Shown: positions 1-64,000 of the stretch, one piece after another
How positions within the stretch are numbered: the first letter of the stretch is position 1
Layout of the letters: each line of letters starts with the position of its first letter
DNA from: a virus
Taxonomy: Duplodnaviria; Heunggongvirae; Uroviricota; Caudoviricetes
Virus record (IMG/VR): IMGVR_UViG_2565956614_000003
DNA length: 64,000 bases
Strand: one strand, 5' to 3'
Notes under the pieces: model-generated
Told to the model about the DNA's origin: nothing
The model's input: only the letters and a program-made list of their open reading frames with translations
The model's database searches: none
Program-made: the position numbers and the translations under genes

Positions 1-468
1 TTATGCCGCCCTTACGATGTAATTAAATGCAATATTACGGGGGCGGGTTTCAGATGCTGTACGAACTGAGCGAGAGGCGTCGAATGTCCAGTTATAAGAG
101 CCATAACCCTCAATAATTTCCGTTTCCTTTAGGCCTGTAGATAATACTTGACCATGTTGACTAAATGGCCCTGAACTAAGTACATCTCTAAAAAGCTGAG
201 TACGCCCGAAAGAACCAACAATATTCTGAATTGCATCATTCTGTGCAGATAATAAATTACGGCCAGAGTCAATCCCCCGCCCGTCATCCCAGCCGCGAAT
301 AAATTCGCCCCGTAGATCCGGCAATTTATTAGTGGGGTAAACCTTTGCCAGATTTGGGTACTTTTCAGAAGAAAATGCTGCACCATTGCATTTCAGCCAC
401 CCCGTTGGCGGTGTGGCTGAGGGCCATGGAACAGGTACACCAACGGGCAGTGCCGAGCCTTCCCCCAA
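1..468 (-). CDS. Tail-fibre variable C-terminal segment (Sv-prime-like) inside the Cin-invertible C segment; frame opens at the crossover site (TTG pseudo-start), stop at window edge
   Basis: 155-aa frame with phage tail-collar motif GWLKCNGAAFSS...LPDLRGEFIRGWDDGRG; lies next to cin; in-frame stop at 478-480 just upstream. Confidence 0.6.
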   Translation of the reverse strand: MGEGSALPVGVPVPWPSATPPTGWLKCNGAAFSSEKYPNLAKVYPTNKLPDLRGEFIRGWDDGRGIDSGRNLLSAQNDAIQNIVGSFGRTQLFRDVLSSGPFSQHGQVLSTGLKETEIIEGYGSYNWTFDASRSVRTASETRPRNIAFNYIVRAA

Positions 469-485
469 ACCAACGTTTTAGTCTT
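460..485. other. cix-like Cin crossover site (ttcccccaaacc-aa-cgttttagtctt)
   Basis: Resembles hix/gix/cix left half-site TTCC..AAACC with AA core; about 45 bp upstream of cin; right half poorly conserved. Confidence 0.35.
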
Positions 486-530
486 AATCCCTACCTATAC
501 CAACGATGTATTTTTAACTAAACAAAGAGG

Positions 531-1112
531 TTGTTTTTCATGCAAATTGGCTACATTCGTGTGTCAACAAATGACCAAAACACAGATTTACAAAGAAATG
601 CACTGAACTGCGCAGGATGTGAACTGATTTTTGAAGATAAAATAAGCGGAACAAAGTCAGCCAGACCAGGCTTGAAAAAGCTGCTCAGAACGTTATCAGA
701 AGGAGATACGCTGGTTGTCTGGAAGCTGGATAGGCTTGGCAGAAGTATGAAACACCTTATCACGCTTATAGAGGAGTTGCGGGAAAAAGGTGTTAATTTC
801 CGTAGTCTGACAGACAGTATTGACACATCAACACCCATGGGGCGTTTCTTTTTTCATGTCATGGGTGCTTTAGCAGAAATGGAACGTGAATTAATTGTTG
901 AGAGAACACTGGCCGGACTGGCAGCTGCACGCGAACAGGGACGCATTGGCGGACGTCGCCCGAAGTTGACAAAAGAACAACATGAGCAAATAGCGAGGTT
1001 GATCGAAAATGGCTACAGCAGGAAACAGTTGGCAATTATTTACGATATCGGTGTATCGACGATTTATCGTTATCATCCTGTAGAGAAGCGCCAAACTCAA
1101 TCTGAGCTGTAA
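531..1112 (+). CDS. cin: Serine-recombinase DNA invertase (Cin/Gin/Hin/Pin family)
   Basis: 193 aa; N-terminal catalytic motif GYIRVSTNDQ, C-terminal HTH; RBS aaagagg upstream; adjacent to tail-fibre segment. Confidence 0.95.
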   Translation: MFFMQIGYIRVSTNDQNTDLQRNALNCAGCELIFEDKISGTKSARPGLKKLLRTLSEGDTLVVWKLDRLGRSMKHLITLIEELREKGVNFRSLTDSIDTSTPMGRFFFHVMGALAEMERELIVERTLAGLAAAREQGRIGGRRPKLTKEQHEQIARLIENGYSRKQLAIIYDIGVSTIYRYHPVEKRQTQSEL

Positions 1113-1547
1113 TTCTAATGCCGCGTCGGTGTAATTTATCTTGATAGAATAGGTACATTTATCGCGCGGCACATCAATTCGATGTATCTAGCGCCTGCTG
1201 GCCGCTAATGAAAACTGTTCTCGAAATGTTGTCCCTAGTCCGAGACTAGGGTATCACCTCTGGAAAGCATACGCAGAACCTTTTTTAACCCAGGGTGCCC
1301 AGCTTTTTTGCTGCTCGCCTTATTCGCAAAAATTAGCTCACATCCTGCGCTTTCAAGTGCTTTTCACTGCATAGCTGTGTTTTGTTCATTTGTCTATATG
1401 CGTACATAGCCTATTAGCATATTTTCTGCCCACTATCGTTATTTATTGCAAGCTACAGGTTTTAATTAACAAAACCAGTGTGTGTGGAAATCACAAAGTG
1501 CATACCGTTCTCAAATGTTGTTCAACTTACTGTTGTATAGGTAAAAA

Positions 1548-1811
1548 ATGACATTTTATGTACATATCGTGATGTTATCCCTTCTTGGTGGGGTGTATTC
1601 GTATTTGAGTGGGCTATGTGAAAACCGTTACGAGTCTTCATGCAAGAAATTGCTGGCCGAATGTATTTCCGCCGTACTTGCTGGCTTTATTGGCATGTAT
1701 CTCGCGGAATATAAGGACATGAATGAAAGCCTTCAGAGCTGCATGGTTCTTATTTTCAGCGCCAATAGCAGGCTTATTATTGAAGGTTCCAAAAGTCGGT
1801 TGAATAGGTAA
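1548..1811 (+). CDS. Small membrane protein at head of lysis/dar operon (LydC-like position)
   Basis: 87 aa, hydrophobic segments; position between cin and lydA. Confidence 0.45.
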   Translation: MTFYVHIVMLSLLGGVYSYLSGLCENRYESSCKKLLAECISAVLAGFIGMYLAEYKDMNESLQSCMVLIFSANSRLIIEGSKSRLNR

Positions 1812-1836
1812 GTCTCTTATGCAACATAACCGGTTG

Positions 1837-1858
1837 AGAAGTTACTTTGCATACCATT
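1837..1858 (+). promoter_or_regulatory. Late-promoter-like element (gagaagtta-N7-taccat) upstream of lydA
   Basis: 6/9 match to recurrent 9-mer AACAAGTGA, 7-bp spacer, TANNNT hexamer; weaker than other copies. Confidence 0.25.
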
Positions 1859-1885
1859 ACCTCCTGACAACGTAGGAGGGAACTT

Positions 1886-2215
1886 GTGCTTGACACACAG
1901 GAATTAGCTCCAGTTGCAATTGCGCTCCTGCTTTCAGTAATTGGTGGGATAGGCACGTTCCTGATGGATGTCCGAGACGGTCGCCAGTCTGGCAATTTGT
2001 TGGGATTGGTTACGGAGATCTTTGTTGCAGTGACAGCTGGCGCGGTGGCGTACCTATTGGGGCAACACGAGGGCTGGGAGTTATCAATTACGTACTTAAT
2101 GGTAACGATAGCCAGCAATAACGGTCATGAGGTGATTTCAGGGATGAAACGAGTGAATATCGATAGCATTCTGAATGTTCTTACAAGTTTGGTGAAAAAG
2201 GGAGGCGGGAAATGA
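1886..2215 (+). CDS. lydA: Holin LydA
   Basis: 109 aa with transmembrane segments and charged C-terminus; synteny with P1 lydA-lydB. Confidence 0.8.
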   Translation: MLDTQELAPVAIALLLSVIGGIGTFLMDVRDGRQSGNLLGLVTEIFVAVTAGAVAYLLGQHEGWELSITYLMVTIASNNGHEVISGMKRVNIDSILNVLTSLVKKGGGK

Positions 2216-2655
2216 TTGGCTGGGGTGTATGCGTTCTTGCGTTAGCCTTAGCCGATCGCTATTTGCTAAAACGCAAGGACATCACGCATTTAGAACTTGG
2301 TGATGTGGAAATTAAACCGGGTTTCATCCGGGTGCCGTTCAAATACCGGTCTAAATTCCCGTTTTTGCGCGGCGCAACGGTCAGATATTGGATCCGCGAT
2401 GTTCAGAAGCCGACGACAGTGATTGAAGGCGAACAACGTTGTTTGACGTCGGCTGAACAGGGCGAAAACAGTGAATGGTTGTACATACCCACTGAATATA
2501 TGGGTAAAGGAGAGCGACTGTGGCATTTCAACGTCATGGTTACGCATGGCGACTCGTTCATTAACCCGTTGTATCGGATTTTCCCTGTTACTCAGCAAAT
2601 CCGCAGAAGTTACGTAATAAATCTCGCACAGGATGTGTCAGATGACGAAAAATAA
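2212..2655 (+). CDS. lydB: Antiholin LydB
   Basis: 147 aa; start overlaps lydA stop (translational coupling); synteny. Confidence 0.7.
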   Translation: MIGWGVCVLALALADRYLLKRKDITHLELGDVEIKPGFIRVPFKYRSKFPFLRGATVRYWIRDVQKPTTVIEGEQRCLTSAEQGENSEWLYIPTEYMGKGERLWHFNVMVTHGDSFINPLYRIFPVTQQIRRSYVINLAQDVSDDEK

Positions 2656-3244
2656 GTATGCAACGGTCGATTTTGACCAGGTTAATGAAAAGGGGCTGAA
2701 ATCCCTTATCGCGGCGATCAATAAAACCGGTGTTACGGTAATTGAGGTTGACTCCAGCAACCGCGCAACAACGAAAGATGGCGTTAAAGTTAAAACCGCA
2801 AAGCTGGTTCTTAACGACGGACAAATTCTTGCCATACAGGTAAACGATACTGGCGATATATCGTCTGTGAGGCTGAATGGAAAAGCTATTCCTAACGCTC
2901 AGTCGCCGGATATCAAGACGCTTGGTACCGTCATGGGGCAAGCGGCCCGCAAAAACTCCGCAAAATTCCAGAAATCACTGATCGCCAAAGCGAAACGTGT
3001 TGCCAATCCGGTAGACAAGAAACCGGCAGTAAAATCCAACTTTCAGCGCCTGCAAGAGGCAAAACAGCGGAATGCTCAGGTGGTTGCCGCTTATAAATCA
3101 GCGCAGAACTCGGTGTCTTTCAATCAACAGCAGATCACTGATTTGCGGGCGAAGCTGGATAAGGAGACAGGCCGACTCAATAACGAAAAGGCCCGAAATG
3201 GCGAACTCAAACGCCGTCTTAAGCAACTGAAAGCAGGAAATTAA
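2633..3244 (+). CDS. hdf: Hdf, DarA-related head protein of the Dar anti-restriction system
   Basis: 203 aa; shares segment ...KNSAKFQ... with the downstream DarA-like protein; synteny. Confidence 0.65.
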   Translation: MCQMTKNKYATVDFDQVNEKGLKSLIAAINKTGVTVIEVDSSNRATTKDGVKVKTAKLVLNDGQILAIQVNDTGDISSVRLNGKAIPNAQSPDIKTLGTVMGQAARKNSAKFQKSLIAKAKRVANPVDKKPAVKSNFQRLQEAKQRNAQVVAAYKSAQNSVSFNQQQITDLRAKLDKETGRLNNEKARNGELKRRLKQLKAGN

Positions 3245-3245
3245 C

Positions 3246-5165
3246 ATGGAACAGTTCAATATCAATAAAGGGGTGACGATCAAGCCTGGGCTTGACGTGC
3301 TTCCCCCGCCAGTGACTGATGATGAATATCGCGCATTAATGGCCGGTGAGGACCGCTATCTGATGACGGAATCCAACACCCTGGAGGAAATCGAGGCTAC
3401 GTTCTTCTATGACACGCCGATCCACTGGTGTGCTACGGATTTACTGGAGGCGATTAGTTCTACTCGTTTGCAGTTACACCGGACCATGCAGGCATTTGTC
3501 CGGGCATTGAACCAGAAGCTGAATGGTACCGGAATCTCTGCGGGGAGTGATAAAACGGGGGAGGTGGCCCAGAGCGGCGCGCGCGCGATCGGCGGTGCTG
3601 AAATTGGCCGGGCACGTAACGTTAACGGGCTGCCGGTCCTGCCAGCCATTATTCCGCTCAGTGATGGTCAGACTATCAGCATTCTGTTTCATAGCCCGAC
3701 AGCGGAAAACCGGATCACCAATAGCGATACGCTGGTTGCTTTCCAGTTCTTACTGAATAAAAAAGACGTTACTCACACCGTTGCTCCGATGAGTGGACGT
3801 GATATGACGCTGGCGCAGGTCACCATGAAACTTGCCAACCTTGCAGAGAAAAACTCGGCAAAATTCCAGCGTGCGCAGAAGAAGAAAAAAGCCCTGGTTG
3901 ATGAAATAACCCAACTACAGGCTGACAGTGACCAGAAAGAGGATGCCATGAGCGACCTCGCGGATCAGGTGGCAGCGGTAGAAGGGCAGAAGGTAGATCT
4001 GGAGCAGAAAATTAACGCTGTTGCATCGGAAGCGGATTCTCTTTATGAAGAGAATGAGCGTTTGCAGACGGAGATTGATCAGCTCAATCGCACAGGTGGG
4101 CGCGATACCATTGATCCAGCGGGGATGACTGGTGGGCACTCGCGCGCGCTGACGGATCGCCTTGCCAGTATCAAAAATCGTATGCATATGAACGGGGAAG
4201 TGACGCTCAGTAATGGAGCATCAATGAAGCAATTCATTGGGGGCGGCGAAGGGTATATCCAGTTAACCGATCCGGATGGCAGCGTATACATGATCAAGGC
4301 TAAATCCATACAGGGTGTGGACATGGCAGATGCGATCGGCAAGCTGTTTAAAGCCTATAAAGCGGGTAATGTATCGGAATACCTGGTCCAACCAGAAGAA
4401 CATAAACCGGAAAACGTCGAACCTGAACCAGCGGAGGATACCGGTAGCTCTTCGCCTGAACCAGAAGTCTCTGTAGGTGCATATCGATATGCCCTGCAAA
4501 TGCGTCCGGCGGCCCCTGGCGCAATACCTGAAGGTAACAAAGCAATTCTGCCGCGCCCTGATGAAGGTGACCCGTATTATGAATATGCACGCTACGGCAT
4601 TGCTACTTACGATACCCCGCTTTCTGATCAGCAAATGAGTGAGTACGACCTGAAGTTATTGCCTCGCGAGGATTCTTTCGACTTCCTGGCGAAGACACTT
4701 ACTAATGGTCCGTTTGGCAAATATGCACAAAAAGCTCTGGAGCTGGCCACCAGCTCACCAGACGAGTTCCGCGTAATGCTGAAAACTCAGTTTCAAAAAA
4801 CTTTCCCCAATATTGCGTTTCCTGGGGGCGCTGGCACCGAGAAAATGGTGCAGAGCATGATCAATGCATTGCAGGCCGAAGTCGGTGAGATTACTCAGCC
4901 AGAACCGGCCCCGGCACAGCCTGATGAAACGGTTAGCGAAGCAGATGCAGAGGCTAATAAAGCCATTGAATATCTCAATAACGTGATGGATATACAAAGC
5001 ACTGACATGGCGGAGATCCGTAACGCCCGGGGCAATGTCCGGGAAGCGATTGCAGCCCTTCAGGCTGCCGGACGTTTTGAGGAAAACGAAGAGCTGGTTA
5101 ACGGCGCAGCTCGCCACCTGGCTGATCTGTTGGTAGCAATCCAGAAAGCGGGGGTAGCGGCATGA
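3246..5165 (+). CDS. darA: DarA, internal head protein of the defence-against-restriction system
   Basis: 639 aa, coiled-coil central region; position and size match P1 darA. Confidence 0.8.
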   Translation: MEQFNINKGVTIKPGLDVLPPPVTDDEYRALMAGEDRYLMTESNTLEEIEATFFYDTPIHWCATDLLEAISSTRLQLHRTMQAFVRALNQKLNGTGISAGSDKTGEVAQSGARAIGGAEIGRARNVNGLPVLPAIIPLSDGQTISILFHSPTAENRITNSDTLVAFQFLLNKKDVTHTVAPMSGRDMTLAQVTMKLANLAEKNSAKFQRAQKKKKALVDEITQLQADSDQKEDAMSDLADQVAAVEGQKVDLEQKINAVASEADSLYEENERLQTEIDQLNRTGGRDTIDPAGMTGGHSRALTDRLASIKNRMHMNGEVTLSNGASMKQFIGGGEGYIQLTDPDGSVYMIKAKSIQGVDMADAIGKLFKAYKAGNVSEYLVQPEEHKPENVEPEPAEDTGSSSPEPEVSVGAYRYALQMRPAAPGAIPEGNKAILPRPDEGDPYYEYARYGIATYDTPLSDQQMSEYDLKLLPREDSFDFLAKTLTNGPFGKYAQKALELATSSPDEFRVMLKTQFQKTFPNIAFPGGAGTEKMVQSMINALQAEVGEITQPEPAPAQPDETVSEADAEANKAIEYLNNVMDIQSTDMAEIRNARGNVREAIAALQAAGRFEENEELVNGAARHLADLLVAIQKAGVAA

Positions 5166-5527
5166 CACTATCAGCTATTGAGTTAATGGATCTCAGCGAT
5201 AAGTTGGATGCTCTGATGTCCAAAGCGGCTACCGCGAGTGGCATGGAGTTGCTGGATATCAGCGATGAAATTGACCAGATCATGCAACAGATGGGGTACG
5301 GTGTGTCCGGCGGCAGTAGTGGCGAGGAAAAACAACCTTCGGTACATGATGGTGTGCCAAAACTGGTTGCTGATTTCCTGGCTGATAAATTCGTCGATCA
5401 GAGCACCGATGCATTTATCGGTACGTTGCAGGACTTGAGTCAATATGTTGGCACATACATCGATCTGGACCAGGTTAAACAGCACACGGCGGCATGGATA
5501 GCCGCCAACATTAAAGAGGCAGAGTAA
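5162..5527 (+). CDS. ddrA: DdrA (Dar operon small protein)
   Basis: 121 aa, overlaps darA stop; synteny. Confidence 0.6.
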   Translation: MTLSAIELMDLSDKLDALMSKAATASGMELLDISDEIDQIMQQMGYGVSGGSSGEEKQPSVHDGVPKLVADFLADKFVDQSTDAFIGTLQDLSQYVGTYIDLDQVKQHTAAWIAANIKEAE

Positions 5528-5539
5528 GGCGTAACAGGG

Positions 5540-8527
5540 ATGAGCTTAAGCGATCAGGTGGTAATGGCCACCAGCATAGAAACGCTGATCGAGCTGCTAA
5601 AAAACCTGCCCAATTACGGGCGGGTTTCGTATGTGGTGACAGCGAAGGGAGACGAGGTAAAAACAGCGTTTGATATCGTCGATGCCTCAGCTCTTTTGGT
5701 ATCCAATACTCTGGACGGGAAAATTAACCCTGACTATCCCCAGGAACTTCAGCCGCGCGACCGGACCCGCGCATCCAGTCTTCTTCAGGTCAACCAGATA
5801 TCCAAGGATTTGCGTCCTGCCCAGCTTACCGATTCCGGTTTATCCAGCCATGGCGCGCCGATAATTGGTGAGGACAATGCCGTTGAGTCAGGTAATGGAC
5901 GGACCATGGGGATCATCAAAGCCTATCAGGACGGCAATGCGGATCGGTATCGTGAGTACCTGATTGATCATGCGACCGAATTCGGCATACGACCTGAAAA
6001 GGTTGAATCAATGGCGGCTCCGGTACTGGTGCGCCGCCGGTTAACTAAGGTTGACCGCGTTCAGTTTGCCAAGGACTCAAATATTTCTGATCTTCAGGAA
6101 ATGGCAGCCAGTGAAAAGGCTTTTGTTGATGCCGACAGCATAACACCGGCGATGATGGCGCTTTTTAACCCGTCAGAAAGCGGAGATCTGCTTAGCCGCA
6201 GTAATGACACGTTTATTCGCGGATTTATGACGCAAGTTGGTGCCACACAGGCGGCTGGCCTTGTAACTGAAGATGGGCGACCAACACGGCAACTTGTAGA
6301 CCGTATACAAAACGCGATCTTTGCCAAGGCATATAAGGATGCGCGCCTGGTAAGGATGGTTGCAGAAGAACCTGATCCGGATATGCGTAATGTTCTGACG
6401 GCGCTTAATGCGGCAGCCAATGATTTTGTCCAGATGCAGGCTTTGTCAGGAGAAGCGCACAAGCAGGCTGTGACAACTATTGTTGATGGCATTGAGACAG
6501 CGGATAGCCTCGATAAAAAGGCGCTGGCGGCATTGAAAGATGCGGTAGACCTGGTAAGGCAATCGAAGGAGTTAGGCCAGCATATTACCGATGTTATTGC
6601 TCAGGGGGATATGTTCAGCGAAACGGCCCCGGAAGTGAAAGCACTCGCGTTGTTCATCGTCGCGAATAACCGTAGCGCGAAGCGTATGGCCACCGCCTTT
6701 AAGTTGATGGCGCAACGTATCAATGATGAGTTACAGCACCAGGGCCAGGCGCTCGGGGATATGTTTGGCGGCGGCGATGTGTCGTTACAGGATATCCTTC
6801 GCCAGGTGTCTCAGGAACTGGAAAACGAAGGCATGCAAGGGATATCCGGCGGTCTTTTCGAGTCCGTTTCCGGCGGTAGTTACAACGGTGTTGCTCCGTA
6901 TACCAGTTTGCTATTACATCGGGCATCCGGCATCAAAGACATTATTCATCTGATCAGGCTGCTTTCCCGCACAGATCCCCAGGATGAACAGCTTGTACAA
7001 GTGCTTGCGCATTTTGTTCGAATGCCTGTTGCCGACGTGAATAAATGGTGCCGATTATTCGGTATCAGCAATTCGTTACTTCGCGGATTGTTAAATCACG
7101 CATCCTCCCTTGGGCGCGACGGCTTTGATGAGATAGCGCAGGCGATACAAAACGGAGATATGCCACCAGCTATTGACTGGTTTTCCATTCGCCCAACCAG
7201 GGTGAAAGCATTCCTTAGCGCGGCGCATTCGGCATCACCATTGGCAGAAATGGTTCAGAGGTTGTCGCTCATATTCACAGACCATACCGCGTTGGGTGAT
7301 CTGACTCTGGACGAGATGAAAGAAGCCTCCATTCAGTGGGCCGATCAACAAAATGAGGTTAACTCAGACTTCTTGCCAGCATTCAGGAAGGCCGTTAGTA
7401 AAGCGGATGATTCCCGTGGAATTCTGAAGGCATTTAAGGCATTGCAAAGTCGGGTTAATAAACATGTCGGAGATATCGATGGGGTAACGGCGGAAGGCAG
7501 GGATATCCTTAAAGAGCACGGCATAACGCCAGAGTTTATTGATGAGATCAGGACGGATATGCAGCGTGAGGTCGTATCGTCCCTGCAAATTGTAGCCAGA
7601 GCGTTGGCGGATGCTAATCCGAAGAGTGCGGCCATTGTTAACCGGGTTATTGGTGATATTGAAGCATCGGAGGGCATGGGGGCGCTGAAACTCTTCCTTT
7701 CGCGAGCGTTTAATCCTAACGGCAATATTCTCCCTGGCATTATTGGTGAGGCTAAAAAGTATGTCAGTGAAGAAGAACTTGAGCAGCTTGACCAACTACT
7801 TAAGCGATTCTCATATAACCCGCAGACACGCTGGCAAATGAATCAGCGAAGTATGGGTTCGGTCCACGAGAAAGTGTTATCTGCCATGAACAGTGCGATC
7901 GCAAACTCATCCGTATCTGAAGAAAAAGCTCTTGAGTGGGCCGACTCTTTTATCACAGAAGAAGTGGAAGAAGCCCGCGCTGGACAGAATGGTGGGATAG
8001 ACCTGCGCAAGGAACTTGCTGATATTTATCGCCTGACCGGCGGGAAAATATCGACCTTATCAAAGGTAGTTCACCACCAGGGAAGGGCATATGCAAATCT
8101 AAATGGTGTTGTTGCTGTCAATTTGAACGATGAAAATGCAAGTGCACTGTGGCACGAGCTGGGTCATCATCTTGAGTACAGTAACCCCGGTTTGTTAGAG
8201 AAAGCCCGGTCATTCCTGAAGGCCAATGTTGAAGGGGATAAGCCATCTTTCGTCAATATCGGTGGGCGTGGCAAGCCTGAATGGTGCTTCAGATCTCGAT
8301 TGAGTAATATTTATATGGCGAAGGTATACCCGCCAGCCTCAGTAAGTAACACCGGGAAAATTCGGCAGAAATCACCGACTATTTCCAAAACGTCAGCAAC
8401 GGAAGTATTCTCTATGGCTCTTCAGTTGTATCATGACAAAGAGGCCGCTGCCGCATCACTGATGAATGGTGACGGATTGCTGGAACTGTTATTAGGTGTG
8501 GCAAAGGAGCTAAATAATGCAGATTAA
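5540..8527 (+). CDS. ddrB: DdrB, large Dar-operon head protein
   Basis: 995 aa; synteny and size match P1 ddrB. Confidence 0.75.
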   Translation: MSLSDQVVMATSIETLIELLKNLPNYGRVSYVVTAKGDEVKTAFDIVDASALLVSNTLDGKINPDYPQELQPRDRTRASSLLQVNQISKDLRPAQLTDSGLSSHGAPIIGEDNAVESGNGRTMGIIKAYQDGNADRYREYLIDHATEFGIRPEKVESMAAPVLVRRRLTKVDRVQFAKDSNISDLQEMAASEKAFVDADSITPAMMALFNPSESGDLLSRSNDTFIRGFMTQVGATQAAGLVTEDGRPTRQLVDRIQNAIFAKAYKDARLVRMVAEEPDPDMRNVLTALNAAANDFVQMQALSGEAHKQAVTTIVDGIETADSLDKKALAALKDAVDLVRQSKELGQHITDVIAQGDMFSETAPEVKALALFIVANNRSAKRMATAFKLMAQRINDELQHQGQALGDMFGGGDVSLQDILRQVSQELENEGMQGISGGLFESVSGGSYNGVAPYTSLLLHRASGIKDIIHLIRLLSRTDPQDEQLVQVLAHFVRMPVADVNKWCRLFGISNSLLRGLLNHASSLGRDGFDEIAQAIQNGDMPPAIDWFSIRPTRVKAFLSAAHSASPLAEMVQRLSLIFTDHTALGDLTLDEMKEASIQWADQQNEVNSDFLPAFRKAVSKADDSRGILKAFKALQSRVNKHVGDIDGVTAEGRDILKEHGITPEFIDEIRTDMQREVVSSLQIVARALADANPKSAAIVNRVIGDIEASEGMGALKLFLSRAFNPNGNILPGIIGEAKKYVSEEELEQLDQLLKRFSYNPQTRWQMNQRSMGSVHEKVLSAMNSAIANSSVSEEKALEWADSFITEEVEEARAGQNGGIDLRKELADIYRLTGGKISTLSKVVHHQGRAYANLNGVVAVNLNDENASALWHELGHHLEYSNPGLLEKARSFLKANVEGDKPSFVNIGGRGKPEWCFRSRLSNIYMAKVYPPASVSNTGKIRQKSPTISKTSATEVFSMALQLYHDKEAAAASLMNGDGLLELLLGVAKELNNAD

Positions 8528-8828
8528 AATCGCAGCGCCATTAGGCGGAGATGCCATTATCGAATTTGATGATAATGAAGAAGTTTCCGGGCGTTTAAGC
8601 ATTATCTCCGGTGACATTACCGAGGACATGATCGCTGAAGCCATAGCTGGGGCAAATCCCAATAGCTATATGGGATTCGTTAACACCCTTGATGCTCCCG
8701 CAAGTGATGTTCTCCGAACGCTGCATCTTTACGCTGGCTGGTTTGTTGATTGGCCAGCAGTAGATGGTGGCGATGAGGACGACGACGACGATGATTTTGG
8801 TGATCATGTAGACCAGATCGTATATTGA
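8517..8828 (+). CDS. Small acidic protein downstream of ddrB
   Basis: 103 aa ending in poly-Asp tract (GGDEDDDDDD); overlaps ddrB stop by 11 nt; terminator follows. Confidence 0.45.
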   Translation: MQIKIAAPLGGDAIIEFDDNEEVSGRLSIISGDITEDMIAEAIAGANPNSYMGFVNTLDAPASDVLRTLHLYAGWFVDWPAVDGGDEDDDDDDFGDHVDQIVY

Positions 8829-8830
8829 AG

Positions 8831-8860
8831 AAATCCCGCCAATCGGCGGGATTTTTTTTA
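8831..8860. terminator. Bidirectional rho-independent terminator (aaatcccgcc-aatc-ggcgggattttttt)
   Basis: Perfect 9-bp stem, 4-nt loop, T-run on + strand and A-run on the other side; between converging operons. Confidence 0.7.
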
Positions 8861-9640
8861 ATCGCTTTCCACTTCTTCCGTGGTGTTTTCTTGCAATTCT
8901 GTTAATGCAGCACGACATAGGTTCCGGGCATTGGCTATAGCTACACTTTTGACTTCATCCGTCATCGTGCAGGTAATGTACTGATCGAGTTCTTCAGCGC
9001 GGATGATGCTTTTGCCAATCAGAAACTGTATTTGCCATAGCAGATCGGCATCCATGATCAGAATTTCTGCCGGGCCTTCAGGGCCAGCCGGGAAGGAAAC
9101 ATAAGACTGTTTGCCCAGGCCGACAACTCGACAACTTGCTTCAAGAATTGCGCGCTTGAGGTCTGACTTTATAACGGAAACAGGTTGATTTTCACCAGTG
9201 ATTACGCCGTTGACATGGAAAGGCATGTAGCTTGAAATACGCTCTACTTTCCACACGCCAGCAAGCGATCCTTCATGCAGCACAATGGGGGTAACCGCGA
9301 GTTTCATCTCACCATATAACTGCTGGCAGATAGCTGGATTGCTGAATACATCTAAAGGCTCACATTCAAACAGCGGCGCAATCTGCATGAGGTCCATCAT
9401 GGTCATCCCTGGGGTACGAGCAGTAATGAATTTGCGCATACCAGTATCCATTGCGCTCCAGATTGCTACACCATGCTTTTTGCTCACTTCTTCAGTAAAG
9501 CCAAGGTGGCACATGATGGTTTTTTCGATAGCCAGATCAGAGATAGAAACCTTTTCGCCAGGTACTCCATCATTATTGATGGTCACTTCGACACTCTGGC
9601 CATTACGCAGGCGGTATTGAATTGCTTTAGTATTTTCCAC
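8858..9640 (-). CDS. Hypothetical protein, last gene of ssb operon
   Basis: 260 aa, protein-like composition, no recognised motif. Confidence 0.5.
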   Translation of the reverse strand: MENTKAIQYRLRNGQSVEVTINNDGVPGEKVSISDLAIEKTIMCHLGFTEEVSKKHGVAIWSAMDTGMRKFITARTPGMTMMDLMQIAPLFECEPLDVFSNPAICQQLYGEMKLAVTPIVLHEGSLAGVWKVERISSYMPFHVNGVITGENQPVSVIKSDLKRAILEASCRVVGLGKQSYVSFPAGPEGPAEILIMDADLLWQIQFLIGKSIIRAEELDQYITCTMTDEVKSVAIANARNLCRAALTELQENTTEEVESD

Positions 9641-9646
9641 GTTAAA

Positions 9647-10324
9647 TCACTCCACTACAAACCAGTCACATGCCAGTAAGTCGCCTACAGAAGGAACCCA
9701 CGGAACAACTACACCTTGTGCATTTTTTAAGGCGAAATAAGCACCATACGGAACGAGGTCGCCGGGGAAATATCCCTTAATGGCTTCCATTCGTGCCGGG
9801 TACTGTCCTTCAGGAACCAGCCAGCAGAATTGGTTTTCGCCGTTCCACCCGCGTCGAGCAACTTTCTTGCCATCCTTCAGCCACATCAGCGCGTCAGAAA
9901 AGTCGGCTGCTTCAAGGTCGATTTCTTCTTGTAGAGTAGCGATACCGCCAGCAGAAATAGTTACGTCCCTGGCTGTAATGAATGTCACCCCATTGTGACC
10001 TTCAATGCTGAGCGATACCCCATTTTCGAAGAAGTCGTTAGTCCGACTAAAGCCTTCTTCAAATGTTTTTTCTGGTGAATAGGACAGAGATCCGTCCTCA
10101 TAAGCGACCAGATATCCGCCAATTTCTGGTCGGTGTTTTTGCAAAAATATTTTATCAACATGGACTTTTACCCCTTCTGGCTCAACGACTTCGATGTTGC
10201 AAAAAAGGACCACATCCATTAGGGCGATAATTTCGATATCTTTGATTTTTGAGGCGCGAACTGTTTTATGGCTTTTGTATTTTGGAAGTGCCGTCAAAAG
10301 CTCTTTCGTTGTCATGTTATTCAT
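9647..10324 (-). CDS. Hypothetical protein with C-terminal DUF2829 (Tad2-like) domain; probable start MNNMTT at 10324 (longest ORF extends to 10492)
   Basis: C-terminal FSDALMWLKDGKKVARRGWNG...DLLACDWFVVE resembles DUF2829 signature; strong RBS gaggaaag before ATG at 10324. Confidence 0.5.
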   Translation of the reverse strand: MNNMTTKELLTALPKYKSHKTVRASKIKDIEIIALMDVVLFCNIEVVEPEGVKVHVDKIFLQKHRPEIGGYLVAYEDGSLSYSPEKTFEEGFSRTNDFFENGVSLSIEGHNGVTFITARDVTISAGGIATLQEEIDLEAADFSDALMWLKDGKKVARRGWNGENQFCWLVPEGQYPARMEAIKGYFPGDLVPYGAYFALKNAQGVVVPWVPSVGDLLACDWFVVE

Positions 10325-10521
10325 AGTCTTTCCTCTGCTTAAAACCTGATGTATTGCGCCTTCAGGTGGGGCAGGAATGTTTTCCCACCAGCGAACGCAA
10401 TATCTCGGGGTGTTCTTTTCGTGAAAAGCGTGTGCCATTGCCAACTTTGGCGTTTGTTTGCGAGTTCGTGCTTTTGTCGGCGTCTGGACCACCGCTTTTC
10501 TTTCAGTCGTTTTTTACACAT

Positions 10522-11010
10522 TCAAAACGGAATATCGTCGTCAAAGTCCATTGGAGGTTCGTTATTGGCGCTGCTCTGAGGTTTGCCGCCACCGCTGTAT
10601 TGCTGGTGGTTTTGAGGTTGGTTTGACTGCCCCCAGCCATTTGAGGACTGTGAATCGTCGCGGCGAGTGCCGATCATTTGCATGGTGCCGCCCTGGCTGA
10701 CGATAATTTCCGTCGTGTAACGTTCTACACCGGCGTCATCAGTCCACTTACGGGTTTTAAGTTTCCCTTCGATGTAGACCTGAGAACCTTTTCGTAAATA
10801 CTCACTCGCAATTTCAGCAAGTTTTCCGAACAAAACGACTTTATGCCATTCTGTTTGCTCTTTCTGTTGGCCCGTTTGCTTATCGCGCCATGATTCATTC
10901 GTTGCGATGCTGAGTCTTCCGACTGCGCCGCCATTTGGTATATACCTGATCTCCGGGTCTTGCCCCAGGGTACCAATCAGGATGACTTTGTTTACACCGC
11001 GTTGTGCCAC
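10522..11010 (-). CDS. ssb: Single-stranded DNA-binding protein
   Basis: 162 aa; OB-fold N-terminus close to E. coli SSB, Gly/Gln-rich linker, acidic C-terminal tail DFDDDIPF. Confidence 0.92.
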
Positions 11011-11029
11011 TTTTCTTACCTAATAAAAT

Positions 11030-11046
11030 AAATTAATTAGAGCAAT
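11030..11046 (-). promoter_or_regulatory. C1 repressor operator-like site (16/17 match to ATTGCTCTAATAAATTT) upstream of ssb
   Basis: aaattaattagagcaat in ssb/lyz divergent region. Confidence 0.6.
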
Positions 11047-11070
11047 AATGTATATCTTTGAAACGTGGCT

Positions 11071-11092
11071 AACAAGTGATTTGCATTATCCT
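11071..11092 (+). promoter_or_regulatory. Late-promoter-like element (aacaagtga-N7-tatcct) upstream of lyz
   Basis: Same 9-mer/7-bp spacer/TANNNT architecture recurs upstream of prt, pacA, mat and the baseplate-like block. Confidence 0.4.
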
Positions 11093-11179
11093 GTGCCTTC
11101 TAAAGGGATCGAGTCAGTCGGTATTGGCTGTGAATGAGTGTTTGTCCTGGAGCGTAAAAAATTCGCTTATGAGGTCTTT

Positions 11180-11737
11180 ATGAAGGGAAAAACAGCCGCA
11201 GGAGGCGGTGCAATTTGCGCTATCGCGGTGATGATTACCATCGTGATGGGTAATGGCAATGTGCGAACCAACCAGGCGGGGCTTGAGCTGATTGGTAACG
11301 CTGAAGGTTGCCGACGTGATCCATACATGTGCCCGGCGGGGGTATGGACTGACGGGATCGGTAATACACACGGGGTAACGCCGGGTGTGCGAAAAACCGA
11401 CCAGCAAATCGCCGCTGATTGGGAAAAGAATATCCTGATCGCTGAACGCTGTATTAATCAGCACTTTCGGGGCAAAGACATGCCCGATAATGCCTTCAGT
11501 GCAATGACAAGCGCGGCATTCAATATGGGATGCAATAGCTTACGGACCTACTACAGCAAAGCGCGAGGCATGCGAGTCGAAACGTCCATCCACAAGTGGG
11601 CGCAGAAAGGGGAATGGGTAAATATGTGTAACCATCTCCCTGATTTTGTGAACAGTAACGGCGTGCCCCTGCGAGGTTTAAAGATTCGCCGTGAAAAAGA
11701 ACGCCAGCTTTGCCTGACGGGGCTGATCAATGAATAA
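11180..11737 (+). CDS. lyz: SAR endolysin (lysozyme)
   Basis: Start MKGKTAAGGGAICAIAVMITIVMG (signal-anchor-release N-terminus) with RBS gagg; lysozyme catalytic region; longest ORF starts 42 nt earlier at 11138. Confidence 0.85.
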   Translation: MKGKTAAGGGAICAIAVMITIVMGNGNVRTNQAGLELIGNAEGCRRDPYMCPAGVWTDGIGNTHGVTPGVRKTDQQIAADWEKNILIAERCINQHFRGKDMPDNAFSAMTSAAFNMGCNSLRTYYSKARGMRVETSIHKWAQKGEWVNMCNHLPDFVNSNGVPLRGLKIRREKERQLCLTGLINE

Positions 11738-11984
11738 ACTCCGGCAGCTCCGCCGACTTTCGACAATGAAGTTATCGCTGGCGGCGATAGTTTTCGACTC
11801 GATTTTCATGGCGGTATATGTGCTCAATGAGACGTGGCCACTGGAACCGCTATTGTATGCTGGGCTTCGACTGTGCCTGACATTTTTGAGCATGGCTGCA
11901 AGATTGATGCAGCAGAAAGAAACCGCTTCAGATTGTCCACGCCGCGCGGTGCGCAAATATATGGCACGCAGGCGAAGGCGATAA
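11730..11984 (+). CDS. Small hydrophobic/basic protein downstream of lyz (possible lysis accessory)
   Basis: 84 aa, one hydrophobic segment, Arg-rich C-terminus; overlaps lyz stop. Confidence 0.35.
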   Translation: MNKLRQLRRLSTMKLSLAAIVFDSIFMAVYVLNETWPLEPLLYAGLRLCLTFLSMAARLMQQKETASDCPRRAVRKYMARRRRR

Positions 11985-11993
11985 TAGTTAACG

Positions 11994-12025
11994 ATAACCC
12001 CGGCAGCCGCCGGGGTTATTTTTGG
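11994..12025. terminator. Rho-independent terminator (aaccccggc-agcc-gccggggttatttttt)
   Basis: 9-bp GC stem plus T-run between converging lyz unit and pro. Confidence 0.7.
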
Positions 12026-12028
12026 TGG

Positions 12029-14759
<2,731 letters not shown>

Positions 14760-14792
14760 TTAATTAGAATAATTCGCATCGTGTTTGAACGG

Positions 14793-14814
14793 AATTTAAC
14801 ACTAGTCACTTGTT
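14793..14814 (-). promoter_or_regulatory. Late-promoter-like element (aacaagtga-N7-taaatt) upstream of prt
   Basis: Exact 9-mer AACAAGTGA, 7-bp spacer, TANNNT hexamer. Confidence 0.4.
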
Positions 14815-14825
14815 AAGGATTACCA

Positions 14826-17800
14826 ATGAACAAGCTATCTATGGGTGTGTTTCGCTGTTCAAGTGTCAGCGAAATATTGAAATACATTAGGGCAATAACA
14901 TCTCACCGAGCGCCGATTAAATACGGCGTGGAAAAGGTGGAAGGCAAAAGCTATGACCGACTGCGCCGGGAGGCGAATCAGAAGGCGATAGATTTGCTTA
15001 ATTCGCTGGTGGACGGCGCGACACTGACAGATGAACAGCGCCAGATCCTGGCCGGGTACACTGGTGAAGGCGGCATTGGCGGGTCCGTCTCCGAATATTA
15101 CACACCAAAGCCTATCGCTGAAGGTGTCTGGGAGATCATGAAGCTCTACGGCGCGGACGTAGGTAACACTCTGGAACCATCGGCGGGAACCGGCGTTTTT
15201 AATGAGACAAAACCGGTTGGTACGGTGATGACCGCGACTGAGATCAGCAGTGTTTCCGGTCGTATAAACCAGTTGTTACACCCGGAAGACAGCGTACAGA
15301 TTTCCCCGTTCGAACAGCTGGCTATAAACACGCCTAACGATTCATTCGACCATGTTGTGGGTAACGTTCCGTTCGGCGGTCGTGATAACACACGCAACAT
15401 CGATAAGCCTTACGCAGAAGAAACGGACATGGGGGCTTACTTCATGCTCCGCATGCTGGACAAGATAAAACCTGGCGGATTCATGTGTGTGATTGTGCCG
15501 CCGTCCATTGTTTCAGGTTCAAACATGAAACGGTTACGCCTGCGCCTATCACGGAAAGCTGAATTTCTTGGTGCCCACCGCTTGCCTACCGGTACTTTTG
15601 ACGCAAACGGGACCAGTACAGTTGTTGATGTGGTGCTGATGCGCAAACATCCGGCAGAGATGGCTGAGAAAATCCCCCTGGTGGATGAAAGCACTCTCGA
15701 ATCGGCAAATGTGCTTTGGCCAACGTTTATTTCTGGCAAGTGGTTTGAAAAGGACGGCCGCCGGTTTGTTCATGGCACCCAGGAAAAGGGCTTCCAGGGG
15801 CGTATTGAGGTTCGTGCCGACGGTCAGATTGATAACCAGGCTCTTAAAGCGAAGCTGATTCATCGTTTCGAAAGCCGTATCGACTGGTCTTTGCTCGATA
15901 TGGCTGAACCGTCACCGACCGCAGACGTTGTTGGTGAAGGGGAAATGCGCCTGATTAATGGCGTATGGCAAAAATATGCTGGTGGTCGCTGGATTGAAGC
16001 TGATGCAGGGAAGGAACTTAAGATCGATGCTGCCAGTTATGGCGCGGATAGCTGGGAGGCTCTTCAGCGTAACCTGACTACAACAGAAGGCCGTCTCGGC
16101 ATGACATTTACCCAGATGGCAAATGTCCGCGATAAGTACACCACATCAATCAGCGACGATATGGTGCAGCTGGTGGACTGGATTAACAGCCAGCCTGAAA
16201 AATACCGTGAACGCTTGTATCGCGGGGCGATGATTGGCCGGATGTTAATTGAATATCAGGACATGAAGGCCGCCGGGCATAGTGCTGAACAAATCGAACA
16301 GCAGCGCCTTTCTCTGGTATCCCGTTTGCAGGCAGAGATTGACCGTTTTGGTAACCCCGGTCGCGGTCCGATAGCGAAATTATCGGGGAGCGGTGCGCGC
16401 GCCTGGTTTGCTTTCCGTGGTGCAATTAAGCTGGATGGCACTATTTCTGACGAGCTGACAGGAAAACTGGTTACGCATGATTCCAGCGCCAGTTATGACT
16501 CCACCAGCTATCAGGACACCCTGCGTTATCTCTACAGTGATCTCACTCGCGATCCAATCCAGCTCGATGATTTCCGCCTTGCGTTTACCGGCGAACTGCC
16601 AGCCAGTGATGACGAGTTGCTTAATTTATTGGCCAGCACCCCTGGCATTGCGGTTTCACCGTATGGCGGGATTGTTCCGTTCGCCCGCGCCACCAGCGGC
16701 GACATTAACGAGATAGTGGCTCCAAAACAGGAATTCCTCGCCACGCTCCCCGACGGTCCAGTAAAGAACAACGTCCTTAATCAGCTGGCAGCGATCGAAG
16801 AGAAGCGCATCAAGACGCCAGCAGAGAATATCCGCTTTAAGCTCAATAGCCGTTGGTTCGACCGTTCCGTCATTCTGGAGTTTTTGCAGGAAAACGGCTA
16901 TCCGGATCTGCGCTATGTGCAGTCAGTGCAGCTGGAAGGCGACGAAATGGTTTCTGACACCTATCACGGTGGTGATGGCCTGTTCGTCGGGCACCGATAC
17001 GGTGTCGTCCAGCGTAAGGATAAAGAAACAGGCGAGATCCGCTACGAGTGGGACCGTAAATCAGGTGAAAACGCGACCGGGTTCCCGGCACAGCTGGAAA
17101 AGTATCTCAATGGTGCGCGTATCGGTGGCAAAGATAGCGCGACGGCGAACGGCTACCGCGAGCAGATGGCACTGCTTGAGGACCAGTTCAATAAGTGGAT
17201 CAAGACGCACGATCGCTACGATGAGCTGGTTGCTAAATACAACGATGTGTTCAATAGCAATATCCCGTATGAACACTCTGGCGATCCGCTTGGGTTGAAG
17301 GGATTAAGCGGTAAGCGCCAGCCATTTGATTACCAGAATAGCGAGGTGCGCCGACTGTCCGAAGATGGGCGCGGCATCCTGGGCTTCGGCACCGGGCTGG
17401 GTAAAACCACGACCGCGCTGGCGCTTGAGGCGTTCAACTATGAGAACGGTCGCTCCACCCGTACTGCGTATGTAGTGCCTAAATCAGTGCTGGAAAACTG
17501 GTATTACGAAGCAAAAGAATTCCTGAGTGAAGAGGCATTCAGTAACTACCTGTTCGTCGGTCTTGATGTGCTGATGGATGGCGATCAGATTCGCCAGGTG
17601 CCGGTGCTCGATGAGAACGGTAAACCTGTCGTTGGTGCAGATGGCACTCCCGTTATGCGCGATGCCCTTAAACTGGCAGATGAAGCCACTATCACGGCGC
17701 GGATGAACGCGATCCCGCACTCAAACTACCGTGCAGTCGTGTTTACCAAAGAACAATACGCCCGCATTCCGCTACGTGATGACACCGTAGATGAGCATGC

Positions 17801-20800
17801 ACAAGACATGCTTTATGACTTCGTTGCTGCCGGGCGTGTGGCCAGCGCAATGGACTCCGATTCCCATCGCAAAGAGGCGGCGCGTCGCCGGGTATTGTCG
17901 GAGTATTCAGATACCGGTACCGAAAAAGCAGAGAAGTATCCGTACTTTGAGGATATGGGCTTCGACAGCGTGATTGCTGACGAAGGCCACAACTACCGCA
18001 ATAGCTATAAAAATGGTCGCGAAGCGTCACAGCTGGCCTATCTGCCCACCAGCGCGGTGGCGCAATCGGCGCGAGATATGGCAATCAAAAACGCGTACCT
18101 GATGAAAAAGAATGGTGGGCGTGGACCGGTTCTCCTGACTGCAACGCCAGTCGTTAACACCCCGATCGATGCATACAACATGCTTTCTCATGTTCTGCCG
18201 AAGGAATACTGGCAGAAGATGGGGATCTACGGTCCTGATGACTTCGTTAAATTCTTCGGCAAGACCAGGCTGGAAACGGTACAGAAAATCAGCGGTGAAG
18301 TTGAAGAAAAAATGGCGCTGGTGGGCTTTGAAAACCTTGATGCGCTGCGCGGTATATTCCATCGCTGGGTAACGCTTAAAACGGCGGAAGACGTTAAGGA
18401 TACCGTGGAGATCCCGGAACTGGACGAACACCAGCAGGATGCACCACTTACTGAAGAACAACTGGCGGCGTATGAAGAATTGCGTCAGCAGGCGGAAGCG
18501 GCGGCCAAAGCCAACAATGGCGTAACGACCTCGGTCAATGAAGACGGCGTGATTGAGCACGAGAAGGCCCGTCCGATCTTCTCAATAATCAGGGATATGG
18601 ACCGCGTATGTACTGACATGGACCTGTACTATCGCCGGATCACCTATCGTTTCCTGCCGGAGTACGCCGATGCGGTGCAGCAGCTGGCGGACAGTTTGCC
18701 TAAACAAGCCACCAGCGAAGACGACGACAGTGATGATTCAATCACGCAGCAATCGCAATACTCCCTGATAGATAAGGGCGAGTTTATTCAGTTGCAGGTT
18801 CCGGAAGCGTTCGAGCGGGAAGTGAATAAGCGCCTGGCCAGGTTTGGCATTGACGAACAGACCGTAACTCACCCCGTTACGCCCAAATACGCGAAGCTGA
18901 TTGCCACGCTGAAGGAGTTTTTCCCGGAAGGTAAGCAAATCATCTTCACCGATGAAAAAACGCAGCACCAGAAGCTCAAGCGCATTATCTGCAATGCTCT
19001 TAACCTTGAACCTTCAAAGGTGGGGATGCTGAATGCTCAGACGGTTGCCGAGGCAGGTAAAACCGGTAAGAAACTGAAAGCGGTTAAACCGCCGAAAGAG
19101 TTACCGGATGAACCAACAGATGCACAGATAGCGAAATACAACGAGCAAATGGCTCTGTATGACGCCTATATCGCGCAGCAAAATGAAATGTCGTTGGGCG
19201 GTCTGGAAAAGATTGCAGCCGACTTCCAGGAGGGCCGGACTCCGATCATCATCTGCAACAAAAAGGCAGAGGTGGGTATCAACCTGCATCGAGGAACGAC
19301 TGACATCCATCATCTGACGTTGCCATGGACTCCAGCCAGTATTGCGCAACGAAACGGTCGCGGTGCCCGAGTTGGCTCCAACCGTGCAAGCGTTCGCGTT
19401 CACTACTACTGCGGCAAGGGTTCTTTCGATGAATACCGACTGAAGACGCTGAAGCGTAAAGCAGGCTGGATCTCCGATATCCTCCGTTCAGATAAGTCAG
19501 AAATGGAGAACGCCGACGCCAACGATATGATCGAAATGCAGATGTATACCGCTAAGGATGATGGCGAACGTCTGGCAATGATGCAGGTTCAAATGGATAA
19601 GGCGAAAGCCGCGCAACGCGCTCGCCAGAAAGAACAGGCTACTATCGACCTTCAGAACTACATCAAGGCGCAGCACGCAGCTGGTGAGGATGTGGAGGTG
19701 CTTACCGCTGAATTAGAGCGAAGCAAAGCGGAACTTGAAAAGACCACCGCCGACGTCGCCAAATTCAAACAGGCGGTAATGGCCAAAGCAGCTGATAACG
19801 CAGACTGGAAAGCCCGCTGGGGTAGCGTCCATCACACAGACCGTACGTTGTTAGCACAGTATCGCGCGTCGTTGAAAAGCGCCATTCAGCGCAAGGCTAA
19901 TATCTCTCAAGCCATCTCCCGCTATGAGAAATTATTGAACCGTACTCAGAAGGCCGCGACGGATATCAAACGCCTTCGCCCGCTGGTGGAGGATGCAATA
20001 AATAAAGGCATTCTGGATGTTGATCCTGACCTGGTTAACCATGCGAGTGAGTTCCTTATTATCGGCGATCGCTCATGGCGTGTAGGCCAATACTACGATT
20101 GTGCCGGTGATATCGTTCGCATTAAGTCGCTGGACTTCGACAGCCAGCGCGCAGACGTGGAGATTATCTTTACCTTCAAAGGTACCAAATCGGGTAACTG
20201 GGATGTGAAGACGCTGGATAAACAGGTTGATGTAACTCCCGATGAAGATGCTGTTATGCAGAAAATCAGTGGTGGCGTCTCCATCGCCGGGATTAACGAC
20301 ATCATTTCCTGTGACGATTTCTACCGTTTCCAGCAGCGCGGCATGATCAAAATCACTGACTCATACGGCGTTCAGACTACAGAGTCAGGCTATAGCATTG
20401 ATTTTGTTGGTACCTATACGGATCCACTGAAGCATGCGGTTTACCCGGATCGCCATGACGGCGCGCTGAAGTCGTCAATTGCAAAATGGGTGCTTGGTAT
20501 GATGTCGGAAGGGAATAACCGCCAGATCCGTTCGGCAGAAACATTCCTGGTTGAACTGTTTGGCTCCAATTATGGCGATGTAATCGCGTCATACGGAGAT
20601 ACGCTATCCCCTGAAGCAATTCAGGAGAAAATAGCGGATGCGATCGCCAGAATGCCGGAAAAAACAAGCCAGGGGGCTACTCGTAACGGGGATTCTGAAC
20701 TTGAAGTCACCAATGCCATTTTCGGTACCAATGAGTTCCGGGCGTCAGATTATGAGATCACCACAGCACAGTTTGGCACCATTGGCATTTACAGCAATAA

Positions 20801-21593
20801 AGACGAGATCAAGCAGGCAATGGACGCAGCAAACGCGCGCATCGCAGCAGAACGGGAAGCCAATCTGAATCATGCAGTCGCCGCACTGACTCAATCGTGG
20901 GTAACAGCAATCAGGGAGGCCGCCACCACAGGGAAAATCACACCTGCAATTGCGGATGTCGTAAACGACGGCTCTAAATTTATGGATGCCTATCAAATGG
21001 ATGCGGTGCAGTTGCCATCAGCCTATGGCCAACTCAGCTATCGCATGACCTACAACCTGGTATCAATGTTTTCCGACCTTGCCATCCTTGGGCTGGTGGA
21101 TCTTAACGAGGTTACGCCGGAATTGCTCAGCATGCGCAAGAATCATGTGGAGATATTGCAGAGAATTAACACGGTTCTTGCCGGGCGCACCGATGAAGAG
21201 AAACAGGCCGACGCTGATCGGATAAACCTGGCCCTTGGCAACATCACGGAGGAAGAAATTGCCGCCAGAAACGAGAAACAAGAAGAGTTATCATCAATAC
21301 AGGGTGATGCCACCAGCATAGCTCAGTCTCTTGGTCTGAATTATCACGTATCCACCGCCGACCTGAAGATGATGTACGCACCAAAATTCGCCGCTGGCGA
21401 GGTATTTGGGCTTCAGGAAGCCTCAGGCATGAAAGGCGTTCTTTTCCGTGCGAAAGACGCAATCAAGGCGAAATTCGGCGCTCGCTGGTTGCCAGCGAAG
21501 GCGAAGAACAGCGACTTCCCAGGTAACTGGTGGATTATCGAGACAAAACACAACGTGGCGGACGTTCTGGCCGTCATCCAACAATACGCATAA
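14826..21593 (+). CDS. darB: DarB, giant methyltransferase-helicase anti-restriction protein
   Basis: 2255 aa; N-terminal N6A-MTase-like motifs (VVGNVPFGG), central helicase motifs (GTGLGKTTTA, ADEGHNYRN); size matches P1 DarB. Confidence 0.9.
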   Translation: MNKLSMGVFRCSSVSEILKYIRAITSHRAPIKYGVEKVEGKSYDRLRREANQKAIDLLNSLVDGATLTDEQRQILAGYTGEGGIGGSVSEYYTPKPIAEGVWEIMKLYGADVGNTLEPSAGTGVFNETKPVGTVMTATEISSVSGRINQLLHPEDSVQISPFEQLAINTPNDSFDHVVGNVPFGGRDNTRNIDKPYAEETDMGAYFMLRMLDKIKPGGFMCVIVPPSIVSGSNMKRLRLRLSRKAEFLGAHRLPTGTFDANGTSTVVDVVLMRKHPAEMAEKIPLVDESTLESANVLWPTFISGKWFEKDGRRFVHGTQEKGFQGRIEVRADGQIDNQALKAKLIHRFESRIDWSLLDMAEPSPTADVVGEGEMRLINGVWQKYAGGRWIEADAGKELKIDAASYGADSWEALQRNLTTTEGRLGMTFTQMANVRDKYTTSISDDMVQLVDWINSQPEKYRERLYRGAMIGRMLIEYQDMKAAGHSAEQIEQQRLSLVSRLQAEIDRFGNPGRGPIAKLSGSGARAWFAFRGAIKLDGTISDELTGKLVTHDSSASYDSTSYQDTLRYLYSDLTRDPIQLDDFRLAFTGELPASDDELLNLLASTPGIAVSPYGGIVPFARATSGDINEIVAPKQEFLATLPDGPVKNNVLNQLAAIEEKRIKTPAENIRFKLNSRWFDRSVILEFLQENGYPDLRYVQSVQLEGDEMVSDTYHGGDGLFVGHRYGVVQRKDKETGEIRYEWDRKSGENATGFPAQLEKYLNGARIGGKDSATANGYREQMALLEDQFNKWIKTHDRYDELVAKYNDVFNSNIPYEHSGDPLGLKGLSGKRQPFDYQNSEVRRLSEDGRGILGFGTGLGKTTTALALEAFNYENGRSTRTAYVVPKSVLENWYYEAKEFLSEEAFSNYLFVGLDVLMDGDQIRQVPVLDENGKPVVGADGTPVMRDALKLADEATITARMNAIPHSNYRAVVFTKEQYARIPLRDDTVDEHAQDMLYDFVAAGRVASAMDSDSHRKEAARRRVLSEYSDTGTEKAEKYPYFEDMGFDSVIADEGHNYRNSYKNGREASQLAYLPTSAVAQSARDMAIKNAYLMKKNGGRGPVLLTATPVVNTPIDAYNMLSHVLPKEYWQKMGIYGPDDFVKFFGKTRLETVQKISGEVEEKMALVGFENLDALRGIFHRWVTLKTAEDVKDTVEIPELDEHQQDAPLTEEQLAAYEELRQQAEAAAKANNGVTTSVNEDGVIEHEKARPIFSIIRDMDRVCTDMDLYYRRITYRFLPEYADAVQQLADSLPKQATSEDDDSDDSITQQSQYSLIDKGEFIQLQVPEAFEREVNKRLARFGIDEQTVTHPVTPKYAKLIATLKEFFPEGKQIIFTDEKTQHQKLKRIICNALNLEPSKVGMLNAQTVAEAGKTGKKLKAVKPPKELPDEPTDAQIAKYNEQMALYDAYIAQQNEMSLGGLEKIAADFQEGRTPIIICNKKAEVGINLHRGTTDIHHLTLPWTPASIAQRNGRGARVGSNRASVRVHYYCGKGSFDEYRLKTLKRKAGWISDILRSDKSEMENADANDMIEMQMYTAKDDGERLAMMQVQMDKAKAAQRARQKEQATIDLQNYIKAQHAAGEDVEVLTAELERSKAELEKTTADVAKFKQAVMAKAADNADWKARWGSVHHTDRTLLAQYRASLKSAIQRKANISQAISRYEKLLNRTQKAATDIKRLRPLVEDAINKGILDVDPDLVNHASEFLIIGDRSWRVGQYYDCAGDIVRIKSLDFDSQRADVEIIFTFKGTKSGNWDVKTLDKQVDVTPDEDAVMQKISGGVSIAGINDIISCDDFYRFQQRGMIKITDSYGVQTTESGYSIDFVGTYTDPLKHAVYPDRHDGALKSSIAKWVLGMMSEGNNRQIRSAETFLVELFGSNYGDVIASYGDTLSPEAIQEKIADAIARMPEKTSQGATRNGDSELEVTNAIFGTNEFRASDYEITTAQFGTIGIYSNKDEIKQAMDAANARIAAEREANLNHAVAALTQSWVTAIREAATTGKITPAIADVVNDGSKFMDAYQMDAVQLPSAYGQLSYRMTYNLVSMFSDLAILGLVDLNEVTPELLSMRKNHVEILQRINTVLAGRTDEEKQADADRINLALGNITEEEIAARNEKQEELSSIQGDATSIAQSLGLNYHVSTADLKMMYAPKFAAGEVFGLQEASGMKGVLFRAKDAIKAKFGARWLPAKAKNSDFPGNWWIIETKHNVADVLAVIQQYA

Positions 21594-21626
21594 CAGGAGC
21601 GCCCGGTTCGCCGGGCGTCGCATAAT

Positions 21627-22067
21627 ATGGCCACACTATCTGATACAATAAAACCGAATAAAACATATCTTGAGGCGGTACTCCGTACAGCGTTGTTAGG
21701 AAAGACAGAAGACGAATACGTTGATTTCTTCCTGTCAGGGCTACGCGGGCGATTACTGAAAAATCCCCGCCTGTACCGCAGCTATGGTCCATACTGGCCG
21801 GAAATTAAAAAATTATTACTGGAGCGCGGTTATGGTAATTTCGGTCGTCTCGTTGACCGTGACGTTCGCAAAATTTACCGTTATGACCGCCCGGCGCTAA
21901 CACTCATAGCCGCGACGCTCTACAGCCAGGAGCGTTTTGATAATGGTCAGATATACTCAGCCTGGCATTTACTGCCAGTGCCTGAAGAAGTTGACGACCA
22001 GGACTATGAGTTTGAGTCTTACGATTTGGAAGTTGAAGCCTTGGCACAGGCTGGAGAGAAAACTTGA
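21627..22067 (+). CDS. ulx: Ulx-like protein
   Basis: 146 aa directly upstream of and overlapping lxc; synteny with P1 darB-ulx-lxc. Confidence 0.55.
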   Translation: MATLSDTIKPNKTYLEAVLRTALLGKTEDEYVDFFLSGLRGRLLKNPRLYRSYGPYWPEIKKLLLERGYGNFGRLVDRDVRKIYRYDRPALTLIAATLYSQERFDNGQIYSAWHLLPVPEEVDDQDYEFESYDLEVEALAQAGEKT

Positions 22068-22312
22068 AAAAGCGATACTACACAGTAAAGCATGGGACGC
22101 TACGAGCATTACAAGAGTTTGCTGACAAGCATAACGTTGAGGTGCGCAGGGAAGGGGGAAGTAAAGCTCTGCGCATGTACCGTCCGGACGGGAAATGGCG
22201 TACGGTCGTCGATTTCAAAACTAACAGCGTTCCCCAGGGCGTCCGTGACCGGGCATTCGAAGAATGGGAGCAGATCATCATAGATAATGCATTGCTTCTC
22301 AATGCGGATTAA
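22064..22312 (+). CDS. lxc: Lxc (Bof) C1 co-repressor-like small protein
   Basis: 82 aa basic protein between ulx and mod; synteny. Confidence 0.55.
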   Translation: MKKRYYTVKHGTLRALQEFADKHNVEVRREGGSKALRMYRPDGKWRTVVDFKTNSVPQGVRDRAFEEWEQIIIDNALLLNAD

Positions 22313-22463
22313 ACTTCCCCAAATTATGGCTGTTTGCTCACCGAGCATCGCTCAAAGAAGCACGATTCTTCAAACATATAGATAGTGATAGTGCCACAAC
22401 TTCTGGCTCTAACGGGCTGGGGAGGCGGCGCTTTGTTGCTAAATGATCTGGTTTAAAATGGAT

Positions 22464-24404
22464 ATGAAAAAAGAAACGATTTTTTCCGAAGTAGAAACGG
22501 CTAACAGCAAGCAACTGGCTGTGTTGAAAGCTAATTTCCCACAGTGTTTTGATAAAAACGGAGCCTTCATTCAAGAAAAATTGCTTGAGATTATTAGAGC
22601 ATCGGAGGTTGAACTCTCTAAAGAATCATACAGTTTAAACTGGCTGGGTAAATCTTATGCCCGTTTGTTGGCCAATCTACCACCGAAAACGTTGTTGGCA
22701 GAAGATAAAACACATAACCAACAAGAAGAGAACAAGAACAGTCAAAACCTGTTAATCAAAGGGGATAACCTCGAAGTATTGAAGCATATGGTTAATGCTT
22801 ATGCTGAAAAGGTGAATATGATTTACATTGACCCACCATACAATACGGGTAAAGATGGATTCGTCTATAACGATGATCGCAAGTTTACACCAGAACAGCT
22901 TTCTGAACTGGCAGGTATCGAGCTTGATGAGGCTAACCGCATACTTGAATTTACCACCAAGGGTTCAAGCAGTCATAGTGCATGGCTGACATTCATTTAT
23001 CCTCGTCTTTATATTGCACGTGAACTTTTAAAAGAGGATGGAGTAATATTCATCTCCATAGACGATAACGAAGATAAACAGTTGGGATTATTATGCGACG
23101 AAGTATTTGGGCAAGGTAATTTTGTTGCAAAACTCCCTACAATCATGAATCTCAAAGGCAATCATGATAACTTTGGCTTTTCAGATACGCATGAATATAT
23201 ATATGTATACGCTAAAAACAAAGATGTTTGTAGTTTGGGGCAATTCGATATTGATGAAAGTGAAGTTGAAAAAGAGTGGGATGAAGATGAATATGGGCTA
23301 TTTAAAAGAGCTGATACATTAAAGCGTACTGGCCAAGATGCTTCTAGAAAATCAAGACCAAAAGGTTGGTTTCCGGTATTCATCAATTCAGAAAATAAGG
23401 TTTATGTAACAGATGATGATAAACCTCTTAACGAAGATGACTATGTACTTTACCCAGTAAGCCCTACGGGTGAAGAGCTTTCATGGTCGTGGGGAAAGAA
23501 AAAAATAAATGATGAGTTTTATAATCTAATAGTAATAGATATAAAAGATGGTAAAAATATCTATAAAAAACAGCGGCCTGCTCTTGGAGAGCTACCAACT
23601 AAAAAGCCAAAATCAATTTGGTATAAACCTGAATATAGTACAAGCACGGCGACAACTGAGCTTAAAAATCTTTTAGGTGCAAAATTATTTGAAGGACCAA
23701 AACCTGTTCCTCTTATAACCGATCTTGTAAAAATAGGAACAAAAAAGGATTCATTAGTTCTTGACTTTTTTGCTGGCTCTGGTACGACAGCAGAAGCTGT
23801 TGCATATTTAAATGAAAAAGATTCAGGCTGTAGGAATTTTATATGCATACAAAAAGATGAAGTTATAAATAAAACAAAGAATGCCTATTCTCTTGGCTAT
23901 AGATCTATTTTTGAAATAACAAAAAAAAGGATACAGGAGGTATTTAAAAAAAGCACAACCACAAGTGATAATGCGGCTAAAATAGGTTTCAAAGTGATTC
24001 ATACTATTGATGACTTTAGAGCAAAAGTTGAGTCTGAACTTACGCTCACTAATCATACATTCTTTGATGATGCGGTATTAACGCCTGAACAGTATGATGC
24101 CCTATTGACTACATGGTGTGTATATGATGGTAGCTTGTTAACAACACCTATTGAAGATGTTGATCTTAGTGGCTATACAGCACACTTTTGCAATGGCCGT
24201 CTGTATTTGATTGCACCTAATTTTACTAGCGAAGCATTGAAAGCGTTGCTCCAAAAGCTGGATTCAGATGAAGATTTTGCCCCAAACAAAGTCGTGTTTT
24301 ATGGTTGTAACTTTGAAAGTGCAAAACAAAGGGAGCTTAATGAGGCGCTAAAAAGTTATGCTAACAAAAAATCTATTGAGTTAGATTTAGTGGTAAGGAA
24401 CTAA
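22464..24404 (+). CDS. mod: Type III R-M modification methyltransferase (EcoP1I/EcoP15I Mod family)
   Basis: N6A-MTase motifs IYIDPPYNTGKD and DFFAGSGTT; 646 aa from MKKETIF start (longest ORF begins 22443); AT-rich island. Confidence 0.9.
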   Translation: MKKETIFSEVETANSKQLAVLKANFPQCFDKNGAFIQEKLLEIIRASEVELSKESYSLNWLGKSYARLLANLPPKTLLAEDKTHNQQEENKNSQNLLIKGDNLEVLKHMVNAYAEKVNMIYIDPPYNTGKDGFVYNDDRKFTPEQLSELAGIELDEANRILEFTTKGSSSHSAWLTFIYPRLYIARELLKEDGVIFISIDDNEDKQLGLLCDEVFGQGNFVAKLPTIMNLKGNHDNFGFSDTHEYIYVYAKNKDVCSLGQFDIDESEVEKEWDEDEYGLFKRADTLKRTGQDASRKSRPKGWFPVFINSENKVYVTDDDKPLNEDDYVLYPVSPTGEELSWSWGKKKINDEFYNLIVIDIKDGKNIYKKQRPALGELPTKKPKSIWYKPEYSTSTATTELKNLLGAKLFEGPKPVPLITDLVKIGTKKDSLVLDFFAGSGTTAEAVAYLNEKDSGCRNFICIQKDEVINKTKNAYSLGYRSIFEITKKRIQEVFKKSTTTSDNAAKIGFKVIHTIDDFRAKVESELTLTNHTFFDDAVLTPEQYDALLTTWCVYDGSLLTTPIEDVDLSGYTAHFCNGRLYLIAPNFTSEALKALLQKLDSDEDFAPNKVVFYGCNFESAKQRELNEALKSYANKKSIELDLVVRN

Positions 24405-24406
24405 TC

Positions 24407-27319
24407 ATGTCAAAAGGGTTCACATTCGAAAAGAACTTACCGCATCAGAAAGCAGGTGTCGATGCGGTGATGAACGTTTTTGTTTCCGCGACATCTCATC
24501 AGGAGGATAATGTTTCTATTCGCCTGTTAGTTAATCCAGAATTACGGCTTACTGAACAGCAATACTATAAAAATATAAAAAAAGTTCAGGAACTCAATGG
24601 TATTGAACATGTAAAAAATAATTACGATGCTGGAAGCAACGTAATCGATGTTTCTATGGAGACAGGTACAGGTAAAACGTATACCTACACTAAAACAATT
24701 TTTGATCTGAACAAATCATTTGGCATTAATAAGTTTATCATTATTGTTCCTACTCTATCGATCAAAGCTGGAACAGTGAACTTTTTGAAAAGCGATGCGT
24801 TAAAAGAACACTTTAGAGATGATTATGAGCGTGAAATAAAGACTTACGTTGTTGAAAGTCAGAAAAATGCCGGTAAAAGCACAAAATCGTATATGCCTCA
24901 AGCTATACATGATTTTGTTGAAGCTAGTAATTTCAATAAGAAATATATACACGTTCTTGTTATTAACACGGGAATGATTCACTCTAAGAATTTAAATTCC
25001 ACTTATGATGTTGGCTTGCTTGACAATCATTTTGATTCTCCCTTTTCAGCTCTTGGTGCGGTAAAACCATTCATTATCATTGATGAACCACATAAATTTC
25101 CTACTGGTAAAAAGACATGGGAAAATATAGAGAAGTTTAATGCTCAATATATTATCCGCTACGGTGCGACCTTTAGTGAAGGCTATAAGAATTTAGTTTA
25201 TCGACTTACAGCTGTGGATGCATTTAATGAAGACCTTGTTAAAGGTATTGATGCGTACATTGAGGATATTGTTGGTGATGGTGACGCCAACCTAAAGTTC
25301 ATTAAATCTGATGGGGAAGAAGTTACATTTGAGCTAAATGAAAATAACAAGAAAACTTTATTTAAGTTAACAAAAGGTGAATCTCTATCTAAGACACATA
25401 GTGCTATTCACGATTTAACTCTTGATGCCTTAGGCAAGAATACAGTAGTGTTGAGTAATGGTATTGAGCTAAAAATTGGTTGCTCAATAAACCCCTATTC
25501 TTACGATCAGACACTTGCTGACAGCATGATGAGGAAAGCTATCAAAGAACACTTTAAGTTAGAAAAAGAGTTTCTGACACAAAGGCCACGCATAAAGCCT
25601 CTTACTCTTTTCTTTATTGATGATATTGAAGGTTATCGTGACGGTAATAATATTGCCGGAAGTTTGAAAGCTAAGTTCGAAGAATATGTTTTGGCAGAAG
25701 CTAATGAACTGTTAAAAATAGAAAAAGATGAGTTTTATAGTAACTATCTTGAAAAAACAGTTAAAGATATATCTTCCGTTCATGGCGGTTATTTTTCAAA
25801 AGATAACAGTGATAAGGATGATAAAATCGAGAAGGAAATCAACGAAATCCTTCATGACAAAGAGCTTTTGCTGTCTTTAGATAATCCACGTCGTTTCATT
25901 TTCTCAAAATGGACGTTGCGTGAGGGATGGGATAATCCTAATGTCTTTCAGATCTGTAAGCTCCGTTCGAGCGGTAGTACCACATCCAAGCTTCAAGAGG
26001 TAGGGCGCGGTTTGCGTCTTCCTGTGAATGAATACATGTGTCGAGTGAAAGACCGCAATTTTACCCTTAAATATTATGTCGATTTTACAGAAAAGGATTT
26101 TGTTGACTCACTTGTTAAAGAGGTCAATGAGAGTTCTTTCAAAGAAAGGGTTCCAAGTAAGTTTACTCAAGAGCTTAAGGAACAAATCAGGGCTCAGTAT
26201 CCTGAGCTTTCATCCAGAGCACTAATGAATGAACTTTTCAATGATGAAATCATTGATGAAAATGATAATTTCAAAGATTCAGATGCCTACAGCCGCTTAA
26301 AATCCAAATATCCAGCAGCATTCCCTATAGGAGTGAAACCAGGTAAAATCAAAAAAGCTACTGATGGAAAAAGACGCACTAAAATGCGTGTTGGTAAGTT
26401 CAGTGAGCTGAAAGAACTATGGGAATTAATCAATCAAAAAGCGGTGATTGAGTACAAAATAAACAGTGAAAATGAGTTTTTATCCATTTTCAAGTCATTC
26501 ATGCTCGAAGAAACAGAACGATTTACCAAATCAGGCGTTCATACTCGCATTGATAAAATTTACATCCACAATGATATGGCAATGTCGAAAAGCATTGTTA
26601 GTGATGACGATGACTTTGCTAAGCTAAACACAATGAGTTATCGAGAGTTTCTCGATAACTTATCACAGACTATTTTTGTTAAACACGATACTTTACATAA
26701 AGTTTTTTGTGATATAAAAGACACTATTAATATCACTGAATACCTGAATATTCAAACAATCAGAAAAATTAAATCTGGTTTTAGTAAGTATTTGTTGAAC
26801 AATTCGTTTAACAAATTCAGCCTCGGATATAATTTGATTTCGGGGTCAATTCATCCCACAAAGTTCACAAATGCTGATGGTAAGCCTCTAGACGAGGTAT
26901 TATCAAGTGATCTTGGTGTATTACAGGATAATTCAAAAGCACCATTAGATACTTATCTTTTTGAAGAGGTTTTTTATGATTCAGAGCTTGAAAGGCGTAA
27001 TATAACAGATAGAGAGATCCAGTCTGTTGTTGTTTTTTCAAAGATACCGAAGAATTCTATTAAGATCCCGGTAGCTGGTGGATACACTTACTCACCCGAT
27101 TTTGCTTATGTTGTAAAAACAGCAGAAGGTGATTATCTTAACTTTATCATTGAAACAAAAAACGTAGATAGTAAGGATAGTTTACGGCTTGAAGAAAAAA
27201 AGAAAATTGAACATGCCCAGGCGCTTTTCAATCAAATAAGTCAGTCTGTTAAAGTTGAATTCAAAACGCAGTTTGCTAATGATGATATTTATCAGTTAAT
27301 CAAGAGCGCATTACCATAA
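24407..27319 (+). CDS. res: Type III R-M restriction subunit (Res)
   Basis: 970 aa; helicase motifs GTGKTYT and IIIDEPHKF; C-terminal PD-(D/E)xK-like SPDFAYVV...IIETK; start 3 nt after mod stop. Confidence 0.9.
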   Translation: MSKGFTFEKNLPHQKAGVDAVMNVFVSATSHQEDNVSIRLLVNPELRLTEQQYYKNIKKVQELNGIEHVKNNYDAGSNVIDVSMETGTGKTYTYTKTIFDLNKSFGINKFIIIVPTLSIKAGTVNFLKSDALKEHFRDDYEREIKTYVVESQKNAGKSTKSYMPQAIHDFVEASNFNKKYIHVLVINTGMIHSKNLNSTYDVGLLDNHFDSPFSALGAVKPFIIIDEPHKFPTGKKTWENIEKFNAQYIIRYGATFSEGYKNLVYRLTAVDAFNEDLVKGIDAYIEDIVGDGDANLKFIKSDGEEVTFELNENNKKTLFKLTKGESLSKTHSAIHDLTLDALGKNTVVLSNGIELKIGCSINPYSYDQTLADSMMRKAIKEHFKLEKEFLTQRPRIKPLTLFFIDDIEGYRDGNNIAGSLKAKFEEYVLAEANELLKIEKDEFYSNYLEKTVKDISSVHGGYFSKDNSDKDDKIEKEINEILHDKELLLSLDNPRRFIFSKWTLREGWDNPNVFQICKLRSSGSTTSKLQEVGRGLRLPVNEYMCRVKDRNFTLKYYVDFTEKDFVDSLVKEVNESSFKERVPSKFTQELKEQIRAQYPELSSRALMNELFNDEIIDENDNFKDSDAYSRLKSKYPAAFPIGVKPGKIKKATDGKRRTKMRVGKFSELKELWELINQKAVIEYKINSENEFLSIFKSFMLEETERFTKSGVHTRIDKIYIHNDMAMSKSIVSDDDDFAKLNTMSYREFLDNLSQTIFVKHDTLHKVFCDIKDTINITEYLNIQTIRKIKSGFSKYLLNNSFNKFSLGYNLISGSIHPTKFTNADGKPLDEVLSSDLGVLQDNSKAPLDTYLFEEVFYDSELERRNITDREIQSVVVFSKIPKNSIKIPVAGGYTYSPDFAYVVKTAEGDYLNFIIETKNVDSKDSLRLEEKKKIEHAQALFNQISQSVKVEFKTQFANDDIYQLIKSALP

Positions 27320-27331
27320 TTCCAGTTTAAA

Positions 27332-27353
27332 AGGAGGTGAAAACCTCCTTTTT
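27332..27353 (+). terminator. Rho-independent terminator after res (aggaggt-gaaa-acctccttttt)
   Basis: 7-bp stem, tetraloop, T5. Confidence 0.7.
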
Positions 27354-27394
27354 ATGACATCCAACACGACCTGAAAGAAGTGGCGCTCAGGTCG

Positions 27395-28036
27395 TTAAAA
27401 ATAGTTTCCCTTTCCAGTTAAGATTCCATGTGGAACGCTTTTTTCCGCAAGTCTCTGTGTGCCGCGAATTATGTTAATCAGTGGGCTTAGTAACGATGGT
27501 TCCTGGCGTGGCTCAACTTCTCCAGCCATTGCCCTGATGTAGTCGGAGTTTGCAACGTTGTTGTATTCCGTTGCGAAGCAGCATAACAACGTCAGAACGT
27601 GCTCTGTCGTTATTTCGCTCCAGTTGATGTTGAAAAATTCATCGCCTTTTTTGTCATGTTCGGAATCGAAGATGCTTTGGTGGAGGATGTATTTGCCGGA
27701 TTCCTTGCGCGGTAACTTGATCGCTTTCTGGCGTTCCAATTCCTTATAAATCTGCATTGCTTCAATCAGTACCGGTCTACCGTTCATGAAGGGATCACGC
27801 AACCTTACACGCTGGCCAACTCGACCGGTAATAAAGCTGTTTTCCTCTTCCACCAGCACGATAAAACCCTTTTCCTCTTTTTCTCGCAATTCGCGCAGCA
27901 GCTGGAGTTCAATATCGCGGCGGCGTTCAGGGTAGCTGGTCCGCTCAGCCATTATCAGCTCATTGTTGATCCATGCAGCAGTCATTGACGCCGGTTTGCC
28001 GACGCTCATTGAAACAACGCATATTTTCTTATCCAT
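27395..28036 (-). CDS. mat: Mat-like particle maturation protein (start MDKKICVV preferred; longest ORF extends to 28147)
   Basis: Synteny between res and ref; RBS ggggg before ATG at 28036; late-promoter-like motif upstream. Confidence 0.5.
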   Translation of the reverse strand: MDKKICVVSMSVGKPASMTAAWINNELIMAERTSYPERRRDIELQLLRELREKEEKGFIVLVEEENSFITGRVGQRVRLRDPFMNGRPVLIEAMQIYKELERQKAIKLPRKESGKYILHQSIFDSEHDKKGDEFFNINWSEITTEHVLTLLCCFATEYNNVANSDYIRAMAGEVEPRQEPSLLSPLINIIRGTQRLAEKSVPHGILTGKGNYF

Positions 28037-28166
28037 AGCGCCCCCTACAAAAAAGAAAAGCCACCAGCGGCGGCTTAGCAATACAACAGAAGGTAGCGCC
28101 CGGTACTCAGACTGTGCCGTCCATGGAATATTTGAAAAGGGATCCATCCGTACCGGGCGTGTGATG

Positions 28167-28188
28167 ATTCTGACTCAAGTCACTTGTC
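28167..28188 (-). promoter_or_regulatory. Late-promoter-like element (gacaagtga-N7-cagaat) upstream of mat
   Basis: 8/9 9-mer, 7-bp spacer; -10 hexamer imperfect. Confidence 0.3.
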
Positions 28189-28225
28189 AGTTGTCAATCA
28201 TTTAAGATTAAAAATAATATATTTA

Positions 28226-28786
28226 TTAGTGCATGATGTTTGCCATTTCATAGGCGTCAGCCAGCAACTCCATCTCTGACTTGTTCAGCAAGGTGAATTC
28301 TTTCTTGCCTCCAACCACACCATCGGCATGAACAGGGACCAGCCAGGGGTATTTTTCTCTTACTTCAGCCGGTGCTGCATGCTGGTGGTGCCATCTACAA
28401 AGTGGCAATTGCTTTTTGTGACAACCAGGCGCGGTACGACCGGAGATATGGTGCAGAGACACCTCTTCAGATATTACTCCATGCATATAGCAGGCAATGC
28501 AGGGGAGAGCGCCAAGAGCATTGGCTATGCGCCGTTCCTCCGCCGTCGGTGTTCGTCCCTTCAAGTCACGAGATTTTATTTTTACCGCGCTTTTCCGCGT
28601 TTTGCTGGCTGGTGGGCGCTCTTTCTGTTTAGCGATACGGCGATCGATAGTATTCCGCATTTTCTGATATTGAGATTCTCGCCAGGCCGGATCAGCCAAC
28701 TTCTCCCGTTGCCGAGCGATCGCTCGTTCTCTGGCTGCCTTCTGCCACTTGCGGCACTGTTCAATTTTTTGTTCGATTGTTTTCAT
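28226..28786 (-). CDS. ref: Ref, HNH-type endonuclease (recombination enhancement function)
   Basis: 186 aa; HNH/zinc motif CIACYMHG...HHISG...CRWHH; basic N-terminus; C1 operator-like sites upstream. Confidence 0.85.
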   Translation of the reverse strand: MKTIEQKIEQCRKWQKAARERAIARQREKLADPAWRESQYQKMRNTIDRRIAKQKERPPASKTRKSAVKIKSRDLKGRTPTAEERRIANALGALPCIACYMHGVISEEVSLHHISGRTAPGCHKKQLPLCRWHHQHAAPAEVREKYPWLVPVHADGVVGGKKEFTLLNKSEMELLADAYEMANIMH

Positions 28787-28789
28787 ATG

Positions 28790-28817
28790 GCAAAAAAAAA
28801 GGCGGCCTAATGGCCGC
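28790..28817 (-). terminator. Rho-independent terminator on minus strand abutting ref start (ggcggcc-atta-ggccgcc + T9)
   Basis: 7-bp GC stem followed by 9 T on minus strand; T-run ends 4 nt before ref ATG. Confidence 0.6.
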
Positions 28818-28872
28818 CAATGATGTCAAGGAGTGAAGTAATGGCAACGTCTTCGTAGTTGACAAAAACTGC

Positions 28873-28902
28873 GGCTCAATTATAGCAATCAATTAGAGCA
28901 AT
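28873..28902 (-). promoter_or_regulatory. Tandem C1 operator-like motifs upstream of ref (caattatagcaat / caattagagcaat)
   Basis: Two overlapping copies of the operator core ATTAGAGCAAT (one with a single mismatch); about 100 bp upstream of ref. Confidence 0.5.
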
Positions 28903-29034
28903 GATAGATATTTTGTTAATCGCGAATCACATTTTTTCACTTCAGTACCTGTGTGCTATACTCCTTCTTGATTGATTGGATGCGGAATACAAACCCGCTC
29001 TTTTGTGCAGCCTGGCTCCTTGCCAGGCTTTTTT

Positions 29035-29346
29035 TTATTTCAGCATGGAAGCTGTTAACGCTTTGGACCTTGCTGAACTGATTGAGAGGGCTTTGTCAAC
29101 GTGCCCCAAAAATTCGCCAAACTCAGACATCACTTTGGCAAAACCGCGCCGTGCTTCTTCCTCGGTGGCATTCATCACGAAATGTTCAGCACTACGAATA
29201 CTTTTGACAGGGAACGCAACAGATATTGAGTCAATATCAGCCATTCTATCGCTTAACTTTACAGTGACAATGACGGCTGGCGACTGAATATTAGTGCTTA
29301 CAGACAGCACTACATATTTTCCGCCGATGTCGAAATCCTTTCTCAT
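29035..29346 (-). CDS. cra: Cra-like small protein downstream of cre
   Basis: 103 aa between cre and ref; synteny. Confidence 0.5.
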   Translation of the reverse strand: MRKDFDIGGKYVVLSVSTNIQSPAVIVTVKLSDRMADIDSISVAFPVKSIRSAEHFVMNATEEEARRGFAKVMSEFGEFLGHVDKALSISSARSKALTASMLK

Positions 29347-29396
29347 ATGTCACCATAAATATCAAATAATTATAGCAATTTCTTATATATTGACGG

Positions 29397-30428
29397 CTAA
29401 TCACCATCTTCCAGCAGGCGCACCATTGCCCCCGTTTCACTATCCAGATTACGGATATAGTTCATGACAATATTTACGTTGGTCCAGCCACCAGCTTGCA
29501 TGATCTCCGGTATTGAAACTCCGGCGCGGGCCATATCTCGCGCGGCTCCGACACGGGCACTGTGTCCAGACCAGGCCAGGTACCTCTGGCCAGAGTCATC
29601 CTTAGCCCCGTAAATCAATCGGTGAGTTGCTTCAAAAATCCCTTCCAGGGCGCGAGTTGATAGCTGGCTGGTGGCAGATGGCGCGGCAACACCATTTTTT
29701 CTGACACGGCAAAACAAGTAGTTATTCGGATCATCAGCCACACCAGAGACAGAAATCCATCGCTCAACCAGTTTAGTTACCCCCAGACTAAGTGCCTTCT
29801 CTACACCAGCGGTGCTAACCAGCGTTTTCGTTCTGCCAATATGGATTAACATTCTCCCACCGTCAGTACGTGAGATATCTTTAACTCTGATCCTAGAAAT
29901 TTCGGCTATACGTAACAGGGTGTTATAAGCAATCCCCAGAAATGCCAGATTACGTATATCCTGGCAGCGATCGCTATTTTCCATGAGTGAACGAACCTGG
30001 TCGAAATCAGTGCGTTCGAACGCCAGCGCCTGTTTTGCACGCTCACCGGCATCAACGTTTTCTTTTCGGATCCGTCGCATGACCAGTGAAACAGCATTGC
30101 TGTCACTTGGTCGTGGCAGCCCGGACCGACGATGAAGCATATTTAGCTGGCCCAAATGTTGCTGGATAGTTTTCACTGCCAGACCGCGCGCCTGAAGATA
30201 TAGAAGATAATCGCGAACATCTTCAGGTTCTGCGGGAAACCACTTCCGGTTATTCAACTTGCACCATGCCGCCCACGACCGGCAAACGGACAGAAGCATT
30301 TTCCAGGTATGCTCAGAAAACGCCTGGCGATCCCTGAACATGTCCATCAGGTTCTTGCGAACCTCATCACTTGTTGCATCGACCGGTAATGCAGGCAAAT
30401 TTTGGTGTACGGTCAGTAAATTAGACAT
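29397..30428 (-). CDS. cre: Cre tyrosine site-specific recombinase
   Basis: 343 aa; MSNLLTVHQNLPALPVDATSDEVRKNLMDMFRDRQAFSEHTWKMLLSVCRSWAAWCKL... appears essentially identical to P1 Cre; catalytic R-H-R-Y residues present. Confidence 0.98.
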   Translation of the reverse strand: MSNLLTVHQNLPALPVDATSDEVRKNLMDMFRDRQAFSEHTWKMLLSVCRSWAAWCKLNNRKWFPAEPEDVRDYLLYLQARGLAVKTIQQHLGQLNMLHRRSGLPRPSDSNAVSLVMRRIRKENVDAGERAKQALAFERTDFDQVRSLMENSDRCQDIRNLAFLGIAYNTLLRIAEISRIRVKDISRTDGGRMLIHIGRTKTLVSTAGVEKALSLGVTKLVERWISVSGVADDPNNYLFCRVRKNGVAAPSATSQLSTRALEGIFEATHRLIYGAKDDSGQRYLAWSGHSARVGAARDMARAGVSIPEIMQAGGWTNVNIVMNYIRNLDSETGAMVRLLEDGD

Positions 30429-30753
30429 TTAACACTCAGATAATGGTTTTAAGTAAAGTGTACAGGATCGGCTCTGCCTTTACCTGTTTATGGTTCTCGC
30501 CATAGAAACGCCAGCGACCGCGCGTGCGTACTATTTTCTCTTCACCGCGCGATAATGACAGTTGGCAACTATCACGATCAAACCCTTTTGCCCGCCAGTA
30601 ACCACGGTTTTTCTCAAGCTCAAGATGAGTGGACACTTTAGCAGCTGAATATCCCATTTTTCACCTCTGATTGATTGGTGGTGCTAAGTGCGCTACGCGA
30701 AATCTGGAGCACTAACACTGCCAACTTTTCACAGATTTTACGTAGCGCAAACT

Positions 30754-30775
30754 TGATCAAATGATCAAGTGATCA
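30754..30775. promoter_or_regulatory. Cluster of three GATC (Dam) sites as TGATCA hexamers in the cre upstream region
   Basis: tgatcaaatgatcaagtgatca; GATC at 30755, 30763, 30771. Confidence 0.4.
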
Positions 30776-30886
30776 CTATTTGACCTGATAAGGTATTGAA
30801 CTGTATGGATTTACAGGTAAATTGATCATGTTCAATAACCCTTAAGGTCTGAAGAGGAGTTTACGTCCAGCTGCGCATAAAAATCA

Positions 30887-30903
30887 AGAATTATTAGAGC
30901 AAT
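30887..30903 (-). promoter_or_regulatory. C1 operator-like site (15/17) upstream of coi
   Basis: agaattattagagcaat. Confidence 0.55.
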
Positions 30904-30969
30904 AAATTTTGAGAGAAAAATCCCACTCCACCAGCCAAAAACTGGATTGTTTTTCATAGTTGTTTGACA

Positions 30970-30986
30970 ATTGCTCTAATAAATTA
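30970..30986 (+). promoter_or_regulatory. C1 operator-like site (16/17) overlapping a TTGACA -35-like hexamer upstream of coi/c1
   Basis: ttgaca-attgctctaataaatta. Confidence 0.6.
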
Positions 30987-31224
30987 TAGTTTTGCCGCCG
31001 TTACGTAATACGACTTTGGATTCACTATTTAATGTGTCTTCAGCGTTGTAGAGCGGCTCAGAAGGAAATGAGCAAACAGGGAAACCTTATACAACGGCAT
31101 TACAGCTATGCATTGCTCATCTTACACACAGCGCAATGTTGTTAGATTACCCCAGCATGGATCATGGGTGAAACAGTAGGTCAGAGCTTCAGGCTCTGTG
31201 TTGTCAATACAGTGAGGCATAATT

Positions 31225-31434
31225 ATGGCTTTCATTCAACCAACCATCGACGACGTTAGACATTGCTCTAACGCTTTATCTGTAGACCCTGCCGAAACCG
31301 ACGCTGCCCGCGCCATTGCTGAACACTACTCAAAGATATCCAATCAGGAGTACCGCATCACCCAAGACGACCTGGATGACCTCACTGACACAATCGAATA
31401 TCTCATGGCAACTAACCAGTTAGACTCACAATAA
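31225..31434 (+). CDS. coi: Coi, C1 inactivator
   Basis: 69 aa immediately upstream of c1, downstream of operator cluster; synteny. Confidence 0.7.
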   Translation: MAFIQPTIDDVRHCSNALSVDPAETDAARAIAEHYSKISNQEYRITQDDLDDLTDTIEYLMATNQLDSQ

Positions 31435-31544
31435 ATGCACTAATAAATCTATTATTTTTGTTTGATCCCTCTATAATATAGGTCAGTAATGACCGGTTTT
31501 CTCAGCCGGGCGTTATTGACCATGTCAATTCTGGAGGAGGATCA

Positions 31545-32396
31545 ATGATAAATTATGTCTACGGCGAACAACTGTACCAGGAGTTCGTCAGCTTCAGGGA
31601 TCTCTTTCTAAAAAAAGCTGTTGCACGCGCCCAACACGTTGATACAGCCAGCGACGGTCGTCCTGTACGCCCGGTTGTCGTTCTACCGTTCAAAGAAACT
31701 GACAGCATTCAGGCTGAAATTGATAAATGGACTTTAATGGCGCGGGAACTGGAACAGTACCCAGACCTCAATATCCCAAAGACTATTTTATATCCAGTGC
31801 CTAACATCCTTCGCGGTGTGCGCAAGGTTACAACTTATCAGACAGAAGCTGTGAACAGCGTCAACATGACCGCTGGCCGCATTATTCATCTGATTGATAA
31901 GGACATTCGCATCCAAAAAAGCGCGGGGATCAATGAGCACAGTGCGAAATACATAGAGAACCTGGAAGCAACAAAAGAGCTAATGAGGCAGTACCCGGAG
32001 GATGAAAAATTCCGTATGCGCGTACACGGCTTTAGCGAAACAATGCTGCGCGTCCACTACATTTCCAGTAGCCCTAACTACAATGATGGTAAATCAGTTA
32101 GTTACCATGTGCCACTGTGTGGCGTGTTTATCTGCGATGAAACTCTCCGTGATGGAATTATCATCAACGGTGAATTCGAAAAAGCAAAATTTAGCCTTTA
32201 TGACTCCATAGAACCGATCATCTGCGACCGCTGGCCGCAAGCAAAAATATATCGCCTGGCAGATATTGAAAATGTAAAAAAACAAATTGCCATCACTCGC
32301 GAAGAGAAAAAGGTTAAGTCAGCCGCATCAGTTACGCGCAGCCGTAAAACCAAGAAGGGGCAGCCAGTAAACTACAACCCCGAAAGCGCGCAATAA
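31545..32396 (+). CDS. c1: C1 primary immunity repressor
   Basis: 283 aa; position in the cre - operators - coi - c1 arrangement; C1-type operator 17-mers across the window. Confidence 0.85.
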   Translation: MINYVYGEQLYQEFVSFRDLFLKKAVARAQHVDTASDGRPVRPVVVLPFKETDSIQAEIDKWTLMARELEQYPDLNIPKTILYPVPNILRGVRKVTTYQTEAVNSVNMTAGRIIHLIDKDIRIQKSAGINEHSAKYIENLEATKELMRQYPEDEKFRMRVHGFSETMLRVHYISSSPNYNDGKSVSYHVPLCGVFICDETLRDGIIINGEFEKAKFSLYDSIEPIICDRWPQAKIYRLADIENVKKQIAITREEKKVKSAASVTRSRKTKKGQPVNYNPESAQ

Positions 32397-32425
32397 ATTA
32401 TGCCCGGCATCAACCGGGCATTCTT
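32395..32425. terminator. Bidirectional terminator-like hairpin between converging c1 and antirepressor-like gene (tgcccgg-catcaa-ccgggca)
   Basis: 7-bp stem with A-rich 5' and T-rich 3' flanks in a 32-bp convergent gap. Confidence 0.5.
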
Positions 32426-32428
32426 CCA

Positions 32429-33544
32429 TTATTCAGCTGCCACCGGTTTTAACAAGCCAGCATCGAGCAGTTTACGCGTCAACCACTGCTGGCCTTTACC
32501 CGTTAATTGAGGCGTCAACCGTATCTGGTAGCCATCTTCATCATCCAGCACCACTTCTTTCACCGTGAAATACCCCGCGTTGATGTACTGCTGGAACGGC
32601 ACATTTTTACGTCCACCGGACGCTATCAGGATGCCGTTCTCCCGTAACCAGACAAACAGCGCGTTTTGCTTAAGTCCAACAACCTTTGCAAAATTCCCAA
32701 TCAGGATCCCTTTAGCTACTGATACCCGGTCGGCAAAATCGACTTTAGGAGCGGCGGCCACCAGCTGCTGATTTAGCTGGTGGGCTTTCTGTTCCAGAAG
32801 CTGCTTTTGTTCAGCCAGTTCGGCAGCCAGGCGCAGAGCTTCTGGAAGCGTCTGGGGGATTGCAACCGGTTGCTGTTCTTTTTGCCGGAAGTAGCTGTCT
32901 TCCAGTTTTTCAAAGAATGCCCATGCCTGATCGGTTTCGAGCATTTTAGCGTGGCGGGCTGCGCCGCGTTCCGTCCAGAGGATGAGTGAGCGGGCTTTAG
33001 GAGAGATAGGATTTTGTGAGTTACTTAAAGTCACCCGCAAATTGTTCAAATCATCTCCAATAACTTTATAGAAATGCTTGCCTTCACAAAAACGTTCAGC
33101 ATTACGGGAAAAGTTCTTCTTGATGTTATCCGCATCTGTCCCATACCCCTTAGCAAGGATCTTAGTTGTCACTACACGCACTCCCTGCCACTCTAGAACG
33201 GGAATTTCATCCGGCTGACTTTGAACAACCACCAGTTCTGATTCCTGAACTAAAGGTGTATTAATTTTTTCAGATTTAACGTTAGTAGCTTTCATTCTGT
33301 GTGCCTCCTTGCGTGTTTCGGCTGCGACGGTTGCGTAATTCAGATGCCCCTGTTCGAGCAGGTATTCACGGATATCAGACAGCAGGATACGGTGAACAGC
33401 GTTCTTGTCCTTTCTCCGGTAAAGTTGTTTGGTGATCATGAAGTAGTTGGCAATAACGCCTGGTATATCCCTGGTACTGATACAGGCAGTGTGCTGTTCA
33501 ATTGCCTCGATCATCTCTTCACGGGTGACTAATGACGTTCTCAT
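32429..33544 (-). CDS. Antirepressor-like protein (ORF6N-like central domain plus C-terminal KilAC/Ant domain)
   Basis: 371 aa; central LEWQGVRVVTTKILAKGYG...FCEGKHFYKV and C-terminal DFADRVSVAKGILIGNFAKVVGLKQNALFVWLRENGIL typical of phage antirepressors; strong RBS aggaggg. Confidence 0.6.
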   Translation of the reverse strand: MRTSLVTREEMIEAIEQHTACISTRDIPGVIANYFMITKQLYRRKDKNAVHRILLSDIREYLLEQGHLNYATVAAETRKEAHRMKATNVKSEKINTPLVQESELVVVQSQPDEIPVLEWQGVRVVTTKILAKGYGTDADNIKKNFSRNAERFCEGKHFYKVIGDDLNNLRVTLSNSQNPISPKARSLILWTERGAARHAKMLETDQAWAFFEKLEDSYFRQKEQQPVAIPQTLPEALRLAAELAEQKQLLEQKAHQLNQQLVAAAPKVDFADRVSVAKGILIGNFAKVVGLKQNALFVWLRENGILIASGGRKNVPFQQYINAGYFTVKEVVLDDEDGYQIRLTPQLTGKGQQWLTRKLLDAGLLKPVAAE

Positions 33545-33926
33545 AGTCCCTCCTGAGCAGAAGCGTTAACAGGGAGGCACCAGTAACTGAGAGAATTGCG
33601 TGAATCAGTGGAAAAACGGGCAGAGAAAATACATGGGGCGTCAGGAAGCTGAGAGCGGGCCTCATCTTCTGTCGGTGCAATAACGAAGTGATAGTGACGT
33701 TTTTGGCAGGAGTAAAAGCGCCAGATAAATTCAGGATGAGTTGGGGTAGGGATAGTAGCCATATTGGCAGCCTCCTTAGACGTTGGTATGTAACCACCGC
33801 AGAAGAGACCAATCTTGCTGGCGGTGGACTGTACGGAGTTGGCCTTACTGGCGTCCAAGGTAACCAGCCTACCCGAAGGTAGCCCCATACAGCCCACCAT
33901 TGTAGAGGTGTGCGTGTACGCCGATA

Positions 33927-33950
33927 CAAAAAAAGACGCGAGCGGCGTCT
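33927..33950 (-). terminator. Rho-independent terminator on minus strand about 150 bp downstream of pacB (agacgc-cgctc-gcgtct + T7)
   Basis: 6-bp stem, 5-nt loop, T7 on minus strand; flanked by additional cgatac/gtatcg complementarity. Confidence 0.5.
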
Positions 33951-34080
33951 GTATCGCCTTAGACTTAAGCGGGAGGCCAATCCCGGCACCCGTTTTAATG
34001 AGGTGCCTGATAAGCATAAACCGAAAATGCCTCAAGGCGCAAGAGGTCAGGTTCAATGTAACATCGGCAGTTAAAAAACA

Positions 34081-34097
34081 CAATTTATTAGAGCAAA
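34081..34097 (-). promoter_or_regulatory. C1 operator-like site (15/17) immediately downstream of pacB stop
   Basis: caatttattagagcaaa. Confidence 0.5.
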
Positions 34098-34100
34098 TAT

Positions 34101-35585
34101 TCATTCATTAAGCCATGCCAGAGCTTCATCAACCTGCGCTTCGTCTTCGACGCTAAGCACTTCATCCTGGGGAACATAATCCGCCAGCATAGCGAAACAA
34201 TATGTATCCCAATGGTCTGGTGAGTGCAGGTTGATTTTTTTCTTCATATCCTCCTTACTCATCACCTTCCATTGACCTGCGGAGTTAATCCCTACAGGGA
34301 TTTTCGACGCTTCCTCAATAGTTTCATTACCCTTATCCAGTCTCATACGACCAGATTTTACGGCCTCTGCGGCTTGAACGTTGGCATAAGCACGTTTATC
34401 AAAGTACAGGCTCTTATCTTCACGGCTATGCATCTTTTTACCCCAGCGTATACGCTGTACGGTAATACCATAATACTCGTACATCAGATCCGCCGTTGCT
34501 TTACCCAGCCCATCGCCGTCTATCGCTATGGTGATATTTGGGAATCGCTCAGGATTACATTCTGCGAAAATTTTGGCGGCAAGCTGCGTTTCTGTAACGT
34601 CTGTGTATTCCAGCATTCGATAGTTGATTACACGGCGTTTATTTCGCTGGCCGGACACCATCATGATATTGATAACGGACTTATCCCGTCCCGTACCACC
34701 AGCAACGTCCACACATGCAAGCCAGCCCCATCCTTTTGCAATCTTGACTTTCCGCCGCGTTGCACGTTCAACCTCATCACGCCCAAGAAGGAAGCCATCC
34801 TGTGATTTAGGGAATAGGCCGCGTACCTTAATCATGTACATAGGGTTATCACGCCCGCCGTACTCCGCCAGCTTCATTTTGATAAATGCTGGCGTTACCA
34901 GCGGTGATTCCTCACTGTTAAGCGTGATCGCCGTATAAACGCCATCAGGGTTACCAGGACGCTTGGCCAGTTTATGGTGAGTATCGTAGAAATAGCCGCT
35001 TGGGCGTGTAGGCTGTGACAGTAATAAGATGCGGTTATCCTGTCCGGTAAGAGCACCGGTGATGATACCGAAAGCTCTATCACTGACACCGGAGGCTTCA
35101 TCGATAATATACAGAAGATGATCTGCGTGTTCACCGGCGAGAGCTTCTTCACTTCCCAGACGAAAGCCCTTCGGTACTACAGTCCATACACCTTTACCAG
35201 TAACCTCATAGAAAGCGGTTTCTGTCAGAACAAAATAATCAGCAAGCCATGGAAAACGGCTGGTGGCAGTAGCCCAGTTTATCTTGATGTACTTGAATAT
35301 ACCGGTCATTACCTGCTGAATTTTGTTCGCAACGATAATGGCGCGGGCACCGGGATACATGATTATGAACAACATGATCATGATAGAAGTCATGTCTGAT
35401 TTCCCGGTACCGTGACCAGACGAAACAGATGTCTTGCTACCCTGTTCCTGCACAGACTCAATAATCAGATCCTGCTGCCAGGTAGGTGTTTTGCCGAACA
35501 AAACATCAGCGGCCGCAATCCAGTCATAACGATATAGCGCCACCAGCTCGCGCCAACGTGGATCCGTTACGCAACTTCTGGCCAT
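34101..35585 (-). CDS. pacB: PacB, terminase large subunit
   Basis: 494 aa; ATPase/nuclease-type terminase organisation; start overlaps pacA stop; synteny with P1 pacA-pacB. Confidence 0.85.
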
Positions 35586-36778
35586 TAATCATCATCCCCG
35601 TATAGCTTGCGGGTAACTTCTTCGTCTTCCTCCTCGTCTTCGTCCAGGTCTTGTTCCAGCCATGGTTCGTTTGATACACCTTCAGTATCAACATCTCCAT
35701 AACCGCCTGTATCAACGATATCGGCGATTTCTTCCCTACGTTGCTCAATCCACAATGCGGCATCGGCGCGGCGGTTGGCGGCCCGTTCTCGCGCAACTTT
35801 GTCCAGATCTTCAAGAGAAGGGCCACCGACGGCAGTTTGCCTTTCCTCATCATCGGTATTGGTCTTAGGAGCACGCAGATCGGCTTTGATTTGCTCCAGC
35901 ATCAGGGGCGGCACTTTCCCGCCATGCGCCTCGATGAATTCAGCTGCTTCCAGCACTGACCAGTTATTTTCACGCTTTCGTTCGTATGCCAGCTTAACAA
36001 TGCCAGCTTGCCCCATAGACAAAGCGTGCTTTTCCGCCTCCCGGCTTTCTTTTCGATAGTTATTCCGGATGCTGTAAATGGTGTTGATCAGGCTGCTTAT
36101 CTGCGCGGAACAGCTGTTTAGCATGCTCGCGATACGGTATTCAGGCGGAGTACCTTCATCATCTTCTTTTTGCTGATCGCGCATTTCCTGAACCAAGCGA
36201 ATACACGTATCCCTGGCGTTCTCCAGCATAAGGAGATGAGAGAGAGACTTTTCCAGAAGAGTGGTTTCCAGAACATCAGCCCCGGACCGACGCAACATAG
36301 CGCGCGCGGCCTTCCGCGCTTCAACGTTATCTATCAGGTAATCGCCAGCTTCGAATTCAAAGCGTTCACCATCATCATCCAGGGTGTCGCGTTCCAGGCG
36401 ATCACGTAAGGTCCGGTGGGCGCGGGTGATCACGTCATGATCATCAGAACGATCATTTATGCGCTTATTCTGGCGCTTCGCGTTCTCGACTGCGGCACTG
36501 ACAACAGCATTAACTCTTTGTTTTTCAGCCATTTCAGCCACAATGTGATCACCTGCACGTTGATCATTAGCGTGATCAATGATCATGCTTTTTAGTGGTT
36601 TTCTGACAGGCTTATTTGGCTTACGGCTGTCCGCTGTTCCGGTGTCTTCTTTGAATGCACGGAGATAACGACGTGCGGTGTTTGGGTTGAGATTAAACTC
36701 GGCGGCATATTGTGCGATGGTGTAACCACCATCTCGCGCCAGGCGAGCAAAATTCTTCTTGTGATCGTCCCAGGTCAC
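35585..36778 (-). CDS. pacA: PacA, terminase small/pac-recognition subunit (contains pac site)
   Basis: 397 aa; N-terminal HTH-like region, acidic C-terminus; pac hexamer clusters lie in its 5' part. Confidence 0.85.
36426..36585. other. pac packaging site: two clusters of TGATCA/GATC hexamers (3 + 4) about 110 bp apart within pacA
   Basis: Hexamers at 36426, 36437, 36449 and 36546, 36561, 36573, 36580; each carries a Dam GATC. Confidence 0.75.
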
Positions 36779-36814
36779 TTATGCTTCCTTTCGTATAAAA
36801 CTCTTTTTGACGCG

Positions 36815-36836
36815 AGGGTAACGAAAGTCACATGTC
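36815..36836 (-). promoter_or_regulatory. Late-promoter-like element (gacatgtga-N7-taccct) upstream of pacA
   Basis: 7/9 9-mer, 7-bp spacer, TANNNT. Confidence 0.35.
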
Positions 36837-36864
36837 AAAAGGCCCGGAACGGGCAAGCAATCAA

Positions 36865-37317
36865 TCAGATACGTGCGGATGTGGCATTACCGTAATGACG
36901 GTGCTGACGGACCACCTTATTGAAAAGTTGACGCGCCATCACCCAAGGCTGGTGCTCCCGGCGTTCCTTTTCGTCCTGCGTCATATAGAGTTCGTTCTGG
37001 AGTTTTTCATCAAACCGGCGCGGAGCGCGGCTGCGGCGAAAGAATTCAGGATTCAGAGAGTGGATCTGAAATCTACGTGGGCGTGTACTGTCATCAATCA
37101 AAACAGACGAATACTTAGACACAGCGATAGCCTTTAAGCGCAGATAAACATCGCGCTTATCGACATCCAGATGCGGGTATTCCTTTTCAAGAATTGCTGC
37201 GAGCTCTTTCGCTGATAGAAGAGATTTAGTGCGGATCATGTAATCCGCAATCTCGTACGATGTTATTCGTGAGTGATTTATTTCCATGAAGTGGCGTCCC
37301 TGCCAGTTAAGTAACAT
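36865..37317 (-). CDS. lpa: Lpa-like late promoter activator
   Basis: 150 aa basic protein directly upstream of pacA; C1 operator-like site about 70 bp upstream; synteny. Confidence 0.6.
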   Translation of the reverse strand: MLLNWQGRHFMEINHSRITSYEIADYMIRTKSLLSAKELAAILEKEYPHLDVDKRDVYLRLKAIAVSKYSSVLIDDSTRPRRFQIHSLNPEFFRRSRAPRRFDEKLQNELYMTQDEKERREHQPWVMARQLFNKVVRQHRHYGNATSARI

Positions 37318-37387
37318 CCTGTCACCTACTGATTAGCCCATGTCAACTAATCAACGTGGAATATAATACCCTCGATTAAAGAAATAG

Positions 37388-37404
37388 CAATACATTAGAG
37401 CAAT
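37388..37404 (-). promoter_or_regulatory. C1 operator-like site (14/17) upstream of lpa
   Basis: caatacattagagcaat. Confidence 0.45.
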
Positions 37405-37405
37405 T

Positions 37406-38449
37406 TTATCTAACGCTCGACGAGTGACTTGTGATAGCGCCGACTCCAAGCGCGTAATCAAAGAACAATCGTTGATGCATCGCCAGCCTACCGTGCGTCT
37501 TCTCCCAATTATCGCGGTCACGCTCAATATCACGCTGGCATGACTGGCACAGAGGAATAGCATAAATGTCATGCGCGCATAATCGACTATGACGAACGAT
37601 ATAAGGCGTAATGTGAGCGCCAGCTCCCGCAGCTCCACAGCCACAGCATGGACGGGAAGCCACAAAGTCCATGTACTCGGGCAATTTTAGCGATTGAAGT
37701 TTTGGTATTTTGAAATGCGCCATACCTGGGTCGGAGTCAACATCCACAGGGCATACTTTTGCACGCATCGGCGCGGCGCGTTCTTCCATCATCTGAACAT
37801 ATGCTGTAGCGCGATCGTCATACGGGCGAATATCCGCCTCTTTCAGAGGTCCGCTATCCTGCGGAGTAGCCTTCATCTTATTTATTGATATGCGGCAGAC
37901 TTCTTCCGGCATCAGGTGCATCATGTTGCGCATGAAAGCCCACCAGCACAGCTCCTGAATACTTAAATCATGGCTATTTGAAAGGCCCATTTCCTGACGG
38001 GCGACATCCAGTATCCAGTTAACGCGATTATTGTGCAGCGTTTCTTTCAGCTCATTAAAACCACGCATCCGGTAATGGTTATCGTGATGCCAGCACAACA
38101 ACACCGCGCTATTGTCTCGTTCAGCGTGGACAATATGGTTGTCACACCAACTACGATCTGCGGCCTGGCATTGACCCTCTTTCCTACGCAACCACGCCAC
38201 CAGCGCGTCAATTCCACCAATACGGCGAAACAGTTCATCGCTGTTAAAAAACGGCTGCAACGCCTCATTTGTTGCCATGGTTTGCTCGGTAACAACGAGG
38301 CCGTCTTCCATGTGCTCGATTAACTCACGCGGCACCGGCTCCATGATAAATTTACGGCCAGCCTCCACCAGTTTTCTGACCTCCTGATCCACTTTGAACG
38401 TGGCGAGGCCAAGCTCTTTTTGTACAAAGGGAGTAATTACGGCTTTCAC
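37406..38449 (-). CDS. pdcB: PdcB-like protein (post-doc), Cys-rich C-terminus
   Basis: 347 aa; C-terminal CCGCG...CxxC cluster; position downstream of doc. Confidence 0.5.
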
Positions 38450-38476
38450 ATCACACCTTTCATCACTGATTGGGCT

Positions 38477-38677
38477 TTATCTGCTGCCCGGCATTCTCTG
38501 TTTAAGCACAACCATTTCCTGACGGCATAACACAGCAATAGCGGTCCTGACTCCAATTTGCTTACCAACCAGGTATTGCTTTACCTTGCGGCGACTCACG
38601 CCATCAAGAAGCATCTTTAACGCTTCAAGGGACAATTTGTTGTATTTGCGTGCCATTAATCTACTCCGCAGAACCAT
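38477..38677 (-). CDS. pdcA: PdcA-like small protein
   Basis: 66 aa basic protein between doc and pdcB; overlaps doc 3' end. Confidence 0.4.
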
Positions 38678-39041
38678 ACAATCTACGTAACGTGTCGGCG
38701 ACAGAAGATACAGATATCTCGCCAGTCGCAGCGCCTACAGTAAGGTCTGCCAGTTCAGGTGAATCAAATACCTGCACCCCGTTACGGCGTAGAAATAGCA
38801 GCGCACTGTTTAGCGCGGTACGCTTATTGGCATCATTGAATATATGCCCTCTCGCTGTAGCCACCAGGTAGGTGGCGGAGACTTCGAAAAGGTCGGTGAT
38901 CTCTTCGTAGGCAACTCTGGCCTGAACTCTCCCGATAATGGCCTCTGCCCTACCCGGATCTGACATGCCAGGCAGGCCGCCGTAGCGGCTTATATTCGCA
39001 TCATGAAGCGCAACAAGTTCTTCCGGTGATATATGTCTCAT
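38661..39041 (-). CDS. doc: Doc toxin (Fic-fold kinase)
   Basis: 126 aa; [25 protein letters not shown]...[13 protein letters not shown] Fic-like motif; start overlaps phd stop. Confidence 0.95.
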
Positions 39042-39262
39042 TATCGGTTAACCAGTTCCTTGTTGGTGGAGTCCAGGGTGTCAAACAGGGATGCAAATTC
39101 AGCATCCAGCGCCGCTTTTTTGTAGGCTTCGAAAGTAGCCTTGCTGACAATTACTGCTGGCTCACGGCCTCTGCGGGTGATTTCAACCTCTTCCCCGGCT
39201 TCAACATTGTTGAGCACTTCAGAAAGGTTGCCACGCGCGGTACGGAAGTTAATGGATTGCAT
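39041..39262 (-). CDS. phd: Phd antitoxin
   Basis: 73 aa from [49 protein letters not shown]...; longest ORF adds 2 codons. Confidence 0.95.
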
Positions 39263-39334
39263 AAACACCTCGTGTACTCGTTATGTGTACACAATTATAA
39301 ACTTCACAGGCATAAAGCACCAGCACTTTGCAGC

Positions 39335-39724
39335 TTAAATAACCGGACAATCATCAAATTCCCCACTTCGGGCATCATTGATGACATGAGTGATCACACC
39401 AAAAACAGCATTACTGCCCGTGTATCCATCGTCATCTACTGATAACGCCTCTTTCTTCCCGGTGCTTAAGTCCTCCAGGTGCTGGCGCGGATACTTCCTG
39501 TATCTCTTTATGCGATATTCACCCTCCATAGCGCACACAAGCAGAGAACCATCAACCGGAGTAAGCGAGGAATCAACCACCAGCAAAGCACCCTGCAATA
39601 TTCCCTCACGGTGATGGCTATCAGCTGCCCGCATGAAGTAGGTCGCTGAAGGATGTCTAATTATCTGCTGATCAAGAGAAATTCGGCTTTCAACATAATC
39701 CGCCGCAGGAGAAGGGAAGCCCAT
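39335..39724 (-). CDS. humD: HumD, UmuD-prime homologue (S24 LexA-like peptidase fold)
   Basis: 129 aa; GFPSPAADYVE...SM..GI..GDLLVVD resembles UmuD. Confidence 0.85.
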   Translation of the reverse strand: MGFPSPAADYVESRISLDQQIIRHPSATYFMRAADSHHREGILQGALLVVDSSLTPVDGSLLVCAMEGEYRIKRYRKYPRQHLEDLSTGKKEALSVDDDGYTGSNAVFGVITHVINDARSGEFDDCPVI

Positions 39725-39847
39725 AGCGTTTTACCTCAATGATACTGTTTATTCATACAGTATACATTGAAAAGGCATAGTTTGTGAAAGCGGGGTTTGT
39801 AGGCGCGCCACGCTGGGGGCTAATCACATTTCTCCCCCATCTTGCCG

Positions 39848-40099
39848 TTATTTTTTTGGTGCATCCTCGTTCTGATACACCGGATCGCTCCCTTTTGGCA
39901 ACTGGAGGCTTAACTGCCGGTAGTGCCGTAGCCGTTCCATGAAATAGGCGCGCAGGTTTTCCGGTTGCTCACGGGCCACCTGCTCTGCAATCACAGGTAT
40001 ATTCAGCCGTTCTTTGTAAGCAACGCCGCTGGCGGCAAGGTCTACGTTCACCTTGTCTCGCTCTTCCTGGCTTTTAGCTGCTATATTTCGATCTGACAC
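39848..40099 (-). CDS. hot: Hot, homologue of DNA polymerase III theta subunit (HolE)
   Basis: 83 aa; [43 protein letters not shown] aligns with E. coli HolE. Confidence 0.8.
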
Positions 40100-40131
40100 A
40101 AGAAACCTCCAGGAGTTAGTGGATCAGGCAC

Positions 40132-40482
40132 ATGCACAATAACGTTCTCAATGTTAGCCGTTCAATTCAGACAATCAGAGACTGCACCAGTGTGGTGGCA
40201 TCAATCCCATTGCGGAACAGCATAGACGAACTGCAAATTCGTGTATTGAATCCGAATCAGGCTAATAAGCAATTGCGCTTTATTTTGACGCTGAAAAGTG
40301 AAACAGAGGGGATAAAGCACAGCGTAAAAGTGTTTTCTGAGGCCATTCTGCTTAATGGGAAGCTCCGGCATCTGGTAAGGCCAGAACGTCAATATCCTGA
40401 CGTCCTGGCGCGTGAAAAAGACCTTCTTTCTGAAGTTCAGGATAGGGTGATCGATTTCGTCAAATGCTATCCCCTGCATTGA
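40132..40482 (+). CDS. Hypothetical protein (only + strand ORF in this block)
   Basis: 116 aa, protein-like composition; weak RBS. Confidence 0.3.
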   Translation: MHNNVLNVSRSIQTIRDCTSVVASIPLRNSIDELQIRVLNPNQANKQLRFILTLKSETEGIKHSVKVFSEAILLNGKLRHLVRPERQYPDVLAREKDLLSEVQDRVIDFVKCYPLH

Positions 40483-40751
40483 GGGCAGGTGTTCCCTTCC
40501 GCAAAGTAGGGAAAATTGCTATCAAGTTCATCACACCATCTGCGTTGGTCGTAGCACCAAAACGCCTCCCACGGTGCACGGAAATACTTCATCCACCAGG
40601 ACACTCGATCAGGTATATCTGCTGGTGGCAGTTCTTCTGGCAATAATTTGCCTGATAATTCCCTTTCCGCCCGCGACAGCATTTTTTTGAGGCTCGCGTT
40701 CTCTTTTTCAAGCTCATCTACGCGCACCTGTAATTCAGCTTTCGTTGGCAT
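40467..40751 (-). CDS. Hypothetical small protein (start MPTKAELQ preferred; longest ORF to 40832)
   Basis: Coiled-coil N-terminus, Cys-rich C-terminus (CPQCRG). Confidence 0.4.
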   Translation of the reverse strand: MPTKAELQVRVDELEKENASLKKMLSRAERELSGKLLPEELPPADIPDRVSWWMKYFRAPWEAFWCYDQRRWCDELDSNFPYFAEGNTCPQCRG

Positions 40752-41673
40752 GGTCCACCTCATGCTTTTCAGCCACCAGCGGCAATAAAGCCCTGGCCAT
40801 CTTATGAACCAATAGTGCATCAATAATGCCAAGCGTATGCCCCGGCTTAATGTTTAATGCCGCCTCAAGGTGACACCTTTCCAGGTCACTTTTCTCGGCT
40901 TGTTTATGATGATCTGGTGTAATAACGTCGCCCAAAACACGGCTAATTCTTTCTCGTAATTGCTGGGTGCCAGCACACTTGATCGCTGTATCGTGGAGAC
41001 GGTTAACCAGTTCGCGATAAACATGCGGCTTAATGCGGATACGTTCACCGGTGACGCCCTTTCCTGGCGCTGGCACCGAACTATCCGGAATATCCGGATA
41101 GTTGCCAGCCTCGTAAGCTACCCACAGCCAGTGCATGAATGTTTCAGTGGACACACAACCACAGTCCACATCGATTTTCCCGCGTTGCTGTTCCAGCCAT
41201 TGCCCAAAATCCAACCTGTAAGTCTTACTTTCAAGTTCATCACCATTGAACTCGACTTTCTGCGACGCTATGAGAGCTGATTCGTATTGTTCGCGAGTGA
41301 CAACTGACTGGTATTCATCGCTATCAAGGCCACCAATTGGAAGCTCAATCTCACAACAAAAATTGCGCCCAAAGAAAGTGTCTTTTTTGTGGTCTGAGCC
41401 AAAAGCAAAAGTCGCGCATGGTGCCATTAAATTGACACTGGGTAGGTAACAATAACTCATTCCATCAGGCCACCCGCCGCACTTAGGCAGCTCCTTCACT
41501 AACAAGTCGATAAGCTTCATTTTTTTATCATCTTTGCAAGCCGCCAAAGCCATTTGGGCAAGTGCCAATACTTCATCTGCCGTATATCCAGCACCGTGAC
41601 CATACATTTCGATACGGGAAATAATCTCTGATATACGCTCTTCAGTGATTCTGGTCATTTCTTTTTGCGCCAT
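40735..41673 (-). CDS. Hypothetical protein
   Basis: 312 aa, protein-like composition, tightly packed in minus-strand operon. Confidence 0.55.
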   Translation of the reverse strand: MAQKEMTRITEERISEIISRIEMYGHGAGYTADEVLALAQMALAACKDDKKMKLIDLLVKELPKCGGWPDGMSYCYLPSVNLMAPCATFAFGSDHKKDTFFGRNFCCEIELPIGGLDSDEYQSVVTREQYESALIASQKVEFNGDELESKTYRLDFGQWLEQQRGKIDVDCGCVSTETFMHWLWVAYEAGNYPDIPDSSVPAPGKGVTGERIRIKPHVYRELVNRLHDTAIKCAGTQQLRERISRVLGDVITPDHHKQAEKSDLERCHLEAALNIKPGHTLGIIDALLVHKMARALLPLVAEKHEVDHANES

Positions 41674-42029
41674 TTCTTTTCACATTCCTTAGTCCATTTT
41701 TCAATGTTCATTTTGGCAATATCGGTCATTCCATCACCTAAGAAATACTTTCTCCGGTATGTCTTGCACTTAAACCACACTACAACAGCCACCAGCCAGA
41801 AAATAAAAGGCCATACAGCAATACCAACGACTGCCGCGATAAAGCTCAATATCCATAAATGAAGCTCTCCAACTTCTGTTTCCGGCAATATTCTTAAAGA
41901 ATTAAACAGTAGGCTGAACGCATGGTCGTATGCATTGGCAGTATAAGACATGCAATCCATATAATTAAAGTCATAGCCTGCGGCTGCCGCCCATAATGGG
42001 CGGTCAAGAAAATGTTTTAGTGTCATCAT
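41655..42029 (-). CDS. Hypothetical membrane protein
   Basis: 124 aa with two hydrophobic helices and Lys-rich C-terminus. Confidence 0.5.
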   Translation of the reverse strand: MMTLKHFLDRPLWAAAAGYDFNYMDCMSYTANAYDHAFSLLFNSLRILPETEVGELHLWILSFIAAVVGIAVWPFIFWLVAVVVWFKCKTYRRKYFLGDGMTDIAKMNIEKWTKECEKKWRKKK

Positions 42030-42035
42030 ATAAAT

Positions 42036-42425
42036 TTAAGGTTCAGACCAGTTATCTTCAATAGCAATGCTTAATCTTTGTAGCCATTCTGCTAATTTCA
42101 GCATTGCTTCTCTTTCGCTTAAACCACGAGGAAAATCATCAAGCGAAATTGTTGGCTTGAAGCCCCCGTAATTATCCATTTCAACTGTCAGATTTTGCTC
42201 CAGCACGGTATTCCTTACGCGGCTATTGTGCCGAAGCAAATATACTGAACGTGATTTATTGGTTTTATGGTCAAACTGATATTCGGTAAGTATCATCTGG
42301 CTTTTGCCATGACTATTACCTCTCCACATACTTACCTCACTTAATAAAACAACTCCATGCGTAGTTGATGATTTTTTCCCACGTAATATAAATCTGCACT
42401 CCGGCAGTAAAACCAAAGCCAACAA
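42036..42425 (-). CDS. Hypothetical protein
   Basis: 129 aa ORF in operon. Confidence 0.45.
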   Translation of the reverse strand: MLALVLLPECRFILRGKKSSTTHGVVLLSEVSMWRGNSHGKSQMILTEYQFDHKTNKSRSVYLLRHNSRVRNTVLEQNLTVEMDNYGGFKPTISLDDFPRGLSEREAMLKLAEWLQRLSIAIEDNWSEP

Positions 42426-42507
42426 TTGCTGAAAAAATCAAAACATTTACTTTTGACATTATAAATTTTCTCTCGGTGTCGTAGGTGATAGCACCATAAT
42501 TGATAAT

Positions 42508-42741
42508 TTAGTGAGTTAGCAGTTCCATTTTTTGGATGATTTCCGCATGAGCATCATCGTTATCAACACTTAACTCGTTTAATGCCTCTCGCACTACATC
42601 AACTTCTTCAGGCTGAAAGAAGTCGTCGCGGTAATCACCAAATAGAACCGAAACCAGCCTGCCACCAGCAACATCAAGATTGGCGCTAACAGGTGGCTCT
42701 TTGCCATCCTCAAATTCGACAACAAAAGTTAATTTTCCCAT
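42508..42741 (-). CDS. Hypothetical small acidic protein
   Basis: 77 aa. Confidence 0.45.
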   Translation of the reverse strand: MGKLTFVVEFEDGKEPPVSANLDVAGGRLVSVLFGDYRDDFFQPEEVDVVREALNELSVDNDDAHAEIIQKMELLTH

Positions 42742-42817
42742 CGTTACCCCCAGAAGATAAAAATAGCGGCAATCGCCATAGCTACGCCTACAATCGCAAA
42801 TGCTTCAGGCCAGCTCA

Positions 42818-43228
42818 TTACCGCACCTCAAGTCTCCATACCGCCTGACCAATCCGGCTGGCATGGGTATCTTTGGATACTGTTCCGTCTTTAGCCAGCT
42901 CCATAAGAATTTTGCGCAAATCTGCCGAGCGCCATTCTTCATCAGGAAATTCCTTCTCCATTGCCAACCGCAGATTCCAGGTTGCCATCCTGAATGGATA
43001 TTCCCCGCCGAGAGCTTTATCTTGCAGGGCAGCCCGGGAACGCATCACCTGCAAAACCTTCTCTTTTACATCCATCATTTCGCCTCCTGCGGCGGTTCTG
43101 GTAGCGGCATCCAGAACAAGGCGTTCCCTAACCACGATAAAGTGCCGTCGCTCAACTCCACGTACGGTAACAAGCCAATACATGCCACACGCACTACTCA
43201 CCTCCGTTGATGCGAATGCCTGTTGCAA
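42818..43228 (-). CDS. Hypothetical protein
   Basis: 136 aa. Confidence 0.45.
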   Translation of the reverse strand: MQQAFASTEVSSACGMYWLVTVRGVERRHFIVVRERLVLDAATRTAAGGEMMDVKEKVLQVMRSRAALQDKALGGEYPFRMATWNLRLAMEKEFPDEEWRSADLRKILMELAKDGTVSKDTHASRIGQAVWRLEVR

Positions 43229-43682
43229 TGCTGTTTATGATGCTGTCAGTGCATGGGGTAGAAAGCTGGGCATCTCCAGCAATTTTCATGACATCAACAT
43301 CTGCATATCGAATACCGAGGTGTATCAGACCGGCTATACCTGACTTAAGCCGAGCATTTTCCATAAACAGATCCTTTGCCCGCTGTTTTTCTGCCTCAAG
43401 CTCAACGCGCAACTTCCCTACCGTTAGCGCAATATCCTCGTTCTCCTGATCGCGGGATTTGATGTATTGCTGGTTTCTTTCCCGTTCATCCAGTAGTGCC
43501 AGCACGGTTTCTGGTCCGGCCAGAAATTTGAAGGCGTTGAGCGCATCAATATCCACACCGTAATCTTTAAGTTCCTGTTCACTTAACAAATCATCATCAG
43601 CTGGCAACATTAACAGGCGTTCCATTGCTGGAATTGCACGTTCCGCCGCCTCACGCAGTGCCTGATAGTCAATCTTGCTCAC
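43194..43682 (-). CDS. Hypothetical coiled-coil protein (GTG start overlapping upstream stop)
   Basis: 162 aa; start within shared 17-bp junction motif. Confidence 0.5.
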   Translation of the reverse strand: MSKIDYQALREAAERAIPAMERLLMLPADDDLLSEQELKDYGVDIDALNAFKFLAGPETVLALLDERERNQQYIKSRDQENEDIALTVGKLRVELEAEKQRAKDLFMENARLKSGIAGLIHLGIRYADVDVMKIAGDAQLSTPCTDSIINSIATGIRINGGE

Positions 43683-44038
43683 TGGTTGCCTCCTTTTCGA
43701 AGCTGGGCGGCGATATCTTCGAGAACGCCATCAGAGAATGAGCGGTCAAAATCGCCTTCCGGCGCATTAGCCATAAACTCAGTAGAGGTAAGAATCATCC
43801 GGGCAATATCCGCGGCGTTCTTCGCGGTATCATCAATAAAACCAGCTTCCCAGGCAGCCAGCATTCTGTTCGCCACAAAATAAGCGCCTTCCTTGCGTGC
43901 TTCAGTCTTCACTTCAGCTAGAAAAGCATCGGTATGGCAATGGAATGAGGCGTTATTACCCACAATTTCACGCAAGCACATCATGTAAAAACGGTTACTC
44001 ACTGGTTGCCTCCTTGGCGGAGTTGCGCTGCGATGCAT
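43679..44038 (-). CDS. Hypothetical small protein, paralogue of the next gene (C-terminus ...AAQLRKGGNQ)
   Basis: 119 aa (true start possibly internal Met); shares C-terminal motif and 17-bp junction with 43999-44238. Confidence 0.45.
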   Translation of the reverse strand: MHRSATPPRRQPVSNRFYMMCLREIVGNNASFHCHTDAFLAEVKTEARKEGAYFVANRMLAAWEAGFIDDTAKNAADIARMILTSTEFMANAPEGDFDRSFSDGVLEDIAAQLRKGGNQ

Positions 44039-44238
44039 GAAAAAAAAGACTCCCGAGTGTGACAGTTAAGAGCTGGTGCGAACGCCGCGTTAAGAACGGC
44101 GGCATCACAGCCGTCATCAATATAGAGCGCAATTTTTTTCTCCAGGCGCGCTTTGGCTTCCTGCAACTGCATACCCCGGCACGCACGCGGGATATAATCA
44201 GCAATTTGAGCGATAGCTTTTTCGTTCTGTTTAAACAT
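43999..44238 (-). CDS. Hypothetical small protein, paralogue of previous gene (C-terminus ...AAQLRQGGNQ)
   Basis: 79 aa. Confidence 0.45.
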   Translation of the reverse strand: MFKQNEKAIAQIADYIPRACRGMQLQEAKARLEKKIALYIDDGCDAAVLNAAFAPALNCHTRESFFSCIAAQLRQGGNQ

Positions 44239-44434
44239 GCTTCACCTCGATAGGCTTGATGGTGTCTAACAGCAGTCGGCGGCGCGTATTTTCTGCAAAA
44301 TGGCGGCGTCCAGTTTCTTTGTGGTAAAACTCGTTTTTGCCAACGACCCACATCCGCTCTGTTTGGTGCAGTTTTTTTACCTTCGGGCCATCTTTGGTGA
44401 TCACGGTACCGGTATGGGTTTTTACGATTGTCAT
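44231..44434 (-). CDS. Hypothetical small basic protein
   Basis: 67 aa, overlaps neighbours by 4-8 nt. Confidence 0.4.
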   Translation of the reverse strand: MTIVKTHTGTVITKDGPKVKKLHQTERMWVVGKNEFYHKETGRRHFAENTRRRLLLDTIKPIEVKHV

Positions 44435-45309
44435 TCCACTACCTCTTCGAATTTCAACTCCAATTGGTCACCCCAGATTTCACATGATTCGGAACACGAA
44501 CCAGTATCAAACCGCTTGGCCAGCACCATCGCCTGATACAAATTTCTGTAGTCACTGTCGGCATACATTCTGGCAATCCCGTCAAGCGTCAGGTGGCCAC
44601 GGTACATAACGTCTTTACCTGTTCTGCGATGACCATCCCTGACGTGTTTGCCTGTAACCAGTTCATTAAAAACCCGCATCAGACCTGGTTCGTCTTTACA
44701 TGCAAGCCCCAGCTTTTGCGTTGACTTTTTGATGCAAAAAACACAGTTCCCGAGGTGCTCCGGGATTTGCAAATCAAAAGGTTGTTTTCGCCACCACCGG
44801 ATAACATCCGACTTATCAAAATCTGACAGTTCGGCAAGATACCGGACGCCCGGTTTCGGTTTCAGCCTACGGGGTTCGTCCGCACGAATACCCAGCCATG
44901 TGATGTAATTCCCTCGCCCAAAATGGTCATCGCAATATTTCGTGAAAGGGGTGAGTTTTAGCCTGTCAGTACAGAACGCGCCGCCGATGTATGGCGTACC
45001 GTACTTTTTAACCATGTCCATAAACGGTTTAAGCACCGGCATTCGCGTCTGAATATCCTTTGGTTCCCATTCCGTATAACCATTTGGCTGCCCAATTTCT
45101 GGATTTATATCGACCTGCAACACCGTTAGCGGTACGTTCCAGAACTTCACAACCTCACGAATAAAGCGATACGTCAGAGGATGTTCACAGCCGGTATCCA
45201 TAAAAATGAAATGGACGCTAGCGCCAGCTTTTCGCTGTGCTTCCATCAGATGAACGAGATAAGCCGATGTTCGTCCACCTGAAAAGCTGACGACTTGATG
45301 CATACTCAC
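44431..45309 (-). CDS. PAPS-reductase-family / PP-loop ATP pyrophosphatase-like protein
   Basis: 292 aa; N-terminal PP-loop VVSFSGGRTSAY; Cys cluster near C-terminus. Confidence 0.7.
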   Translation of the reverse strand: MSMHQVVSFSGGRTSAYLVHLMEAQRKAGASVHFIFMDTGCEHPLTYRFIREVVKFWNVPLTVLQVDINPEIGQPNGYTEWEPKDIQTRMPVLKPFMDMVKKYGTPYIGGAFCTDRLKLTPFTKYCDDHFGRGNYITWLGIRADEPRRLKPKPGVRYLAELSDFDKSDVIRWWRKQPFDLQIPEHLGNCVFCIKKSTQKLGLACKDEPGLMRVFNELVTGKHVRDGHRRTGKDVMYRGHLTLDGIARMYADSDYRNLYQAMVLAKRFDTGSCSESCEIWGDQLELKFEEVVE

Positions 45310-45312
45310 GGT

Positions 45313-46041
45313 TTATTCCTGAATGCGCTTAAACTCGATTACCCACACCCAGGGATTAGCGTTCCAGCTTTCTTCACCATAGATGGATTCCCACAGGCGC
45401 TGGAACGCAACCTTGGCCATTGCGAAATCCCCCTTGGGAGTAAGGAATGTTCCCGGGTGATCAGGAAGCAAACTTCCAGCAGGCGGAACGCCCTCAGCCC
45501 TTGCATCGCATTCGCTGATATCGTTCAACCGTTCAACGCGCACGTTGGTAATTTCCAACAGAATGCGTGATGCCCATCGCGGCATGTGAATTGATGGACG
45601 CCACCCACCATCAAACTTTTCATTCACAGTGTGAGGTTTCCAGTCGGCATCATCGGGTATCGACCATAAGCCGTAATCACCAGGTTTTTGCTCGCAACTG
45701 GCCCGATAAATCCTTGCTGCGTTCTTCTCATCGCCACGACAAAGGTTGTCGTTCCAGTCCACACTGCAACCATCCTCATTGCCTAATATCGCCCATGTTT
45801 CACGAACCCAAATTCGATCGCCGACGATACCAAAGGGGCAATTGAAAACACTGCTTACACCATCAGCCCCGTACCACTGAAAACCTGCACCAATTTCCCT
45901 AACCATCACTGGTGCTTCTGGACCAACTTCCGCAGGCTGATTTTTCATTATCCGCCGCGTCTGCGTTTTCCTTCCTTCGAGGATGGCTCGGACCATCTCA
46001 TCGTTGAAAATCATGCCGCGCTCTTTCACTTCGCCTTTCAT
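45313..46041 (-). CDS. Hypothetical protein with N-terminal MVRAILEGRKTQTRR motif (ASCH-like)
   Basis: 242 aa. Confidence 0.5.
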   Translation of the reverse strand: MKGEVKERGMIFNDEMVRAILEGRKTQTRRIMKNQPAEVGPEAPVMVREIGAGFQWYGADGVSSVFNCPFGIVGDRIWVRETWAILGNEDGCSVDWNDNLCRGDEKNAARIYRASCEQKPGDYGLWSIPDDADWKPHTVNEKFDGGWRPSIHMPRWASRILLEITNVRVERLNDISECDARAEGVPPAGSLLPDHPGTFLTPKGDFAMAKVAFQRLWESIYGEESWNANPWVWVIEFKRIQE

Positions 46042-46219
46042 GCATCCCCCTTACCCATGCGCGACGATGCCGCCAAAAGTGATAGAGAACAGCCAGAAAT
46101 AGATCGCGGCCATAATGATTTTGAATGCCGTGTTCATATTTTCAGCTCCTGTGATTGATTGGATACATGCCGCGCCTTACGGCATGTTTTTATTTTCACT
46201 TTCTCTGTTTTAAAAATCA

Positions 46220-46236
46220 AGATTTATTAGAGCAAT
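46220..46236 (-). promoter_or_regulatory. C1 operator-like site (16/17)
   Basis: agatttattagagcaat, about 180 bp upstream of the 45313-46041 gene. Confidence 0.55.
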
Positions 46237-46742
46237 TATTGTTGATGTAGAAGCGCGTTTTCATACTCCCTGACCATTAACGTAAGTACGCCGTGACTCC
46301 TGAAAACACGCGCCACTTCAATCTTATCTTCCAGCGCGAACGCAATTTTACTTAGACCAATTTTCTTCAGGAGATCAATCTTTGCTGGACCGTCATTTCT
46401 GTCATCGGTGGCAGGACGCATAGATAGCAAAGGCTCCGCCCCATTTGTTACGTGCTTACGCAACCAGGCTCGTGTTTTATCCCTGGCTATCTCACAGCGC
46501 CCGGTTACAAACCAGAGGGTGTAAATGCCGGACAACTGGCGCACCATATCAATAACTGGAGTGATGGGAGCATCAGTGTCACAGGCAAGGTTAAACTCGT
46601 TCCAGTGCTCTGTTAATGCACCTTTGCCAGGTGGTGGAAGTAAATGCAGCCTGTCTTCCGTTGCCTCTGATATCGTCCCATCAATATCTACTATGACGAT
46701 GTACGGACGTTCCTGGTGTGCGTGTTTATTGAAAATACTCAA
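46236..46742 (-). CDS. HAD-superfamily phosphatase-like protein
   Basis: 168 aa; HAD motif I IVIVDIDGT. Confidence 0.55.
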   Translation of the reverse strand: MSIFNKHAHQERPYIVIVDIDGTISEATEDRLHLLPPPGKGALTEHWNEFNLACDTDAPITPVIDMVRQLSGIYTLWFVTGRCEIARDKTRAWLRKHVTNGAEPLLSMRPATDDRNDGPAKIDLLKKIGLSKIAFALEDKIEVARVFRSHGVLTLMVREYENALLHQQ

Positions 46743-46815
46743 ATGCCCTCCTCATTGGACGAAAAAAAATGCTGGTGGGAGCACTCCACCAGCATTAAAA
46801 GTGACACTGTAACTA

Positions 46816-48078
46816 TCAGCGAACGTAAATAGTGCCGCCGTTCTCTTTTTCCCATGCATCGCTACGTGCATAGCAAACATCGAGAAGTCTTCTTGCCGCA
46901 GTTTCCTCTAAACCCAATTCGACAACCAACTGCTCATGACGGCGGGTAACCACATCAAACAGGGTATGCAGCCCTTTAGTTGCCAGATCATCAATGAATT
47001 CCGGTTCGAACGGCAGCTCTGCATCTGCCAACATAACCTCTTGCGCCCACTCAACTCGACGGACCAATTCCGGGCGACGGCTTTCCATCTCTTTACAGAT
47101 CAATTCATGGAAGAACTCTACCCAACCTTCCGGCTGGAACTCGCGGAAAATTGCCAACGGCTGGAAGTTTGGCATCAACCATTCGTTGATTCGGATATCA
47201 ATGGCATAGCCCATGTCGCAGCAGAACTGATAAGCAAAGTCCAGCTTAGAAACGATATAAGGACGCTCGTTATTGAACTCTTTAGGCGATGAGATCCCAT
47301 AAGCCAGGAGGCGCGGGAAGAAGGAGATTTGCCCTAACGTCGGATGAAGTTTGCTTGCAGGGAAACGGCGCTCAGTAATGCCATACATTTCCTTCTTGAG
47401 CGTCGCAAATTTGGCATTCTCATTAACCAGCGCGGTAACCTCTGCTTTTTTATTAGCAAATGCCACGCGCGCCTCGCTTGCATCTTTAATAGTTTTTTTG
47501 AGCTGTTGGTTAAGGTCGGCGACCTGCTTACGCAGTTCCTGTCGCTCGCTTTTAGCTTTGTTATAGCGTTTCTCAAGGTTAAAAGGATCAAGTTTCATGA
47601 TCTCTTTATATTGAGATTTTAGCGTTGAAATCTGTGAGTTCCGCAGTTCAACCATCGCAGTCATTTCATTGAGTTTTGTTTCCAGCTCAATGCTTATACG
47701 TTCGGCATTATCAGCACGCTGGTTGGCGTCATGCGTCGCATCGTCGATCGCGTCCTGTTGCTGGCGTTTCAAATGTTCAATTTCCAGCTGAAGCTCTTCA
47801 ATTTCTTTACCCTTCAGACCGAGATCCAACTGCATATTTTCAGCTGCATCTACCAGGGAGTTATGGCTATCAGCTTCTGCGTTATAAACATCAATAAGCT
47901 GTGCGTGAAGCATCTCCGCTGACTGAACCGCATTATCAAAAAAACGTGCTGTGAGGTCATCACAACTAACGCGGCGTTGCGCGGCCCGGATGTTCTGGAT
48001 AATGGCCGGGATACCGGCATTCAGGACATCAGGGATACATACATTTTCGATTGATTGGTTTTGTGCTGAAGTGCTCAT
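46816..48078 (-). CDS. Hypothetical protein with long N-terminal coiled coil
   Basis: 420 aa. Confidence 0.55.
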   Translation of the reverse strand: MSTSAQNQSIENVCIPDVLNAGIPAIIQNIRAAQRRVSCDDLTARFFDNAVQSAEMLHAQLIDVYNAEADSHNSLVDAAENMQLDLGLKGKEIEELQLEIEHLKRQQQDAIDDATHDANQRADNAERISIELETKLNEMTAMVELRNSQISTLKSQYKEIMKLDPFNLEKRYNKAKSERQELRKQVADLNQQLKKTIKDASEARVAFANKKAEVTALVNENAKFATLKKEMYGITERRFPASKLHPTLGQISFFPRLLAYGISSPKEFNNERPYIVSKLDFAYQFCCDMGYAIDIRINEWLMPNFQPLAIFREFQPEGWVEFFHELICKEMESRRPELVRRVEWAQEVMLADAELPFEPEFIDDLATKGLHTLFDVVTRRHEQLVVELGLEETAARRLLDVCYARSDAWEKENGGTIYVR

Positions 48079-48079
48079 T

Positions 48080-48298
48080 TCAAAGTTCCGTATTAGCTTG
48101 TGCTTCGGTCATTTTTCCTAAGTATGAAGGAGGAAGGACTACGCAATTTGTATCCAGTCCCTCACCTATGGCAGCCTGTAAAATTCTGGCTAAGGTGAGT
48201 CTCTTGTTGCGATACCTGGTGATGACATGCCTGATACCGCCGGTCGGCGTAACAAAGGCGATCAGCCAGTAGTGATATTTCCGTCGGAATGGCCACAT
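48080..48298 (-). CDS. Hypothetical small protein
   Basis: 72 aa, immediately upstream of the 420-aa gene. Confidence 0.35.
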   Translation of the reverse strand: MWPFRRKYHYWLIAFVTPTGGIRHVITRYRNKRLTLARILQAAIGEGLDTNCVVLPPSYLGKMTEAQANTEL

Positions 48299-48312
48299 AG
48301 TGCACCTTGTAG

Positions 48313-48378
48313 ATTGCTCTAATAAAAAACGTGATGAGTGTACATCACGTTTTAAAAATATGGAATTATTAGAGCAAT
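48313..48378. promoter_or_regulatory. Divergent pair of C1 operator-like motifs flanking an inverted repeat (cgtgatg-agtgtac-catcacg)
   Basis: attgctctaataaaaaa (48313-48329) and ggaattattagagcaat (48362-48378), 14/17 each; the first may be part of a terminator T-tract. Confidence 0.4.
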
Positions 48379-48379
48379 A

Positions 48380-49081
48380 TTATTCTGATTCTCGCTCAAA
48401 AAATGAGCTGATAAGGGGAAGCCAATCCTCTGACACTTCGCGAGGTCGCGGTTTGCCGTGGAAAAAGATTATTCGGCAGTCTTTTGGTAATGCCCCATTC
48501 CCCCTGGAGTAACGCGCGCTCGCATATTTTGAACCAGGTTCCACAACATCGGCCTTGTAACTTACAAACCATCCTGGATACAGATCCTGAAATGCTGGTG
48601 TATCATCGCCCATAACCTTTCGTAAGAACCCCTGGTCCCCCCAGCACTCAGTAGTGACACAACGAGAAATCCAACCTTCCGGATCTTGCCAGAATGAACT
48701 CCAGATATGCGCTTTAACACTATTTGGTATCCACAGGGCACCGCTGCCACGATATTGTGGATGGTAAAAATCCCTAAGCATGGTGAAGCTGGTTGGTGGA
48801 TGCTCTAGGATTGGGCGTATATCACCGGCAATAACCGTGTCCAAATCCAGATAGAACAGATCATCGGTTATATCCGGTCGGAACAACTCGATTTTCGCCC
48901 ACCAGCCACGGCACTTTTGCCACTGGTTGATCAATGGGACAACTTTGACGCCAGGTACATGTAAACGCTTCAGGTCTGTCAGGCAAATAATTTCATAGCC
49001 TTTTGGCAGTTGATTAACCAGCCACTGCACATCGGAAGCGTTATAGTCACCACCAGAGCGAAAAACTAAAGCAATCTTCAT
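48380..49081 (-). CDS. Putative nucleotide-sugar transferase (DxD-type)
   Basis: 233 aa; YLDLDTVI DxD-like motif. Confidence 0.45.
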
Positions 49082-49770
49082 GCTGCACCATCACCTTTCA
49101 CTTTCATCAATGTCAGGTTTCCGCAAAATACGGCACCAGTGTCGATATACTGCTGATTCCAGAATGTCTTCGGGCTTTTCACCGGAGTGTGACCAAAGAT
49201 AAAACGATCTGCGCCCGAAATTTCGCCACCAATATCATCCATCGAATCACTGATACGCTCGCGCGCCCAGACAACGTTGAAAAGCGGCACCTCCTTACCG
49301 AATTGGTATTCATTATCCGGATAGTCGGCATGGGCTATAACGATAGTTTCTTGCCCGGTGTTCAACTCAATGATATAGGGCAGACGCTTTACCAGCTCCA
49401 CCAGCGCCCAGGCTAATATTTCCTGATCAGTGTCCAGCATGAAGAACCATTGTCCGCCATTCATTAGCCAGTTATTCACGTTGCCATCTGGACTTAACGC
49501 ATCAATCATCAGCCGCTCATGGTTCCCCATCACTGCCCTGAACCAGGGCATCTGCAATAGTTCCAGACATTCGACATTTTCAGTACCGCGATCGATAAGG
49601 TCGCCGACCGATATCAGTAAATCCTGCGCCGGGTCAAAATCCACACGATGGAGTTCGGACATCAGTCTGGTGTAGCAACCATGCAGATCACCAACAACCC
49701 AGACATTCCTGTATTTGGTACCGTCGATACGGTGATAAATTGTGGGTGCCATCATGTATTCTTCAGCCAT
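49078..49770 (-). CDS. ppp: Ser/Thr protein phosphatase (calcineurin-like metallophosphoesterase)
   Basis: 230 aa; motifs VVGDLHG, GDLIDRG, GNHE. Confidence 0.85.
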
Positions 49771-50378
49771 TCTTTAAGAGTCATCTGCGGAATACCTCCC
49801 ATTTTCCCGCATGAAACAACGTCAATCCGTTCACGCGCAGACTGGAATAACAAAGGCAGGTGACTTAGATTTTTTGGCGTGCCGCCGGAGTGAACGCGTG
49901 GTTCTTGTGTAGCGTCAACGCCCACCAGGGCTACATGTTTGAATCCGATATGGAAAGCCAGGTTCAGAGCACCATATGCACTATTGCCGCTGGCAATTTC
50001 ATTCTCATCTTCGCAAAGTCCGAAATGTGCGGACCAGCGCCACGCCCACCACTCGGGAGAATTCGTATTTTTTGGCTCCATGCCACGTTCAGCCACACGA
50101 CGGAAGCACAGAACGCCGTCTCTGACTTCACGTTCTTTAACATCGGGTAGTGCCATGCAATAACAAACACCACGGCGACGGCGGCCACGACCAACGCGCC
50201 GCATATTGTCTGGCGATGGATCAAGTGTGAAAAAATAAGAAGCGCGGTTCAGCCAGTCGATGGCCCCATTGACCGCTATAATAGGCACTCCGCGCGGCGC
50301 AACAAAGTTTGCGGCGCTTGGGCCACTGCCGACGATAATAACGCGATCACTGCCTCTAAATTTATTCTTGGGAAACAT
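49752..50378 (-). CDS. Rossmann-like protein with GSGPS motif (MptE/DUF115-like), paralogue A
   Basis: 208 aa; IIVGSGPS...VALVGVD; paralogous to upstream gene. Confidence 0.5.
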
Positions 50379-50938
50379 TGAATTGCACTGCTCCTACTTG
50401 CATTCAAAATATGTAAATCTGCGTGTTTTTTGCGGGTATCCAGGAACTGCTGTTGCCATTTTGAAATAGACACCTGCGTTGGATTCCGTAGGGCTTGAGG
50501 GTGCGCGCCATGCCAATGAAGACCGTTTTGCAGAGAACAGTCATAGCCGACTAATACCACTACTTCAGCCCCTGATTCAGCAGCCAGACTGATAGCCTGC
50601 GCGCCGCTATTTACCCCTTCCGCCGGTCCACAATATCGCCTGTACTCCAACGAAAATGATTTCGCCGCCGCCAGGTTAGCTGTCACTTTGCGGAATCTCC
50701 CTCCCGGTATGGTGGATCCGTATTGCTTCCACCATGACAAATCACCGGCGTATAAGGCATAAATGTCATCGAACATCTGCCAGGAATTGTTAACCGCGAT
50801 GATTGAACAGCCAGTTTTTTCTATAGCAGCACAGTCCTCACGAGTGAGTGACGGACCGCTACCGACACAAAAAACAGTCCTAGTCGCCCTGGGTGGTATG
50901 TTCATTCTCAGCTGCAAATTCAGCCTCCAGGCGAGCAT
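50276..50938 (-). CDS. Rossmann-like protein with GSGPS motif (MptE/DUF115-like), paralogue B
   Basis: 220 aa; FCVGSGPS...VVLVGYD; 103-nt overlap with downstream paralogue. Confidence 0.5.
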   Translation of the reverse strand: MLAWRLNLQLRMNIPPRATRTVFCVGSGPSLTREDCAAIEKTGCSIIAVNNSWQMFDDIYALYAGDLSWWKQYGSTIPGGRFRKVTANLAAAKSFSLEYRRYCGPAEGVNSGAQAISLAAESGAEVVVLVGYDCSLQNGLHWHGAHPQALRNPTQVSISKWQQQFLDTRKKHADLHILNASRSSAIQCFPRINLEAVIALLSSAVAQAPQTLLRRAECLL

Positions 50939-51101
50939 TCATTTCAGCGATTACCGGGTCCACTACAGCATCTGCTTCCTGTTCATTACGCGGCATGATC
51001 GATGCCAGCGATTCATAATTAGCCTTGGATGACACGATTATTCTCCCGATGTTAATGTGCGCTATATCAAAGAGCACACATGCACTAATTAATTTATTAT
51101 T

Positions 51102-51680
51102 TCACGCAGCATACAACCACTTGTCACCGTTCAATACATGCTCAATAGCCTCACCCTTTTTAAGGCTCATGTATTCCAGGATGGCGGTTATCGCTTGTTC
51201 TGCACCATACGCAAGAACGACGTAGTAACCTTCCTCTCTAAGCCTGCGCATCCAGGCGATCTGCTCTTTCGTCGGGGCTTTACCATTTGGTTCTTTAAGC
51301 TCAATTCGCATGCCGTGATAAATACCGCATGCTTTATCGAGACTCATGTCCGGATAACCTTTTTTCTGCCCTTCAGCCTTCATTTTCCCGGCGGTTGCTT
51401 TTGAACGTTTCCCTCCGTTAGGCGTTGCATGCAACAGCTCATAGATGTCAGGGTGCTTGCGTTCGAAGTAATCAAAAATGAAAACCTGCTCGAAGTGCTC
51501 GCAATTTCCGTCGCGCAGGTCTGGGTTCTTTGCCAGTGCTGCAAGTGCCTTCGCATGTGGAGAAACTTCTTTTACCGGCGCAAGCGATAAGAATGGATCC
51601 TTTTTGGTTTTTGGCCTGGACCGCCCCTTATTTCGGCGCTCACTAAAAGCCTGAAACTCTTCCTCAGTAAAGCGCAACAC
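51102..51680 (-). CDS. VRR-NUC domain nuclease-like protein
   Basis: 192 aa; C-terminal GYPDMSLDKA..GIYHGMRIELKEPNGKAPTKEQIAWMRRL. Confidence 0.6.
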   Translation of the reverse strand: MLRFTEEEFQAFSERRNKGRSRPKTKKDPFLSLAPVKEVSPHAKALAALAKNPDLRDGNCEHFEQVFIFDYFERKHPDIYELLHATPNGGKRSKATAGKMKAEGQKKGYPDMSLDKACGIYHGMRIELKEPNGKAPTKEQIAWMRRLREEGYYVVLAYGAEQAITAILEYMSLKKGEAIEHVLNGDKWLYAA

Positions 51681-51682
51681 AA

Positions 51683-62431: not shown

Positions 62432-64000
62432 ATACCTAAAACGTCATGAGCTACACCTCGAGTGTCCCCCTTACAAGACACAGAACGTCTGGCAAAAAGA
62501 GGTTCCACTCTGAAGCCACTGTCATGATAAAGCTCTCTGATATTTGGCGCGCCACTGTTAGTAATGAGAACCTTTGCACCTCGACGATGAGCATCCGTCA
62601 ACAGAGACACCAGGCGTTTTTGCTCTTCAAACTTAAAGTCATGACCGGAATAGTTCGTGAATCCCTCTGTATTTGGAAGCGGTTCATACGGCGGATCGCA
62701 AAAGATGACATCTCCTTCTCCGGCAGCTTCAATCACCGCTGCAAAATCACCGCATACAAACTCAGACCGCCCTTCCGCACCGAGGAAGGCTTCCATCTCC
62801 TGTAATGGGAAATACGGAGTTTTATACTTCCCATAACCGACATTGAACTCACCGGCCTGGTTGTAACGCGTCAATCCGTTAAAACAATGTCGGTTCAGGA
62901 ACAAAAACGCCGCTGCGCGATGTAAATCATCATAGACTTGTTTGTTAAACGCATTCCGTACTGCCAGGTATCCTTCCTGTGTGTTATAGTCCTGGAAGAA
63001 ACGATGTGCCAGAGTGATAAGTGAATGCGCCTCGCGTTGCAGAGTCTTGTAAAAGTTAATCAGGTCAGCATTCACATCATTTAGCAGATTTTCCTGGTAT
63101 CCGGCATTCATGAAGACAGCTCCGCCACCAACGAAAGGTTCAATCAGGCGCTTCCCTTCTGGCAAATAGCGAAAGATTTGTTCCAGAACACCAAATTTTC
63201 CACCAGCCCATTTGAATATGGACCGTTCGAATTCTGCCGCTGGTTTAACTTTTCGCTCTTTTGTTTCACTTCCTTCTTTCTGCCGACATACGGCCTTAGT
63301 AATCCGATCGCCAATCCAGCGCATTACTGGTATTGCCATACTATTGCCGATCGCTTTGTAACGCGGTCCGTCAGCTGCAAGCATCGCGGCCTCTTCTTCG
63401 CTTAAATCTGGATAGTGATTGCGAAGATATGCCAGTTCATCTGAATTAACTTTTTTACGCTTTTCCGTCGGGATCAACGTATGCCCATCAGGAAAACCTT
63501 GCAGCCTTTCACATTCGACAGGGGTAAGACGGCGGACAGCTACTTCTGCGTTTCTTACTTCATAGCAAACAGCTGTTGGATTTTTAGCCATTAGAGATGG
63601 TGAAGTATTCTTAGTTGCAGCATGTTGTGTACCGCTCATACGCTCAGGAAAAGCCAATGTAACAAGATGCTCATGGCTTTCTTGCTCACGTGCCCGCAAT
63701 GTACCATGCCCTTCTGACCAAAAACCTGCTCCTGTGCTGCTAAAAACGGCAAGGTCAGTGGCATCTTTAAAATCTCTTGCCTTTACTGTCGATGCGGTTT
63801 CATCGTCAATATATTCCCCAAATGCTGCCATCCTGAAAGCGTTTACGGCTTTCGTCGATTTCATACCGGGTGGAATGTCAGCGTGTAGGCATGGATTTAG
63901 GCTTTCGCCACTGATTGCAGCGCCATTTGCAATAATGGCGGAAGCGATTTCCTTCTTTTTTCGGCTCGGCGCAATATCCCGGCGCACGCCTTCGAACTCA
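62422..64000 (-). CDS. dmt: Dmt, fused C5-cytosine/N6-adenine (Dam-like) DNA methyltransferase; 5' end beyond window
   Basis: C-terminal Dam-like half with FVGGGAV and CDPPY; upstream half carries C5-MTase late motifs (RLTPVECERLQGFPDGH); reading frame still open at window edge. Confidence 0.8.
   Translation of the reverse strand, partial: EFEGVRRDIAPSRKKKEIASAIIANGAAISGESLNPCLHADIPPGMKSTKAVNAFRMAAFGEYIDDETASTVKARDFKDATDLAVFSSTGAGFWSEGHGTLRAREQESHEHLVTLAFPERMSGTQHAATKNTSPSLMAKNPTAVCYEVRNAEVAVRRLTPVECERLQGFPDGHTLIPTEKRKKVNSDELAYLRNHYPDLSEEEAAMLAADGPRYKAIGNSMAIPVMRWIGDRITKAVCRQKEGSETKERKVKPAAEFERSIFKWAGGKFGVLEQIFRYLPEGKRLIEPFVGGGAVFMNAGYQENLLNDVNADLINFYKTLQREAHSLITLAHRFFQDYNTQEGYLAVRNAFNKQVYDDLHRAAAFLFLNRHCFNGLTRYNQAGEFNVGYGKYKTPYFPLQEMEAFLGAEGRSEFVCGDFAAVIEAAGEGDVIFCDPPYEPLPNTEGFTNYSGHDFKFEEQKRLVSLLTDAHRRGAKVLITNSGAPNIRELYHDSGFRVEPLFARRSVSCKGDTRGVAHDVLGILL

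Follow-up and report, generated by a model that had tools for sequence, protein, structure and literature searches.

The window, by which the whole analysed stretch of 64,000 nucleotides is meant, was found to be a P1-like (Punavirus) replicon from position 1244 on, with lydC, lydA, lydB, hdf, and darA about 93% identical to P1. For positions 1–1243, no megablast match was present in P1 or P7. Matches to this part were found in 207 plasmid records, and 117 of 5426 complete E. coli genomes contained 80% or more of it. The features of this edge and of its border with the P1-like part are listed below.

1–7: TTATGCC, where cassette A ends with its last codons and stop; these 7 nt are, in relatives, also the outer end of the following 26-bp site (TTCCCCTAAACCAACGTTT followed by TTATGCC)
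1–468, minus strand: open reading frame of 155 aa with a TTG start, as given in the ORF list
1–471, minus strand: silent tail-fibre 3' cassette ‘A’, 156 codons from the crossover core (471 to 4) plus a TAA stop at 3–1
471–256, minus strand: conserved collar block of cassette A, codons 1–72
255–46, minus strand: variable receptor-binding insert of cassette A, codons 73–142
45–4, minus strand: conserved closing strand of cassette A, RPRNIAFNYIVRAA, codons 143–156
460–485, plus strand: 26-bp invertase-proximal site, mix/cix-like, TTCCCCCAAACC-AA-CGTTTTAGTCTT, with the core dinucleotide at 472–473
486–539, plus strand: spacer of 54 nt from the site to the invertase start codon, with a Shine-Dalgarno-like AAAGAGG read directly
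540–1112, plus strand: probable Min-type serine DNA invertase of 190 aa, reading away from the invertible region
558–629, plus strand: stretch homologous, by sequence identity, to the annotated recombinational enhancer of P1 cin (gene nt 19–90)
1244–1420, minus strand (reads 1420 to 1244): truncated cin-like pseudogene corresponding to cin nt 1–177, with stops at codons 9 and 19
1421–1534, minus strand: what remains of the upstream and promoter region of P1 cin, with the -35 kept and a -10 of TAAAAC, not TAAAAT

Around the start of cassette A, the coding strand reads TAA AAC GTT GGT TTG GGG GAA. The frame opens at GGT (471), directly at the TT core, and the upstream TAA closes it three codons before the core, so that the cassette has neither an ATG nor a ribosome-binding site of its own. 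[quoted passage not shown] It was also aligned over its full length with the ‘short tail fiber’ chain of 9CUY (E 8e-27). The tip of T4 gp37 (2XGF) aligned with the cassette in the collar at the start and at the extreme C-terminus, where NIAFNYIVR is common to both (...NIAFNYIVRLA in gp37 vs ...NIAFNYIVRAA here). This alignment of fibre tips at both termini explains why the cassette ends are conserved and only the middle varies. T4 carries one fixed tip, whereas exchange here concerns collar and tip together, as one whole module. The exact 155-aa product of cassette A is on record in 454 contigs.

Scans with the sigma-70 consensus and with the P1 late -22/-10 pattern returned no match pointing into cassette A or lying upstream of tfa, the assembly gene found in relatives, and match counts did not exceed the shuffle expectation. 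Otherwise, the 64-kb window contained no collar cassette, constant fibre part, tfa, or gene R. It starts exactly at the stop codon of cassette A, in a region that is repeat-rich in relatives. The 26-bp site at 460–485 occurred once in the window, with 0 occurrences expected in shuffles, and had the TT core and 9 of 12 inner half-site bases in common with P1 cixL and cixR.

An earlier note on this DNA had described a 155-codon tail-collar frame oriented away from any promoter, running from a cix-like crossover site at 460–485 to a stop at the window edge, and had taken it for a fibre protein and a currently silent 3' exon of the fibre gene. These points were borne out by the fibre-protein alignments, the promoter scans, and the single 26-bp site, although the frame counts 156 codons when read from the core. 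The same start-less and promoter-less frame is furthermore fused to the constant gene in the plasmid pUTME-8-1. The evidence thus supports cassette A as a currently silent 3' exon of the fibre gene, in the last position beside the invertase.

The invertase was assigned a Resolvase domain (E 2e-51) and an HTH_7 domain (E 3e-15), and its catalytic serine is Ser9 in the directly read motif YIRVSTNDQ. The best solved relative was Mu Gin (3UJ3/4M6F) with an E of ~1e-92 over residues 1–185, while the PHROG ‘DNA invertase’ was matched with an E of 1e-98 and the amino acid identity to P1 Cin was 72.6%. Judged by size, domains, and active-site serine, the protein belongs to the Din family (Hin/Gin/Cin/Pin/Min). 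The identical protein, WP_001165547.1, was present in the related loci L003, L005, L006, L007, L020, and L021 and on at least 1000 contigs. Source names in its 90% cluster were only ‘recombinase family protein’ and never ‘Min’, while neighbouring clusters were named ‘e14’ or ‘Fin’, and NCBIfam held no equivalog for the invertase, the cassette, or tfa. In the spacer at 486–539, no consensus promoter was found on either strand.

The enhancer-like stretch at 558–629 was 80.6% identical to the P1 enhancer at the nucleotide level vs 68% gene-wide, and a conserved Fis-like 15-mer, GCGCAGGATGTGAAC, was found within it at 610–624. An enhancer within the 5' coding region of the invertase is therefore likely on the basis of homology to P1. 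The pseudogene next to the invertase is 177 nt long, about 88% identical to cin, and breaks off abruptly. It occupies the position and orientation of P1 cin and contains a second enhancer-like stretch at 1331–1402, with 60/67 identity to the P1 enhancer region.

Sites and cassette orders in related plasmids

Sites and cassettes were mapped in 16 related loci, and the one visible cassette of the window was counted as a 17th order. The window itself holds one site and one cassette, while the multi-cassette structure was taken from relatives that are 98–99.8% identical to it over positions 1–1300. The best match to the edge, pEH09-18-41_2 (99.8%), carried 10 cassettes, 10 sites, and one tfa, followed by the same invertase. 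Between 5 and 11 cassettes were found in each of the 16 related P1-like plasmids, and every cassette started at the TT core of its own site. Cassettes were 143–169 codons long and consisted of a conserved collar block of about 72 residues, a variable middle, and the conserved end RPRNIAFNYIVRAA. Twelve variable cores were told apart and named A to L. Each locus is built around a central unit, F>tfa><G, at which the cassettes on either side are aimed: those to its left read rightward, and those to its right read leftward. Cassette orders differed from one another in 17 of 17 cases, and some cassettes were present in duplicate, such as E in L003. In the relatives' fibre protein, likeness to P1 S was confined to the first 252 residues, with 94% identity to S residues 1–252, and the constant fibre gene of each relative ended in the site TTCTTRATTACC-TT-GGTTTRGGGGAA. 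Both 26-bp sites and collar-domain 3' fragments have been described earlier (PMC4134206).

The TT core was present in 110 of 110 sites from 15 loci, and the inner half-site GGTTTRGGRGAA was kept in all of them. As in the Din family, the 26-bp sites consist of two 12-bp half-sites, imperfectly inverted, on either side of a 2-bp core. Outer half-sites were degenerate, with 5–7 of 12 positions symmetric. The internal outer half-site GGCATAAAAACG recurred in 62 of the 110 sites, while TTCTTRATTACC stayed fixed at the end of the constant gene across the mapped loci and AAGACTAAAACG (coding strand) always adjoined the invertase in all 15 loci having it. Beside the fixed AAGACTAAAACG, the inner half-site and the cassette varied, with A, B, C, D, E, G, H, and I found in this place. 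The generic site pattern occurred 9 times in 5.5 kb from the nearest relative vs 0.24 expected.

In relatives, the stop codon of one cassette is part of the outer half-site (GGCATAAAAACG) of the next site, so that TTATGCC at 1–7 is there also the last 7 nt of another site. The counterpart of this site in L003 spans 4948–4973, and window base 1 corresponds to L003 4967. By comparison with these relatives, the site would extend leftward past window base 1. The record origin of L003 falls within a site, and an odd in-frame partial duplication is found there.

Partner sites and the constant part had been expected outside the window, and this held, as none was present in the 64 kb and inverted partner sites were located 2–6 kb leftward in relatives. 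All relatives examined had such inverted partners on both sides of alternative gene parts. Two further expectations of the earlier note did not survive the comparison. A single second variable cassette had been proposed, while the relatives show 4–10 further cassettes with one site each. The orientation had also been thought to tell which variant is expressed, yet relatives with cassette A in the same silent position express cassette I, B, G, or H.

Cassette A was unexpressed in the window and in most of the 16 relatives. Its exact 155-aa product was found in ten different neighbourhoods and in both orientations relative to the invertase, occupying the first, second, or third slot from the invertase or a slot beyond the centre in fibre-gene orientation. 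In pUTME-8-1, cassette A is joined in frame to the constant part, as the 3' end of the full-length fibre gene annotated there, while the invertase-proximal slot holds cassette D behind the same fixed half-site. Core A was found with WPSATPP or WPLETPP and with NLAKVYPTN or NLAKAYPTN versions of the N-terminal block in different plasmids, which indicates that some exchange takes place inside the ~200-bp repeats and not only at the site core. Within the conserved block, homologous recombination or conversion thus has a share in the exchange.

The records p1-HYM1 and p1-T-HYM1, regarded as one plasmid assembled twice, have consecutive accessions and agree in their flanking proteins, and 8 kb of backbone counted from the invertase start showed 0 mismatches. 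In p1-HYM1, the constant part is followed by x B F tfa> <G <I <H <C <D <x <A. In p1-T-HYM1, it is followed by H C I G <tfa <F <B <D <E <A, with tfa opposite to p1-HYM1, in keeping with a recent rearrangement. Going by the names only, T-HYM1 may be derived from HYM1. Frameshifted and partial cassettes are carried by HYM1.

Relation to p15B Min and competing explanations

The RefSeq record of P1 notes four stretches of p15B (X62121), a plasmid of E. coli 15T-, with their identity to P1, and the comparison of the window with p15B goes through those notes. The four stretches and their counterparts are as follows.

Window 564–634 (in the invertase, over the P1 enhancer), p15B 6463–6533: 59/71 = 83.1% to P1 without a gap; record 83%, 0 gaps
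Window 1248–1509 (pseudogene), p15B 7147–7408: 89.7% to P1 with 1 gap; record 89%, 1 gap
Window 1584–1737, p15B 7483–7638: 84.4% to P1; record 84%
Window 1829–2395, p15B 7728–8294: 99.6% to P1; record 99%

As the four landmarks lie at a constant offset of +5899, window 540–2395 would by these notes be collinear with p15B X62121 6439–8294. By this indirect route via the P1 record notes, the invertase at 540–1112 would be min, and the pseudogene would correspond to psi-win of p15B. The p15B min gene reportedly lies beside psi-win, a truncated invertase gene, with the invertible region on one side and lydC on the other, as described by Sandmeier in 1991. Six crossover sites are said to have been counted in p15B by Sandmeier et al. 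in 1990/1991, and Min-mediated inversion was reportedly shown experimentally for p15B by Sandmeier, Iida, Arber and colleagues in 1990–92.

The window and p15B Min have in common a P1-related backbone, a serine invertase reading away from the invertible region, and an adjoining truncated second invertase gene. A further likeness, seen here in relatives, is the presence of many 26-bp sites, with a different 3' end of the one tail-fibre gene behind each of them. The six sites reported for p15B Min differ from the 5–11 cassettes carried by the relatives of the window. Positions 1–1112 are very probably the invertase-proximal edge of a Min-type (p15B type) multiple-inversion tail-fibre shufflon on a P1-like phage-plasmid. 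Min is a serine recombinase whose multiple inversions lead to variable tail fibres (PMC6109161), and a Min-like invertase with 98.5% amino acid identity, reversed relative to cin, is known from another P1-like plasmid (PMC6906374).

With the Cin C-segment of P1 and P7, the locus shares its slot (from the tail-fibre operon to lydC), the recombinase family, the TT core, and a similar inner half-site, GGTTTRRGRGAA. In P1, there are two sites, and a separate U chaperone accompanies each of the two long Sv arms, whereas short collar modules and one lambda-type tfa are found here. P1 cin points toward the segment and has its stop within cixL, whereas the present invertase points away from it and has its start codon 54 nt from the site. 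According to the earlier note, the window opened inside a Cin-invertible segment, with the frame directly abutting cin. An invertase-driven invertible tail-fibre region is indeed present, but the enzyme is not Cin, given the identity of 72.6%, the opposite orientation, and the presence of cin only as a pseudogene. Likewise, a serine invertase does lie 54 nt beyond the site, but its 5' end and not its 3' end adjoins it.

Small serine invertases with a C-terminal HTH, 26-bp sites, and a 2-bp core are also found in Mu Gin, the e14 Pin/P-segment, and Salmonella Hin. Din-family systems have their enhancer within or beside the invertase gene, and the enhancer-like stretch here lies within it. In Mu, the invertase gene is located outside the segment and reads away from it, as it does in the window. 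Mu Gin, e14 Pin, and Salmonella Hin are two-site, two-state switches, unlike the multi-site loci of the relatives. The R64 shufflon (Rci, PilV tips) is similar in its many sites, overlapping invertible segments, and alternative C-terminal tips on one constant gene. However, its enzyme Rci belongs to the tyrosine recombinases and uses asymmetric sfx sites, and an R64-type shufflon was ruled out since the recombinase here is of the serine/resolvase class.

Under the Min-type explanation, the constant 5' part of the fibre gene, outside the window, would end in a 26-bp site, with 5–11 promoter-less and start-less cassettes downstream. The invertase, probably with Fis on the enhancer in its own 5' coding region, would pair one left and one right site. 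Staggered cuts at the common TT core, followed by strand rotation and religation, would then invert all DNA between the two sites and join a different cassette in frame to the constant part. As all cores are identical and only inverted pairs would be used, the arrangement in which cassettes point to the centre would be kept. A single inversion between the site at 460–485 and that of the constant part would be expected to place cassette A under expression. Catalysis by this invertase, its dependence on Fis and the enhancer, and a change of host range are predicted by analogy with the known systems.

Whether the state seen in the window is representative was considered separately. It is possible, although on balance unlikely, that this state is an assembly artefact, with a mixture of isomers in the source culture, a contig break in repeats at the window start, and the recorded state being one of several. 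The window begins at a cassette stop codon that lies 19 nt into a site of relatives, and several draft contigs with cassette A end within the invertible region (L015–L019). The record origin and partial duplication of L003 and the irregular cassettes of HYM1 point in the same direction, and PacBio assemblies have been split on such inversions (PMC4134206). However, the junction of cassette A, site, and invertase recurs base for base in several finished plasmids. An artefact of this kind would bear on how representative the state is and not on the identity of the element, and it is compatible with a Min-type shufflon.

A decayed shufflon is quite improbable. Its sites and cassettes would be relics, and the different orders would result from RecA-dependent recombination between the conserved blocks of ~200 bp and not from the invertase. 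The mosaic N-terminal blocks around the same core A and the duplicated cassette E in L003 are consistent with such recombination. Against it, the invertase is intact, many plasmids share it without a difference, and it is found on at least 1000 contigs, while the TT core and inner half-site are kept in 110/110 sites. Furthermore, every arrangement fits the topology of site-specific exchange by inversion only, and the HYM1 and T-HYM1 assemblies differ by a multi-step rearrangement on an identical backbone. Min inversion in p15B was reportedly also demonstrated by experiment, in the work of Sandmeier, Iida, Arber and colleagues.

The classical two-state Cin switch of P1, in which one segment between cixL and cixR carries Sv-U and Sv'-U' and the window would show Sv' beside cin, draws on the P1-like backbone, the TT core with 9/12 inner half-site bases of cix, and the 72.6% identity to Cin, but it has next to no credibility and is refuted by orientation (an invertase opposite to P1 cin, with a separate truncated cin remnant at 1420–1244), by homology, and by cassette number (5–11 cassettes and sites in relatives). 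As for homology, positions 1–1243 were found by megablast in neither P1 nor P7, the cassette has 156 codons vs 519 for P1 Sv', and the relatives' tfa had no BLASTP match (E<1e-3) to U or U'. The likeness to P1 Sv/Sv' and Mu S' suggested earlier was not recovered either; for P1, cassette A gave no BLASTP match to S or Sv' at the same threshold.

The assembly gene tfa and meaning for P1-like phage-plasmids

One tfa of the Caudo_TAP/lambda type was present per locus in 16 of 16 relatives. As it is locked in the central unit F>tfa><G, it is flipped by every inversion. It ran in the direction of the fibre operon in 9 loci and antisense to it in 7, and the promoter scans found none that would express tfa in the antisense state. 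That tfa forms a hidden second layer of the switch is a doubtful proposition, for which three readings were considered. Firstly, collar-type tips may fold without Tfa. Secondly, an unrecognised leftward transcript from near the invertase or the psi-cin remnant may run through the ‘silent’ cassettes, including 471–1, into tfa. The psi-cin promoter as the driver of leftward transcription was dropped to a weak lead, since its -35 is kept but its -10 is TAAAAC. Thirdly, working fibres may come from isomers of one parity only, with the shufflon doubling as an on/off device.

The system is of an already known kind, whose first description dates back over 30 years and which has many entries in databases. 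The result is mainly a correction of annotation and leaves the current understanding of serine invertases unchanged. Modern P1-like phage-plasmids are usually described with ‘cin-Sv'-U'-U-S'’ (PMC9603915), while PGAP annotates every tip as a separate ‘phage tail protein’. Many P1-like phage-plasmids carry resistance genes.

In a large subset of P1-like phage-plasmids, the module is that of the p15B Min type, in which up to about 11 receptor-binding tips can be exchanged. For assembly quality, it matters that contigs break or are mis-joined in the cassette region. For engineering, the cassettes are compact and self-contained collar-plus-tip modules. For the prediction of host range, many specificities have to be considered per replicon, and an assembled cassette order is a snapshot.

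Evidence for a former Cin-type module

Four features lie to the right of the invertase gene.

Window 1232-1250, sequence read: perfect 8-bp palindrome, CCCTAGTC-cga-GACTAGGG
Window 1244-1420, (-): cin-like pseudogene, truncated to the stretch of cin nt 1-177, with its upstream region to about 1534
Window 1331-1402: enhancer-like stretch retained within the pseudogene
Window 1839-1857, (+): sequence identical to LPdar, a late promoter of P1, with -22 box AAGTTACTT and -10 element

The cin-like pseudogene was about 88% identical to its P1 counterpart and carried stops at codons 9 and 19. Both its position and its orientation matched those of P1 cin. Of the P1cin promoter elements upstream, the -35 was retained and the -10 read TAAAAC. 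This remnant is evidence for replacement of a Cin-type module by one of Min type. The palindrome falls exactly on the truncation junction (1243/1244), which may be where the inserted module ends. The LPdar copy, positioned upstream of lydA, was the only match to a P1 late promoter in window 1-2500.

Collar block and conserved end of cassette A

The silent tail-fibre cassette A closes with an end that is also present in all cassettes of the relatives.

Window 4-45, (-): conserved cassette end, RPRNIAFNYIVRAA

This end matches the extreme C-terminus of T4 gp37, KNIAFNYIVRLA (PDB 2XGF). Both cassette ends would be conserved because the chain apparently comes back to close the collar, with the variable part appearing as an insertion between them. 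The conserved N-terminal block (window 256-471) was compared with the cassettes of related plasmid loci L007 (8999-9483), L009, and L006, and its versions differed while the variable core was the same, with WPSATPP or WPLETPP and NLAKVYPTN or NLAKAYPTN on one core. Because a single core carries differing blocks, exchange, as read from these sequences, also takes place inside the repeats of about 200 bp and not at the 2-bp core alone.

The single tail-fibre assembly gene and record anomalies

The tail-fibre assembly gene tfa was compared in related loci L003, L005, L007, and L009-L022, where it occurs once per locus in the central unit F>tfa><G, which lies outside the window. No crossover site separates tfa from cassettes F and G in this unit, and tfa is therefore flipped by every inversion. 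In 9 loci it ran in the same direction as the fibre gene, and in 7 it was antisense. A promoter for the antisense state was looked for and not found, and a second tfa was absent from the 64-kb window. In NZ_CP063505.1 (L003/L004), the record origin falls inside a crossover site, and the annotated fibre gene holds an in-frame partial cassette of 56 residues and, after it, another cassette start. This probably arose as an artefact when the repeat region was assembled or circularised. Comparable frameshifted or partial cassettes occurred in pPC6-mcr1, p1-HYM1, and phage records ON470615 and ON470617.

Cassette A core in chromosomes

The variable core of cassette A (window 25-275) matched E. coli chromosomes at about 93.6% nucleotide identity (e.g., NZ_CP027105.1 1641029-1641279), and 55 of its 133 matching places were chromosomal. 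Since these places are presumably prophages, fibre tips are, judging by such matches, common to P1-like plasmids and integrated phages.

Follow-up and report, generated by a model that had tools for sequence, protein, structure and literature searches.

A Tad2-family domain joined to a Dec-like OB domain in the early ssb operon of a P1-like phage-plasmid

The early ssb operon in the 64,000-nucleotide stretch of a P1-like phage-plasmid analyzed here (the window; IMG/VR record IMGVR_UViG_2565956614_000003) carries a gene for a 225-residue protein whose C-terminal domain belongs to the Tad2 family, as judged by sequence, fold and conserved pocket residues. We read the protein, with a probability of roughly 65%, as the product of an optional anti-defense gene whose Tad2 domain sequesters an immune signal, the likely ligands being those of the Myroides odoratus prophage protein ModTad2. 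On this reading the gene belongs to the optional genes of P1-like and D6-like phage-plasmids, and here it sits in the C1-repressed early ssb operon. The N-terminal half of the protein forms a separate domain with an OB fold resembling that of the phage L decoration protein Dec, which is probably a second anti-defense or accessory module rather than a capsid-binding domain. The Tad2-like gene itself is of a known family, and the open lead at the locus is the OB domain.

Layout of the ssb operon

The operon lies on the minus strand behind a C1 repressor operator (positions 11030–11046, minus strand; ATTGCTCTAATTAATTT) that has one mismatch to the consensus and overlaps the ssb promoters. Its sequence and position mark it as the equivalent of P1 Ossb/Op21, the 20 nt between operator and ssb start matching the annotated P1 site. 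Sites of this kind number 14 in the window, against 0.33 expected. The first gene is ssb (10522–11010, minus strand; 162 aa; PF00436, E 7e-40), whose product is 99% identical to P1 Ssb, within a region (10321–11200) that is 97.6% identical to P1 DNA. It is followed by a 197-nt non-coding spacer (10325–10521, minus strand), the Tad2-like gene (9647–10324, minus strand) and an isaA homologue of 260 codons with a GTG start (8858–9640, minus strand). These two open reading frames, the operator and the operon layout are as originally predicted, the last two also matching annotated P1, and the peptide strings quoted in that prediction, FSDALMWLKDGKKVARRGWNG ... DLLACDWFVVE, are present in the 225-residue frame.

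The ssb operon stands tail-to-tail with the end of the Dar anti-restriction operon (5540–8828, plus strand), where Pfam and the P1 annotation identify ddrB (5540–8527; PF18763 ddrB-ParB, E 3e-39) and hxr (8517–8828). At the boundary of these convergent operons lies a bidirectional hairpin terminator (8831–8854), flanked by T runs on either side, with folding energies of −22.6 kcal/mol (z −5.1) on the plus strand and −17.1 kcal/mol (z −2.8) on the minus strand. The hairpin was revealed by RNA folding after being overlooked by a simple terminator scan, and the same kind of scan found no minus-strand terminator within the spacer; all Rfam matches over 8400–11400 were sub-threshold and due to the terminator. 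The ribosome-binding site of isaA (GGAG, 9650–9653) lies within the 3′ end of the upstream Tad2-like gene. Because there is an operator ahead of ssb, no detected internal terminator, a hairpin after isaA and an isaA ribosome-binding site inside the preceding gene, the three genes are probably co-transcribed. Once C1 repression is lifted, upon infection or induction, the ssb promoters would drive ssb, the 225-residue gene and isaA jointly.

The Tad2-like gene starts at the ATG at position 10324. A mechanical reading of the frame gives 281 codons (9647–10492, minus strand), within which this internal ATG yields 225 aa, is preceded by a ribosome-binding site (GAGGAAAG, 10328–10335) and matches the MNNM(A/T)TKEL beginning of homologues. 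The 56-codon upstream extension varies like non-coding DNA, with 17 non-synonymous and 2 synonymous variable sites, and relatives have in-frame stops within it, so the upstream GTG start (10492) was rejected. The P1 isaA gene uses the same ATG and ribosome-binding site as the Tad2-like gene does here. The GTG-started annotations, 281 aa in SJ46 and an IsaA of 320 aa in P1, are therefore wrong.

By its sequence, the 260-residue protein is a homologue of P1 IsaA (gp017), with full-length homology at 94% protein identity (tblastn) and 93.8% identity of the gene at the DNA level. It matches phrog_2326 (E 2e-149), a family without an assigned function that forms only 35 clusters among 1.84 billion representatives. 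No matches to IsaA were found in Pfam, NCBIfam, PADLOC or PDB, also when a 20-sequence profile was used; the AlphaFold2 model is poor (mean pLDDT 45.7), and Foldseek returned nothing below E 0.4 with it, a result that we disregarded. The gene is conserved in P1-like and D6-like lineages, and under laboratory conditions P1 does not need isaA (PMC10695390).

The operator, promoters and ssb are arranged in P1 as in the window, and the reference P1 interval then reads ssb-isaA-IS1-isaB, with no Tad2-like gene; IS1 and isaB stand after isaA where the window has the hairpin terminator. P7 carries nmpC at this interval, and the window carries the Tad2-like gene and isaA, in keeping with the listing of the interval as recombination hot spot RD-2 (PMC6906374). 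The interval had been predicted to be a variable spot holding isaB and an IS5 insertion in P1, and this was right except that the insertion sequence is IS1. Of the two uncharacterized cargo genes proposed there, only the Tad2-like gene is absent from P1, where it appears as a clean gene-sized indel, the sole one of the pair; the 260-residue gene is P1 isaA and hence not an addition. It was also correct that neither protein has an assigned function, although the longer one does have a name.

The two domains of the 225-residue protein

The C-terminal domain (residues 138–225; 9650–9913, minus strand, followed by the stop codon at 9647–9649) had been recognized in the original prediction as DUF2829, and the Pfam profile for this family, PF11195, matches residues 141–224 over profile positions 2–73 of 73 (E 1.6e-22; score 80.2 bits, curated cut-off 25). 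The structure prediction contains the Tad2 fold, an N-terminal helix and an antiparallel beta sheet with an insertion. Among PDB sequences searched with phmmer, ModTad2 was the best match (E 6e-20), followed far more weakly by HgmTad2/AcrIIA7 (4e-10) and SPO1 Tad2 (7e-9), with which the protein shares the Pfam family, the fold and the core residues of the canonical ADP-ribose (ADPR) pocket. The residues that form this pocket in published HgmTad2 work (W21, N22, G23, W87, S90 and D93) are all kept as W160, N161, G162, W209, S212 and D215, and correspond to W25, N26, G27, W73, S76 and D79 of ModTad2; the two elements with which HgmTad2 binds its ADPR ligand, the W-N-G loop and the W..S..D motif before the last helix, are thus both conserved. 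In contrast, the cyclic-dinucleotide-binding residues of HgmTad2 (R31, D34, S47 and N85) are not conserved in the alignment. The insertion between beta2 and beta5 is equal in length to that of ModTad2, and three alleles of the domain were distinguished that differ chiefly in this insertion, the site of the second pocket.

ModTad2, also called MoTad2 (PDB 8V3E, 9EIB), is the nearest characterized relative, and is a single domain of 89 aa to which the 225-residue protein adds an OB domain and a linker. Experimentally, ModTad2 binds His-ADPR of type II Thoeris and, in its second pocket, the cUMP and cCMP of Pycsar (bioRxiv 10.1101/2024.01.03.573942; PMC12393519). The predicted link to Tad2 and Thoeris thus held at the level of the family, while the closest relative is this type II Thoeris and Pycsar sponge rather than SPO1 Tad2, which targets type I Thoeris. 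With two domains and a linker, the protein is not a short single-domain Tad2 of about 90–100 aa, and multi-domain Tad2 proteins are already known (10.1101/2025.07.12.664507). Acb4-Tad2 of Pasteurella phage Pm86 and Tad2-PF21825 ('Sequestin') likewise join a second small phage domain through a linker, but in the 225-residue protein that second domain is of the Dec-like OB type, unlike Acb4 or PF21825. No further Tad2-like or OB copy was found in the window.

The OB domain (residues 4–97; 10034–10315, minus strand) was overlooked in the original prediction. Its profile matches Dec (PDB 6E3C) weakly (E 1.7e-4); the order of strands and helices is the same, and each protein has the motif KPxxGGYL...AFExxY. 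Dec, a capsid decoration protein, is the one solved relative of the domain, a point that we counted against the sponge reading. After the OB fold, each protein has a stretch of about 40–45 residues with no order in the monomer; here this stretch forms a linker (residues 98–137; 9914–10033, minus strand) of beta-strand-like repeats (NGVSLSIEGHNGVTFITARDVTISAGGIATLQ), with pLDDT below 50 in the monomer model and sequence conserved among homologues. By analogy only, the linker may resemble the trimeric beta-helix stalk of Dec.

The family signature, YKxHK...KHxPxxGGYxVxYxDGYxSxSPxxxFExGY, includes about 20 positions that are at least 97% conserved, among them H19, K20 and Y71. Relatives are chiefly stand-alone phage proteins of 80–100 aa, and 79 of the 115 new matches in the profile search are proteins of at most 125 aa. 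Longer matches tend to be fusions: 20 of the 33 that reach at least 150 aa carry PF21825 (Sequestin), PF24729 (Acb2/Tad1), PF11195 (Tad2) or PF13876 (Acb4), and triple OB-Tad2-PF21825 fusions occur among the relatives of the 225-residue protein. In unrelated phage contigs, a stand-alone member lies in the early replication region, two genes from the SSB gene.

Proposed function and its alternatives

The Tad2 domain would most likely be tetrameric, like solved Tad2 proteins, whose pockets lie where protomers meet, and such a tetramer would capture an ADPR-derived signal made by TIR-domain defense proteins, so that the defense effector would never be switched on. Because ModTad2 is the nearest characterized relative, His-ADPR and cUMP/cCMP are the most likely ligands by analogy. 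Ligand specificity cannot, however, be read from about 45–50% identity, and the range of ligands varies greatly from one Tad2 homologue to another, which makes His-ADPR a guess.

It is possible, if unlikely, that the protein is a sponge for another signal, such as the 3′cADPR or 2′cADPR of type I, V and VI Thoeris, the N7-cADPR of type IV, the canonical cADPR of types VII and VIII, or CBASS cyclic dinucleotides. Between them, Tad2 homologues inhibit CBASS, Pycsar and Thoeris I, II and IV, single proteins often several of these, and type IV Thoeris is found in E. coli; moreover, the canonical pocket core is common to HgmTad2, which binds gcADPR, and it is chiefly at the second pocket that the three alleles differ. 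However, ModTad2 is closer than any other solved Tad2 by ten orders of magnitude and has no inhibitory effect on Thoeris of type I or type IV, and the missing cyclic-dinucleotide residues of HgmTad2 speak against a CBASS ligand. DUF2829 was first linked to Cas9 inhibition, which would make the protein an AcrIIA7-type anti-CRISPR, a reading to which we give almost no credence. E. coli has type I CRISPR-Cas systems and is not known to have type II. Li et al. tested HgmTad2 and its homologues again and failed to see any inhibition of Cas9.

The resemblance to Dec raises a different alternative, namely a virion decoration or fiber-like protein in which the OB domain binds the capsid, the linker forms a trimeric beta-helix stalk, and the tip displays the Tad2-like domain for another purpose. 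The profile match and shared topology, the stalk-like disorder of the linker in the monomer model, and a tail-fiber repeat on one relative (P0023) all fit such a protein, yet we regard it as very improbable. Unlike Dec, which is a virion protein made late, the 225-residue protein is encoded in the C1-controlled early operon, and the P1 annotation has no late promoter on the same strand; the D6 version is placed between dut and isaA near cre, and the stand-alone OB genes also occupy early replication regions. By gene position, then, this is probably not a late-expressed capsid decoration gene. In addition, reference P1 and most sampled P1-like plasmids do without the gene, the invariant H-K pair of the OB family is missing in Dec, and the domains to which OB is fused are sponges that act inside the cell.

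The OB domain is probably an anti-defense or accessory module. Sequestin was recognized as a sponge through its fusion to Tad2 and Acb4 (10.1101/2025.07.12.664507), and the 'guilt by fusion' of the OB domain to four unrelated sponge families is the same pattern. The sponge families described as of April 2026 are Tad1, Tad2, Acb2, Acb4, Sequestin, Lockin and TadIV-1, and the Dec-like OB domain is absent from them. Identity with Lockin was rejected because INPHARED genomes hold members of the OB family but none of Lockin. Hadary et al. deliberately dropped sponge homologues with a 6E3C-like domain from their screen. We tentatively suggest, as a minority possibility, that the OB domain is an undescribed anti-defense module, whether as a new family of sponges or as a partner to sponges in general. 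If so, other OB fusion partners, as well as IsaA, could be further anti-defense proteins. The broader value of the locus lies in this domain, as a large family that occurs joined to four known sponge families and was left aside by published screens, the study of which could add a sponge family or reveal how sponges are assisted.

Distribution and exchange of the gene

E. coli, Shigella and Salmonella commonly carry P1-like and D6-like phage-plasmids, and an active sponge would help these elements to infect and persist in hosts with TIR-based or cyclic-nucleotide-based immunity. Among complete E. coli genomes, 213 of 5,426 (about 4%) have the gene, nearly always on plasmids of about 90–100 kb, and the whole stretch is carried by 106 of 628 matching PLSDB plasmids. 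Tad2 was reported by a DefenseFinder screen in 56% of P1-like elements (bioRxiv 10.1101/2025.09.12.675607), and the 225-residue gene therefore adds to a known family.

Comparison with D6-like phage-plasmids points to a recombination tract (9598–9969) that covers the Tad2 domain and the ribosome-binding site and start of isaA. It is 97.3% identical to phage D6, in whose genome it is the only matching stretch. Against a D6-like locus (L013), DNA identity is 100% over 9681–9920, 65–87% over the OB domain and 40–68% over isaA. P1-like and D6-like elements thus share one and the same Tad2 segment at the DNA level while matching at only 40–70% in the flanks, which shows that the domain is exchanged as a unit between two otherwise diverged lineages. 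The indel relative to P1, the plasmid and genome counts, and the identity of the Tad2 segment together support an optional gene under selection.

Natural variants lacking the OB core occur in D6 (orf114) and at locus L004, and an IS element knocks out the Tad2-like gene at locus L035; the gene is therefore dispensable. In L004 and D6 the Tad2-like protein has 146 aa, the OB part being deleted. An apparent dUTPase-Tad2 fusion at these two loci was rejected, dut and the Tad2-like gene being separate open reading frames, and a genuine fusion of this kind occurs elsewhere in a protein of 241 aa (P0056).

An early operon with an optional gene

Genome sequence comparison identifies the window as a P1-like phage-plasmid. 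Its region 8500–11400 shares 98.8% identity with Salmonella phage SJ46 and aligns partially with P1, P7, and D6. On the minus strand, ssb (10522–11010; PF00436, E = 7e-40) is followed by a 197-nt spacer (10325–10521), a 225-aa ORF (9647–10324, from ORF calling and start analysis), and a 260-aa ORF homologous to isaA (8858–9640, from ORF calling). A GC-rich hairpin (8831–8854, both strands) is predicted to act as a bidirectional terminator; the Dar anti-restriction operon, ending in ddrB–hxr, runs convergently toward it from the opposite side. The C1 operator-like site originally predicted upstream of ssb (11030–11046, minus strand) is present, with one mismatch to the consensus used here; its distance from the start of ssb, 20 nt, equals that of the annotated Ossb/Op21 of P1. 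The operator/ssb region is 97.6% identical to P1. With the same consensus, 14 operator-like 17-mers were found in the window (0.33 expected). Among them are sites at 30970–30986, 46220–46236, and 62415–62431, and an opposite-strand pair of overlapping sites occurs at 62404–62431.

The mechanical ORF of the Tad2-like gene opens at GTG 10492 and is 281 aa long, as annotated in SJ46 (gp048, a DUF2829 protein), and P1 IsaA (NC_005856) is annotated as 320 aa from that same GTG. This start was rejected because the 56-codon extension evolves like non-coding DNA. Among 19 related loci, its variable sites comprise 17 non-synonymous and 2 synonymous changes, mostly at the first two codon positions, and in-frame stops occur in some relatives. 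The true start is ATG 10324, preceded by GAGGAAAG and shared in position by homologues, and the substitution pattern indicates that the extension upstream of it is non-coding. The 197-nt spacer (10325–10521) is well conserved despite its non-coding character.

In P1 the annotated gene order is ssb–isaA–IS1–isaB–hxr. The window–P1 match ends at base 10321, the ATG plus one base, and resumes at 9636, with 684 window bases between them absent from P1 and isaA 93.8% identical at the DNA level. These boundaries and the P1-absent bases therefore identify the 225-aa gene as a clean gene-sized indel, and the aligned sequences indicate that it sits on the start signals, ribosome-binding site and ATG, from which isaA is translated in P1. 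Where P1 carries IS1 and isaB beyond the 3′ end of isaA, nothing but the hairpin is present in the window; the insertion sequence annotated in P1 is IS1 rather than the IS5 expected earlier. P7 (locus L003) carries an nmpC outer-membrane porin gene between ssb and odaA/hxr, instead of the Tad2-like gene and isaA. The interval is variable, as anticipated, differing among the window, P1 (IS1, isaB), and P7 (nmpC), and corresponds to recombination hot spot RD-2 (Venturini et al., PMC6906374). A CRISPRi screen found P1 isaA non-essential (PMC10695390).

The Tad2-like domain and its probable ligands

The 225-aa gene is best read as encoding an early-expressed, optional, two-domain Tad2-family sponge, a phage protein that sequesters bacterial immune signals. 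The DUF2829 C-terminus proposed for it was recovered by PF11195, which matches residues 141–224 (E = 1.6e-22); the original prediction is real and its main interpretation right. Among PDB sequences the Myroides odoratus prophage protein ModTad2 (8V3E, 9EIB; E = 6e-20) matches best, well ahead of HgmTad2/AcrIIA7 (4e-10) and SPO1 Tad2 (7e-9). Li et al. named the HgmTad2 residues that hold an ADPR-type ligand, and the W-N-G loop and W..S..D of that site are kept as W160, N161, G162, W209, S212, and D215. The β2–β5 insertion equals that of ModTad2 in length. Conservation does not extend to the cyclic-dinucleotide residues of HgmTad2. These sequence features place the C-terminal domain in the Tad2 family.

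ModTad2 blocks type II Thoeris by binding His-ADPR and also blocks Pycsar, with cUMP/cCMP bound in a second pocket (10.1101/2024.01.03.573942; PMC12393519). It has no effect on type I or IV Thoeris. Judged by sequence likeness, the likeliest targets for the 225-aa protein would be these same ones of ModTad2. Ligand range differs widely among Tad2 homologues, so we infer the ligand, and a sponge for a ligand other than those of ModTad2 is plausible. An anti-CRISPR role is very unlikely.

RefSeq names the protein "DUF2829 domain-containing protein". A 2025 preprint applied DefenseFinder to phage-plasmids and reported "Tad2 AcrIIA7 (anti-Thoeris)" for P1-like (56%) and D6-like (93%) elements (10.1101/2025.09.12.675607), and a Tad2-family gene at this locus is therefore not new. 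In PLSDB, 628 plasmids matched the 2.9-kb region, 106 of them over 80% or more of its length. A screen of 5,426 complete E. coli genomes placed this gene, or one closely related to it, in 213; of the 220 placements, 213 are on plasmids.

An OB domain and its fusion network

The N-terminal domain (residues 4–97) is a separate OB fold resembling Dec, the phage L decoration protein (PDB 6E3C). Over 116 sequences, conservation reaches 97% or more at about 20 positions, H19, K20, and Y71 among them, and is 90–91% at K26 and H64; unlike this family, Dec lacks the H-K pair. Despite the shared fold, a virion decoration protein is an unlikely reading, disfavored by genomic context.

The part worth pursuing is this OB domain and its fusions. 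A profile of the domain, run against 5.8 billion proteins, listed 115 new members, 79 of at most 125 aa and 33 of at least 150 aa. Partners among those 33 were PF21825 (Sequestin; eight), PF24729 (Acb2/Tad1 hairpin; seven), PF11195 (Tad2; four), and PF13876 (Acb4 family; one), while the remaining sequence of 13 matched no Pfam domain; OB–Tad2–PF21825 triple fusions were also found. The Pfam-less partners, fused to OB N- or C-terminally (P0185, P0224, P0261, P0271/P0275, P0240, P0258, P0259, P0270), show no mutual similarity except for the pair P0271/P0275, and by fusion logic are candidates for further anti-defense modules. Sequestin was itself found by Tal et al. through fusion of PF21825 to Tad2 and Acb4 (10.1101/2025.07.12.664507). 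Hadary et al. left sponge homologues with PF21825 or a 6E3C-like domain out of their functional screen; the OB–Tad2 architecture was therefore already known to exist, outside that screen. Our literature search found no paper linking the OB fold to sponges. A 2026 paper lists Tad1, Tad2, Acb2, Acb4, Sequestin, Lockin, and its own TadIV-1 as sponge families; identity of the OB family with Lockin was rejected because INPHARED genomes contain OB members but no Lockin members.

A stand-alone 87-aa OB-family gene lies two genes upstream of an SSB gene in metagenome contigs of an unrelated phage (L064–L067), among small early genes of the early replication region, a position that echoes the ssb-side placement in the window.

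Mosaic alleles and the neighboring IsaA

The two domains are uncoupled among homologues, some having an identical (100%) Tad2 domain with only 54% OB identity and others 92% OB with 75% Tad2 identity. Three Tad2 alleles (P0003, P0046, and relatives), at about 100, 75, and 62% identity to the domain of the 225-aa protein, differ mainly in the β2–β5 insertion, and the ligand loop of the third and shortest reads W-K-G instead of W-N-G. Allele B is present in P1-like and D6-like elements alike. Across 60 IMG/VR loci retrieved via IsaA, the tad2-like–isaA pair occurs in two settings, P1-like ssb–tad2–isaA–hxr and D6-like dut–tad2–isaA, with identical spacing from Tad2-domain end to isaA start; the Tad2-like gene is absent from many P1-like and some D6-like loci. 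Identity to the D6-like locus L013 is 100% at 9681–9920, but 65–87% in the OB domain and 40–68% in isaA, and within region 8500–11400 the phage D6 match is limited to 9598–9969 (97.3%). This peak between diverged flanks indicates that the Tad2 segment, with the isaA ribosome-binding site, moved recently between lineages.

D6 orf114 (L068:3550–3990) and L004:3554–3994 have lost the OB core in frame, leaving a 146-aa protein made up of residues 1–20, the linker, and the Tad2 domain. A P1-like IMG/VR contig is a natural knock-out, with an IS3-family element (two transposase ORFs) inside the Tad2 domain (L035:2409–3991). A 241-aa dUTPase–Tad2 fusion exists elsewhere (P0056).

The 260-aa protein belongs to phrog_2326 and has no match in Pfam, PDB, or PADLOC; its AF2 model was unreliable. 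It is best regarded as an unexplained neighbor of the sponge gene, whose position is compatible with a possible anti-defense role. The isaA gene is early and conserved, and in two lineages it has stayed adjacent to the Tad2-like one. When 1.84 billion representatives were searched with an IsaA profile, only 35 clusters were recovered, all of about 245–313 aa and sharing the motifs NGxLxGxW and ELDxY.

What the first reader, a model, noticed from the sequence alone, without database searches (positions are those of the whole stretch)
14826..21593. Giant 2255-aa methyltransferase-helicase (DarB) adjacent to the portal and protease genes
A single 6.8-kb ORF combines N6-adenine methyltransferase-like motifs with DExH helicase motifs and a long C-terminal extension. 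It lies divergent from the portal gene and is followed by ulx/lxc. In P1, DarB is a capsid-packaged anti-restriction protein that protects incoming DNA from Type I restriction. The darB-ulx intergenic hairpin (21599-21617, no T-run) may mark processing or attenuation.
Basis: partly seen in the sequence, partly recalled or inferred. Interest (0 to 1): 0.35.

Follow-up and report, generated by a model that had tools for sequence, protein, structure and literature searches.

The report
Phage P1 DarB anti-restriction gene
This 6.8-kb gene is the already well-known darB of a P1-like phage, a giant methyltransferase-plus-motor protein that is packed into the virus head and protects the injected DNA from the host's Type I restriction enzymes; the only new detail is that the small hairpin after it looks like a structured ribosome-binding site for the next gene, ulx.

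Summary
A single ORF at 14826-21593 (+) encodes 2255 aa. It is collinear with phage P1 DarB with no indels: 98.2% nucleotide and 98.7% amino-acid identity, dN/dS 0.11. The P1 gene order is kept: pro, prt (portal), darB, ulx, lxc, mod, res. The partner genes hdf, darA, ddrA and ddrB lie upstream in the same window.

Formal searches confirm a gamma-class N6-adenine DNA methyltransferase (aa 90-291, HsdM/TaqI-like fold) and a SWI2/SNF2-type ATPase (aa 833-1519; GLGKT, DEGH, TATP, QRNGRGAR). The 736-aa C-terminal extension is conserved at the same position in remote 2000-2500-aa relatives. It has no fold match among solved structures.

Motif IV is NVPF rather than NPPY. N, P and F are invariant across the aligned relatives, so this is a family trait and not decay.

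DarB is already known. How it blocks EcoK/EcoB restriction remains undefined in the literature I could read.

The hairpin at 21600-21617 is real and has no T-run. It is conserved with compensatory stem changes in D6, Pantoea, Enterobacter and Citrobacter relatives. It always lies directly after a (A/C)GGAG and 6-9 nt before the ulx ATG. I read it as a split ribosome-binding site like those of T4 genes 38 and 25, not as a processing or attenuation signal.

The parts
14826..21593 (+). darB coding sequence (2255 aa plus stop)
   Evidence: ORF list. 98.2% nt and 98.7% aa identity to P1 darB with no indels. Full-length match to phrog_1685.
14740..14770 (+). Predicted sigma-70 promoter PdarB (TTGTCT-19 nt-TAGAAT), inside the end of prt
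   Evidence: Position transferred from the AF234172 annotation (offset +5825). Sequence read. A predicted site only.
14815..14819 (+). Shine-Dalgarno AAGGA of darB, 6 nt before the ATG
   Evidence: Read directly.
14826..14915 (+). Codons 1-30: N-terminal capsid-targeting sequence of DarB
   Evidence: Residues 1-166 are identical to P1 DarB. The first 30 residues were shown sufficient for capsid targeting in P1 (PMC9024508).
14943..15092 (+). aa ~40-89: helical LPD36-like module with the conserved GEGG (GxGU) motif at aa 80-83
   Evidence: G80 invariant and G82/G83 nearly invariant in alignments A1 and A6. The domain is defined by Iyer et al. 2017 (PMC5512222). No HMM was available to test it.
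15093..15698 (+). aa 90-291: gamma-class N6-adenine DNA methyltransferase domain (EYYTP 90-94, motif I LEPSAGTG 116-123, motif IV NVPF 180-183)
   Evidence: Pfam N6_Mtase and Eco57I. Weak PDB sequence hits to Type I HsdM proteins. The AF2 model matches HsdM, BsaXI, M.TaqI, M.BseCI and CamA. Motif residues are invariant in relatives.
15699..17321 (+). aa 292-832: conserved region with no recognised domain (mixed alpha/beta, confidently modelled)
   Evidence: No Pfam hit. Conserved blocks in A6. AF2 mean pLDDT 82 for aa 1-832; the top PDB fold matches cover only about 200-370 aligned columns, consistent with the MTase core alone.
17322..19382 (+). aa 833-1519: SWI2/SNF2-type SF2 ATPase (GTGLGKT 855-861, DEGH 1052-1055, TATP 1105-1108, QRNGRGAR 1508-1515), with a ~250-aa insert between the two lobes
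   Evidence: Pfam SNF2-rel_dom, ResIII and Helicase_C. NCBIfam partial matches to DrmD and DpdE. Motifs. Lowest dN/dS of the gene, 0.044.
19383..21590 (+). aa 1520-2255: C-terminal extension. The model shows a three-helix coiled coil (about aa 1579-1726), a beta-rich domain (about 1743-1860), helical domains and a small alpha/beta end domain
   Evidence: AF2 pLDDT 84. No PDB fold match at E<=0.001. Remote homologues (24-37% id) are nearly all 2000-2500-aa proteins matching at the same C-terminal position.
21595..21599 (+). AGGAG: the only good Shine-Dalgarno upstream of ulx, 27 nt from the ATG
   Evidence: Read. It gives the best anti-SD duplex in all 10 junction variants tested.
21600..21617 (+). 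Hairpin CGCCCGG-UUCG-CCGGGCG between the SD and the ulx start
   Evidence: Fold. Conserved with compensatory changes at 4 of 7 stem positions and no mismatch in the 12 junction variants tabulated; one further variant (L074) has a mismatch. No Rfam family matches.
21627..22067 (+). ulx (146 aa), needed for DarB to localise to the capsid
   Evidence: P1 annotation. phrog_1629 'Ulx-like anti-restriction'. Role from PMC9024508 Table 1 and PMC12810830.
22064..22312 (+). lxc (82 aa), modulator of the C1 repressor
   Evidence: P1 annotation. phrog_2160.
13041..14750 (-). prt, portal protein, divergent from darB
   Evidence: P1 annotation. phrog_1497 portal protein.
12029..13048 (-). pro, head-processing protease
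   Evidence: P1 annotation, coordinates transferred.
2633..8527 (+). The other Dar genes: hdf 2633-3244, darA 3246-5165, ddrA 5162-5527, ddrB 5540-8527
   Evidence: ORFs. PHROG Hdf-like, DarA (phrog_1926) and DdrB (phrog_2299) matches. 98.3% nt identity to the P1 ddrB/hxr region. ddrA is assigned only by position and ORF size (121 aa, about the 13 kDa given for DdrA in PMC9024508); it was not in the family search.

Best explanation
The ORF is the darB gene of a P1-type (Punavirus) phage or plasmid prophage.

Shown elsewhere for P1: DarB is made late and is directed into the procapsid by its first 30 residues. [quoted passage not shown] Incorporation depends on Hdf/DarA, DdrB and Ulx. It is believed to enter the cell with the DNA, and it protects in cis whatever DNA was packaged with it against the Type IA enzymes EcoK and EcoB.

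Shown here: the window's copy keeps the targeting sequence unchanged. It has an intact HsdM/TaqI-like N6-adenine methyltransferase and an intact SWI2/SNF2 motor. The gene is under purifying selection, and the partner genes are present in the window.

Inferred mechanism: DarB molecules stay on the DNA they were packaged with. In the cytoplasm they use ATP to track along the duplex and SAM to modify or engage adenines. Type IA enzymes that reach their sites would then meet a modified or occupied substrate and not start the translocation that leads to cleavage. The large C-terminal coiled-coil and globular region probably serves packing, ejection or partner contacts.

Ulx is translated from the same mRNA. 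A conserved hairpin brings a GGAG that lies 27 nt upstream to within about 9 nt of the ulx AUG (a split ribosome-binding site).
For: Identity and context:
- 98.2% nt identity to P1 darB, no indels, same neighbours, and all Dar partner genes present.
- Selection: 88 synonymous versus 33 non-synonymous differences, dN/dS 0.106; 0.044 in the motor and 0.097 in the MTase.

Catalytic equipment:
- Pfam hits are above the curated cut-offs.
- Motif I is present, and motif IV residues N180, P182 and F183 are invariant down to about 30% identity.
- The same motifs, plus GFGTGLGKT, VDEGHNYRNSY, LTATP and QRNGRGARVG, appear in the consensus of 2000-2500-aa relatives at 18-50% identity.
- The predicted fold of aa 1-832 matches solved Type I HsdM, BsaXI, M.TaqI and CamA structures.
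- The C-terminal extension is conserved in position across the family.

Biology, from papers:
- Capsid-targeting signal, copy number and Ulx dependence: PMC9024508.
- Order of packaging and EcoB/EcoK specificity: PMC12810830.
- Cis-only action: PMC12707154.
- MTase-SNF2 dyad with DarB as the archetype, and the translocating-methylase idea: PMC5512222.

Split RBS; T4 precedent in PMC3014915.
Against: - No activity of DarB has been demonstrated. The papers I could read say the mechanism is undefined (PMC11109961, PMC12707154).
- Protection follows the enzyme family: EcoK and EcoB are covered, while EcoA needs DdrA/DarA. EcoK and EcoB recognise unrelated sequences. This is awkward for a simple site-methylation model and argues against non-specific adenine methylation.
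- Motif IV is NVPF, not the canonical NPP(Y/F), so catalysis is unproven.
- Plasmid-borne darB gave an anti-restriction artefact that did not depend on the protein (Chi plus EcoKI sites triggering restriction alleviation, PMC11109961). Earlier plasmid evidence is therefore unreliable.
- For the hairpin, the single-sequence fold is not exceptional (z = -0.7).
- GGAG-hairpin-start patterns occur about as often in this window as in shuffles.
- No expression data exist for ulx.
Confidence: 0.85

Rival explanations
1. Motor-only model. DarB protects DNA mainly through its SWI2/SNF2 translocase, which strips or blocks Type IA complexes (or their HsdR motors) on the incoming DNA. The HsdM-like domain would serve as a DNA or partner-binding module rather than as a working methyltransferase.
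For: - The motor has the strongest purifying selection in the gene (dN/dS 0.044).
- Specificity follows the enzyme family (EcoK/EcoB versus EcoA) rather than a DNA sequence (PMC12810830 and PMC9024508).
- The closest solved relatives of the MTase domain by sequence are Type I HsdM subunits, including EcoKI.
- SWI2/SNF2 enzymes are known to displace proteins from DNA, for example RapA (named in PMC5512222).
Against: - The SAM-binding and catalytic motifs (LEPSAGTG, N-V-P-F, EYYTP) are invariant or nearly so across relatives at 30-50% identity. That is hard to explain if catalysis were dispensable.
- No interaction between DarB and Hsd subunits is known.
Confidence: 0.3
2. Passive shield. DarB, with the other Dar proteins, simply coats or occludes the entering DNA until host modification or replication has occurred, and needs no enzymatic turnover.
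For: - Action is cis-only, which led to the occlusion hypothesis quoted in PMC12707154.
- About 40-45 copies of a 250-kDa protein are present per head.
Against: - About 40 molecules cannot coat roughly 100 kb of DNA.
- Conservation of two sets of catalytic motifs, and dN/dS of 0.04-0.10 in those domains, argues for enzymatic function.
Confidence: 0.08
3. One reading: the darB-ulx hairpin is an RNA processing site, a 3'-end stabiliser of darB mRNA, or a transcription attenuator. It is not part of the ulx ribosome-binding site.
For: - It is a GC-rich stem with stable tetraloops (UUCG, GAAA, GCGA, GCAA), of the kind that can block 3' exonucleases.
- It lies 6 nt after the darB stop codon.
Against: - None of the 12 junction variants tabulated has a U-run after the stem, and the terminator scan does not call the window's copy.
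- A 6-8 bp stem is far shorter than typical RNase III substrates (general knowledge, not tested here).
- A stabiliser or attenuator would not need to abut a GGAG with no gap, nor to stay 6-9 nt from the ATG, in relatives whose loop, spacer and stem sequences all differ.
- No other usable SD lies near the ulx ATG.
Confidence: 0.2

Closest known systems
DarB of bacteriophage P1 / P7 (AAQ13985.1 in AF234172; Punavirus)
   Same: Same length (2255 aa) and collinear without indels. 98.7% aa identity, the same N-terminal capsid-targeting residues, the same neighbours (prt, pro, ulx, lxc, mod, res) and the same partner genes.
   Different: 30 amino-acid substitutions, 17 of them in the C-terminal extension. 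None touches the motifs identified. The surrounding genome lacks the IS1 and IS5 copies of the sequenced P1 c1.100 mod749::IS5 strain.
Methylase-helicase dyad of 'polyvalent proteins' (LPD36 + EcoKI/TaqI-like MTase + SWI2/SNF2 ATPase; Iyer et al. 2017, PMC5512222)
   Same: The same domain order and motifs. DarB is the named archetype of this group. The family-wide consensus was recovered here.
   Different: Nothing essential. In this lineage motif IV is N-V-P-F rather than the NPP(Y/F) quoted for the group.
Type I R-M methyltransferase subunit HsdM (e.g. EcoKI M, PDB 2ar0/2y7c; V. vulnificus 7eew)
   Same: The best sequence and fold matches of the MTase core. Gamma-class motif order.
   Different: DarB has no HsdS partner and no recognisable target-recognition domain. 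It is fused to its own motor and is delivered as a virion protein. The matches cover only about 200-370 aligned columns.
Split ribosome-binding sites of phage T4 genes 38 and 25
   Same: The SD is too far from the AUG (22 and 27 nt in T4; 22-28 nt here), and an intervening hairpin reduces the spacing (to 5 and 11 nt in T4; 6-9 nt here). The structure is conserved among relatives. The T4 gene 25 site also lies at an intercistronic junction (PMC3014915).
   Different: An unrelated phage lineage, gene and sequence. Here the evidence is comparative only; in T4 it rests on mutagenesis, reporter fusions and DMS probing.

Membership tests
P1 DarB orthologue (Punavirus) | Full-length, collinear high identity to the P1 darB product | tested here: met
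   98.2% nt and 98.7% aa identity over all 2255 codons with no indels. 19 phage records match at 95-99% identity.
P1 DarB orthologue (Punavirus) | Conserved synteny: pro-prt divergent upstream, ulx-lxc-mod-res downstream | tested here: met
   The 12.9-kb and 6.2-kb blocks are 98.6-99.1% identical to P1.
P1 DarB orthologue (Punavirus) | N-terminal capsid-targeting sequence (residues 1-30) | tested here: met
   The first substitution relative to P1 is at residue 167. The signal is defined in PMC9024508.
P1 DarB orthologue (Punavirus) | Partner Dar genes (hdf, darA, ddrA, ddrB, ulx) in the same genome | tested here: met
   ddrA is assigned by position and ORF size only.
P1 DarB orthologue (Punavirus) | Packaged in virions; darB mutants are restricted by EcoK/EcoB | not testable with these tools
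   Known for P1 only from the literature.
Gamma-class N6-adenine DNA methyltransferase (EcoKI HsdM / TaqI-like) | SAM-binding motif I (hxDPxxGxG-like) upstream of motif IV | tested here: met
   LEPSAGTGVF at 116-125 precedes motif IV at 180-183. P118 and G123 are invariant.
Gamma-class N6-adenine DNA methyltransferase (EcoKI HsdM / TaqI-like) | Catalytic motif IV (N/D)PP(Y/F/W) | tested here: inconclusive
   The motif reads N-V-P-F. N180, P182 and F183 are invariant and V181 is at least 90% conserved in relatives; one relative has NPPF. N-[ILV]-P-[YF] occurs in active Erm/KsgA adenine methyltransferases (my recollection, not tested). Activity is unproven.
Gamma-class N6-adenine DNA methyltransferase (EcoKI HsdM / TaqI-like) | Class I Rossmann-like MTase fold matching solved N6A DNA MTases | tested here: met
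   AF2 model with pLDDT 82. Foldseek probability 1.00 to 7eew, 3ufb, 2okc, 2ar0, 8w0p, 2adm, 7qw5 and 7lni. Pfam N6_Mtase is above its cut-off.
SWI2/SNF2-type SF2 ATPase | Walker A GxGKT, Walker B DExH, motif III and the motif VI arginine finger, with two RecA-like lobes | tested here: met
   GTGLGKT 855, DEGH 1052, TATP 1105, QRNGRGAR 1508. SNF2-rel_dom 42.5 bits (cut-off 24.9) and Helicase_C 27.8 bits (cut-off 23.5).
SWI2/SNF2-type SF2 ATPase | DNA-dependent ATPase or translocase activity | not testable with these tools
   No published assay was found.
Polyvalent-protein methylase-helicase dyad (Iyer 2017) | N-terminal LPD36 helical domain with a GxGU motif, then MTase, then SWI2/SNF2 | tested here: met
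   G80-E-G82-G83 is conserved. The model shows helices at aa 43-60 and 69-76. No LPD36 HMM was available.
Split (hairpin-bridged) ribosome-binding site, T4 gene 38/25 type | SD more than 20 nt from the start codon and no usable SD at normal spacing | tested here: met
   The best anti-SD duplex is the (A/C)GGAG, whose 3' end lies 22-28 nt from the ATG, in all 10 variants tested.
Split (hairpin-bridged) ribosome-binding site, T4 gene 38/25 type | A stable hairpin fills the gap and reduces the spacing to a functional 5-11 nt | tested here: met
   6-8 bp GC stems with tetraloops; the residual spacing is 6-9 nt.
Split (hairpin-bridged) ribosome-binding site, T4 gene 38/25 type | The structure is conserved by covariation among relatives | tested here: met
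   Four stem haplotypes, double changes at stem positions 1, 3, 6 and 7, one G-C to G-U change, and no mismatch in the 12 variants tabulated. One extra variant at a contig end (L074) has a C-A mismatch.
Split (hairpin-bridged) ribosome-binding site, T4 gene 38/25 type | Destabilising the stem lowers translation and compensatory changes restore it | not testable with these tools
   Needs reporter fusions.
Intrinsic (Rho-independent) terminator | GC-rich hairpin immediately followed by a U-run | tested here: not met
   The stem is followed by TCGCATAAT and is not listed by the terminator scan. No T-run follows the stem in any relative.

The most novel reading that the evidence does not exclude
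The conserved hairpin between darB and ulx is a functional split ribosome-binding site. It would be a natural example, outside the T4-like phages, of an SD brought to its start codon by an intervening stem-loop. It is maintained across P1-like elements of Escherichia, Salmonella-type SJ46 relatives, Cronobacter, Pantoea, Enterobacter and Citrobacter. Because the SD abuts the darB stop codon, the stem would be melted by each terminating ribosome and would refold afterwards. This could tie the amount of Ulx (the DarB packaging helper) to darB mRNA and its translation.
Probability: 0.5. Interest if true: 0.3.

Novelty: already known. Interest (0 to 1): 0.15.

Why it matters
As a gene call it adds nothing new, because darB of P1 has been known since 1987 and was sequenced and annotated in 2004. 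It is still a useful reminder that the mechanism of this 250-kDa virion-delivered enzyme remains open. The analysis here narrows what a mechanism must explain:

- Both catalytic modules and the whole C-terminal extension are conserved across a family of 2000-2500-aa proteins.
- Motif IV is a family-specific N-V-P-F.
- The MTase core is closest to Type I HsdM.

The ulx hairpin, if confirmed, would be a tidy extra case of structure-assisted translation initiation. It would also be a practical point for anyone re-engineering the darB-ulx region, for example when using the DarB targeting signal to load cargo into P1 heads.

Tried and rejected
1. M.EcoGIX/M.BceJIII as a biochemical analogue of DarB. 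I recalled a helicase-linked orphan methylase, but the paper (PMC7736820) never mentions DarB and describes single-strand-specific plasmid MTases. Dropped.
2. Modular shuffling of the DarB C-terminus. The word-based search found proteins that join DarA-N, DdrB-N or another P1 protein to the DarB C-terminus, and DarB with internal deletions. The junctions are at arbitrary points, the partner genes lie on the same strand in the same genome, and identity is 97-98%. I read these as in-frame deletion derivatives of degraded P1 prophages, not as evidence of an independent module.
3. Fold search of the C-terminal 736 aa against the PDB found nothing at E<=0.001, only generic coiled coils.
4. Pfam, NCBIfam and PHROGs on aa 292-832 and 1520-2255 gave no informative family.
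5. Rfam found no family at the junction.
6. A formal pair count with the count of structure pairs was not possible. MAFFT misaligns stems that differ in sequence, so pairs were tabulated by script, anchored on the GGAG.
7. A test of whether GGAG-hairpin-start is unusual within this window showed it is not above shuffles. The argument therefore rests on comparative data only.
8. The P1 genome paper (Lobocka 2004) and Piya 2017 are not held. I could not check whether the ulx hairpin was already noted there.

Full report
**1. The observation**

The ORF list shows one open frame at 14826..21593 on the + strand, starting with ATG and encoding 2255 aa. An AAGGA lies 6 nt upstream of the start. The next largest ORFs inside it on either strand are at most 177 aa. 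Upstream, on the opposite strand, are a 569-aa ORF (13041-14750) and a 349-aa ORF (12029-13078). Downstream on the same strand are ORFs at 21627-22067, 22064-22312, 22443-24404 and 24407-27319. The description in the finding is therefore accurate to the base.

**2. Identity**

- Megablast of the 6768 bases against 50,697 phage records gave 19 records covering at least 80% of the query at 95-99% identity. They include P1 (AF234172, AF234173, NC_005856), P7, SJ46, RCS47 and others, where the gene is annotated darB, 'DNA adenine methyltransferase and helicase' or 'N-6 DNA methylase'.
- Against P1 darB there are 121 nucleotide differences and no indels (98.2%). There are 30 amino-acid substitutions (98.7%).
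- By Nei-Gojobori counting there are 88 synonymous and 33 non-synonymous differences, giving dN/dS 0.106. By region: 0.044 in the motor, 0.097 in the methyltransferase, 0.239 in the C-terminal extension.
- The P1 annotation places pro and prt (portal) divergently upstream and ulx, lxc, mod and res downstream. BLAST of the window against that P1 stretch shows the same order at 98.6-99.1% identity. It lacks the IS1 and IS5 copies of the sequenced P1 strain.
- PHROGs gives a full-length match of the protein to phrog_1685, matches Ulx to 'Ulx-like anti-restriction', and matches the 569-aa ORF to portal protein.
- The other Dar genes are in the window: hdf 2633-3244, darA 3246-5165, ddrA 5162-5527 (assigned by position and size only) and ddrB 5540-8527.
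- Rfam finds the P1-type C4 antisense RNA, isrK and three tRNAs elsewhere in the window.
- The window is therefore a P1-like phage or plasmid prophage, and the ORF is darB.

**3. Anatomy of the protein**

- *Family hits.* Pfam finds N6_Mtase (aa 90-291) and Eco57I (168-244). It also finds SNF2-rel_dom (849-911, plus a weak second stretch), ResIII (833-904) and Helicase_C (1455-1517). All are above their curated cut-offs. NCBIfam gives partial matches of the motor to DISARM DrmD, DpdE and related defence helicases, far below their equivalog cut-offs.
- *Motifs read from the sequence.* EYYTP 90-94, motif I LEPSAGTG 116-123, motif IV NVPF 180-183, Walker A GTGLGKT 855-861, DEGH 1052-1055, TATP 1105-1108, QRNGRGAR 1508-1515.
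- *Motif IV.* The canonical NPPY/F is absent. In an alignment of relatives down to about 30% identity, N180, P182 and F183 are invariant and V181 is at least 90% conserved, so N-V-P-F is a family feature and not decay. The GEGG motif of the N-terminal LPD36 module described by Iyer et al. (PMC5512222) is conserved as well.
- *N-terminal model.* An AlphaFold2 model of aa 1-832 has mean pLDDT 82. It matches solved gamma-class N6-adenine DNA methyltransferases with Foldseek probability 1.00: Type I HsdM proteins 7eew, 3ufb, 2okc, 2ar0/2y7c and 5ybb, then BsaXI, PacII, M.BseCI, CamA and M.TaqI. These top matches span only about 200-370 aligned columns, which I take to be the MTase core. I therefore treat residues about 300-832 as confidently folded but without a recognised relative.
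- *C-terminal extension.* The C-terminal 736 aa has no Pfam or NCBIfam family. An exhaustive HMMER search of 1.84 billion representatives found 127 hits. The remote ones (24-37% identity) are almost all proteins of 2000-2500 aa that match at the same C-terminal position. The extension is therefore an integral part of an old family. Its model (pLDDT 84) shows three long helices forming a coiled coil, a beta-rich domain, helical domains and a small alpha/beta end domain. No PDB fold matches at E<=0.001.

**4. What is known, and what mechanism I commit to**

From papers:
- The first 30 residues direct DarB, or a reporter, into the P1 head. About 40 copies are packed. DarB is the last Dar protein added, and Ulx and DdrB aid its localisation (PMC9024508; PMC12810830).
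- Ulx, DarB and DdrB are needed against EcoB and EcoK. DarA is needed against EcoA and StySA, and DdrA is listed as the antagonist of EcoA.
- Iyer et al. proposed that the SWI2/SNF2 motor carries the methylase along the injected DNA.

My evidence adds that both catalytic modules are intact in this copy, are conserved across the family and are under purifying selection.

I therefore favour an active, DNA-tracking enzyme that stays with the DNA it was packaged with. It would render Type IA target sites refractory by methylation (hemimethylated sites switch Type I enzymes from restriction to modification; established Type I biology). The main rival is motor-driven eviction or blocking of Type IA complexes.

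The family-level specificity (EcoK and EcoB recognise unrelated sequences, while EcoA is not covered) and the HsdM-like nature of the MTase core keep the rival alive. It also argues against non-specific adenine methylation. A passive shield is unlikely, given about 40 molecules per 100 kb and two conserved active sites. None of these steps has been shown experimentally.

**5. The hairpin**

- *In the window.* The sequence after the darB stop is TAA C AGGAG CGCCCGG TTCG CCGGGCG TCGCATAAT ATG(ulx). RNAfold forms the stem, 7 Watson-Crick pairs plus an optional G-U. No T-run follows it, and the terminator scan does not list it.
- *Close relatives.* 75 of the 81 loci with enough upstream sequence are identical across the stretch from the end of darB to the first codons of ulx.
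- *More distant relatives.* These are informative.
  - L081, Cronobacter phage JK004 and a Pantoea alvi contig keep both arms, but their loop and spacer sequences change.
  - Phage D6 has CGGCCCC-AACC-GGGGCCG.
  - Enterobacter and three Pantoea contigs have CGGCCC-GNRA-GGGCCG.
  - A Citrobacter contig has TGGCCTGG-GCAA-CCGGGCCA.
- *Covariation.* Anchored on the GGAG, the 12 junction variants tabulated give four stem haplotypes. There are double changes at stem positions 1, 3, 6 and 7, one G-C to G-U change, and no mismatch. One further variant at a contig end (L074) has a single C-A mismatch.
- *Geometry.* In every case the stem starts directly after (A/C)GGAG and ends 6-9 nt before the ATG. 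The linear SD-to-ATG distance is 22-28 nt. That GGAG gives the best anti-SD duplex anywhere upstream of ulx in all 10 variants tested.
- *Precedent.* This is the geometry of the split ribosome-binding sites of T4 gene 38 (22 nt reduced to 5) and gene 25 (27 reduced to 11), which enhance initiation (PMC3014915).
- *Caveats.* The single-sequence fold is unremarkable (z = -0.7). GGAG-hairpin-start patterns are no more frequent in the window than in shuffles. No Rfam family covers the site. I could not read the P1 genome paper to see whether the structure was noted before.
- *Weighting.* About 0.5 for the split RBS, about 0.2 for a stability or processing element, and little for a terminator or attenuator.

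**6. Comparison and verdict**

This is DarB of a P1-type phage, a member of the LPD36-MTase-SWI2/SNF2 'polyvalent protein' dyad of which P1 DarB is the archetype. All testable membership features are met. Motif IV is the exception, being a conserved variant.

- Novelty: already known.
- Interest is low as a discovery. The residual interest lies in the unsolved mechanism (well known to the field) and in the small, testable observation about ulx translation.

Noticed in passing
window 9647-10492 (-), with 8858-9640 (-): Between ssb and hxr the window has two ORFs where the P1 reference has the single gene isaA. The 281-aa ORF carries a Tad2-like (Thoeris anti-defence 2, PF11195/DUF2829) domain at aa 197-280, encoded by about 685 bp that P1 c1.100 lacks. 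The same arrangement occurs in Salmonella phage SJ46 and in vB_EcoM-Ro157c2YLVW, so P1's isaA looks like a deletion fusion.
   Followed up: partly
window 14826-21593 and the whole window: darB contains 11 Chi sites (6 on +, 5 on -), the same number reported for P1 darB (PMC11109961). The 64-kb window has 50 Chi octamers (19 on +, 31 on -), against roughly 2 expected from length alone. It has only 7 EcoKI, 11 EcoBI and 2 EcoAI recognition sites.
   Followed up: partly
public proteins P0003, P0009, P0011, P0013, P0018: E. coli and Salmonella assemblies contain in-frame fusions of DarA-N, DdrB-N or another P1 protein to the C-terminal 460-580 aa of DarB. They also contain DarB with large internal deletions. 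One of them (P0009) is seen on 12 contigs. They look like deletion derivatives of P1-like plasmid prophages, not natural domain shuffling.
   Followed up: partly
window 8826-8858 and 23212-23215: Relative to the sequenced P1 c1.100 mod749::IS5 strain, this element has no IS1 (with isaB) between hxr and isaA and no IS5 in mod, so mod (22443-24404) is intact.
   Followed up: no
L074 1-48 (IMGVR_UViG_2713896768_000036, contig end): One ulx locus has a different sequence upstream of the hairpin and a stem with one C-A mismatch (TGCCCGG...CCGGACG). It may be a rearranged or darB-less variant. Only 46 nt are available upstream.
   Followed up: no
window 12029-13078 (-): The P1 head-processing protease Pro matches phrog_1801 over its full length, but PHROGs labels that family 'tail fiber protein'. 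This looks like a mislabel in the library.
   Followed up: no
window 33817-34006 (-), 59524-59596 and 61600-61749 (-): Rfam finds the C4 antisense RNA and isrK next to each other, and three tRNA genes, as expected for the P1 immI region and tRNA cluster.
   Followed up: no

Follow-up and report, generated by a model that had tools for sequence, protein, structure and literature searches.

Organisation of the cre-lox region

The stretch of DNA analysed here (IMG/VR record IMGVR_UViG_2565956614_000003, 64,000 nt, hereafter the window) carries, between cre and c1, the genes and regulatory sites listed below. The positions of the regulatory sites were transferred from the curated annotation of P1.

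29397-30428, minus strand: cre, 343 aa, intact and full length
30436-30657, minus strand: cra (upf0.2), 73 aa, identical to P7 Cra
30735-30760, minus strand: P3cre (pR1) promoter, 1 mismatch to P1
30755, 30763 and 30771, plus 30824: Dam GATC sites
30796-30823, plus strand: P2coi promoter, identical to P1, overlapping the LexA box at 30799-30818
30845/30846, no strand: junction of a 37-nt gap from which T, the 34-nt lox and TA are missing
30858-30887, minus strand: P4cre promoter, identical to P1
30887-30903, minus strand: C1 operator Oc1e (Op99e), identical to P1
30964-30993, plus strand: P1coi promoter with C1 operator Oc1d (30970-30986), identical to P1
31225-31434, plus strand: coi (C1 inactivator), 69 aa
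31545-32396, plus strand: c1 repressor, 283 aa, ESA75547.1 / WP_023154369.1 (Escherichia coli)

A single residue separates the Cre protein from P1 Cre (A178S) and a single residue, at position 280, from P7 Cre; all seven catalytic residues (R173, E176, K201, H289, R292, W315 and Y324) are kept. The gene order, Cre, the P7-identical Cra, the four Dam sites and the LexA box are those of the Punavirus P1/P7 Cre-lox module, as are the cre and coi promoters and the C1 operators. The promoters P1-P4cre and P1/P2coi, the LexA box, the Dam cluster and the operators Oc1a-e map with 0-1 mismatches each, Oc1c and Oc1ab included, and Pc1 with 3. In a lox-bearing phage P2coi is directed rightward across lox, toward coi and c1, and P4cre leftward across the lox position, toward cra and cre. 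The deposited window differs from the module in having neither the 34-nt lox nor 3 flanking bases. Apart from the site itself nothing is missing, and the annotated promoters and operators that flank it are intact on both sides.

A 37-nt gap at the position of lox

The P1/P7 module has a 34-nt lox (13-nt inverted arms and an 8-nt spacer, ATGTATGC) ~0.4 kb upstream of cre, and the site is gone from the window at exactly this place. Across the junction at 30845/30846, marked here by a slash, the window reads ...gttcaataacccttaa/ggtctgaagaggagtttacgtccagc..., or over a longer span ...GTTCAATAACCCTTAA/GGTCTGAAGAGGAGTTTACGTCCAGC.... Alignment of the lox-cre region with P7 immC (AY751747) gave one gap of exactly 37 nt, TATAACTTCGTATAATGTATGCTATACGAAGTTATTA, and in a multiple alignment with P7 the missing bases were T + ATAACTTCGTATAATGTATGCTATACGAAGTTAT + TA, with a one-A ambiguity in the boundary of the gap. 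There are no N runs in the window, and over 17.7 kb zero gaps were found against P7. Over 5.5 kb, a comparison with five close relatives showed no indel other than these 37 nt. The gap is therefore not part of any general assembly or indel noise and fits a targeted excision.

A CTTAAG (AflII) site arises at the junction (window 30842-30847), which is judged to be coincidental because CTTAA already exists in the native flank and only the next G was needed. A 41-aa ORF is also made across the junction; neither this ORF nor its 50-aa lox-containing form had an exact match in the protein collection.

The search for lox elsewhere covered the 64-kb window, i.e. positions 1–64000 of the 85,903-nt scaffold. 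Neither the 13-mer ATAACTTCGTATA, allowing up to 2 mismatches, nor the full 13-8-13 lox pattern, allowing up to 3, was found in these 64 kb. Candidates for a pseudo-lox or a relocated lox in the window were rejected as the best had 9-11 mismatches in the 26 arm positions, the level given by shuffled sequence; the best single site, with 9/26, equalled the shuffled sequence. Generic 13-8-13 inverted repeats number only three in the window, and none is lox-like.

The first-pass annotation had been made from the sequence alone, and its description of the locus is borne out. It had noted an intact cre essentially identical to that of P1, a P1-like order of cre, Dam-site cluster, C1 operators, coi and c1, the precise loss of ~37 bp containing loxP between cre and coi at the usual place of the site, and no copy of the 13-mer in the intergenic regions that it had scanned. 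The flanks that it had given for loxP, CCCTTAAT-lox-TAGGTCTGAAGAGGAGTTTACGTCCAGC, are correct for both P1 and P7. Wild-type P1 does not share the window junction, since its flanks enclose lox.

lox in related phages and plasmids

An 801-nt query running from cra to coi matched 21 phage records and 702 PLSDB plasmids. The full-length matches listed align in two pieces and span 837-839 nt in the record, and therefore contain ~37 nt more than the window, with one exception, a three-piece alignment that also spans a transposase. A 'lox recombination site' is annotated at the position of the gap in both P7 and phiW39. Related loci obtained by protein look-up or BLAST had lox in 24 cases out of 24, and lox is intact in 80 other P1-like contigs of IMG/VR. 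In PLSDB, 686 records match a lox-centred 81-mer as compared with the 702 that match the cre-coi interval, which places lox in about 680/702. The absence of lox in P7/P1-like plasmids is thus exceptional.

The window junction did not occur in phages, in PLSDB, in complete E. coli genomes, in GTDB representatives, in JGI metagenomes or, when searched as a strict 36-mer, in IMG/VR. Two 28-nt matches in PLSDB were considered as gaps and rejected, since lox is present there, with a variant first base in the arm. The left lox arm begins with a changed base (GTAACTTCGTATA) in two plasmids, at loci L002 (NZ_CP059910.1, 1215-1260) and L003 (NZ_MW390536.1).

The bases next to lox are polymorphic, with T or G at -1 (plus rare variants) and T or C at +1; the commonest lox flank in IMG/VR (L044-L123) is TAAG/TAGG, found in 53/80. 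The left lox flank of the window has 0/416 mismatches to P7, and 34/700 positions of its right flank differ (window 30430-31545). Among loci L001 and L012-L031 the reverse pattern is seen in L023-L030, where the right flank has 0/700 and the left flank 6-8/416 mismatches. Hence lox is a haplotype breakpoint, a pattern that fits Cre-lox exchange between co-resident P1-like plasmids.

Two further features of the relatives were observed. A DDE transposase (IS) lies between coi and lox in L014, L016 and L020 (1384-2364), and lox is kept in all of these. In L035 (4938-8225) and L040 (5183-8224) the dam/dmt methyltransferase is enlarged, at 1095 or 1013 aa as against 672 aa, and the enlarged genes match Hint_2 and LAGLIDADG_3; from these domains the enlargement looks like an intein-type insertion.

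Backbone of the window and neighbouring blocks

By BLAST, the window is collinear with the complete P7 genome in reverse orientation, with an identity of 92-99.8% depending on the block, and several blocks are replaced relative to P7. When PLSDB and complete E. coli genomes were searched, the best 25-kb matches were natural plasmids of 97-99% identity, none of them identical. The E. coli draft contig KI521826.1 (GCA_000485635.1), of 85,903 nt, is identical to the window over 25545-38396, has c1 at 31545 and contains the junction. An exact look-up of the window C1 protein returned two contigs only, namely KI521826.1 and a metagenome contig with an intact lox. No raw-read (Logan/SRA-derived) contig with exactly this C1 protein was found.

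The Tn3 of P7 is absent from the window, which has at the place of the transposon (28243-28250) an intact ref (28226-28786), encoding a RecA-dependent nuclease of 186 aa. On the minus strand between c1 and pacB, at 32429-34104, lie ant, which encodes a 371-aa antirepressor with the domains ORF6N and ANT, and a gene of the Ash family (187 aa); c1 directly adjoins pacB in P1, P7 and the two contigs L042 and L043 that are described below. A block at 8826-10522 stands in place of the P7 nmpC region and holds a minus-strand gene (9647-10492) whose product, of 281 aa, has at its C terminus a Tad2-like (Thoeris anti-defence 2) domain, recognised with E = 2.5e-22. A Band_7/SPFH-domain protein is encoded at 59624-60451, minus strand, in a block without alignment to P7 (59605-61061); the exact protein is extremely widespread, occurring in 17,093 index blocks. 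Near the start of the scaffold, which lies ~0.5 kb before the gene, a Cin-like serine invertase (Resolvase and HTH_7 domains) is encoded at 531-1112, plus strand, its DNA being 69% identical to P7 cin. In P7, cin adjoins the invertible C-segment.

Correspondence of the missing bases with a loxP-based linker

The mate-pair linker of the 454 GS FLX Titanium paired-end protocol, 5'-TCGTATAACTTCGTATAATGTATGCTATACGAAGTTATTACG-3', has the structure TCGT-loxP-TACG and also serves Cre-Lox Illumina mate-pair libraries (PMC5199103; PMC7038657). In Roche paired-end libraries Cre performs the circularisation between LoxP adaptors, LoxP is then found by software in order to split or trim the reads, and one tool variant deletes LoxP and concatenates its flanks (PMC3273786).

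The longest common substring between this linker and the native P7/P1 lox context (TTAAT-lox-TAGG) is 37 nt long and is the very sequence missing from the window. The missing stretch is therefore the maximal match to a known synthetic linker, and P7 from which the 37-nt match has been removed is exactly the window 50-mer 30821-30870. A local alignment stops at 37 nt because extension would gain one match at the price of two mismatches on the left, and one match at the price of one mismatch on the right.

The bases that stood in the window before the loss can be judged from relatives with the same flanks. Of the loci that share the 416-nt left flank of the window without a mismatch, 10/10 have T at -1, and of those that share its 700-nt right flank without a mismatch, 7/7 have TA at +1,+2. 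The original is therefore inferred to have been CCCTTAA(T-lox-TA)GGTCTG, with a linker match of 37 nt, and the site-restored window would read CCCTTAAT-lox-TAGGTCTG.

Recurrence of the gap and its dependence on the flank haplotype

For the haplotype with G at -1 the linker match is 36 nt, so that an excision artefact should leave CCCTTAAG/GGTCTG in such a plasmid. A pattern that covers the lox-less junctions of both the T(-1) and the G(-1) forms had no match in GTDB representative genomes or JGI metagenomes. In IMG/VR it found two further lox-less contigs. One of these, L043 (UViG 2565956617_000003), has a P1-type left flank and a 37-nt gap. The other, L042 (UViG 2565956626_000007), is of the G(-1) haplotype, and its sequence, CCCTTAAGGGTCTG, has the junction CCCTTAAG/GGTCTG and a gap of 36 nt, as predicted. 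The boundaries of the gap thus track the flank haplotype, 36 nt being missing in L042 and 37 nt in the window and L043.

In L042 and L043 cre, cra, coi and c1 are intact where covered and the ant insertion is absent. Each of the two contigs is 3-3.5% divergent from the window, and the divergence between them is 1.2%. The gap therefore occurs in three different plasmids, and the IMG genome ids of two of them, 2565956617 and 2565956626, are only 9 apart. Judging only from these neighbouring ids, L042 and L043 may come from the same submitter. The CAGG flank haplotype is predicted to give gaps of 34/35 nt. IMG/VR yielded none, although the batch may simply contain no such plasmid.

DISCUSSION

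Given that the 37 absent bases are exactly the linker-matching part of the native site, software appears to have cut a real site. We consider it highly probable that the lox gap is the product of an in-silico excision of linker or adaptor sequence rather than a real feature, and we judge that lox is absent from the record only, the plasmid itself not being lox-less. In Cre-Lox and 454 libraries the loxP-based 42-nt linker is placed at the circularisation junction, and for this reason pipelines search reads or contigs for the linker and cut it out. The native TTAAT-lox-TAGG would then be recognised over 37 consecutive bases (T + lox + TA), these would be excised and the flanks would be joined without a seam. 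Any further copy of lox on the scaffold would be excised in the same way.

The acting step may have been a contig-level screen for adaptors or contamination before or at submission, or a removal at the read level followed by concatenation. Excision at the contig level is likelier than at the read level, given that the window has no gaps and is clean elsewhere. Reads that contain the linker are ordinarily split there, and this would leave a broken contig; contig-level screening with deletion is therefore the likeliest step. The flagged span might have been deleted in the submitter's pipeline or in answer to a submission screen. What speaks against excision is that the seamless join requires a less usual step than the standard splitting of reads, and that IMG/VR yielded none of the predicted 34/35-nt gaps.

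Two known procedures resemble the proposed event. In the removal of linkers from 454/Cre-Lox mate-pair data the bases lost would be, as here, the maximal linker match, 37 nt with T(-1) and 36 nt with G(-1). This procedure differs in that it is meant for the library junctions within reads, whereas here a native genomic site would have been struck and the flanks are fused seamlessly inside an 85.9-kb scaffold. Screens of assemblies for vector and adaptor sequence, of the VecScreen/UniVec type, can trim false positives, and the present case is alike in that a contig correct in other respects has lost a short internal stretch identical to a synthetic sequence. A match to a P1-derived cloning vector would reach far past 37 nt, and so the linker rather than vectors is indicated.

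A genuine natural deletion might have occurred if the 13-bp inverted arms of lox formed a hairpin and replication slipped, or ends were joined, across its base. The lox strand does fold, with a 13-bp stem and -9.6 kcal/mol, the gap is nearly symmetric about lox with a 1-nt microhomology at the junction, and P1 lox and cre mutants are viable. A gap centred on an inverted repeat with such a microhomology is also what is seen in palindrome-stimulated deletion by slipped mispairing. However, this process leaves unexplained both the recurrence on three backbones and the dependence of the 36/37-nt length on the linker, a 3-nt microhomology (TTA) only one base away was left unused, and lox has been kept in every other natural relative, among hundreds. 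The deletion would have needed three independent origins, in different plasmids whose database entries are neighbours by chance, and its shift in length from 37 to 36 nt would have had to equal the prediction from an artificial linker. A threefold origin, in neighbouring entries only and with end points that track an artificial oligonucleotide, is not credible, and a natural deletion is accordingly very unlikely. Were it true, the result would be a Cre+ lox- plasmid that used host recombination for cyclisation and resolved its dimers poorly.

The gap could also have been made deliberately, in a laboratory delta-lox derivative designed, say, so as not to recombine with loxP constructs, and the cleanness of the gap and the AflII site created at the junction would suit such a construct. 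The backbone, however, is not that of laboratory P1 or P7 but a wild P7-like mosaic, without Tn3 and with the extra ant/ash block, 92-99% identical to P7 by block and 97-99% identical to natural plasmids, and the gap is shared by three different backbones. The window contains no FRT scar, and the ORFs of the non-P7 blocks gave only phage and accessory domains in Pfam, with no marker genes. We give deliberate engineering virtually no credence. A mis-join or collapse by the assembler, unrelated to any linker screening, might be expected at an inverted repeat such as lox; the 13-nt arms are, though, much shorter than read or k-mer lengths, lox has survived in hundreds of short-read assemblies of relatives, and a collapse would not follow the linker match in two haplotypes. 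Such an error is exceedingly improbable.

The explanations offered by the first-pass annotation thus fare differently from its statements about the sequence, which stand: neither engineering nor a natural true loss of lox is upheld. In particular, its picture of a Cre-encoding element truly without its own lox does not agree with a gap that equals the linker match base for base, recurs, and changes in length from 37 to 36 nt. The role of Cre is the resolution of multimers (PMC10879196). There is only a slim chance that lox has really been lost from the window plasmid and the two others and that natural Cre+ lox- phage-plasmids exist; in that event such plasmids would need another route to dimer resolution and cyclisation, and Cre would have been kept for a different role.

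The finding is chiefly a warning about data quality, in that a native loxP can be mistaken for a loxP-based mate-pair linker and silently lost from public assemblies. At least three P1-like contigs are affected among the deposits, and the hazard is a systematic one for native loxP in older draft assemblies. Surveys of the conservation of Cre-lox, of recombination hot spots in phage-plasmids or of 'engineered' signatures could be misled, and screens for contamination by synthetic constructs should expect true loxP in Enterobacteriaceae that carry P1-like plasmids. For the biology of the element itself the gap has no significance. In the cell the plasmid almost certainly carries a normal lox; it is a P7/P1-like plasmid prophage of the ordinary kind, and only its record has had lox cut out.

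Follow-up and report, generated by a model that had tools for sequence, protein, structure and literature searches.

Gene content of the pacB-c1 spacer

The window (the whole 64,000-nucleotide stretch of DNA analyzed here) covers part of a P1-type genome outside the sim-immI-kilA region. Homology to P1 stopped at window position 34103 and picked up again at 32395, and the pacB-c1 spacer consisted of 1,704 bp occupied by a minus-strand immI-type operon, whereas the P1 reference, aligned over pacB-c1, has a spacer of only 24 bp and no gene there. Along the minus strand the order was a C1 operator-like site, an IsrK-family leader RNA with its terminator, a C4 RNA, the target sites a2 and b2, icd, and ant. 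Every part of this module was whole in the window, and all of the elements listed in a first-pass annotation of the sequence were found where it had placed them.

The c1 gene (31545-32396, plus strand; NCBIfam phage_rep_C1, E = 1.6e-183) and ant converge, with a 32-bp gap between their stop codons. This gap contains the hairpin ATGCCCGG-TTGA-TGCCGGGCAT (32400-32421), recognizable in the sequence and reported by a terminator scan as a terminator-like site on the minus strand, which is likely a bidirectional terminator for the convergent ant and c1 transcripts. At the other end of the module, the pacB stop codon (34101-34103) adjoins the C1 operator-like 17-mer.

The ant gene (32429-33544, minus strand) encodes an antirepressor of the Ant1 type with 371 aa (phrog_63, ‘anti-repressor Ant’, E = 3e-134). 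An HMM search bore out both domains that had been proposed for it, namely, Pfam ORF6N at residues 116-201 (E = 8.7e-19) and ANT/KilAC at residues 259-360 (E = 5.9e-31). Identity to P1 Ant1 was 55% overall; the N-terminal ~85 aa and C-terminal ~140 aa were conserved (N terminus ~65% and C-terminal ~140 aa ~90% identical to P1 Ant), and the middle was replaced, such that the central third of the protein is an ORF6N domain that P1 Ant1 does not have. An in-frame internal start of the Ant2 type was located at 33293-33295 (minus strand), with AAGGAGG at 33304-33310 (AAGGAGG-N8-ATG). This Shine-Dalgarno (SD) and ATG context is nearly the same as that of P1 ant2 and lies at the same position, and two products are predicted. 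In some relatives ant was frameshifted or shortened while icd was intact, and the module is therefore dispensable in at least some lineages.

Directly upstream lies an icd-like gene of 73 aa (33541-33762, minus strand; NCBIfam NF033153, E = 2.6e-13; phrog_1426, E = 1.2e-45), the stop codon of which overlaps the ant start codon as ATGA. Its product was 80% identical to P1 Icd over 66 aa, compared with ~70% identity at the DNA level, and the gene was annotated by PGAP in relatives. The first-pass annotation had correctly proposed a small icd-like reading frame overlapping the ant start, although its description of that frame as hydrophobic was off. It had also held that ~550 bp upstream of ant contained no credible coding sequence. 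This did not stand for icd, which makes up the 3′ third of a 187-aa frame dismissed as junk, but it did stand for the remaining ~340 bp (33763-34100), which are non-coding.

The 187-aa frame and a 156-aa frame upstream of ant were considered as genes of the ash family and rejected, as these frames were not kept in relatives that are 91-99% identical over the module. The conceptual 187-aa product matched Pfam Phage_ASH (PF10554, E = 2.3e-11) over residues 35-126, which correspond to the isrK and C4 RNA genes read as protein; the Pfam and PHROG matches fall there. PF10554 did not mark a conserved coding frame: 673R5 and 1332KP have 1-nt indels that disrupt it, and RCS47, JL22, and pTZ20_1P have stops in it. 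PGAP recorded the frame in relatives as a pseudogene or a 39-aa fragment. Calls of ‘Ash family protein’ or ‘transcriptional regulator’ over the leader are thus most likely translated RNA genes.

Operator, leader RNA, and C4 antisense RNA

The operator-like 17-mer TTTGCTCTAATAAATTG (34081-34097, minus strand) matched the C1 operator consensus at 15 of 17 positions (two mismatches) and is a homologue of P1 Oc4/Op51, in agreement with its initial description as a candidate C1 operator. The window had 14 matches to this consensus with three or fewer mismatches, where 0.33 would be expected by chance. The 26 nt around the site had 92% identity to P1 48142-48166 (the Oc4/Op51-P51a, Oc4-P2c4 region), and the site itself was identical in every aligned variant. 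Two putative minus-strand promoters were assigned by position and P1 homology alone, because a consensus promoter scan of the leader reported no minus-strand promoter; each has 7 of 12 consensus positions. The first, at 34055-34083, would be C1 repressible and analogous to P51a/P2c4 (-35 TTGTGT at 34083-34078, 17-nt spacer, -10 TACATT at 34060-34055); its -35 element overlaps the operator in the same relative placement as in P1 P2c4. The second, at 34013-34042, would be constitutive and analogous to P51b/P1c4 (-35 TTGCGC at 34042-34037, 18-nt spacer, -10 TATGCT at 34018-34013), in a region almost invariant across variants. Its predicted transcription start, ~34006, corresponds to position 1 of the Rfam isrK model.

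The leader RNA (33929-34006, minus strand) matched the IsrK family (Rfam RF01394, 60.8 bits; gathering score, 50) over model positions 1-77, and this match overlapped a weak one to c4-a1b1 (20.5 bits). It forms three hairpins in the model, the last of which is an intrinsic terminator (33927-33950, minus strand; AGACGC-CGCTC-GCGTC and then a run of seven T residues). The same terminator had been proposed in the first-pass annotation and was independently found by the terminator scan, with its stem at 33950-33934 followed by TTTTTTT and coinciding with the 3′ end of the Rfam match. Since this strong terminator lies upstream of C4, expression of C4, icd, and ant would depend on read-through; the homologous terminator in Gifsy-1 is leaky (PMC4825925). 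The first ~120 nt of the leader were nearly invariant, and variation was concentrated at a1, b1, C4, a2, and b2.

Downstream of the terminator, a C4-family antisense RNA (33817-33904, minus strand) gave a full-length match to Rfam RF01695 (75.9 bits; gathering score, 45; E = 4.7e-13), the only C4 match in the 64-kb window. The suggestion that the leader region specifies an antisense or processed regulatory RNA was therefore upheld by two Rfam matches above gathering score, with processing itself predicted from the sequence. P1 C4 is reportedly freed from its precursor by RNase P, as Hartmann and colleagues are said to have described in 1995. The P1 immI region, in the same arrangement, scored 68.8 bits for C4 and 51 bits for c4-a1b1. 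Across six variants, the C4 stems showed compensatory changes in 12 of 28 pairs, and the fold with its 3′ ...CCACC tail was conserved.

In the predicted fold, the recognition element b′ (CCUUGGACG, 33852-33860) occupies the loop of hairpin 2 and a′ (AGGCCAA, 33839-33845) is single stranded. Four minus-strand target sites were complementary to them at P1-like offsets. Two are in the IsrK-family leader, a1 (TTGGCCT, 33974-33980) complementary to a′ and b1 (GTCTAAGG, 33957-33964) complementary to b′. The other two lie downstream of C4, with order and spacing as in P1: a2 (TTGGTCT, 33806-33812), complementary to a′, and b2 (CGTCTAAGG, 33774-33782), which overlaps the icd SD sequence AAGGAGG (33771-33777). 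Three of the four sites pair with C4 via one G-U wobble. The elements a′ and b′ (as RNA, AGGCCAA and CCUUGGAC) are unrelated to those of P1 (CUGUCAA and UCACUAAC), and the target sequences are unrelated too. The computed energy of the cognate C4-target duplex was -22.7 kcal/mol, within a cognate range of -20 to -23 kcal/mol, compared with -3.6 to -4.8 kcal/mol for the two canonical C4s tested on the window targets (those of P1 and of the canonical module in the E. coli CH427 plasmid). By sequence, the C4 recognition elements are orthogonal to these two canonical C4s, and by virtue of that orthogonality the module would add a second, independently variable immunity specificity.

In a different reading, the module serves mainly as an addiction or abortive-infection device. 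C4 would then be the antidote to Icd, loss of the plasmid or titration of C4 by an invader would block division, and Ant would be secondary. The annotated function of Icd-family proteins is inhibition of host cell division, the icd ribosome-binding site would be directly blocked by the antisense RNA, icd is intact where ant is frameshifted or truncated, and phd/doc is also present on the element, a low-copy plasmid. We nevertheless consider this reading quite improbable, as the P1 record has icd as a coupling ORF required for ant expression, and a pure toxin-antidote role leaves both the C1 operator and the Ant1/Ant2 organization unexplained.

Alleles, distribution, and coexistence with canonical immI

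At least five alleles were found at the pacB-c1 locus. We refer to the window allele as W, that of RCS47 as R, that of pTZ20_1P as T, and that of JL22/D6 as J; the second module of D6 has the same C4 allele as JL22. Over the module, identity to the window was 99.6% for the CH427 plasmid, the closest plasmid relative, 93% for RCS47, and 91.6% for pTZ20_1P. Among six specificity sets (W, R, J, T, P1, and the CH427 canonical module), C4 and its targets covaried at all four sites. All four target sites were cognate to the C4 allele of the same locus in 52 of 53 IMG/VR viral contigs, which represented five alleles, and probes for non-cognate alleles found sites in only 2 of 372 tests on these 53 loci.

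These data bear on whether the cassette is an inert hitch-hiker, i.e., a leftover of recombination from an immI-like cassette, now neither expressed nor needed. The frameshifted or truncated ant of some relatives, the strong terminator 5′ of C4, and the lack of the module in about half of P1-like plasmids would fit such a remnant. A match between targets and C4 in nearly all viral loci and across five alleles requires ongoing selection, however, and the intactness of all parts in the window, the compensatory changes in the C4 stems, and the better conservation of the Icd protein than of its DNA relative to P1 point the same way. We regard an inert remnant as very improbable.

At ≥80% coverage, the module was present in 281 PLSDB plasmids (of about 700 that are P1-type) and in 264 of 5,426 complete E. 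coli genomes (~5%). Canonical immI and the pacB-c1 module occurred together in the phage genomes RCS47, JL22, and 673R5 and in the E. coli CH427 plasmid, i.e., in all four complete relatives examined, and at least two ant-like places were seen in 40 of the 40 plasmid matches listed. Because complete relatives have both modules, the pacB-c1 module is extra and not relocated, the first of the two possibilities raised in the first-pass annotation. For this genome itself, the presence of both is inferred from the relatives, as the window excludes the canonical immI position. That exclusion and the single C4 in 64 kb would also be expected if this were the sole immI, moved from its usual site next to kilA/repL. 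We find that scarcely credible and rejected it: the window is simply a portion of a P1-type genome without the sim-immI-kilA region, and both modules are carried by the four complete relatives, one of them 99.6% identical over the module.

Beyond the P1 group, an isrK match directly followed by a C4 match was found at four enterobacterial chromosomal or contig loci. The isrK-C4 leader was also joined to unrelated antirepressor types, which were Rha-like in Shigella L024 and D6 orf82 (chromosomal prophages and D6). A GTDB scan with the degenerate isrK pattern CGGGTGCCGGGNTTGNNNNCCCG returned 119 matches; among the 80 listed, nearly all were chance occurrences in GC-rich genomes, five were enterobacterial, and none was from Salmonella.

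The combination of this leader with different antirepressors is relevant to what Ant acts on. As the central third of Ant differs from that of P1 Ant, its target could differ from C1, and the operon as described might serve an antirepressor acting on another repressor or pathway (e.g., that of resident lambdoid prophages), in cross-talk or as a ‘moron’ function. Besides the ORF6N domain and the Rha-like examples, the action of Gifsy-1 AnrP on antQ expression (PMC4825925) is in keeping with this. We think it unlikely, given that the Ant1-specific N terminus and the C-terminal region remain close to P1, the Ant2 start is kept, the operon has a C1 operator homologous to Op51, and loci sharing this exact leader are found beside c1 and in P1-like replicons only.

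Relationship to known systems and proposed regulation

The P1/P7 immI region (Oc4/Op51, P51a/P51b, a1-b1, c4, a2-b2, icd, and ant1/ant2) has the same order of elements as the module described here. The two share a C4-family RNA, two target-site pairs at similar offsets, b2 over the icd SD sequence, a 73-aa Icd, the icd-ant ATGA overlap, a nested Ant2 start, a KilAC C terminus, and a C1 operator-promoter stretch. They differ in location (pacB-c1 here, between sim and kilA for P1 immI), in their a′/b′ and target sequences, in the leader, which here matches isrK over c4-a1b1, and in the middle of Ant. In relatives, moreover, the pacB-c1 module accompanies the canonical operon. The P1 record gives functions for each counterpart, among which the role of a1/b1 is ‘putative’. 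On this evidence we consider it probable that the 1.7-kb block is a second, self-contained immunity module of the P1 immI type, placed in the pacB-c1 spacer.

The other close parallel is the isrK-orf45(STnc1160)-anrP region of Gifsy-1 in Salmonella (Hershko-Shalev et al. 2016; PMC4825925). There, the short form of IsrK base-pairs with a downstream RNA that is processed to ~80 nt and turns on translation of the upstream ORF, which is ATGA-coupled to the antirepressor, and the output of AnrP is that the antQ operon is switched on. Only in Gifsy-1 has IsrK been demonstrated to bind Hfq and, as a short RNA, to activate the downstream ORF in trans. Both regions have an isrK-family leader with a terminator, a short ORF ATGA-coupled to an antirepressor, and, directly 3′ of the leader, a structured RNA of ~80-90 nt complementary to the leader’s middle hairpin; by analogy, STnc1160 may be equivalent to C4. 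Unlike in Gifsy-1, the first ORF here is Icd-like and lies 3′ of the C4 RNA without overlapping it, a C1 operator is present, and the replicon is P1. The isrK RNA family corresponds to the leader that bears a1/b1 in C4 modules, so experimental results from Gifsy-1 and P1 can be read together. By description, the P4 CI RNA (seqA/seqB/seqC; summarized in PMC4825925) is similar as well: this small RNA of the phage-plasmid P4 is processed out of the leader of its own target transcript, and complementary sites lie on either side of it. It differs in acting through premature transcription termination of replication genes and in having neither icd/ant nor a C1 operator.

Parts of this cassette have been recorded before. 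Venturini et al. (2019; PMC6906374) noted that RCS47 and pTZ20_1P have ant inserted in the pacB-c1 spacer, and the relevant passage describes ‘two short hypothetical orfs and an antirepressor’; cassette and site agree with those in the window, and the alleles are different. A second c4/icd region has been noted in D6-like plasmids (PMC6799933). The passages on these insertions in the two papers make no mention of isrK/C4 RNAs, the operator, target sites, specificity alleles, or covariation. In the literature searched, a set sparse in subscription-journal papers and so weak evidence of absence, these brief notes were the nearest to an explicit account of a second c4/isrK module at pacB-c1. With the cassette common among relatives and the ant insertion recorded earlier, our results refine known biology and do not define a new kind of system.

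By comparison with P1 and Gifsy-1, the second immI-type module could operate as follows. Transcription would begin at two promoters, one weak and constitutive and the other overlapped by the C1 operator, and most transcripts would end at the intrinsic terminator, yielding an IsrK-like RNA of ~78 nt bearing a1 and b1. Read-through transcripts would hold the C4 RNA, to be excised from the precursor. Its a′ and b′ elements would base-pair with the a2 and b2 sites of that same mRNA and cover the icd ribosome-binding site, and without icd translation the overlapped ant would not be expressed. The a1/b1 sites may compete for C4 both in cis and from the short RNA and set a threshold. Where C4 is absent or non-cognate, for example, upon entry into a cell with a relative of a different allele, Icd and Ant1/Ant2 would be made, and Ant would then inactivate the C1 repressor.

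P1-like phage-plasmids occur widely among Escherichia and Salmonella, often with resistance or virulence cargo, and immunity circuits govern which of them coexist, exclude, or induce each other. A further C4/antirepressor module that is orthogonal and polymorphic would act as a heteroimmunity determinant ignored by current typing schemes. Tentatively, and with somewhat less than even confidence, we propose a two-lock RNA immunity code for these elements: immI plus, in nearly half of them, a second antirepressor operon at pacB-c1, each C4 being a ‘key’ to four ‘locks’, with at least five co-evolving alleles of interchangeable a and b specificities. If this is true, an immunity group would be the product of c1 type, immI allele, and immI-2 allele, and would decide superinfection, induction, and displacement among P1-like plasmids, many of which have resistance genes. 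As a corollary, a1/b1 would be the active part of a decoy small RNA of the IsrK type that titrates C4, and the literatures on P1 c4 and Salmonella IsrK would be unified. Our results as a whole extend the known logic of P1 immunity and do not alter it.

An immI-like block in the pacB-c1 spacer

The window reads a P1-type phage-plasmid in the opposite direction to the P1 reference, with cre (29397-30428, minus strand), coi (31225-31434, plus), c1 (31545-32396, plus; NCBIfam phage_rep_C1, E = 1.6e-183), pacB (34101-35585, minus), and pacA (35585-36778, minus). The distance between the pacB and c1 stop codons is 24 bp in P1 and 1,704 bp here. Homology to P1 ended at 34103 on the pacB side and restarted at 32395 on the c1 side, and the intervening block therefore fills the pacB-c1 intergenic spacer exactly. 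Its layout repeats that of immI in the P1 reference record annotation throughout, from operator and promoters through the a1/b1 leader with its terminator, C4, and a2/b2 to icd and ant1/ant2, because the leader RNAs, icd, ant, the Ant2 start, and the operator stretch each match their P1 counterparts. The first-pass annotation had read this spacer as a possible immunity module, and the finding is real and that reading correct.

The 371-aa antirepressor-like ORF previously placed at 32429-33544 (minus) was present with both proposed domains, ORF6N at residues 116-201 (E = 8.7e-19) and a C-terminal ANT/KilAC domain at residues 259-360 (E = 5.9e-31), and its full length matched PHROG 63 'anti-repressor Ant' (E = 3e-134). 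Overall identity to P1 Ant1 was 55%, with good alignment at residues 1-85 and over the final ~140 residues and a replaced middle. P1's internal Ant2 start is kept with its Shine-Dalgarno (AAGGAGGCACACAGAATG in the window versus AAGGAGGCACATAGAATG in P1). Ant might act on a target other than C1, given that its central domain is ORF6N and not the P1 segment, but C1 is favoured as the target by the conservation of the N- and C-terminal thirds, by the C1 operator, and by the location of the gene next to c1.

The ~550 bp upstream of ant had been described as holding no credible CDS, which fails for 33541-33762 (minus). Here the 3' third of a 187-aa ORF dismissed as junk is a genuine icd-like gene encoding 73 aa (NCBIfam Icd-like model, E = 2.6e-13), with a strong ribosome binding site (AAGGAGG) and 80% identity to P1 Icd; as in P1, the icd stop and ant start overlap in ATGA. 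In some relatives (loci L012 333-623; L015 333-1447; L002 3474-4247 and 2248-3071) the pacB-c1 ant has a frameshift or a truncation while icd and the RNA genes are still intact, and c1 is likewise broken into fragments in the 673R5 record. Either sequencing errors or genuine decay would account for such damage.

A C1 operator-like 17-mer was found where it had been proposed, at 34081-34097 (TTTGCTCTAATAAATTG; 2 mismatches from the C1 operator consensus), and the 26 nt around it were 92% identical to the P1 Oc4(Op51)/P2c4 region. The window holds 14 C1 operator-like 17-mers (at most 3 mismatches) versus 0.33 expected by chance, which identifies them as real operator-family sites. They are dispersed over 11030-62431 (e.g., 62415-62431, exact; 30970-30986; 46220-46236; 11030-11046) and are the usual scattered C1 regulon of P1-type phages. 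Two leader promoters are predicted, a C1-repressible one (TTGTGT-17-TACATT) overlapping the operator and a constitutive one (TTGCGC-18-TATGCT) with transcription start near 34006; both are weak matches and a consensus promoter scan reported neither, so we infer them only. The claimed minus-strand terminator was recovered as a stem at 33950-33934 followed by a T run. Elsewhere, three minus-strand tRNA genes (59524-59596, 61600-61672, and 61678-61749) occur as they do in P1-type genomes, and their counterparts in the plasmid of E. coli CH427 are annotated as tRNA-Ile, -Thr, and -Asn.

C4 and IsrK-like RNAs in the leader

The leader had been put forward as a candidate regulatory or antisense RNA, and an Rfam search of the entire window at gathering thresholds bore this out, with adjacent minus-strand matches to C4 antisense RNA (RF01695; 33817-33904; 75.9 bits, threshold 45) and isrK (RF01394; 33929-34006; 60.8 bits, threshold 50). 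The isrK match was overlapped by a weak c4-a1b1 match. P1's own immI gave the same arrangement, at 68.8 bits for C4, 51 bits for c4-a1b1, and 35 bits, below threshold, for isrK. In the predicted C4 fold, the second hairpin loop would expose recognition element b' (CCUUGGACG) and the next single-stranded stretch a' (AGGCCAA). Complementary target sites at P1-like offsets are a1 (33974-33980, TTGGCCT) and b1 (33957-33964, GTCTAAGG) within the IsrK-like RNA, and a2 (33806-33812, TTGGTCT) and b2 (33774-33782, CGTCTAAGG) further on, b2 overlapping the icd Shine-Dalgarno. The a' (CUGUCAA) and b' (UCACUAAC) of P1 C4 are unrelated to the recognition elements and target sequences of the window.

Several protein calls cover these RNA genes. 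Pfam Phage_ASH (PF10554) matched their conceptual translation at 33727-34002 (minus), as did PGAP 'ash family protein' calls (in relatives, L007 3891-4208 and L013/L014 1685-1804) and PHROG 'transcriptional regulator/repressor' families (phrog_29966, 6928, 3960, 821, and 995). The reading frame was not conserved among close relatives. These 'Ash' and 'transcriptional regulator' calls are likely spurious, and Phage_ASH and these PHROG families may derive in part from RNA genes that were translated.

In four enterobacterial loci retrieved, a C4 match followed isrK within ~25 nt (L024 3236-3424, Shigella flexneri; L026 6273-6461, Izhakiella; L078 261-450; L088 6729-6917, E. coli chromosome). Because C4 trails isrK in all four, the isrK family, which lies outside the C4 clan in Rfam, appears to represent the leader that bears a1/b1 in C4 modules generally, an equation not found in the accessible literature. 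Passages of a study of prophage Gifsy-1 (PMC4825925) describe a leaky isrK terminator with translationally silent read-through mRNA, an ~80-nt RNA (STnc1160) processed from the read-through transcript and complementary to IsrK, and, with IsrK supplied in trans, activated translation of an upstream ORF in ATGA coupling with the antirepressor. Control was reportedly affected by mutations of the middle hairpin of IsrK (G28A, G31A) and of the orf45 sequence with which it pairs (C162U, C159U); by an approximate count on the Rfam consensus, G28 and G31 fall in or next to an a1-like UUGGC loop. The orf45/STnc1160 RNA is probably a C4 homologue. The same passages draw a parallel with the P4 CI RNA; phage P1, Citron, and Schuster were not found in them.

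In the Shigella prophage (L024 3077-4033, plus), the same leader and the same initial codons (MATI...) lead straight into a Rha-like antirepressor, without icd, and the leader has its own covarying a'/b' set. Leader and start region together behave as a portable regulatory cassette before different antirepressor types. Phage D6 (L005, ~75.8 kb) has an extra C4 match below threshold (4176-4255, minus; 40.2 bits versus gathering 45) ~350 nt upstream of its isrK-C4-icd-antirepressor module, which may be a tandem or degenerate copy.

Covariation of C4 with its targets

Four C4 specificity sets, or alleles, were distinguished at pacB-c1. Allele W (a' AGGCCAA, b' CCUUGGAC) occurs in the window, 673R5, the CH427 plasmid, and four other plasmids; R (GUCUCAA, CCUUUGAC) in RCS47; J (GUCUCAA, CCUUUUGC) in JL22 and p06-3542 and, outside this set, in the second module of phage D6; and T (GUUCCAA, CCUUUUGC) in pTZ20_1P. 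In every allele, a change in C4 is matched at all four target sites, and the canonical modules of P1 and the CH427 plasmid show the same pattern. The first ~120 nt of the leader alignment (operator, promoter region, and first IsrK hairpin) were nearly invariant, with differences concentrated at a1, b1, the C4 gene, a2, and b2. Across six C4 variants, 12 of 28 C4 base pairs carried compensatory changes.

An exact 32-mer taken from the invariant part of the leader, scanned against IMG/VR, yielded 55 loci, with 53 analysable modules: 27 W, 11 J, 8 T, 6 R, and one new pairing of the T-type a' with the R-type b'. All four cognate sites were present in 52 of the 53, and non-cognate a'/b' probes found sites in 2 of 372 tests. 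An inert remnant, to which the frameshifted or truncated ant of some relatives would point, is unlikely in view of this covariation, which is hard to explain without function.

Computed duplex energies of cognate pairs were -20 to -23 kcal/mol. The two canonical C4s tested, that of P1 and that of the canonical module of the CH427 plasmid, reached only -3.6 to -4.8 kcal/mol on window targets, so that a resident canonical C4 should not control the pacB-c1 module. Through G-U wobbles, J-type C4 was computed to pair with T targets (-20.9 kcal/mol) nearly as well as with its own, and T-type C4 poorly with J targets (-14.7 kcal/mol); this predicted asymmetry suggests possible one-way immunity between alleles.

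An additional module and its proposed working

The module had been considered either extra or relocated. The window lacks the sim-immI-kilA part of the P1-type genome and has a single C4 gene. RCS47, JL22, and 673R5 each match canonical P1 immI by kilA (coverage 88-100%, identity 94-97%) and have the pacB-c1 module besides. The closest relative, the 98.8-kb CH427 plasmid (99.6% module identity), carries C4 twice, once in a canonical module together with c4-a1b1, icd, ant, and kilA, and once at pacB-c1 together with isrK. As complete relatives carry both modules, the pacB-c1 module is an addition. At a coverage of at least 80% it was found in 281 PLSDB plasmids and in 264 of 5,426 complete E. 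coli genomes; 314 PLSDB plasmids have an uninterrupted P1-type pacB-c1 junction. In one IMG/VR locus (L152, IMGVR_UViG_2698536372_000019) two leader matches lie at a distance of 1,566 bp, and a tandem duplication takes in the entire allele-W module and the last pacB bases, with a different end to the first ant copy; this is either real or an assembly artefact.

The RCS47 annotation names the pacB-c1 gene 'ant', and PGAP calls 'Icd-like protein' and 'antirepressor' in relatives. The cassette, including that of RCS47, was already recorded by Venturini et al. (PMC6906374), and a D6-like plasmid has been reported to carry a second c4/icd region (PMC6799933). The accessible literature yielded no account, for pacB-c1, of the RNA genes, the operator, the target sites, the alleles, or the covariation. 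The module adds new specificities to a well-known type of system. What is new and most useful is that the specificity alleles are polymorphic and covary, that the module is highly prevalent, that P1 c4 biology and IsrK are linked, and that the protein calls over the RNA genes are likely spurious.

In P1, RNase P reportedly cuts C4 from the operon transcript, and blocked icd translation is said to exert polarity on ant, both points being ascribed to Citron & Schuster 1990, Biere et al. 1992, Hartmann et al. 1995, and Heinrich et al. 1995. The P1 record annotation states that C4 represses icd and ant translation at a2/b2, that ant expression requires icd, that Ant1/Ant2 form a complex with C1, and that c4 is controlled by Op51. 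On these functions and the Gifsy-1 isrK results we base a working model. Transcription would start near 34006 from the predicted constitutive promoter, with the C1-repressible promoter over the operator as a second source, and together they would yield mainly a short a1/b1-bearing RNA. Read-through would produce C4, which would shut off icd and ant on the same transcripts, and the a1/b1 sites would tune the threshold by competing for C4. Icd and C4 could conceivably act as toxin and antidote, but this would leave the operator and the Ant1/Ant2 conservation unexplained. We infer that the module provides a second immunity specificity, able to vary independently. A lysogen would be protected against relatives with the same allele, and in a lysogen without the cognate C4 a module-bearing phage would express Ant and overcome C1 immunity.
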